Shown here piece by piece: positions 1 through 25,490 of a stretch of DNA of 25,490 bases. Below the pieces are notes generated by a model, which was not told where the DNA came from, made no database searches, and saw nothing but the letters and a program-made list of their open reading frames with translations. The stretch covers positions 1-25,490 of the forward strand of contig JAYRKO010000001.1 of NCBI GenBank assembly GCA_041905745.1, in the 5' to 3' direction. Origin of the DNA: Tagaea sp. GTDB taxonomy: Bacteria; Pseudomonadota; Alphaproteobacteria; CACIAM-22H2. Positions within the stretch are counted from its first letter, which is position 1, and every line of letters starts with the position of its first letter. The translations under genes and the position numbers were made by a program.

Positions 1-154
1 CTTCGGCGGTCGAGCGGAACACGGCGGCGACATCGTTGTAGCCTTCGACGTCCGCCTTCTGGGCGAAATAGAGGTAGCGGCGGTTGGCCTGGCTCTCGCC
101 GGCGAACGCGTCCTTGAGATGCTTTTCGGTCTTGGTTCCCTTGAGCTTGGGCAT
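1..154 (-). CDS. rbr: Rubrerythrin, N-terminal part (gene runs off the left edge)
   Basis: Manual minus-strand translation from ATG at 154 gives [51 protein letters not shown], the typical rubrerythrin N-terminus ([12 protein letters not shown]). SD-like GAGGGAG lies upstream. Not in the ORF track. Confidence 0.92.
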
Positions 155-241
155 GGGAGGCTCCCTCGTTCCGTCGATGGTTCGGCGCGCACGTTCGTAT
201 CGTGCTTGCGCCCGCCCGGACCCTGCGCCCGGGACGCCCAT

Positions 242-270
242 CATATGGACCCTGCAAGCGTCAGGGTCAA
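242..270 (-). promoter_or_regulatory. Putative sigma70 promoter of rubrerythrin
   Basis: Minus strand TTGACC (270-265), 17 bp spacer, CATATG (247-242), about 80 nt upstream of the rbr ATG. Confidence 0.45.
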
Positions 271-273
271 TAC

Positions 274-290
274 CCTAGAACGATTCCAAA
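274..290. promoter_or_regulatory. Iron control element (ICE, Irr-binding box)
   Basis: Minus strand TTTGGAATCGTTCTAGG matches the ICE consensus TTTRGAAYNRTTCYAAA at 15/17 positions. It sits just upstream of the putative rbr -35 and next to an irr gene. Confidence 0.7.
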
Positions 291-318
291 CTAGTTGAGA
301 ACCGTTTGCAGAATAATA

Positions 319-735
319 TTATTTCGAGGTTACCCGAACGACGACATCGACCCGCGACACGCGCATGCCCGAGGGTGCGGCCGGCAGCGCGGCAAGCGAA
401 ACCTGCTCGGCCGGAATGTCCTGCAAACGGCCTTCGGTCTCGAAATAGAAATGATGGTGATCGCCGGTATTGGTGTCGAAATACGAGCGGCCCGGCTCGA
501 CGACGACCTCGCGCAGAAGCCCGCCGCGCGTGAACTGGTTGAGCGCGTTGTAGATCGTGGCGAGCGGCACGTCGACGCCGGCTGCGCGCGCTTCGGCATG
601 TAGTTCGTCGGCCGTCAGATGGCGGTGCCCGCCCGCTTCCAGCACGCGCAGCAACTGCACGCGCTGGCGCGTCGGGCGCAGGCCCGCCGCCTTGAGGCGC
701 TGAATCGCGGACGCGTAGGGCCGTTCGTCGGTCAT
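319..735 (-). CDS. irr: Fur-family transcriptional regulator, Irr type (start 735 or 744)
   Basis: C-terminal part of ORF 319..1422: LRPTRQR helix, LATIYNALNQF recognition helix, FDTNTGDHHHFYFE with the HHH motif of Irr, and no CxxC motifs. Confidence 0.85.
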   Translation of the reverse strand: MTDERPYASAIQRLKAAGLRPTRQRVQLLRVLEAGGHRHLTADELHAEARAAGVDVPLATIYNALNQFTRGGLLREVVVEPGRSYFDTNTGDHHHFYFETEGRLQDIPAEQVSLAALPAAPSGMRVSRVDVVVRVTSK

Positions 736-766
736 GGAATTCATATATGCCGAAATCGCGGCAAAT

Positions 767-786
767 GAAAGGCCTGCCGGCCTTTC
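767..786 (-). terminator. Stem-loop, possible intrinsic terminator after the CPBP gene
   Basis: Perfect 8-bp inverted repeat GAAAGGCC-N4-GGCCTTTC. On the minus strand the 3' arm runs into TTTCATTT, about 25 nt after the stop at 810. Confidence 0.5.
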
Positions 787-809
787 TGGAATGGCTCCAA
801 TCCGGATAG

Positions 810-1502
810 TCAACCCGGAAAGCCGAAGCCCTGCAGCAAGTCGTTGAGAAAGCGGGCCACGACGGCCGGCCAGAGCGTGCCCGACAGGCGCACGAGGCCC
901 CCCAGAAGGGCCGCGTAGAACACGACCGACACGAACAGGTAGGCGAAGGTGAGCGCGTCGATTTCCGCCAGCAGGAACCAGCCCGGCGCCAGCATCGCGC
1001 CATAGACGAGCGCCTGGATCGCGTCGGCCTTCGCAAAGCCGTAGCGGCGCGCCAACGCCTTCAGCAACAGGCCGCGGAAGACGAATTCCTCGCACAGCGC
1101 AGCAAACAGCAGGCTCGTCGCCGCGACGGCGAATGCGGCCGCCGGCACCGGGGGGATCGCGATCCATTGTCCGCCCGCCAGCACTTCCAGCGCGCGCGAG
1201 ACGAGCGTGAGCAGCGCCACCGCCGGCCAAGCGAGGGCCGGCCGGACGCCCGGCCGCTGGTCGATCGCCGCACGCGGGTCGGCCCGCTCGACGAAACGCA
1301 GCCAGACGAGCGGCAGCGCCAGCCATACGGCACCGCGCCACAGTTCGGCGACGATGCGCGCCGACGCGACGTCGGCGCTCGCCATGTCGCTGAGCGGAAC
1401 GAGGGCGAGCCGCACGCCCCACGCCGCCGCGAGAACCGCGACGAACGCCCAGGGCCGCGTCAGACTGTCGGGCTTCTCAAAAATCGACGCAGCGCCCCGC
1501 AC
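810..1502 (-). CDS. CPBP (Abi/CAAX-protease-like) integral membrane protein with degenerate catalytic motifs
   Basis: Multiple hydrophobic helices and [10 protein letters not shown] (EExxxR). Positions of FxxxH and HxxxN read YGAML and RFLND. GTG start at 1502 is uncertain because it overlaps the upstream gene. Confidence 0.8.
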
Positions 1503-1641
1503 GCTCCCAGTCGCCGTAGCGCGTGGGCTCCGGGCCCTGCGGCCCGCCGACCTCGGGGGCCGGCTTGGGCGGTACCGGGGGCTTCGCCGGCGGCGGCGTG
1601 GCCGGGGCGACGGCCGGCTTTTCGGTCTTGGCTTCGCTCAT
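1477..1641 (-). CDS. DUF1674 / SDHAF4-like small protein (54 aa)
   Basis: Manual translation: [54 protein letters not shown]. The C-terminal [23 protein letters not shown] signature is diagnostic. Divergent from htpX. Not in the ORF track. Confidence 0.92.
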
Positions 1642-1681
1642 GGACGACAGCATATGCGCGTCCGCGCCGCCCCCCGCAAGC

Positions 1682-1710
1682 CTTGAACGACAGGCCCGCG
1701 GCGCTTACTT
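1682..1710 (+). promoter_or_regulatory. Putative RpoH (sigma32) promoter of htpX
   Basis: CTTGAA (1682-1687), 16 bp spacer, CTTACTT (1704-1710), resembling the alphaproteobacterial CTTG...CYTATNT consensus. htpX is a classical heat-shock gene. Confidence 0.5.
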
Positions 1711-1718
1711 CCAAGGGC

Positions 1719-2618
1719 ATGAACTACGCCAAGACCGCCATCCTTCTGGCCGCCCTGACCGGCCTGTTCCTTGCCATCGGCTACGCGCTGGGCGGCGAGG
1801 GCGGGATGATGATGGCGCTCGTCTTCGCCGCGGCCACGAACCTGTTCGCGTACTGGAACGCCGACAAGATGGTGCTCGGCATGTACGGCGCGCGCGAGGT
1901 GGGCCCCGACGAAGCGCCCGGCTTCCACCGCATCGTCGCGAACCTCGCGGCCAACGCCGGCCTGCCGATGCCGAAGGTTTACCTGATCGACGACGCCCAG
2001 CCCAATGCCTTTGCCACCGGCCGCAATCCGGAAAATGCCGCCGTGGCCGCCACGCGCGGGCTTCTGGAAATGCTGGACGAGCGCGAGGTCGCCGCCGTGA
2101 TGGCGCACGAACTGGCGCACGTGAAGAACCGCGACACGCTGACGATGACGGTGACCGCGACCGTCGCGGGCGCCATCGGCATGCTCGCGCAGTTCGCGTT
2201 CATGTTCTCGGGCTCGAACAACCGCGAACGCGGCGGGCTTGGCCCCGTGGCGACGATCGCGCTGATGATCCTGGCGCCGCTGGCCGCGAGCCTCGTGCAG
2301 ATGGCGATCAGCCGGAGCCGCGAATACGAAGCCGACCGCGTGGGCGGCGAAATCTCCGGCGACCCGCTGGCGCTGGCCTCGGCGCTGGAGAAGATCGCCG
2401 CCGGCGTGGCGCACGTGCCCAGCGAAGCCGCCGAGCGCAACCCGGCGACCGCGCATCTCTTCATCATGAACCCGCTGTCGGGCGCCGGAATGGACAACCT
2501 CTTCTCGACCCATCCCAATCCGGCAAACCGCATCGCCGCCCTCGTCGAACAGGCGCGCGCGATGGGCGCCGGCGGCGGTTTCGCGCGCGCGGCCCGGCGC
2601 CGCGGGCCCTGGGGCTGA
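1719..2618 (+). CDS. htpX: Zinc metalloprotease HtpX (peptidase M48)
   Basis: [14 protein letters not shown]-terminus, [16 protein letters not shown] (HExxH), [16 protein letters not shown]. Confidence 0.97.
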
Positions 2619-2644
2619 GACGTCCCTACCCTTCGCTTGCCTCT

Positions 2645-2671
2645 GGCGGCCTTCTGGTCCAAAAGGTCGCC
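2645..2671 (+). terminator. Stem-loop between htpX and the methyltransferase gene
   Basis: GGCGGCCTT-N9-AAGGTCGCC forms a 9-bp stem with one G.U pair. No U-tract follows. Confidence 0.3.
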
Positions 2672-2694
2672 TCACGCAAACGGACGGCGACGCA

Positions 2695-3498
2695 ATGGGA
2701 AGCTTCAGGACGGCGCTCAATCGCGGGCTCGCGCGGCTCGGCTACCGGCTGGTGCGCACGGGCCGAAACGACATGTCGACCGTCACCGAGCTGCGCCGCG
2801 AACTGGGTGCCCGCATCGAGGCTTCGTGCGGCGGCACGGTGATGACGGGTCCGTTTGCGGGCATGCGCCTGCCGCCCGTCGACGCGTGGGGCGCCAACGA
2901 CCGCGCCCCGCGGCTGCTGGGCAGCTACGAAAGCGACCTGCACCCGGCCCTCGAGGCCGAGATCGCGCGCAAGCCCGACTGGATCTTCAATATCGGTGCG
3001 GCCGACGGCTACTACGCGGTCGGGCTGGCGCGCCGGCTGCCGGACGCGCGCATCCTCGCCTACGACCCGCTGCCCGAAGCGCGCGAGGCGACACGCCGCG
3101 CGGCCGAACTCAACGGCGTCTACGGGCCGCGCTGGCAGTTCGCCGCCGCCTTCGACCCCGAAACGTTCCAGCCGCCCGGCGCTGGCGAGCGCGGCCTGAT
3201 GTTCGTCGACTGCGAGGGCTGCGAGGCGGCCTTCTGCGAAGCGATGCCCGCGGCGGCCTTCGCGCGCGTTTCGCTGCTGATCGAGAGCCACGATTTCATC
3301 GTGCCCGGCATCGGCGCGCGGCTGGCCGCGCATTTCGCGTCCACGCACGACGTGACGTTCATCCGCGAAGGCGGGCGCGACCCGAACCGCTTCGAGATCC
3401 TGCGCAAGCTCGGCAGCTTCGAGCGCCTGCTCGCGGTGACCGAGGATCGCCCCGAGGCGATGGACTGGCTGTGGATCGTGCCGAAGGCCGGGGGCTGA
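2695..3498 (+). CDS. FkbM-like SAM-dependent methyltransferase (glycan tailoring)
   Basis: LLGSYE, FNIGAADGYYA (motif I), ILAYDP, FVDCEGCE and LLIESH are FkbM-type motifs. Confidence 0.75.
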   Translation: MGSFRTALNRGLARLGYRLVRTGRNDMSTVTELRRELGARIEASCGGTVMTGPFAGMRLPPVDAWGANDRAPRLLGSYESDLHPALEAEIARKPDWIFNIGAADGYYAVGLARRLPDARILAYDPLPEAREATRRAAELNGVYGPRWQFAAAFDPETFQPPGAGERGLMFVDCEGCEAAFCEAMPAAAFARVSLLIESHDFIVPGIGARLAAHFASTHDVTFIREGGRDPNRFEILRKLGSFERLLAVTEDRPEAMDWLWIVPKAGG

Positions 3499-3505
3499 CG
3501 CGCCG

Positions 3506-4528
3506 TCAGTCGGCAGACGTCGGTCCGGCTGCGGCCGTTCCAACGCGCCCCGTTCCCGTCAACGCGCGCAGCACGCCGTAGGCCGCGCCCGCCGCGATCA
3601 CGGAACTGAAATAGGCATTGAGCACGACGGCCGCAGGCAGGAACGAGGGGCGTCGACGCGCGACGAACGCGTAAAAACCCGACATGCACCAGACGAAGGC
3701 CGCCGCCAATGCCGCCGGGATCGGCCAGAGCATGGGCCAAAGGAACGCCAGCACGCCTGTCGCAATCGCCGCGGGCGCCGCAAGCGTGCCCAGCCCGATG
3801 CGGGCGGTTGCAAGCCCGCCGGATTCCAGCTTCGGCGTGCGCACGAAGAATTCCGCCCAGATCGACACGCGGTGGAAATAGGTTCGCGTCAGCTTCGCGA
3901 AGTCGGGAAAGGCATGCTGGGACGTCATCGCGGGATCGAGCAGCAGCCGGTGCCTGCGAACGATGCGCCGGCCGAACTCTTCGTTCTCGTAATCCATTCC
4001 CCAGGCGAAATCTTCGTTGAAGCCGCCGAGTTCGCGGAACACCGTCGCGCGGATACCGGCCGTGCTCGCGGAGAAGGTCTCGTAGGCGAACACGCCTTCG
4101 CGCGAAAAGCCGTAGTAGTTGAAATAGGCCTTGTAGCGCGGCACGGCGCCGTCGTTGAGCGGTTCCATCGCATAGATGCCGCTGACGGCGTCAGCTTCGG
4201 GGATGCGGGCGAGAAATCGCTCGAGCATGTCGGCGCAGGGCCGCGTGTCGCTGTCGACGAAGACGAGGTTTTCCGCGCGCGCTTCGGCCGCCCCGCGATT
4301 TCGGGCGACCGCCGGCCCGCCGTTCTTCGCCAGCGCCACGACGCGCACGACCCCGGGGTGTTCGCTCGCCAGGGAATTCGCCAATCCAAGCGTGTCGTCC
4401 GTCGATTTGTCGTCGACGATCAGGATTTCCAGCGGCCGGACGGTGCCGGAAAGCAGGCCTTCCACGCACGCGCGCAGCGTGGCGGTCGCGTTGTAGGCCG
4501 GGATGATGACGCTTGCGGTCGACGACAA
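3506..4528 (-). CDS. GT2 glycosyltransferase with C-terminal transmembrane helices
   Basis: VIIPAYN, IVDDKSTDDT, GPAVARNRG, VFVDSD (DxD), GGFNEDF and hydrophobic C-terminal segments. TTG start abuts the radical SAM stop. Confidence 0.9.
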   Translation of the reverse strand: MSSTASVIIPAYNATATLRACVEGLLSGTVRPLEILIVDDKSTDDTLGLANSLASEHPGVVRVVALAKNGGPAVARNRGAAEARAENLVFVDSDTRPCADMLERFLARIPEADAVSGIYAMEPLNDGAVPRYKAYFNYYGFSREGVFAYETFSASTAGIRATVFRELGGFNEDFAWGMDYENEEFGRRIVRRHRLLLDPAMTSQHAFPDFAKLTRTYFHRVSIWAEFFVRTPKLESGGLATARIGLGTLAAPAAIATGVLAFLWPMLWPIPAALAAAFVWCMSGFYAFVARRRPSFLPAAVVLNAYFSSVIAAGAAYGVLRALTGTGRVGTAAAGPTSAD

Positions 4529-5680
4529 TCAGGTCTTCGCCGCAGCCGGCGCGCCGGCCGGCCGGCGCTCGCGCGTGCCGATGTTCCCGATGGTGCGCGC
4601 CACCATGCTGGGATAGTTCGAAAAACCCCATACGGCGCTCGCCGCAAGCGCACACTCGAAAGAGCACTTGCACTTCGAGTCCTTGATCCATTCGCGCATG
4701 CGGTCGTTCTCGGCCTGCGCAAGCAGCCGCTTGAGGTCGTATCCGTTGTCGCGAAGCTTGCCCATCGAGCGGCCGAGAATCTCGCAGGGGAAGACCTCGC
4801 CGGTTTCGCTAACCACGACGAGTTTGCGGCCGGCGACGCAGGGCGACACGAACTCGTCGTCGAAGACGACGCGCATCAGGTTGTCGCGCGCCACGTCGGA
4901 AGCCGCGCGCCACACCGGATAGAGGAATCGCGACTCGCGGTTCTTCTCGCGGTCGCGCAGAAATTCGTAGACCGCCTCGTATTTCTGGCGCGCATTCGTC
5001 TTGTAGCCTTCGTTGCGGATGTCGCCCCGTGCGAACGTGACCGAGATGTTGTCGAAATCGAAATTTGCGTCGAGATAGCGAACCGTATCGAGCAACGTAT
5101 CCTCGGACTGCGCCGTGAAGACAGAGTTCGTGTCGAGCGTCAGGTTCTTGTATTTCGCGCGCATCGCCGCCATCCGCGCGTAGCATTCCTCGATCTTGCG
5201 GAACGAGCCCGGCATCGAACGCAACGTGTCGTGCGCCTCGCCGATGCCTTCGATGGAAAAGACGAGCCGGAAATAGGTGTCCGGGTAGGCCGGCAGTATC
5301 TCCGCGAAGAAGCGCTCCATCCGGTCGCCGAGCGACGCGTTCGTCGGGATGGTGACGAAGCGTGGCGTCGTATGGTCGAGCCAGGCGCGCGTCACCGCCT
5401 CGAGATCGGCGCGGATGAAGGCCTCGCCGCCGGTCATCGAGAGCTGGATCAGCGGGCCGACGCTGGCCGCAATCTTGCGGATTTCATCGACTGTCAGTTC
5501 GTCCGGCTTCAGGCCCTTCTCGATCTCCGCGCCGTAGAAGCAGAACTTGCAGCGGAAATTGCAGCGATTCGTGACGTAGAAGATCAGATAGCCGACCTGG
5601 TTGGGATCGGCGAACGAGCGCACATTGCGCCCGAGCGAGCGCAGGCGGCCGGACAGCGGCTTGGAAACGGGTTCGTTCAT
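4529..5680 (-). CDS. Radical SAM protein with SPASM/Twitch auxiliary Fe-S domain
   Basis: CNFRCKFC (CxxxCxxC), TGGE motif, CVAG...GEVFPC and C-terminal CKCSFEC. Confidence 0.92.
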   Translation of the reverse strand: MNEPVSKPLSGRLRSLGRNVRSFADPNQVGYLIFYVTNRCNFRCKFCFYGAEIEKGLKPDELTVDEIRKIAASVGPLIQLSMTGGEAFIRADLEAVTRAWLDHTTPRFVTIPTNASLGDRMERFFAEILPAYPDTYFRLVFSIEGIGEAHDTLRSMPGSFRKIEECYARMAAMRAKYKNLTLDTNSVFTAQSEDTLLDTVRYLDANFDFDNISVTFARGDIRNEGYKTNARQKYEAVYEFLRDREKNRESRFLYPVWRAASDVARDNLMRVVFDDEFVSPCVAGRKLVVVSETGEVFPCEILGRSMGKLRDNGYDLKRLLAQAENDRMREWIKDSKCKCSFECALAASAVWGFSNYPSMVARTIGNIGTRERRPAGAPAAAKT

Positions 5681-5783
5681 AGCTTTTGTGCAATCGGCTC
5701 GCGCAGGGCGGGAATCGGGTCGGCGTATCAGCCGCCGGACAGGGCCTATTTATGGCCGAATCATCCGAAAATCAAATCGGCCG

Positions 5784-5812
5784 GGAAACAAGACCCCGAA
5801 ATTCGTCGGGTC
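5784..5812 (-). terminator. Putative intrinsic terminator after the small ORF
   Basis: Minus strand GACCCGACGAATTTCGGGGTC hairpin (one bulge) followed by TTGTTT, starting at the small ORF stop codon. Confidence 0.4.
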
Positions 5813-5966
5813 AATTCCCAGCCGCGACGACGGCCGGCACTTCAACCGGCCGATCGGCCCGCGCGATCGCCATTCCGCCGAGTATCAGCAGCAGCGCGAT
5901 GACGAGCGCCTGCAGGCGACTCATCGTGCGGGGACGCGAACTGCGCAATGGAGCAAGGTCGGTCAT
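5811..5966 (-). CDS. Small single-TM or secreted protein (51 aa; alternative start 5924 gives 37 aa)
   Basis: MTDLAPLRSSRPRTMSRLQALVIALLLILGGMAIARADRPVEVPAVVAAGN*. Basic N-region, 18-residue hydrophobic core and A-R-A site. It fills an otherwise empty gap and is followed by a terminator-like hairpin. Confidence 0.5.
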   Translation of the reverse strand: MTDLAPLRSSRPRTMSRLQALVIALLLILGGMAIARADRPVEVPAVVAAGN

Positions 5967-6072
5967 GGCGTTTCCCAAGGGTGCGTATCGATTCCCCAAC
6001 CCACGGAAGAACGCAAGGGCCATGCCGCTTATTCCTTGATGCCGGCCGGCACCTCCGCCAAGTTGCGCCCCC

Positions 6073-7395
6073 ATGGCGCCCCGCTCGAAATCCGGACCGA
6101 AAGATCGCAGCCCACAACCCGTAGCGACGGCCCGGGCGGTCGCCCGCGACCTGTTGGAGCGCGTGCTGTCCAAGGGTCGGACTCTCGACGAGGCGGTCGG
6201 CCTGTCGGACGATTTCGGCCGGCTGGAGCCGCGCGACCGTGCCTTCGCGCGGCTGCTCGCGGCAAGCGTCCTGCGCCGATACGGCAGCCTGTCGGCCGTG
6301 GTCGCCGCCTGTCTCGAACGCGGCAGTCCGCCCAAACCGGTCGAGACGATCCTGTTGCTGGGGGCCGCCCAGCTCCTGCTGCTCGAAACGCCCGACCACG
6401 CCGCCGTCGGCGAGACCGTCGCGCTTTGCGCCGGTCGCGCCACGGCGCTCAAGGGATTCGTCAATGCCGTGCTGCGCCGCGTGGCGCGCGAAGGGCGCGC
6501 GATCCTGGGCACGCTCGACGCCGCGAAACTCGATACGCCGCCGTGGCTTTGGCACGTGTTGTCGACCGCTTACGGCGAAGCGGCCGCGCGCGCCTGCGCC
6601 GCCGTCCATGCGGGCGAACCGCCGCTCGACGTCTCCGTGCGCGCGGATGCTGCGAAATGGGCGGCAAAGCTCGGTGCCGTCGTGCTCCCGACCGGTTCGC
6701 TGCGGCTGACCAACGGCGGCAACGTCACCGAACTTCCGGGTTTCGTTGAAGGCGCGTGGTGGATTCAGGATGCCGCCGCGGCGCTGCCGGCACGACTGCT
6801 GGGCGTGACGTCCGGGGACGAAGCGATCGACCTCTGTGCGGCGCCGGGCGGCAAGACGCTGCAGCTTGCCGCCGCGGGTGCGCGCGTGACGGCGGTCGAC
6901 CAGTCGAAGCGACGGCTCGCGATGCTTTCGGAAAATCTCGCGCGCACCGGCCTTGCCGCAACGTGCGTTGCGGCCGACGTCGCCGACTGGCGTCCGCCGG
7001 CGCTGGTCCGCCATGTGCTGCTTGATGCGCCCTGTACGGCCAGTGGAACGCTTCGCCGGCATCCCGAAATCGCCTATCTGAAATCGCCGGCCGACGCCGA
7101 CCGGCTTGTCGGCACGCAAGACCGGCTTCTCGACGCGGCCGCGGAAATGACGGCACCGGGCGGTACGCTTGTCTACGCGGTGTGTTCACTCGATCCGCGC
7201 GAGGGTCGCAGCAGGGTCGCCGCTTTCCTTGCGCGCAACCGGGCCTTTGCGCGCGCGCGCGTTTCGCCGGCCGAAATCGGCGGGTTTGCCGAACTGATCG
7301 ATGCGAACGGCGATCTCCAGACACTGCCCATGCACTGGGCCGATAAGGGCGGCATGGATGGGTTCTACGCCGCCCGGCTCGTGCGCAAGGCTTGA
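6073..7395 (+). CDS. rsmB: RsmB/Sun family 16S rRNA m5C methyltransferase with NusB-like N-terminal domain
   Basis: L..RDRAFARLLAASVLRR, HAAVGETV, VNAVLRR, WIQDAAA, DLCAAPGGKT, LDAPCTASG and VYAVCSL. Confidence 0.93.
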   Translation: MAPRSKSGPKDRSPQPVATARAVARDLLERVLSKGRTLDEAVGLSDDFGRLEPRDRAFARLLAASVLRRYGSLSAVVAACLERGSPPKPVETILLLGAAQLLLLETPDHAAVGETVALCAGRATALKGFVNAVLRRVAREGRAILGTLDAAKLDTPPWLWHVLSTAYGEAAARACAAVHAGEPPLDVSVRADAAKWAAKLGAVVLPTGSLRLTNGGNVTELPGFVEGAWWIQDAAAALPARLLGVTSGDEAIDLCAAPGGKTLQLAAAGARVTAVDQSKRRLAMLSENLARTGLAATCVAADVADWRPPALVRHVLLDAPCTASGTLRRHPEIAYLKSPADADRLVGTQDRLLDAAAEMTAPGGTLVYAVCSLDPREGRSRVAAFLARNRAFARARVSPAEIGGFAELIDANGDLQTLPMHWADKGGMDGFYAARLVRKA

Positions 7396-7428
7396 GGCGG
7401 GTGCGAGTCGCGCGATAGCGTCGCGCGC

Positions 7429-8460
7429 ATGGTCGATCCCCTCTCCGGTGCGCGCGTCCTCCTGACCGGACATACCGGCTTCAAGGGCGCGTGGCTGCTC
7501 GCCTGGCTCGACATGCTGGGCGCGAAGATCTGCGGCGTCTCGCTCGAGCCACCGACCAAACCGGCACTGTTCGAAGCGCTCGACGGCGCCAAGCTGTGCG
7601 AGCGGCACGAGATCCACGACATACGCGACGGCACAGGCCTTGCCGCGATCGTCGCGGCATTCGAGCCGAAACTGGTCGTGCACATGGCGGCGCAGGCGCT
7701 TGTCCTGCCGTCGCTCGACGATCCGGCCGGCACGTTCGCGACGAACGTCGGCGGCACCGCCAACCTTCTCGATGCCTGCCGGCGCACGGGTTCGGTCGAA
7801 CGCGTTCTCGTCGTGACCAGCGACAAGGTCTACGCCAACGAAGGGGAAGGCCGCGCTTTCGTCGAAACGGACCGGCTGGGCGGCCACGATCCCTACTCCG
7901 CCAGCAAGGCCGCCTGCGAGATCGTCGTCGACAGTTTCCGCGCGAGTTACTTCCGCGGTCGCGTGCCGGTGGCCAGCGCACGTGCCGGCAACGTGATCGG
8001 CGGCGGCGACTGGGCCGCGCATCGCGTGATCCCCGATGCGGTGCGCGCGCTCGATGCGGGAAGACCGCTCGTGCTGCGCCGGCCGAATGCCGTACGGCCG
8101 TGGCAGCACGTCCTCGATCCGCTGGCAGGCTATCTCGAAATCCTGCGCCGGGGTGCCGACGGTCCATTCAATTTCGGACCCGACGCAACCGACCGGCGCA
8201 CGGTCGCCGAACTCGTCGACGCGTTCGGCCGCCATTTCGGCGGGCGGCCGGGCTGGACGCTTGCGAACGTCGAAATTCCGCCCGAAGCGCCTTACCTGAC
8301 CTTGTCGGCCGCGCATGCGCGCGCGCAGCTCGACTGGCAGCCAAAGCTCGGTTTTGCAGCAGCCGTCGAATGGACCGCGAAATGGCACGCCGCCCGGGTT
8401 GCCGGGGAAGACATGGCGCGCTTCACGCGCCGTCAGATCGAGGCCTACGTCAGGCTTTAG
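7429..8460 (+). CDS. rfbG: CDP-glucose 4,6-dehydratase
   Basis: LTGHTGFKGAWL, HMAAQALV, TSDKVY, DPYSASK, RAGNVIGGGDW and RPWQHVLDPL are all RfbG-specific motifs. Confidence 0.92.
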   Translation: MVDPLSGARVLLTGHTGFKGAWLLAWLDMLGAKICGVSLEPPTKPALFEALDGAKLCERHEIHDIRDGTGLAAIVAAFEPKLVVHMAAQALVLPSLDDPAGTFATNVGGTANLLDACRRTGSVERVLVVTSDKVYANEGEGRAFVETDRLGGHDPYSASKAACEIVVDSFRASYFRGRVPVASARAGNVIGGGDWAAHRVIPDAVRALDAGRPLVLRRPNAVRPWQHVLDPLAGYLEILRRGADGPFNFGPDATDRRTVAELVDAFGRHFGGRPGWTLANVEIPPEAPYLTLSAAHARAQLDWQPKLGFAAAVEWTAKWHAARVAGEDMARFTRRQIEAYVRL

Positions 8461-9442
8461 CCGCGTGGCGCACGCTGTGCCACGCCCACGCATCGGCGAC
8501 GATCGTTTCGAGCGCCGGCTTCGCCGGCTGCCAGCCGAGTTCGCGCATTGCGGCCTGCGGATCGGCGACCAGCGCCGGGCTGTCGCCGGCGCGGCGCGGG
8601 CCATAGGCATGCGGCACCGCCTTGCCGGCGACGCGCGCGACCGTCGCCACGACCTGGCGGACGGAATAGCCGCTGCCCGTCCCCAGATTGAACGCACGCG
8701 CGATACCGCCGTCGAGCGCACGACGGATACCGAGGACATGCGCCGCGCCCAGGTCTTCGACATGGACATAGTCGCGCACCGCCGTTCCGTCCGCGGTCGG
8801 ATAGTCGTCGCCAAAGACGGTAAGCGGGGGGCGCATGCCCATCGCCGCCTGGCAGGCGATCGGAATCAGATGGCTCTCCGGCGTATGGTCTTCGCCGATC
8901 CCCTCGCGCCACGCGGCACCGGACGCGTTGAAATATCGGAATGCGACGAACGACAGACCGTTCGCGCGCGCCTCCGCCGCAAGGACCTGTTCGACGGCAA
9001 GCTTAGTCTCGCCGTATGGGTTCGTCGGCCGCTTCGGATGGTCTTCGGCCATCGGCACCCGTTCGGGCTCGCCGTAGACCGCCGCAGTCGACGAGAAGAC
9101 GAACGCGCGCACGCCGGCAGCGCGCAGACAGTCGAGAAGCACCAGCGTGCCGGCGACGTTGTTTTGCCAGAAGCGGACCGGTTCGCGCACCGAAAGCCCG
9201 ACTTCGATCGATCCCGCGAGATGCACGCAAGCCGAGATGCGATAGCGCGCGCAGGCCGCGTCGAGCGCACCGGCATCGTCGATTGCCCCCTCCACCAGCG
9301 GCCCCCACCGCACGAAATCGCGGTGGCCTGCGCTGAGGTTGTCGTAGGCGACCGGCAGCAGGCCCGCGCCCGCAAGCGCGCGGCACACATGCGCGCCGAC
9401 ATATCCGGCACCGCCGGTGACGAGAACTGAAGTCTGGCTCAC
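8450..9442 (-). CDS. galE: UDP-glucose 4-epimerase
   Basis: TGGAGYVGAH, FSSTAAVYG, NPYGETK, RYFNASGA, GEDH.PESHLIP and DGTAVRDYVHVEDL. GTG start at 9442 overlaps the upstream TGA (GTGA). Confidence 0.93.
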   Translation of the reverse strand: MSQTSVLVTGGAGYVGAHVCRALAGAGLLPVAYDNLSAGHRDFVRWGPLVEGAIDDAGALDAACARYRISACVHLAGSIEVGLSVREPVRFWQNNVAGTLVLLDCLRAAGVRAFVFSSTAAVYGEPERVPMAEDHPKRPTNPYGETKLAVEQVLAAEARANGLSFVAFRYFNASGAAWREGIGEDHTPESHLIPIACQAAMGMRPPLTVFGDDYPTADGTAVRDYVHVEDLGAAHVLGIRRALDGGIARAFNLGTGSGYSVRQVVATVARVAGKAVPHAYGPRRAGDSPALVADPQAAMRELGWQPAKPALETIVADAWAWHSVRHAAKA

Positions 9443-11073
9443 CGTTCGGATACCCGCTTGAAGGCCCATTTGACCGAAATGCCGCCGTCGCCGGCCGTGC
9501 CGGCGGCGACGATCTGCTCGCTGCGCCGCGCCGTTCCGCGGATTGCGAAGGAAACGCTCTCACCCAATTCAAGCGTCGCACCCGCCGCCTGCATGCGCCA
9601 GGCCTGCCCGCCGTGCGTGCGCAGCAGGGCCGCAGCGCCATTCTGGACGATCGACGCCTGGACATCGGGCGCGAGATGAAAGCGCACCGCAAAGCGCGCG
9701 CTTGCGGCAACCTGCGCGCCGGGTGCAGGGACGAGCGAATCTTCGCCGCGCACGTCGAGCCCGTCGCGCGCCACGAAAAGGCGGCGCCGGTGCAGGAAGC
9801 CGAAATCCCGCACGTAGCCGTCGTGCTCCATCTCCAGCCAGACGTTTCCGTCGACTTCGTCGCGGTGGCCCTTGACGTGCGGCACGCGACGGAGAAGTCC
9901 GCCGGGGATCGGCTCGCTCGAGCCGGTATCTTCGAGCGTCAGAGTCGAATGCGCGGGCGTGGCGCGCAAGGCAAGCGACCAGTCCGAGCTGTCGCGCGGG
10001 CCCGCGCCGCAGTTGACGACGATGCGCTCGCGTCCGCACGACATCTCGAAGGCGAGCGCGCCGGCATGCGCGTTCGCATCGAAGCCCGGCGCCGGCGGAA
10101 GGCCGCAATCGGCGATCACCAGCAGGCGGTCGACCGACACGCGTTCGAAGCCGGCCGCGCGCGCGCTTGCGGGCGCCGGTTCGGCCGTGGCCGCGCGTGC
10201 AAGGATCGCGTCGATCCGGCGCGGATCTTCGGCATTGGTATTCTCGAAAAGTGCCAGACCGCCGTCGCCGTGGCGGAAAAAGCGGACGGCGGGCGCAAGC
10301 GCGTCGATCGCGAAAATGAGATCGGCGGGTGCTGCGACCTCGCAGCTTTCGAGGGCGGCGCGCGCGGACACGAGCAAGGATAGCGCTTCGAGCTGGGCCC
10401 CGCCGCCGCGCGCGGCGTGGAAGCCGTCGTCGAGCAGCTGGCGGCGCGCTTCGGCACCCAGCCGTTGCGCCGTTGCCGCCAGACCGCGCACCGACACGAT
10501 GCCGCAGGCCTGCGCGTAGACGAGCCCGCGCAATGCGGCCAGACGCTCGATCCCGCGCGGCGCCGAAAGGGCGGCGCGGGCGAGGTGGCGCGCCTGACGC
10601 GCTGCGGAAGCAAGGAACATGGGGCCGAGCCTGTCGCCTTCGCCGCGCGACAGGAACGGCGCATGCGCGAGCCATGCTGCAAGCCGGCGACCGGTCGGCG
10701 CCGGATCCCAGGTTCCGCGGCGCCATCCGGGATTGGCGAGGATCCAGTCTTCGACCAGCGCGCGCGCGCGCGTCTGCGCCGCCTCGGTCCCGCATGCGGC
10801 GAGGTCGTCGAGCCATTCGAAAGCGTTGAGCTCTTCGAAGGCGGCTTCGGAAAGGTCGGCCGCGAACCAATCGGGGCGTTCCGCGGGCAGGCTACGCCCC
10901 GCGCAGACCAGCTTGCCGCCCACGGCCGCCTCGCCGCGCGCGACGGAGCCCGCGAGCGGACCCGGCGCGAGGCGCGCAAGGCGCGCCGGCGTGCGGCCGC
11001 TCAGCAGAAATCCGTAGAACGGCGTCGAACGCCAGAAATCCGACCACCGCGAGCGGCGCTTGCGCGCGACCAT
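9439..11073 (-). CDS. Heparinase II/III-family (alginate/heparin lyase-like) protein
   Basis: HGDGGLALF, AHAGALAFEMSCGRERIVVNCG, RATPAHSTL, HDGY..DFG..HRRRL and FAVRFHL match the conserved alphaproteobacterial heparinase II/III-like family. Confidence 0.85.
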   Translation of the reverse strand: MVARKRRSRWSDFWRSTPFYGFLLSGRTPARLARLAPGPLAGSVARGEAAVGGKLVCAGRSLPAERPDWFAADLSEAAFEELNAFEWLDDLAACGTEAAQTRARALVEDWILANPGWRRGTWDPAPTGRRLAAWLAHAPFLSRGEGDRLGPMFLASAARQARHLARAALSAPRGIERLAALRGLVYAQACGIVSVRGLAATAQRLGAEARRQLLDDGFHAARGGGAQLEALSLLVSARAALESCEVAAPADLIFAIDALAPAVRFFRHGDGGLALFENTNAEDPRRIDAILARAATAEPAPASARAAGFERVSVDRLLVIADCGLPPAPGFDANAHAGALAFEMSCGRERIVVNCGAGPRDSSDWSLALRATPAHSTLTLEDTGSSEPIPGGLLRRVPHVKGHRDEVDGNVWLEMEHDGYVRDFGFLHRRRLFVARDGLDVRGEDSLVPAPGAQVAASARFAVRFHLAPDVQASIVQNGAAALLRTHGGQAWRMQAAGATLELGESVSFAIRGTARRSEQIVAAGTAGDGGISVKWAFKRVSER

Positions 11074-11076
11074 CGG

Positions 11077-11751
11077 CTAGACCTCGCGCAACGCGCGCAG
11101 GTTCGATTCGTAGCGCGCCCGCCCGCCCGCGAATGCCGCCGTTCCGGCGACGAGAACGTCGGCACCCGCCGCGCGCACACGCCGCGCGGTTTCGGGATTG
11201 ATGCCGCCGTCGACCTCAAGATCGATGCGTCGGTTGCTGCCCGCGCAAAGCCGGTCGATGCGCGTGCGCAGGGCCGCGATCTTGTCGAGCGCGCCCGGAA
11301 TGAACCCCTGCCCGCCGAAACCTGGATTGACCGACATCACGAGAACGAGATCGAGGTCGGACAGCAGCGGATACACGGCTTCGACCGGCGTACCCGGATT
11401 GATGGCAAGCCCGGCCCGCTTGCCGAGGCCGCGCACGAGCTGCAGCGTGCGGTGGACGTGCGGGCCCGCTTCCGGATGGACGGTGATGATGTCGGCCCCC
11501 GCCTCGGCGAAAGCGGCGACGTAGGGATCGACTGGCGAGATCATCAGGTGCACGTCGAAAGGCTTTTCGGTGTGCGCGCGCAGCGCCTTCACGACCGCCG
11601 GCCCGATCGTCAGATTCGGCACGAAATGACCGTCCATCACATCGACATGGATATAGTCGGCGCCTGCAGCCGAGATCGCCCGGATCTCGTTCCCGAGATC
11701 GGCGAAATCGGCCGCAAGGATGGATGGTGAAAGTCGGAGAGGCTGCAGCAA
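11077..11751 (-). CDS. rpe: Ribulose-phosphate 3-epimerase (start uncertain; TTG 11751 chosen)
   Basis: SPSILAADF, IHVDVMDGHFVPNLTIG, DVHLMI, TVHPEA, VMSVNPGFGGQ, EVDGGI and DVLVAGTA. Confidence 0.96.
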   Translation of the reverse strand: MLQPLRLSPSILAADFADLGNEIRAISAAGADYIHVDVMDGHFVPNLTIGPAVVKALRAHTEKPFDVHLMISPVDPYVAAFAEAGADIITVHPEAGPHVHRTLQLVRGLGKRAGLAINPGTPVEAVYPLLSDLDLVLVMSVNPGFGGQGFIPGALDKIAALRTRIDRLCAGSNRRIDLEVDGGINPETARRVRAAGADVLVAGTAAFAGGRARYESNLRALREV

Positions 11752-11872
11752 TTCGAGAGGTTCCGGCAGGTCCGCGGGTCTTCGGGGTCCATATAGCAGG
11801 TCGGTTCCGGCGGATGAATGCCCGTAGCGCCGCAGGCACGGCATTTATCAGATGGCTTTCCCGCAGGCCGCC

Positions 11873-11880
11873 GCTATAAT
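11873..11880 (+). promoter_or_regulatory. Putative -10 element of lptD
   Basis: GCTATAAT (perfect TATAAT) in the AT-rich divergent gap, about 65 nt before the lptD ATG. No convincing -35. Confidence 0.35.
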
Positions 11881-11946
11881 GCACCGCTTCTTCGTCTAAG
11901 TACCTATAAATCCTAGAGAAATTCGAACTTTCTGCCGCCCGGACCG

Positions 11947-14139
11947 ATGCCGAGATTGCCGATCAACGGGATAGTTTGCGCTGCGCTGGGCATCGCCGCG
12001 ATCGTGCTCGCGGCAGGTGCGGGCGCGCCTGCCCGTGCGCAGCCCCGAGTCGACTTGCCGTCGGTGATTTCGGCCGACGAGGTGACATCCGATGAGGATC
12101 TCGGCGTCGTCACCGCGAACGGCAATGTCGAGGTGACGCAGGGCGAGCGTCTGCTGAAGGCCGATACGCTTTCCTACAATCGCCGGACCGGCGTGATCAA
12201 CGCCTCCGGCAACGTTTCGCTCGTCGATGAAAACGGCGAGGTCGTGTTCGCCGACTTCCTCGAACTCTCCGGCAATTTCCGCGACGGCGCCGCGCAGAAT
12301 TTCCGCGCGCTGATGGCCGACCAGTCGCGATTCGCCGCCGTCACCGCCCGACGCTCGGACGGCACGCGCATGGTCATGCGGCGCGCGACCTATAGCCCCT
12401 GCCAGCCCTGCAACGAAGATCCCACGCGCGCACCGATCTGGCAGATCCGCGCGGAGCGGATCACGCACGACCAGAAGGAAAAAGAGGTCAGCTACAAGAA
12501 CGCGTGGCTCGAACTCGGCGGGGTCCCGGTCGCCTATACGCCCTACATGGCGCATCCGGACGGCACGGAGAAGCGCAAATCGGGTCTTCTGATCCCCGAT
12601 TTCGCGTCGTCTTCGCAGGTCGGCACGATGGTCGGCGTGCCCTACTACTGGGTGATCGGCCCGTCCGCCGACGCGACGATCACACCGATCGTCCTGTCGA
12701 ACGACCTTCCGATGCTGGCCGGCGAATATCGCGAGCGCGCCCGCACCGGCCAGGTCGAGTATCGCGGGGCGTTCATGAAGACACGCCGCGAAGGCGAGGG
12801 TTTCGGGGACAACCGCGGCTATGTCAGCGGTCGCGGCCGGTTTGACATTGACGACGACTGGCGCTGGGGCTTCGACGGCTCGCGCGCCACCGACAAGACC
12901 TTCATCGACCGCTACCGCCTGCGCCAGCGCTTTGCGTTCCTCGACCAGAACGTGCTCGAAAGCCGGCTCTATACCGAAGGCTTCCGCGATCGCGGCTACG
13001 CGGCGCTCAATGCGTTCAGCTACCAAGGCCTGCGGCCCGAGGACAGCACGTCGACCGCACCGCTCGTCCTTCCGGCGGCGGAGTACAGCTGGTTCGGCGA
13101 GCCGGGTACGACCGGCGGTCGCTTCGGTTTCGAAGCGAATTCGGCATCGATCTACCGCAGCCAGGGCCTGCGCGCGCAGCGCGGTTCGATGGTCGCGAGC
13201 TGGATGCTGCCCTATACGACCAATAGCGGCGAGGTCTACACGCTCGGCGCTTCCCTGCAGGGCGACCTGTTCCACACGACCCGGATCGGCTCGACGACGC
13301 GCGAGTTCCGTCCGGAACAGGACGGCGTCAACACCCGAATCCTGCCCGAAATCACGCTGGGCTGGCGCTATCCGCTCGTACGCTCGGTGCCGGGCGGACG
13401 CATGCTCGTCGAGCCCGTTGCGGCCGTCTATGCGGCGCCGAGCCTCGGCAACCAGGCCTATCTGCCCAACGAAGACAGCCTCGGCTTCACGTTCGACGAT
13501 ACGAACCTGTTCCGGGCGAACCGCTTTGCGGGTTACGACCGCCTCGAAAGCGGCGTGCGGACTGTCTACGGCGCCAACACGCAGTACACGAACGTCTACG
13601 GTCAGCGCTATTCGGTCTTCCTCGGCCAGCAGTTCCGGTCGCGCGAGGAAACGGCTGCGGCTGCGGGATCGGGCATCGATACGCGCTTCTCCGACTTCGT
13701 GGGTCGTATCCAGGCGATCCCCCACTCGTGGGTAACCGCGACCTACCGTTTCCAGGTCGACAGTGCCAACCGCGAGCTACTTCGGTCCGTCAGCTCGCTT
13801 TCCCTCGGTCCCGTGCCACTGCGCTATTCGCTGTCGCACGTGCGCATCGATCGCGCGCTGCAGCCCACGGCACAGGCTTCGATCAACCAGCTTGGCCATT
13901 CCCTTACGGCGGTAATTTCGGAGAACTGGCGCGTGCAGAGCCGCGTCATCCAGCAGCTCGGCGCGGATGCGGGCATCCTCGTAGCCGGCGCCACGTTGTT
14001 TTACGAGGACGACTGCTTCGTATGGGGGCTCGACCTGACGCGGCGGAACATCGGGCGGGCGGAAATTCCGCCCGATACCGCGCTGCTGTTCCGCATCGCG
14101 CTGCGCAATCTGGGCGAAATTTCCCTGCGCGGATATTGA
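11947..14139 (+). CDS. lptD: LPS-assembly outer-membrane translocon LptD (OstA)
   Basis: Signal peptide ending ARA. OstA-like beta-jellyroll (ISADEV...ANGNVEVTQGERLLKADTLSYN), YSPCQPC, PIWQIRA, PY..HPD...KRKSGLLIP, LPNEDS, DTNLF...RFAGYDRLESG and YEDDCF. Confidence 0.95.
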   Translation: MPRLPINGIVCAALGIAAIVLAAGAGAPARAQPRVDLPSVISADEVTSDEDLGVVTANGNVEVTQGERLLKADTLSYNRRTGVINASGNVSLVDENGEVVFADFLELSGNFRDGAAQNFRALMADQSRFAAVTARRSDGTRMVMRRATYSPCQPCNEDPTRAPIWQIRAERITHDQKEKEVSYKNAWLELGGVPVAYTPYMAHPDGTEKRKSGLLIPDFASSSQVGTMVGVPYYWVIGPSADATITPIVLSNDLPMLAGEYRERARTGQVEYRGAFMKTRREGEGFGDNRGYVSGRGRFDIDDDWRWGFDGSRATDKTFIDRYRLRQRFAFLDQNVLESRLYTEGFRDRGYAALNAFSYQGLRPEDSTSTAPLVLPAAEYSWFGEPGTTGGRFGFEANSASIYRSQGLRAQRGSMVASWMLPYTTNSGEVYTLGASLQGDLFHTTRIGSTTREFRPEQDGVNTRILPEITLGWRYPLVRSVPGGRMLVEPVAAVYAAPSLGNQAYLPNEDSLGFTFDDTNLFRANRFAGYDRLESGVRTVYGANTQYTNVYGQRYSVFLGQQFRSREETAAAAGSGIDTRFSDFVGRIQAIPHSWVTATYRFQVDSANRELLRSVSSLSLGPVPLRYSLSHVRIDRALQPTAQASINQLGHSLTAVISENWRVQSRVIQQLGADAGILVAGATLFYEDDCFVWGLDLTRRNIGRAEIPPDTALLFRIALRNLGEISLRGY

Positions 14140-14143
14140 CCGG

Positions 14144-14659
14144 TCAACCGCCGGTCGACGGACGCGCGAGCGCCTGCGCGAGCTGGTTTCGGATATCGTC
14201 GGCGATCAGCGCCAGAACGCGACTGCGCGCATCATCGAGGCTGGTGCGCGTCGCGTATTCCGAGACGGTGATTTCGTAGTCCGTCGTGAAGGTGCTTGCA
14301 CCCGACGCGATCCGGCGGCCCTGTCGGTCGATCAGGTCGAAGCTCGCCACCGCGGCGTAGCTGCTGCGGCTGATCACGTCGTCGCGGCGCAGCGCGATGG
14401 TCTGGCGGGGCTCCTGAAGCCTGATCGTCAGCGTATACTGCTGGGCCACTGCGGCGGCCCCGCGCGGCGTCAAGCTGTCGAGCAGCGCGTTGCGCAGGAT
14501 CTGACCCGATCGATCGGGGATCGGCGCGATCCGGATTGCGGCCAACTCGTCGGGGACCGAACTGCCCGGCTGTCGACCGAGCAAAGGCTGGAATCCGCAT
14601 CCGGCGAGCAGCGTCGCACAGAAGAACATCGCGGCAAGACGGCGTTGGAAACTGGACAA
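14144..14659 (-). CDS. lptE: LPS-assembly lipoprotein LptE
   Basis: TTG start at 14659 preceded by an AGGAG SD overlapping the upstream TAG. Lipobox LAGC, then GFQPL and IAPIPDRSGQILRNAL, typical of alphaproteobacterial LptE; about 171 aa. Confidence 0.85.
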   Translation of the reverse strand: MSSFQRRLAAMFFCATLLAGCGFQPLLGRQPGSSVPDELAAIRIAPIPDRSGQILRNALLDSLTPRGAAAVAQQYTLTIRLQEPRQTIALRRDDVISRSSYAAVASFDLIDRQGRRIASGASTFTTDYEITVSEYATRTSLDDARSRVLALIADDIRNQLAQALARPSTGG

Positions 14660-14670
14660 TTCCTGCACTC

Positions 14671-15546
14671 CTAGATGCGACCGATTTCGGCCTGCATTCC
14701 GGCATCGGGGGCGCGCGACGTGGCGCCCAACCGATGCAGCGCGAAGAATAGCCGATTGAATGCCGCGTCGGGAAGGACCGCGGTCGCGAAGAGCAATATC
14801 CAGACGAGCGCGAGGGGATGGGTCGACGGACGACTGCGCCATTTCCGCCAAAGTTCGAGAAGCGCACCGACGGAATAGATGTCCGCATGCTTGGCGCGGA
14901 TGCGTCGCCACAGCGTCGCGTGGCGGCGCTGCGATACGCTCTGAAGCATTCCGGTCGACTGGCGGCGATAGCGGAACAGCGGTGATTCGACCTGAACGCC
15001 GCGAAAGCCAAGCTTGGAAATGCGGATGTTGAACTCCCAGTCCTCGTATCCTTCGCGCATCGCTTCGTCGTATCCGCCCGACTCCGCCCAGACGGACCGC
15101 CGCATCAGCAGGCAATAGGGCAGCTGGTTCGTGGCGAGCTGCTCGAATAAATTCCACGTCTTGCACACGATGCCGTGCTCGTCGCCGAAAACTTCGATCT
15201 GTGCGTAGGCGTAACCGGCCTCGGAATCCGCATCGAGCGCGGCGACCGTCCGGGCGAGCATGTCCGGCTTGATTTCGTCGTCTGCATCGAGCGGCAGGAC
15301 GAATGTGCCCGTCGCGGCCGCGAAGCCTGCATTGCGCGCCGACGACAGGCCGCCGTTCGATTTGCGAACCAGCTTCACGTCGCCACCGACCACCGCAAGG
15401 AAGGAGATCGTCGACGGATCGGTCGAACCGTCGTCGACGATGATGATCTCGTAGTCGCGAAAATTCTGCGCCCGCACGCTCGCGAGAACCTCGGCGAGGT
15501 ACCGGTGCGCGTTGTAGCAGGGAATGACGACGCTAACCTTGGGCAT
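14671..15546 (-). CDS. GT2 glycosyltransferase
   Basis: MPKVSVVIPCYN, IVDDGSTD, NGGLSSARNAG, PLDADD, GGYDE and YEDWEF; amphipathic C-terminal tail. Confidence 0.92.
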   Translation of the reverse strand: MPKVSVVIPCYNAHRYLAEVLASVRAQNFRDYEIIIVDDGSTDPSTISFLAVVGGDVKLVRKSNGGLSSARNAGFAAATGTFVLPLDADDEIKPDMLARTVAALDADSEAGYAYAQIEVFGDEHGIVCKTWNLFEQLATNQLPYCLLMRRSVWAESGGYDEAMREGYEDWEFNIRISKLGFRGVQVESPLFRYRRQSTGMLQSVSQRRHATLWRRIRAKHADIYSVGALLELWRKWRSRPSTHPLALVWILLFATAVLPDAAFNRLFFALHRLGATSRAPDAGMQAEIGRI

Positions 15547-16312
15547 CGCCAACCTGTGCCGCGGGTCCGCATTGGGCCCAGATTTCACCCCAGAGGGTTA
15601 CGCGCTCGAGCACGACGAGGCCGGCTTGCGCCATCTCGGAAGCAAATTCCGCCAGCGTGTGCTCGATGAAATGCTCGGGATCCGACATCCAGCCAGCCCC
15701 GACTTCGCGCCGCATGGCCATCTTCCAGTCCCGCTCGAAGAGCGGCACGCGGATCAGGATCGTCTGCGGACGGGCGGTCGCGATCAAGGCCCGGAGGAAG
15801 GTGACGCGCGCCTCGATATGCTCGAGGACGTTGGAAAGCACCACGACGTTCCACGGTCCGGCAGGCAGGGAAACCGTGGCGTCGGCGCGGGCAAAGGACA
15901 GGTTGGAGGGATTGTCGGCGGCTTTCGCCGCCGAAAGCCGGCTTTCGTCGAGCTCGATGCCCAGAACCATGGCCGACGGGCGCGCGCGCGCGATGGTCCG
16001 CGCAACGGCGCCGTAACCGCAGCCGACATCCAGCACCTTCGCGCCATCTGCAATCCGTTCGACGAAGAAATCGTGATAGCGCGTGAGGCGGTGTTTGGGA
16101 TGCTCGCCCCGCCCGAGCGCCGTCGCACGCTCGTTGATGGCAAGATCGAGCGCATCCTCGATCGCGAAAAGGTTGCGCAGACCGGCCTGCGCTCCGCCCG
16201 CACGGCCCTCCAGAACGAACAGGCCGAGCGCCACGGCACGACGCAGTCGCACGGGCAGCAGGCCCCACACCGCGGCAATGACGTCCGCCAGTCCGAGCAA
16301 GAATGCTTTCAT
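15533..16312 (-). CDS. Class I SAM-dependent methyltransferase
   Basis: VLDVGCGYG, VLGIE, VVVLSNVLEHI and ILIRVP. ATG at 16312 overlaps the upstream TGA (ATGA). Confidence 0.88.
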   Translation of the reverse strand: MKAFLLGLADVIAAVWGLLPVRLRRAVALGLFVLEGRAGGAQAGLRNLFAIEDALDLAINERATALGRGEHPKHRLTRYHDFFVERIADGAKVLDVGCGYGAVARTIARARPSAMVLGIELDESRLSAAKAADNPSNLSFARADATVSLPAGPWNVVVLSNVLEHIEARVTFLRALIATARPQTILIRVPLFERDWKMAMRREVGAGWMSDPEHFIEHTLAEFASEMAQAGLVVLERVTLWGEIWAQCGPAAQVGDAQG

Positions 16313-17409
16313 CGCGTCAAAGTCTCGAAAACGGCGCGATGGCGGGCGATCCAGTGCCCGATGTCGAAACGGGCTGCCGCCCGCGAACGCGCCATCGCAC
16401 CCAAATTGCGCCGATCGGCCGCAACTCCGCGCATCGCCTTGGCAAGTTCTGCCTCGTCCGGAACCTGCGGCACATCCCAGGATTCGGCGACTTGCACCCC
16501 GATGCCCGCCTCGCCGACGAGTTCCGGGACACCGCCGCTCGCCGAGAACACGATCGGAAGCCCGCACGCCATCGCCTCGATAACCGCGTTCGGACACGCA
16601 TCGTTATGCTTGGTCGAAATATAGACGTGCGCGGCGCGGTAGATTTCGGGTGCTTCCGCCTGCGTGTAGCGCCCCCTGAATTCGATCCGATCGGCGACGC
16701 CGAGTTGCGTGGCGATTTCGCGCGCGCGCTCGATAACGGTCGGCGCAGCCCAACCCGCCAGCCGGAGACACGCATCGAGACCGTCGTCGACGACGCGCGC
16801 GAACCCGCGGATCGCATTCTCGATGCGATAGAAAAGGTGCGCATCCATCTTGCCGGTCATCAGGAAAACGAGCTGCCCCGCAGGGTCGGCTTGCGCAGGT
16901 GTGAAGCGCGACGTGTCGACCGCATTGTAGAGTACCTCGCCCGGGCCTTCGCGCGGACCGAGGAAGATGTCGGCACCGCGACGGCAAAACTCGCTCTGCC
17001 AGAAGACGTGGGCGGCTTGCCTGTAGGTACGCGCCATGCGCGCGTTTTCGCCACGCCAGTCACCGCGATACCATGCGGGGTAGAACAGGCCGTTCTGGTT
17101 GTGGACGATCGGGACTCCGCGCAGCCGCAGAAGTGCGAGAGCGAAATCCGGCAAATAGGGCGCATTGCTCAGCGTGTAGACCAGATTGTAATCCGCGCGA
17201 TGTTCCGGGAAGTACTCGACCAAGCGCCGGACCTTGACGAGCGGTCCACCGACATCGCCGACGAGCGCGCCGCCGTAGTAGACACGTGGCGCGCCACGCG
17301 CGCCCGAGAATGGCATGGCCGCCAGCGCGCCGACCCCCAAAGCGACTGCATAGGCCGCACGCGCCATTGCCTTGGCGGGCGAAATATCGCGTCGGAAGTC
17401 GTCGCTCAT
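16309..17409 (-). CDS. GT4 (GT-B) glycosyltransferase
   Basis: VLYNAVDTSRF, LRLAG, DACPNAVIEAMACGLPIVFSASGGVPELVG. ATGA overlap at the start. Confidence 0.9.
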   Translation of the reverse strand: MSDDFRRDISPAKAMARAAYAVALGVGALAAMPFSGARGAPRVYYGGALVGDVGGPLVKVRRLVEYFPEHRADYNLVYTLSNAPYLPDFALALLRLRGVPIVHNQNGLFYPAWYRGDWRGENARMARTYRQAAHVFWQSEFCRRGADIFLGPREGPGEVLYNAVDTSRFTPAQADPAGQLVFLMTGKMDAHLFYRIENAIRGFARVVDDGLDACLRLAGWAAPTVIERAREIATQLGVADRIEFRGRYTQAEAPEIYRAAHVYISTKHNDACPNAVIEAMACGLPIVFSASGGVPELVGEAGIGVQVAESWDVPQVPDEAELAKAMRGVAADRRNLGAMARSRAAARFDIGHWIARHRAVFETLTR

Positions 17410-18206
17410 CGGGCCGGCTTGCGGGCAATACCCATCAACATGTGCGCGCAGAATCCCGACCACACGAACGGCGAGAGGCCGCGACCGAGCGCTTTGGCAA
17501 GCTTCGTGTCGTAGTGAAGCCCAAAGACCTGCCAAAGCATGCGCACGATCCCCTGCCGCTTTGCGACGGGCACCAGATCGAGAACGTCGAAGCCGTTGTT
17601 GGCGAGATAGTTGCGCATCTCGCCGCGTGTGAGACGCCATTGATAGAATCGTTTTCGCCGGTAGGCGGCTTCTACCTGTCGCTTTGCGTCAAAGGCAGCC
17701 GCAAAGGCGTGGCGAAGATTGTCGAACGGCGTGGTGATGAAGAGATATCCGCCGGGCTTGAGAAGCCGCAGGGCCTCGGTCAGACAAGGATCGAGGCCGT
17801 CTTCGAAATGCTCGAATGTGCCCCACGAAAAATAGGCATCGAATGAGGCATCGGGGAATCCGGTCGCGCGGATATCGCCGGCCCGAAACTCGATATTCGG
17901 AAAGACGGAGCGCAGCTGCGCGATGGTTTCCTGCGAGAGGTCCAGTCCCACCGTTGCGTAGCCGAGGCCGGCGAGATGGGCGGTCCATTCGCCAAGACCG
18001 CAGCCGCCATCGAGGATTCTGGCGCCCAACGGAAGGCGTTGCAGATATGGCCACATAAGTCGGAACTCGTCCTGGCGCGGTACGCGCGAGGTGGAGCCGG
18101 TAGGGCCGCCCATTCGGCGCCAAACTTCGGTCCAATGCGCGGCGATATGCGTCGCTTCGTCACGGGAGGCCGTTTCGTCAGCGACAGCCATATAGTCCTT
18201 GCGCAT
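17406..18206 (-). CDS. Class I SAM-dependent methyltransferase (type 11-like)
   Basis: ILDGGCGLGEW, VGLDLS, GDIRATGFPDASFDAYFSWGTFEHF and RLLKPGGYL. AAGGAG SD upstream of ATG 18206. Confidence 0.88.
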   Translation of the reverse strand: MRKDYMAVADETASRDEATHIAAHWTEVWRRMGGPTGSTSRVPRQDEFRLMWPYLQRLPLGARILDGGCGLGEWTAHLAGLGYATVGLDLSQETIAQLRSVFPNIEFRAGDIRATGFPDASFDAYFSWGTFEHFEDGLDPCLTEALRLLKPGGYLFITTPFDNLRHAFAAAFDAKRQVEAAYRRKRFYQWRLTRGEMRNYLANNGFDVLDLVPVAKRQGIVRMLWQVFGLHYDTKLAKALGRGLSPFVWSGFCAHMLMGIARKPAR

Positions 18207-18268
18207 CTTGCTTGCTTGCTCCTTGGCGACCGGGATGCCACCCACTTATTCCGACAGTCATGCAGGAC

Positions 18269-18287
18269 GGTCAATAAGAACTTGACG
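18269..18287. promoter_or_regulatory. Back-to-back -35-like hexamers (divergent promoters)
   Basis: TTGACC on the minus strand (18274-18269) and TTGACG on the plus strand (18282-18287), 7 bp apart in the divergent gap. The -10 boxes are weak. Confidence 0.35.
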
Positions 18288-18356
18288 CGCCCGCCGACCC
18301 TCGTCTACCCCACGGCAGAACTGCAACGTCCCGAACGACCGACGAACAGAGCGAAC

Positions 18357-19361
18357 ATGTCCAAGATCGAAGTTTCCGGACGTAAAGTGGCAGTCACCGG
18401 CGGCGCCGGCCTGATCGGATCGTTCCTCGTCGAAGAACTGCTGGCGCGCGGCGCGAAGGTCGTCGTCGTTGACGATTTTTCGACCGGCCTGCGCGGCCAC
18501 CTTTCCGCGGTCGAGAAAAGTATCGAAGTGCGCGAAGGCGACCTCGAGCGTTCCGGCTTCGCCCTCGAGGCCCTCGAAGGAACCGACATCGTCTTTCACC
18601 TCGCGAGCCGCGCATTCGGCGTGGGTTACGGCGCCTCGCGCCATCTCGAGATCTGCCTGCACAACGAGCGCGTGACGAACAACGTCGTCGAAGCGATCGC
18701 CCGACACCGGCCCGCGTTCGCGCTCGCCGTGTCGTCTTCGTGCGTCCACCGCGACGACGGGCCGGACACGTTCCCGGAACTGCCCGTCTACGACGGCGAC
18801 CCCGAACGGGCGAACAGCGGCTACGGTTGGGCCAAACGCTTTCTCGAGACAAAGTTCGCAATGATGTCCGAAGCGAGCGGCGTTCCGATTGTCCTCGCAC
18901 GCCCCGTCAACGTCTATGGCGAGCGTTATCGCTGGCGCGGCAGGAACAGCCAGGCGATTCCCATGCTGGTCCACAAAGTAATGGGCGGAATGGATCCGCT
19001 CGTGGTCTGGGGCAGCGGCCGACAGCGCCGCAACTACATCCATGCGATCGATTGCGCGCGCCTGCTGCTGCGGCTCGTCGAGGCAAATGCCGCCGGCCAG
19101 ACGGTGAATGTCGGCTTCGAAGACACGATTTCGATGGGCGAACTGGTTTCGATGATCATCGAAATCGCGGGCTCCAAGGCGCAGCCCTCGTTCGATACGA
19201 CCAAGCCGGAGGGGCGTTTCGTCAAGTCGGCCGATTCGACGCGGTTGCGAAGCCTGCTGGGCGAATGCCGCCCCGAAATCGACATCCGGGAGGGCTTGCG
19301 TCGAATGCTGCAGTGGTATCGTACCTTGCCGCCGGGCGACAAATCGCCGCTTTCTGATTGA
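18357..19361 (+). CDS. NAD-dependent NDP-sugar epimerase/reductase (GDP-mannose 3,5-epimerase / GDP-fucose synthase-like extended SDR)
   Basis: TGGAGLIGS, VDDFSTG, SSSC, YGWAK (YxxxK), RP.NVYG, NSQAIPMLVHK, WGSG.Q.R.YIH and DTTKPEG. Confidence 0.85.
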   Translation: MSKIEVSGRKVAVTGGAGLIGSFLVEELLARGAKVVVVDDFSTGLRGHLSAVEKSIEVREGDLERSGFALEALEGTDIVFHLASRAFGVGYGASRHLEICLHNERVTNNVVEAIARHRPAFALAVSSSCVHRDDGPDTFPELPVYDGDPERANSGYGWAKRFLETKFAMMSEASGVPIVLARPVNVYGERYRWRGRNSQAIPMLVHKVMGGMDPLVVWGSGRQRRNYIHAIDCARLLLRLVEANAAGQTVNVGFEDTISMGELVSMIIEIAGSKAQPSFDTTKPEGRFVKSADSTRLRSLLGECRPEIDIREGLRRMLQWYRTLPPGDKSPLSD

Positions 19362-19381
19362 GCGAAAAAAGCAGGAGCCGG

Positions 19382-20239
19382 ATGAAAATGGAACTGGCCC
19401 GATATCGATTTCCCGACGTTGACCTTCAGACGATCGAAGCAGTCGTCAGAGATCAGGGCATTTGCATCCTGGAAGGGTTTCTCGCAAGCGATCAGGTCCG
19501 GCAAATCTCGGCCGAGCTGAAGCGGCTGCACGACGAGCATGCGGCATGGCTCCGGCACCATCAGACGGCGTCCGGATACTTCATGAGTTGCTCGCCATTG
19601 CGCCTGAAGCAGGAAGCAGCACGGGCACCGGCGCTGGTCGGGGCGCTCAGGACACCCCTTATTCCCGCGATGTCGGCGCGCTATCTCGGCCCCGGATGGT
19701 ATCTGGAAACGGTCATCGCCGACTTCAAGAACCCGAGCGGAAATCCAATCACGAACTGGCACAGCGACGATCCAGCTTCGCTGCGCGGCATGTGTCTCAA
19801 GTTCATGTTCTATCTCTGCGATATTTCGTCGGACAACGGCGCGTTTGCGTTCGTGCCGAAATCGCATCGCCTGATCGGACGCCTGGCGCAGGCTGTGGGA
19901 CGGCACGGCGAAACGCAGGAAGCTCTTTACGATTACTTCGACATGCGTCAGACCGCGCTCAAGGTCGGAAGCTTCGACGACATCCTGAAGTCGACGGAGT
20001 TCAACGCGATGGACGAAGCGATCGTAAATGCCGGGAATGACGCATTCAGCGTCGAGGCGCCGGCAGGATCCGTCATTGTCTTCGACTCGTGCGGCGTTCA
20101 CCGTGGCGGCGTTCCCGAACATGGATCCAGATCCATTTTCCGGGCTCATTTCAGGAATTTCCAGGCGTCCGCACATCTGTCGACGCCGCGCAACGCGTAC
20201 AATTACGCGCGCAACGTGCTCGCACGGCGCCTGGCCTGA
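19382..20239 (+). CDS. PhyH-like Fe(II)/2-oxoglutarate dioxygenase (alternative TTG start 19358)
   Basis: QG.CILEGFL, WHSD (HxD), GAFAFVPKSH and GSVIVFD..GVHRG (distal His, Arg). AGGAG SD precedes the ATG. Confidence 0.82.
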   Translation: MKMELARYRFPDVDLQTIEAVVRDQGICILEGFLASDQVRQISAELKRLHDEHAAWLRHHQTASGYFMSCSPLRLKQEAARAPALVGALRTPLIPAMSARYLGPGWYLETVIADFKNPSGNPITNWHSDDPASLRGMCLKFMFYLCDISSDNGAFAFVPKSHRLIGRLAQAVGRHGETQEALYDYFDMRQTALKVGSFDDILKSTEFNAMDEAIVNAGNDAFSVEAPAGSVIVFDSCGVHRGGVPEHGSRSIFRAHFRNFQASAHLSTPRNAYNYARNVLARRLA

Positions 20240-20258
20240 CGAACGACGTGACGGCCGA

Positions 20259-21359
20259 TTACGGGCCCAACAGCGGCGCGTATACTTTTTCCCAGTGTGC
20301 GGCAGCAACGGCGGACCAGTCGTATGCCGCGATATCCGCACGCGCCGCGGCAGTCCAAGCTCGCCCGCATGCCGGATCGACAAGCACGGCCGCCGCCCGC
20401 GCGGCAAACGCGCCGACATCGCCGACCGGCACAAGCGCGCCGTTGATCCCGTCGCGGATCATGTCGGATGCCATACCGCAATCGGCCGCAACGATTGGAA
20501 CGCCGGCGGCAAAGCTTTCAGGTATCGCCTTGGGCCCACCTTCCTCGCGCGACGTCATCAGGTAGAGATCGAGGGCCGCATATGCATCGGCGATCTTCAG
20601 ATAGTCGTCGAGAAAGACGTGGCGAACCGGGACCCCGGCCGCCGCGAGCCCGGCCTTGACGTAACCCCGCGCCGGCCCCGTCAGCAGCGCCATGACCGGT
20701 AGGCCACGGGCACGCAATGCCGCCATCGCCGCAACGAAGATGTCCGGTCCCTTGATGAGCTTGGGCTCGTTTCCGTCACCCCACCCGACCCCGTCCTTCT
20801 GGAACGAACCGACCGCGATCGCATTCTCCGGGATGCCGAAGGCAGCGCGCGCCGCGGCCCGGCGATTCGCGTCCGCCGGCGCAAAATGGTGCGTATCGAC
20901 GCCGATCGGGATCCGCACGACGCGCTCCTTCGGGACGCCCCATTCGACAAGGCGCCGTTCCATGAGCGAGGCTGCCGTCACGACGCACGCGACCCGGTCG
21001 AGGCGCGCCAAGAACGCCTCGACATCGCGCGCCGCATCGGGGCCGTCTTCCGGCTTGCCGTGGAAGTAGGTCACGACGTAGGCCGGCCCGCGCGGAAGGT
21101 GGGCGCTCCATGCGTTCCACAGAAAGTGCGAACCGAAATGCACGACCGCGCCCGCCGCACGCCACGGACTCTCCGAGATGCACGCCGTCCCGGGTCGCAC
21201 CGCGTCGATGCCGCGCGTGATGTAGAGGCCATCCCAGCGGATCGACCAGTCGTTGCGTTCGACGACGAACGTCACCGGAAAAGGCTTCAGCCGCAGACCG
21301 GGCAGACGACCGGCCTGCGCGAGCAGCGTACGCACGCCCTCGCGAAGGAATTCCTTCAT
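20259..21359 (-). CDS. GT4 (GT-B) glycosyltransferase
   Basis: RIPIGVDTHHF, K.IKGPD, DLYLMTSREEGGPKAIPESFAAGVP (EX7E) and NGALV. ATGA overlap at the start. Confidence 0.9.
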   Translation of the reverse strand: MKEFLREGVRTLLAQAGRLPGLRLKPFPVTFVVERNDWSIRWDGLYITRGIDAVRPGTACISESPWRAAGAVVHFGSHFLWNAWSAHLPRGPAYVVTYFHGKPEDGPDAARDVEAFLARLDRVACVVTAASLMERRLVEWGVPKERVVRIPIGVDTHHFAPADANRRAAARAAFGIPENAIAVGSFQKDGVGWGDGNEPKLIKGPDIFVAAMAALRARGLPVMALLTGPARGYVKAGLAAAGVPVRHVFLDDYLKIADAYAALDLYLMTSREEGGPKAIPESFAAGVPIVAADCGMASDMIRDGINGALVPVGDVGAFAARAAAVLVDPACGRAWTAAARADIAAYDWSAVAAAHWEKVYAPLLGP

Positions 21360-22384
21360 GCGGTCACCTGTGCGCGCAGAAAGGCCAGAGGAGAACGCCA
21401 AAGGCGGCGCGCGGCGACAATCTCCCTGCGGTGGGCGAGAATTTCTTCGAGTGCGGCAAGCCAGTCAGCGCACATCCGCCGTGCAGTCCACGGATAGGCA
21501 GGCATCTTCGCGCGCGCGTCCGCATAGCGCGCGGCCAGTCGCTCGAAAGCTTCGGCAAAGTCGGCCGGGCCGTCAAACGCCTCGCCGAAGCCGCGGCAAT
21601 ATTCGGGCATGCAACCGCTGTTGCGATACAGGAGCGGCAGACCGCAGCACGCCCCCTCGTTCTGATGATTGCCGCCCGGCTCGAACTGCGAGGCGGTCAC
21701 ATAGGCATGATGACCTCGCAACTCGTCGGCGAGCGCCTTTCCGGACAGTGGCGGTACATACGTTGCGTTGCGGAAGCGGAAGCCAGTCGGCAGGTTCCCG
21801 ACATAGGTGAAGGCAAGCCGGGCCCGCCATTGCGGCGCGTCGAGAAGTCTATCGATTGCCGAATAGACGTCGAATCCTTTGAGCGGATTGAAGCCCCAAT
21901 GGTGCGTGACGAGGCGCAGCGGGCCAGTGCCGTCCCACGGGACTTGGCCGGCATCGTTGAAAAGTGTCTCGTCGGCGCCGTTGCGCAAGACCTTGAAGGG
22001 TGTACGCCGGTTGGCTTGCCAGACGGGAAGCTCGGTGAGCCATTCGCCGACGAACGCGGTCACGTCGGCGCAGTAGTTCGCTCGCGCCAGCATCGCATCG
22101 ATATGCCGAGTTCCCTTGCGCAAATCACATTCGTTGATCCTGTGGATCACGACCGCGTCGGGGTTGCGCAGCCAGAGATACCGCAGGACCGCACCCGGCC
22201 CGAATGCCGCCGCCGGATTTCGTCGCCGCGGATCCGTCAGCACGATCGCGTCGATGTCGCGATCCGACAGATCGAAGCGAACCGCGTGACCGGCGCGCTC
22301 AAGACCGTCGGCAAGCGCGTGGGCGAACATGTTGCCCCCGCCCCACGGTCCCTCCATAAGGCGATGGCCGAGCGCGACTTTCAT
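21356..22384 (-). CDS. GT4-like (GT-B) glycosyltransferase
   Basis: PWGGG..F, NGAD..LF, KGFD and ASQFEPGGNHQNEGACCGLPLLY (EX7E). Confidence 0.8.
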   Translation of the reverse strand: MKVALGHRLMEGPWGGGNMFAHALADGLERAGHAVRFDLSDRDIDAIVLTDPRRRNPAAAFGPGAVLRYLWLRNPDAVVIHRINECDLRKGTRHIDAMLARANYCADVTAFVGEWLTELPVWQANRRTPFKVLRNGADETLFNDAGQVPWDGTGPLRLVTHHWGFNPLKGFDVYSAIDRLLDAPQWRARLAFTYVGNLPTGFRFRNATYVPPLSGKALADELRGHHAYVTASQFEPGGNHQNEGACCGLPLLYRNSGCMPEYCRGFGEAFDGPADFAEAFERLAARYADARAKMPAYPWTARRMCADWLAALEEILAHRREIVAARRLWRSPLAFLRAQVTA

Positions 22385-22400
22385 TCTGGACGCCGTGTCG

Positions 22401-23174
22401 TCACGTCGCGTCGCCGAGGCGATACTCCGGGTTGAGCCCGCTCTTGGCGTAGTAGAGACTGCCCGCATCGTCGGCACCGCGTCGCGCAATCGCCGCATAG
22501 CGCATGCCCACGAGTTCCGGATTCGTCTTGCGAAAGCAGCCGCTTTCGTGGATCGGGCCGAAGCCCGCCATGTCGAGCCAAGCGCGGATCGCGCCAGCGC
22601 TCGGCAGATGCGTGATCGTCCCGGTGTCGCGGAACGTCTGCGGCCAGTGGATCTGGACAAACGCGCCGTCACGAAGGGCCCGAGATCCGCGCAATGTCGA
22701 ACTTTCGAGCACAAGCCATCCGTCCGGCGCAAGTTGGCGGAACAGCAGGCGCAGCATCCGGAGTTGTTCGGCGTTGTGATAGAGGACGCCGGTGAACCAG
22801 ACGAGATCGAACCGGCCGAGTTCGGCGCGCGCTGAGGCGTCCATATAGAGATAGTTCGCTTCGATGTACTTCTTGGGGCAGTCGATGCCGGCGATCCATT
22901 CCCGGTTGACGGTCCCCTTCTCGGGCAGATCCAGCATCACGAGTTCCGCGGGTGCAAGGGTTGCCAGTCGGCGCGAGTCGAGCCCGTCGCGCGGGCCGAT
23001 TTCGAGTATCCGCTTGCCAGCGAAGCGGCCTGTGCCCGCCAATGCAACGAGTTCGTCAAACAGCGCGATTCGGTAGGGCAGCCATTCCTCTCCTTCCTTG
23101 CGCGGACCGCGCACAAGCGTGCGAAGTCGTTCGCGCAGCGGTGCAGGCAGGAGTGCGGCGAGTCGTCGGATCAT
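22401..23174 (-). CDS. Class I SAM-dependent methyltransferase (CmoB/DUF1698-like fold, probably glycan-acting)
   Basis: ILEIGPRDG, FDLVWFTGVLYH and LAPDGWLVLES. ATGA overlap at the start. Confidence 0.82.
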   Translation of the reverse strand: MIRRLAALLPAPLRERLRTLVRGPRKEGEEWLPYRIALFDELVALAGTGRFAGKRILEIGPRDGLDSRRLATLAPAELVMLDLPEKGTVNREWIAGIDCPKKYIEANYLYMDASARAELGRFDLVWFTGVLYHNAEQLRMLRLLFRQLAPDGWLVLESSTLRGSRALRDGAFVQIHWPQTFRDTGTITHLPSAGAIRAWLDMAGFGPIHESGCFRKTNPELVGMRYAAIARRGADDAGSLYYAKSGLNPEYRLGDAT

Positions 23175-24340
23175 TTCGTTCCATCCAGAGCTTGGCCACG
23201 CGCCGATTTGGCCCGTTCGGCGGAAAGTCGGTCGGCAAGTGCGACGATGGCGCGATCCATCCGCGCGAGGCCGAAATGACGCACGGCATCTGCACGCGCG
23301 GTTTCGCCGATACGCCGGCGCAATGCCGGTTCGGCCATCAGCCGTTCGATCGCGGCACCAAAGGCGGCCGGATCGCCCGGCGGCACGAGAATGCAGTTCT
23401 CGCCCGAACGAAACACTTCGGGATCCCACAGGCCGCGATTTCTGGTCAAGACGACCGGGCGGCCGCAAGCCATCGCCTGCAGCGTCACCGAGTAACCGCT
23501 GGGCTGGTAGACGTCGTGGAGCGGGACCGCGACGATCGCAGCCGACCGGTAGAGATCGCGCAGCACGACATCCGTGATCGGCGAGCCGTAGAGATTGCCG
23601 CGGACGATTTCGACGCTTCTGCCGGCAGGCACATCAACGGGCAGGCTCGTAAGGATGCGCAAGCTTGCCGTCGTAGGCGCTCCAACGAGCGTCGCATAGT
23701 CGCGCTGCGGGTCCGAACCGACCGCAAACACCCGCGGCTCCTCTGCGGCGGCATCCGACGGGATCCAGAAATCCGTGTCGACTCCGAAGGGGAACAGCGA
23801 CGTTTTCGCGGCATCGAGACCGTACATCTCGATCGATTGCCGACGATCCACCTCGCCGAAGAAGAACATGTGGTCTAGACCGTGCAGCGCCCGCGCGATG
23901 CGTCGCCGCACCAACGGACGGGCCCACGGTCGCGCGCGCATGTGGATGTCCGCAAGACCGTGGAAGCCTCCCGCGAGGTACGGTCCGCCCTGTCGCCGCC
24001 AGTACCCCATCGAGAGGCTGAAGGCGTCGGTAAAGCTGAGCGCTATATCGGCGCGAGCGAAGGACGGCTCGAGGGCACGCACGCGCTGACGCGACATTCC
24101 GAAGACCAGAAAGCGGTTGCGCACCACTTCCCACATCAGATCGAGCTTCGCCGCAAAGCCAGTCGGCGCCGATCGCGTATCGCCGATTTCGCAGCGACGC
24201 CCGGTCTCGACCAATCCGAGATATCCGTAGAAGAAGTCCCGCGGAACCGAACCAGACGCGAGTTCGGCAAGGCGACGGCGACGACTTTCCCCGGGATAGA
24301 GGAAGAGGTAGCTGTTTTTGTCCGTCGAAGCGTCCGGCAT
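23171..24340 (-). CDS. GT4 (GT-B) glycosyltransferase
   Basis: FPFGVDTDFW, AVG...QRDYATL, A.IVAVPL, SGYSVTLQAMACGRPVV and LVPPGDP. Confidence 0.87.
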   Translation of the reverse strand: MPDASTDKNSYLFLYPGESRRRRLAELASGSVPRDFFYGYLGLVETGRRCEIGDTRSAPTGFAAKLDLMWEVVRNRFLVFGMSRQRVRALEPSFARADIALSFTDAFSLSMGYWRRQGGPYLAGGFHGLADIHMRARPWARPLVRRRIARALHGLDHMFFFGEVDRRQSIEMYGLDAAKTSLFPFGVDTDFWIPSDAAAEEPRVFAVGSDPQRDYATLVGAPTTASLRILTSLPVDVPAGRSVEIVRGNLYGSPITDVVLRDLYRSAAIVAVPLHDVYQPSGYSVTLQAMACGRPVVLTRNRGLWDPEVFRSGENCILVPPGDPAAFGAAIERLMAEPALRRRIGETARADAVRHFGLARMDRAIVALADRLSAERAKSARGQALDGTK

Positions 24341-24352
24341 GCGGCAGTCTCT

Positions 24353-25490
24353 TCAGGTTCGCTCGGCCCGGAACGATTCGACGTAGCGCGCAAGCCGCTC
24401 GGAATAGCTCTTGTCGAATGAGTCGGCAAAATAAGTCGCCGCTCGCCGCATCCTATCCGCGCTGCCCGGTTCGCGACTACGCGCAATCAACTCGGCAACC
24501 TTCGCGATGAACTCCGTCCGGCTTCGTGCGACGACGAAATCGGGCGATTCGTAGATCGGTACGAAGTGCTTGAGCGGCGAAACCCGCTTGAAGTTGATCG
24601 AATCCTCTTCCGCCGGCAGATAGCACATGGCCGCCCGCCCCATCACGGCGGCCTCCACAATGACCGTCGAGAGCGGCGAAACGACCGCATCGACATGCGT
24701 GAGCGCATCGCGCATGACGGCATAATCGGTAAGGTAGACGCCGTCGAACCCCTCTTTCACCCGCCGCAGATACTCCTTCATTGTCGGGTCGATCGTTATG
24801 TGCCGCCATTTGCGATCGAGAATCCGCCCGCCACCCTTGCCGCCGAGACCCCATGGATGCGGACGATAGAATACGTGCACGCCAGCGCCGGCGCCGGTTT
24901 CGATCCACTCTTCGAGACTTTCAAGATGGCTATATTCGTCGAGAATCTTCGACGATCCGGCATACATGAGAATCGTTCGCCCTTCGGGAAGGCCGTTTTC
25001 GCGAAGGTAATCCTGCCGCGACTTGGGTGACGGTACGCGATAGACGTCGAACTGGGCTGCGCCGAACCGAACCACGGTCGGCGCCTGCACGCCCAGGTGA
25101 TCGCGGGCGTGTTCTTCCGTCTGCTGACCCCAGACGAACAGCCGATCCGGCATCGACTGCGCATATCGGCATGTCGAGATGTTGTCCCAGGAATTCATCA
25201 GCAGGAAGAGTGGAATTCCACAGCGTTTGCTGTAATCGAGAAGGTCGTTGACGAACAATCCGTCCATGACTGTCGGATGGATGATGAGGTCGAATCCGCC
25301 GCCTTCGAGAAATGCCTCGAGGTCGCGGTTCGGATTCCGGGCAAGTTTCATTCGGCCGAGCGCCCGGTAGATCTGGAAAACCCCGGGTAGCGCGGCGAGC
25401 GTGAACTGGATTGCGTGAAGCCGACCGACGGCAACCCGCGACGAGAACCGCAGATACTTCGCCTGGGGACCGGGCCGCCAACGCAGCCGG
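24353..25490 (-). CDS. GT-B protein of the TagF/CDP-glycerol glycerophosphotransferase-like or CMP-sugar transferase class (5' end outside window)
   Basis: NSWDN, PDRLFVWG, GAAQFD, YRPHP and STVIVEAA. The frame stays open from ATG 25351 to the right edge (manual translation), so the gene is truncated. Confidence 0.65.
   Translation of the reverse strand, partial: RLRWRPGPQAKYLRFSSRVAVGRLHAIQFTLAALPGVFQIYRALGRMKLARNPNRDLEAFLEGGGFDLIIHPTVMDGLFVNDLLDYSKRCGIPLFLLMNSWDNISTCRYAQSMPDRLFVWGQQTEEHARDHLGVQAPTVVRFGAAQFDVYRVPSPKSRQDYLRENGLPEGRTILMYAGSSKILDEYSHLESLEEWIETGAGAGVHVFYRPHPWGLGGKGGGRILDRKWRHITIDPTMKEYLRRVKEGFDGVYLTDYAVMRDALTHVDAVVSPLSTVIVEAAVMGRAAMCYLPAEEDSINFKRVSPLKHFVPIYESPDFVVARSRTEFIAKVAELIARSREPGSADRMRRAATYFADSFDKSYSERLARYVESFRAERT

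Follow-up and report, generated by a model that had tools for sequence, protein, structure and literature searches.

Gene content and organization of the locus

The analyzed window of 25,490 bp is the entire contig C6 of a metagenome-assembled Tagaea genome (Alphaproteobacteria) from activated sludge, which consists of 781 contigs and has a completeness of 84%. Genes were called by matches to Pfam and NCBIfam profiles, and one divergent GT-B gene was classified by Atlas features. Between positions 14144 and 25490 lie genes for five GT-B enzymes, one GT2 glycosyltransferase, and three class I SAM methyltransferases, together with a cassette of an SDR and a dioxygenase gene. In the direction of transcription, the first gene on the minus strand codes for a TagF-like GT-B enzyme without a Pfam match (24353..25489), whose reading frame is still open at position 25490 with approximately 88 codons missing at the 5′ end. 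It is followed on the same strand by the GT4-family glycosyltransferase GT4a (23171..24340; Pfam Glyco_trans_1_4 and Glycos_transf_1), the methyltransferase MT1 (22401..23174; Methyltransf_23, E 5.8e-14), the divergent GT-B gene GTx (21356..22384), and the GT4-family enzyme GT4c (20259..21359; Glyco_trans_1_4, E 4.9e-19). GTx has no Pfam or NCBIfam match, and its putative classification as a GT1/GT4-like glycosyltransferase comes from Atlas features, the nearest clusters carrying Glycos_transf_1. The lptE-proximal part of the block, also on the minus strand, comprises the methyltransferase MT2 (17406..18245; Methyltransf_25 and Methyltransf_11, E 2e-20), the GT4-family enzyme GT4d (16309..17409; Glyco_trans_1_4, E 1.9e-18), the methyltransferase MT3 (15533..16312; Methyltransf_23, E 2.4e-15), the GT2-family (GT-A) enzyme GT2b (14671..15546; Glycos_transf_2, E 3.4e-31), and lptE (14144..14668; Pfam LptE, 26.4 bits at a cut-off of 23). 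Convergent with lptE lies lptD on the plus strand (11947..14139; Pfam LptD, E 1.6e-54), which forms a conserved boundary to the variable locus. The profile matches reproduce the gene order given in an earlier sequence-only reading and support its description of a cluster for glycan assembly in which several SAM methyltransferase genes are interspersed among those of GT-B glycosyltransferases. Three interleaved methyltransferases were recovered, whereas the putative gene at position 2695, which had been counted as a fourth, has only a sub-threshold match to FkbM (30.1 bits; cut-off 37.7).

The two parts of the block form two tightly coupled transcription units, the first ending with GT4c and the second running from MT2 to lptE, with which the glycan operon ends. 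All previously described junctions are present. ATGA start/stop overlaps occur at 23171 (GT4a/MT1, with the MT1 start codon within it), 21356 (GTx/GT4c), 17406 (MT2/GT4d), and 16309, and GT4d thus carries such an overlap at both ends. MT3 and GT2b overlap by 14 nt if GT2b starts at the ATG at 15546. The gaps between the TagF-like gene and GT4a (12 nt) and between MT1 and GTx (16 nt, given a GTx start at ATG 22384) do not exceed 16 nt, and GT2b and lptE overlap or abut. Since unrelated neighbors in the window show a four-base overlap as well (a heparinase-like gene and galE) or abut (an rSAM and a GT2 gene), the ATGA junctions are not special to pairs of glycosyltransferases and methyltransferases.

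The two units are separated by an inverted cassette on the plus strand, in which an SDR sugar-nucleotide epimerase/reductase (approximately 18357..19361; Pfam Epimerase, E 9e-40) precedes a PhyH-family Fe(II)/2-oxoglutarate dioxygenase (19358..20239; Pfam PhyH, E 2.7e-16). The ATG at 18357 is the likely start of the SDR gene because a longer reading frame from 17976 overlaps MT2. The encoded protein resembles GDP-fucose synthases, GDP-L-fucose synthase being its best NCBIfam match (below cut-off), and a GDP-mannose 4,6-dehydratase occupies the equivalent place in the related locus L017. The PhyH gene is convergent with GT4c at a distance of 19 nt and was found at this position in only one other Tagaea locus (G014-C1; 58% identity).

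Related loci and the apparently missing exporter

Genes for an exporter, a polymerase, a ligase, or an initiating transferase are missing from the 25-kb window. Because the window is a whole contig, this describes the assembly and not the genome. The glycosyltransferase/methyltransferase block adjoining lptE is shared by four Tagaea loci (G013, G014-C1, G014-C5, and G008; 67–91% amino acid identity), and in all four the upstream continuation of the cluster encodes NeuB, NeuC, and NeuA and, at a distance of four to eight genes from the shared block, a fused TMD-NBD ABC exporter. These ABC proteins contain ABC_membrane and ABC_tran domains, and their best NCBIfam matches are PglK, MsbA, and HepA, all below cut-off. 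Contig C115 of G013 shows synteny with the whole window, from the M48 gene to lptD at 75–92% amino acid identity (82–91% for GT2b, MT3, GT4d, GT4c, GTx, MT1, and GT4a; 84% for GT4a and 85% for lptD), and the synteny continues through the rest of the window. Upstream, G013 encodes a TagF-like protein, an SDR, a methyltransferase, NeuA/C/B, a 657-amino-acid fused ABC protein, many amino-sugar and nonulosonate genes, and, further upstream in the same region, a WaaL-like ligase of the Wzy_C family. The TagF-like proteins of G014-C1 and G008 are 79 and 72% identical to that of the window (GT4a of G014-C1: 78%), and in both loci this gene is followed by a pyruvyl-transferase-like gene, NeuA, NeuC (above the NCBIfam cut-off), NeuB, and the ABC exporter.

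A separate contig of the window's own genome, C333, represents the other flank of this approximately 45-kb region. It matches the far flank of the G013 region with 65–85% identity and likewise stops at a contig end, indicating that the variable middle was simply not assembled; in the source sample, Logan contigs are of short length and contain strain SNPs. The seeming absence of an exporter is an assembly artifact, and the exporter-free assembly line of the sequence-only reading is not supported, given a window that ends inside its first gene and the upstream exporter of four related loci. The supposed lack of a ligase and an initiating transferase fares no better, given the WaaL-like gene of the G013 region and genes of WecA- and WbaP-family initiating transferases at other places in the same genome as the window. 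The assembly of that genome lacks the exporter, the Neu genes, and WaaL, with tblastn yielding only generic ABC paralogs of 34–40% identity, and their predicted presence there is an extrapolation from mosaic relatives.

The flanks of the relatives carry an export set of the kind that the sequence-only reading had itself named as evidence against its model, except that a PglK/MsbA-type exporter takes the place of a Wzm/Wzt pair. Searches with PF01943 (the only Pfam model tried for Wzx) and PF01061 detected no Wzx-type gene near the relatives' loci and no Wzm-type gene at their locus, respectively; Wzm-like genes are located 77–100 kb away. All of the 20 other Tagaea genomes contain Wzy_C genes, frequently at 35–57 kb from the TagF-like gene, and the matches in the wider region were read as WaaL-like rather than Wzy. 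The Wzy_C family also includes PglL-type protein O-oligosaccharyltransferases. Orthologs of lptE are present in all 21 Tagaea genomes, and in seven of eight further Tagaea loci inspected lptE immediately follows GT2b or the fused ABC exporter. The glycan locus shows serotype-like mosaic variation within the genus.

Predicted functions of the methyltransferases and the TagF-like enzyme

A module of a TagF-like, a GT4, a GT4-like, a methyltransferase, two further GT4, a methyltransferase, and a GT2 gene was found in 28 of 80 loci of other bacteria. Homologs of GTx occur in 48 of the 80 loci (median identity 54%) and homologs of MT1 in only 13. Two arrangements of a glycosyltransferase gene followed by a methyltransferase gene are conserved well beyond Tagaea, namely GTx-MT2 (21 loci, outside the rearrangement seen in the window) and GT4d-MT3 (14 loci); MT3 is followed by GT2b in 11 loci. 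The coupling of MT2 to GT4d in the window is a genus-specific rearrangement, as elsewhere MT2 comes after GTx, and no fusion of a glycosyltransferase and a methyltransferase gene was found in the 80 loci examined. The methyltransferases belong to generic class I types, and small molecules are the substrates of their best relatives of solved structure; it is their genomic context that suggests an O-methylation of sugars.

Full-length orthologs of the TagF-like enzyme comprise 455–471 amino acids and share the invariant motifs HP, MNSWDN.S, YRPHP, and SP.ST...E; some family members are multi-module proteins of 1300–1550 amino acids with a polymerase-like appearance. The AF2 model of the G014 ortholog (79% identical; pLDDT 85) has a GT-B fold, with 2-epimerases as nearest structures (UDP-GlcNAc 2-epimerase/NeuC, Z 22), followed by TarL/TagF (Z 18–20). 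Besides a weak sequence match to TarL, the protein shows a weak partial match to the BFO_1060 nonulosonate transferase family (NF046086; 33 bits, cut-off 200), and it stays below the thresholds of both this family and Pfam PF04464. TagF-like homologs have a NeuA gene no more than 10 kb away in 65 of 80 loci and a NeuB gene in 61, making the enzyme a candidate CMP-nonulosonate transferase. With the CDP-alditol phosphotransferases TagF/TarL (PF04464) it shares the fold, the RPHP motif, and a conserved C-terminal nucleotide-binding stretch, D..(I/V)S..S....E, that aligns with TarL, but it lacks a PF04464 match, and the only cytidylyltransferase in the loci is of the NeuA type and not of the TagD/TarI type. 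Knockout-supported pseudaminic and legionaminic acid transferases of Tannerella forsythia (Tanf_01245, TFUB4_00887, and BFO_1060; PMC5420450) are similar in size (approximately 445–465 amino acids), in their GT-B/TagB-like domains and HP motif, and in having genes for CMP-nonulosonate synthesis and for a methyltransferase as neighbors. Their D/E-D/E-G motif is not evident in the TagF-like protein, however, and their target is a protein O-glycan, whereas here it is probably an LPS glycan.

Interpretation and comparison with known pathways

With moderate confidence, we interpret the region 14144–25490 as the end nearest lptE of a large locus, mosaic and variable between strains, for an O-antigen-type LPS glycan that would be methylated, nonulosonate-bearing, and exported by a Wzk/PglK-like protein. 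At the cytoplasmic face, the glycosyltransferases would build the glycan, probably containing a GDP-derived 6-deoxyhexose, on a lipid carrier, the methyltransferases would O-methylate particular residues, and the TagF-like enzyme would add nonulosonic acid from a CMP-activated donor. The PglK/Wzk-type ABC exporter would then flip the completed glycan on its lipid, WaaL would ligate it to lipid A-core, and Lpt would bring it to the surface, with lptE being co-transcribed with the glycan genes. We infer the attachment to LPS, which no single gene of the window proves.

In a model along the lines of the sequence-only reading, stoichiometric glycosyltransferase-methyltransferase complexes would make a short, heavily O-methylated oligosaccharide (an LOS-like outer core or glycolipid headgroup) stepwise and directly on lipid A-core or a different lipid. 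No dedicated flippase, polymerase, or ligase would be required; housekeeping MsbA or an MsbA-like paralog would flip the product and Lpt would export it. The operon end in lptE, the two conserved gene adjacencies, the negative PF01943 and PF01061 searches at the relatives' locus, and an associated ABC protein equally similar to MsbA and PglK are consistent with this proposal, and multiprotein glycosyltransferase/terminator complexes are known from ABC-dependent O-antigen synthesis (PMC11231755). We nevertheless consider it unlikely, as all related loci carry a dedicated exporter gene and the G013 region a WaaL-like gene, while the lack of gene fusions, the restriction of the MT2-GT4d coupling to Tagaea, and the overlaps between unrelated genes argue against specific complexes.

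Linkage to lptE also bears on two further explanations, both of which appear quite improbable. In general protein O-glycosylation as in T. forsythia, PglK-like ABC proteins would flip a methylated, nonulosonate-capped oligosaccharide on Und-PP, and a PglL-type Wzy_C enzyme would transfer it to periplasmic or surface proteins. PglK does serve as a flippase in protein glycosylation, and the breadth of the Wzy_C family would allow for such a transferase. The TagF-like enzyme is distantly related to the T. forsythia nonulosonate transferases, which complete a protein O-glycan (PMC5420450). Across the genus, however, the operon is joined to lptE and adjacent to lptD, the variation of the locus is serotype-like, and the surroundings showed neither a target protein nor an S-layer gene. 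The second alternative is a lipid-anchored surface polysaccharide, capsule-like or otherwise, that would resemble the Kdo- or pseudaminic acid-rich K antigens of rhizobia and be exported by the fused ABC protein without ligation to lipid A-core. It could account for the Capsule_synth-like (KpsC/S-like) genes alongside the module in L017, G013, and G014-C5 and for the polymerase-like multi-module TagF-like proteins, and capsules with nonulosonate are common. Against it stand the coupling to lptE, the nearby WaaL, the distance of the Wzm-like genes, and the failure to find KpsM/T/E/D-type export genes in the loci inspected.

The O-antigen-type cluster favored here is ordinary in kind though uncharacterized. 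Its closest counterpart is the Helicobacter pylori O antigen pathway with WecA, the PglK-like flippase Wzk, and WaaL (PMC2841628). In both cases a PglK-related fused TMD-NBD ABC exporter replaces Wzx or Wzm/Wzt, a Wzy polymerase is missing, WaaL and the initiating transferase are encoded apart from the glycosyltransferase genes, and the whole glycan is completed in the cytoplasm, as predicted for Tagaea from its genes. The Tagaea genes differ in being clustered beside lptE/lptD rather than scattered and in including three methyltransferases and a nonulosonic acid branch; furthermore, the putative exporter was seen only in relatives of the window's genome. ABC-dependent O-polysaccharide assembly, whose terminators include WbdD of Escherichia coli O8/O9a, methyl-phosphate in Klebsiella O3/O7, and Kdo in Klebsiella O4/O12 (PMC11231755), likewise combines several GT4 or GT2 enzymes with methyltransferases, allows for capping by a CMP-donor ulosonic acid transferase, involves enzyme complexes (hypothetical for Tagaea), and has wecA and waaL located elsewhere. 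The Tagaea cluster departs from it in having no Wzm/Wzt pair and no discernible coiled-coil ruler or kinase domain, and its methyltransferases are separate small proteins among the glycosyltransferases instead of a single terminator module.

Gene content of the window

Gene calling combined family scans with a search for reading frames rich in G + C at the third codon position; the window has a G + C content of 64–72%. In the direction of transcription, the minus-strand block at 14144–25490 consists of a TagF-like gene (24353–25489) with an open 5′ end, the GT4 glycosyltransferase gene GT4a (23171–24340), the class I methyltransferase gene MT1 (22401–23174), GTx (21356–22384; 342 aa), GT4c (20259–21359), the methyltransferase gene MT2 (17406–18245), GT4d (16309–17409), a further methyltransferase gene, MT3 (15533–16312), the GT2 gene GT2b (14671–15546), and lptE (14144–14668; Pfam LptE, 26.4 bits, cut-off 23). 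Between GT4c and MT2 a plus-strand cassette carries genes for an SDR epimerase/reductase (likely start 18357, end 19361) and a PhyH-type dioxygenase (19358–20239), and lptD (11947–14139, plus strand) converges on lptE. The products of GT4a, GT4c, and GT4d matched Glycos_transf_1/Glyco_trans_1_4 above threshold. GTx matched no Pfam or NCBIfam model and fell short of assignment to GT4; it is called GT1/GT4-like from ESM-Atlas features only, the nearest clusters carrying Glycos_transf_1. The gene order proposed in the sequence-only reading is borne out by these data, and each overlap and gap (four ATGA overlaps, one overlap of 14 nt, gaps of 12 and 16 nt) was found where claimed, which confirms that observation; neither the genes nor their close packing is in doubt. 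For the additional methyltransferase gene placed at 2695, the only match was one to FkbM that fell below threshold. Sigma-70 promoters and intrinsic terminators were no commoner in the window than in shuffled sequence.

Searches of PDB sequences with the three methyltransferases and one GT4 retrieved generic relatives only. As the methyltransferases are generic class I enzymes, it is only their context that points to O-methylation of sugars. The cassette SDR is closest to GDP-L-fucose synthase, with a score below the model cut-off, a GDP-mannose 4,6-dehydratase gene occupies the equivalent place in one of the compared loci (L017), and the window's own genome has a gmd-like (GDP-mannose 4,6-dehydratase-like) gene that is apparently split over the ends of contigs C139 and C701. 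Together these similarities make it a reasonable guess that the glycan may hold a GDP-derived 6-deoxyhexose. On C701, another SDR gene follows the gmd-like fragment.

Outside the block, a radical SAM gene (4529–5680) abuts a GT2 gene (3506–4528), and the FkbM-like gene (2695–3498) converges on both. This trio at 2695–5680 is 85–92% identical in G013, a related Tagaea genome, and therefore forms a further small, conserved set of glycan-related genes that lies beyond the variable locus. A CDP-glucose 4,6-dehydratase gene (7429–8460; TIGR02622, 396 bits, above cut-off) lies alone between rsmB and galE, and the window contains neither a glucose-1-phosphate cytidylyltransferase gene nor downstream dideoxyhexose genes. 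The minus-strand genes for Rpe, a heparinase II/III-like protein, and GalE (8450–11844) are tightly packed, an arrangement kept in G013 and in another relative, G011.

The contig end and the loci of relatives

The sequence-only reading described a glycan assembly line without an exporter, which, if real, would have been unusual, and family scans indeed detected no Wzx flippase or Wzy polymerase in the window. Contig C6, of which the window is the full length, belongs to a metagenome-assembled genome (MAG) with 781 contigs and an estimated completeness of 84%, and the contig's final base lies inside the TagF-like gene, of which 378 codons are present vs. 455–471 aa in orthologs. Relatives carry a gene for a fused ABC exporter upstream of the corresponding point, and the claim is thus not upheld: the exporter-less appearance most probably results from the contig ending within a hypervariable locus, and the reading of such breaks as biology is a common trap in MAG interpretation.

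The best proxy for the DNA beyond 25490 is the 75-kb contig C115 of G013, which is syntenic with the entire window. Amino acid identities are 75–92% for the M48 protease, FkbM-like protein, GT2, radical SAM protein, RsmB, CDP-glucose dehydratase, heparinase-like protein, Rpe, and LptD, and 82–91% for LptE, GT2b, MT3, GT4d, GT4c, GTx, MT1, and GT4a. Upstream of its TagF-like gene, G013 encodes an SDR, a methyltransferase, NeuA, NeuC, NeuB, and a fused ABC transporter of 657 aa, and in addition more methyltransferases, a PhyH protein, amidotransferases, a formyltransferase, three DegT aminotransferases, a GNAT protein, a second NeuB, a PseB/LegB-like dehydratase, a radical SAM/SPASM enzyme, and a Capsule_synth-like protein. 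C115 also encodes a Wzy_C (WaaL-like) protein, at a distance of 44 kb from the TagF-like gene. Neu genes and a fused ABC exporter gene were likewise found upstream of the same block in two loci of G014 (contigs C1 and C5) and in G008, whose locus was read across two apparently abutting contigs (C28 and C84). For the stretch beyond 25490, the region to which the check for export and ligase genes had been directed, the prediction is therefore the remainder of the TagF-like gene followed, within about 8 kb, by genes for a pyruvyl-transferase-like protein, NeuA, NeuC, NeuB, and a fused ABC exporter, and at a greater distance by a waaL-like gene. The fused ABC gene also occurs in G011 and G009, where it directly adjoins lptE; on G014 contig C1, which ends within the gene, only the C-terminal ATPase part is present. 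These transporters consist of ABC_membrane and ABC_tran domains, and the best-matching models are PglK, MsbA, and HepA, all below cut-off. NeuC encoded beside the TagF-like gene in relatives scored above the NCBIfam cut-off, and N-acetylneuraminate synthase is the nearest family to NeuB. No separate pair of ABC-2 permease and ATPase (Wzm/Wzt or KpsM/T) was found at the locus in Tagaea, where ABC2_membrane matches lie on other contigs or 77–100 kb from lptE.

Contig extension past 25490 by exact-protein look-up, an exact 32-mer scan of metagenome contigs, and a protein-pattern scan yielded nothing. When the upstream proteins of G014, G008, and G013 were used in tblastn searches of the window's own genome, only generic ABC paralogs (34–40% identical) and one flank were recovered. 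This flank, contig C333 (11,130 bp), is 65–85% identical to the far flank of the G013 glycan region, shares with it genes for an aminotransferase with a CBS domain and an LPG_synthase_TM-like protein, and breaks off at its end inside the latter gene. C333 therefore represents the other border of the unassembled region, which leaves a variable stretch of about 45 kb with its two edges assembled and its middle missing. The sequencing runs that contain the window sequence derive from activated sludge and wastewater. In the probable source run, Logan contigs at the locus are a few hundred bases long with many minor-allele positions, exactly the pattern that strain mixtures would give, and Logan contigs from four runs were too fragmented to span the end of C6.

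Comparison among relatives revealed a mosaic. The segments from lptE to GT4d and from GT4c to GTx are 81–90% identical to both G013 and the C5 locus of G014, whereas MT2 and the SDR show 88% and 78% identity to the C5 locus vs. 61–62% to G013. Conversely, MT1 and GT4a are 91% and 84% identical to G013, and in the C5 locus MT1 is absent and GT4a reaches 44%. The TagF-like protein has identities of 79% to the C1 locus of G014 and 72% to G008, vs. 33–36% to G013 and the C5 locus, and PhyH (58%) has a counterpart in the C1 locus only, the other loci being without a copy at this position. In comparisons with loci L113, L118, L011, and L122, adjacent genes of the window flip between 82–91% and 33–62% identity to one and the same relative, with one apparent breakpoint where GT4a meets the TagF-like gene and others flanking the segment of SDR, PhyH, and MT2. 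The G014 MAG contains two versions of the locus, one chromosomal (contig C5; L118/L119) and one on the 17-kb contig C1 (L011), which extends from lptE to the ABC gene; they probably stem from co-existing strains. The chromosomal lptE match of G014 is in two pieces, which may reflect a frameshift or an assembly error. Block-wise mosaicism and two versions in G014 are what a surface-glycan locus that determines serotype would be expected to show, and the mosaic is consistent with diversifying selection acting on a surface antigen in activated sludge.

The TagF-like family and the module in other bacteria

An AlphaFold model of the G014 ortholog of the TagF-like protein has a GT-B fold (pLDDT 85, pTM 0.86). 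The nearest solved structures are UDP-GlcNAc 2-epimerases including NeuC (Z 22), followed by TarL and TagF (Z 18–20); Foldseek and VIA-align assigned the GT-B fold and did not separate transferase from 2-epimerase. TarL was the only PDB sequence match and aligned across the conserved nucleotide-binding stretch. At E ≤ 0.01, PF04464 matched neither the window protein nor the full-length ortholog, and roughly a tenth of the family members listed have a weak precomputed match to it; their source annotations read hypothetical or "TagB/SpsB family." The family (about 461 clusters at 50% identity, E ≤ 1e-30) has the invariant motifs HP, MNSWDN.S, YRPHP, and SP.ST...E. Some relatives of 1313–1546 aa (P0190, P0194, and P0229) contain three or four separate profile matches, and such multi-module proteins (1300–1550 aa), of which the family has a few, look like polymerases.

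The BFO_1060 family (NF046086) matched with 33.3 bits over 67 residues, below its cut-off of 200. Its members are TagB-like transferases of pseudaminic and legionaminic acid in Tannerella forsythia that have an HP motif and whose assignment is supported by knockouts (PMC5420450). The GT-B fold of the model, the HP motif, and the linkage to CMP-nonulosonate synthesis genes, traits of the nonulosonic-acid transferase class, were all found for the TagF-like protein, which is a fairly probable candidate for a CMP-nonulosonate transferase. A hydrolase or epimerase, or an enzyme using a CDP-alditol donor, is conceivable; no gene resembling TagD/TarI turned up in the related loci, and the only cytidylyltransferase encoded nearby is of the NeuA type. 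The family, tightly linked to nonulosonic-acid genes, supplies candidates for the poorly known class of nonulosonate transferases.

An alignment of the TagF-like proteins was scanned against one genome per species, and the neighborhoods of 80 homologs were compared. Most belong to Alphaproteobacteria (Thalassospira, Magnetovibrio, Rhodospirillales, Rhizobiales, and SAR116), the remainder to Verrucomicrobiota, Betaproteobacteria, and others. Within 10 kb of the TagF-like gene, NeuA is encoded in 65, NeuB in 61, GT4a in 52, and GTx in 48 of the 80 loci, and an ABC ATPase or fused ABC protein in 43, about 37 of them in open frames of at least 560 aa; 28 loci have four or more of the eight GT/MT genes. 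The usual order is ABC, NeuB, (NeuC), NeuA, TagF-like, (SDR), GT4a, GTx, MT2, GT4c, GT4d, MT3, GT2b. Direct adjacencies recur for GTx followed by MT2 (21 loci), GT4d by MT3 (14), and MT3 by GT2b (11). The window's junction of MT2 followed by GT4d occurs in none of the loci outside the genus, MT1 is present in only 13 of the 80, and a Rosetta-stone test found no GT and MT in a single frame in any of them. This conserved neighborhood would fit modification by each methyltransferase of the residue added by the neighboring GT, and it is neutral as to physical GT–MT complexes. Multiprotein complexes of glycosyltransferases with terminator enzymes are known from ABC-dependent O-antigen synthesis (PMC11231755). 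The conserved and portable GT/methyltransferase module was not found described in the literature searched and is uncharacterised.

Link to lipopolysaccharide and comparison with known systems

In seven of eight further Tagaea loci inspected, lptE is the last gene and co-directional, after GT2b or the ABC exporter gene. The eighth (L115, G018:C1:3154700-3174699) lacks a TagF-like gene; it encodes NeuB/C/A and, beside lptE in divergent orientation, a Wzx-type protein (Polysacc_synt), so that one chromosomal site hosts glycan loci with different export routes; in every other Tagaea genome, Polysacc_synt genes are far from lptE. All 21 Tagaea genomes have a single lptE ortholog, apart from the extra copy on the variant contig of G014. 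Wzy_C proteins, a model that covers WaaL, PglL, and Wzy alike, are encoded in all 20 other Tagaea genomes, often sharing a contig with the TagF-like gene at a distance of 35–57 kb; the window's own assembly, 84% complete, yielded none. Initiating transferase families are represented there by PF00953 (WecA/MraY; contigs C261, C79, and C108) and PF02397 (WbaP; C69).

Most likely, the locus directs synthesis of a methylated O-antigen-type LPS glycan with nonulosonic acid, which would be exported by a PglK/Wzk-like ABC flippase and then ligated by WaaL. Stepwise assembly of an LOS-type glycan directly on its acceptor is unlikely given the fused ABC gene of the relatives. Transfer of the glycan to protein by O-glycosylation, for which the Wzy_C family also includes PglL-type enzymes, is very unlikely beside a locus that ends in lptE. 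Flagellin glycosylation was rejected, since the surroundings contain no flagellar genes and the locus is linked to an exporter, lptE, and WaaL. A capsule, to which the Capsule_synth-like protein of G013 might hint, is likewise highly improbable, no KpsM/T pair having been seen in the loci inspected. The O-antigen-type reading can be extended, tentatively and with considerable doubt, to a widespread, horizontally shared pathway in which the TagF-like/GT/MT set, NeuB/A, and the PglK-like exporter would produce an O-methylated oligosaccharide of defined length with a nonulosonate cap, whose ligation to LPS would follow a Wzk-type route that is otherwise known from Helicobacter alone, with the TagF-like proteins as a new CMP-nonulosonate transferase family and lptE of Tagaea transcriptionally fused to glycan synthesis.

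The locus is an uncharacterised example of a known system type, in which the conserved module and the candidate transferase family are of modest interest; its relatives are environmental examples of LPS-type loci with a PglK/MsbA-like exporter replacing Wzx or Wzm/Wzt. In ABC-dependent O-antigen systems, the initiating transferase and the ligase are normally encoded outside the glycosyltransferase cluster. The O antigen of H. pylori is made with WecA, the PglK-like flippase Wzk, and WaaL, and there, too, initiating transferase and ligase are encoded apart from the glycosyltransferase genes (PMC2841628).
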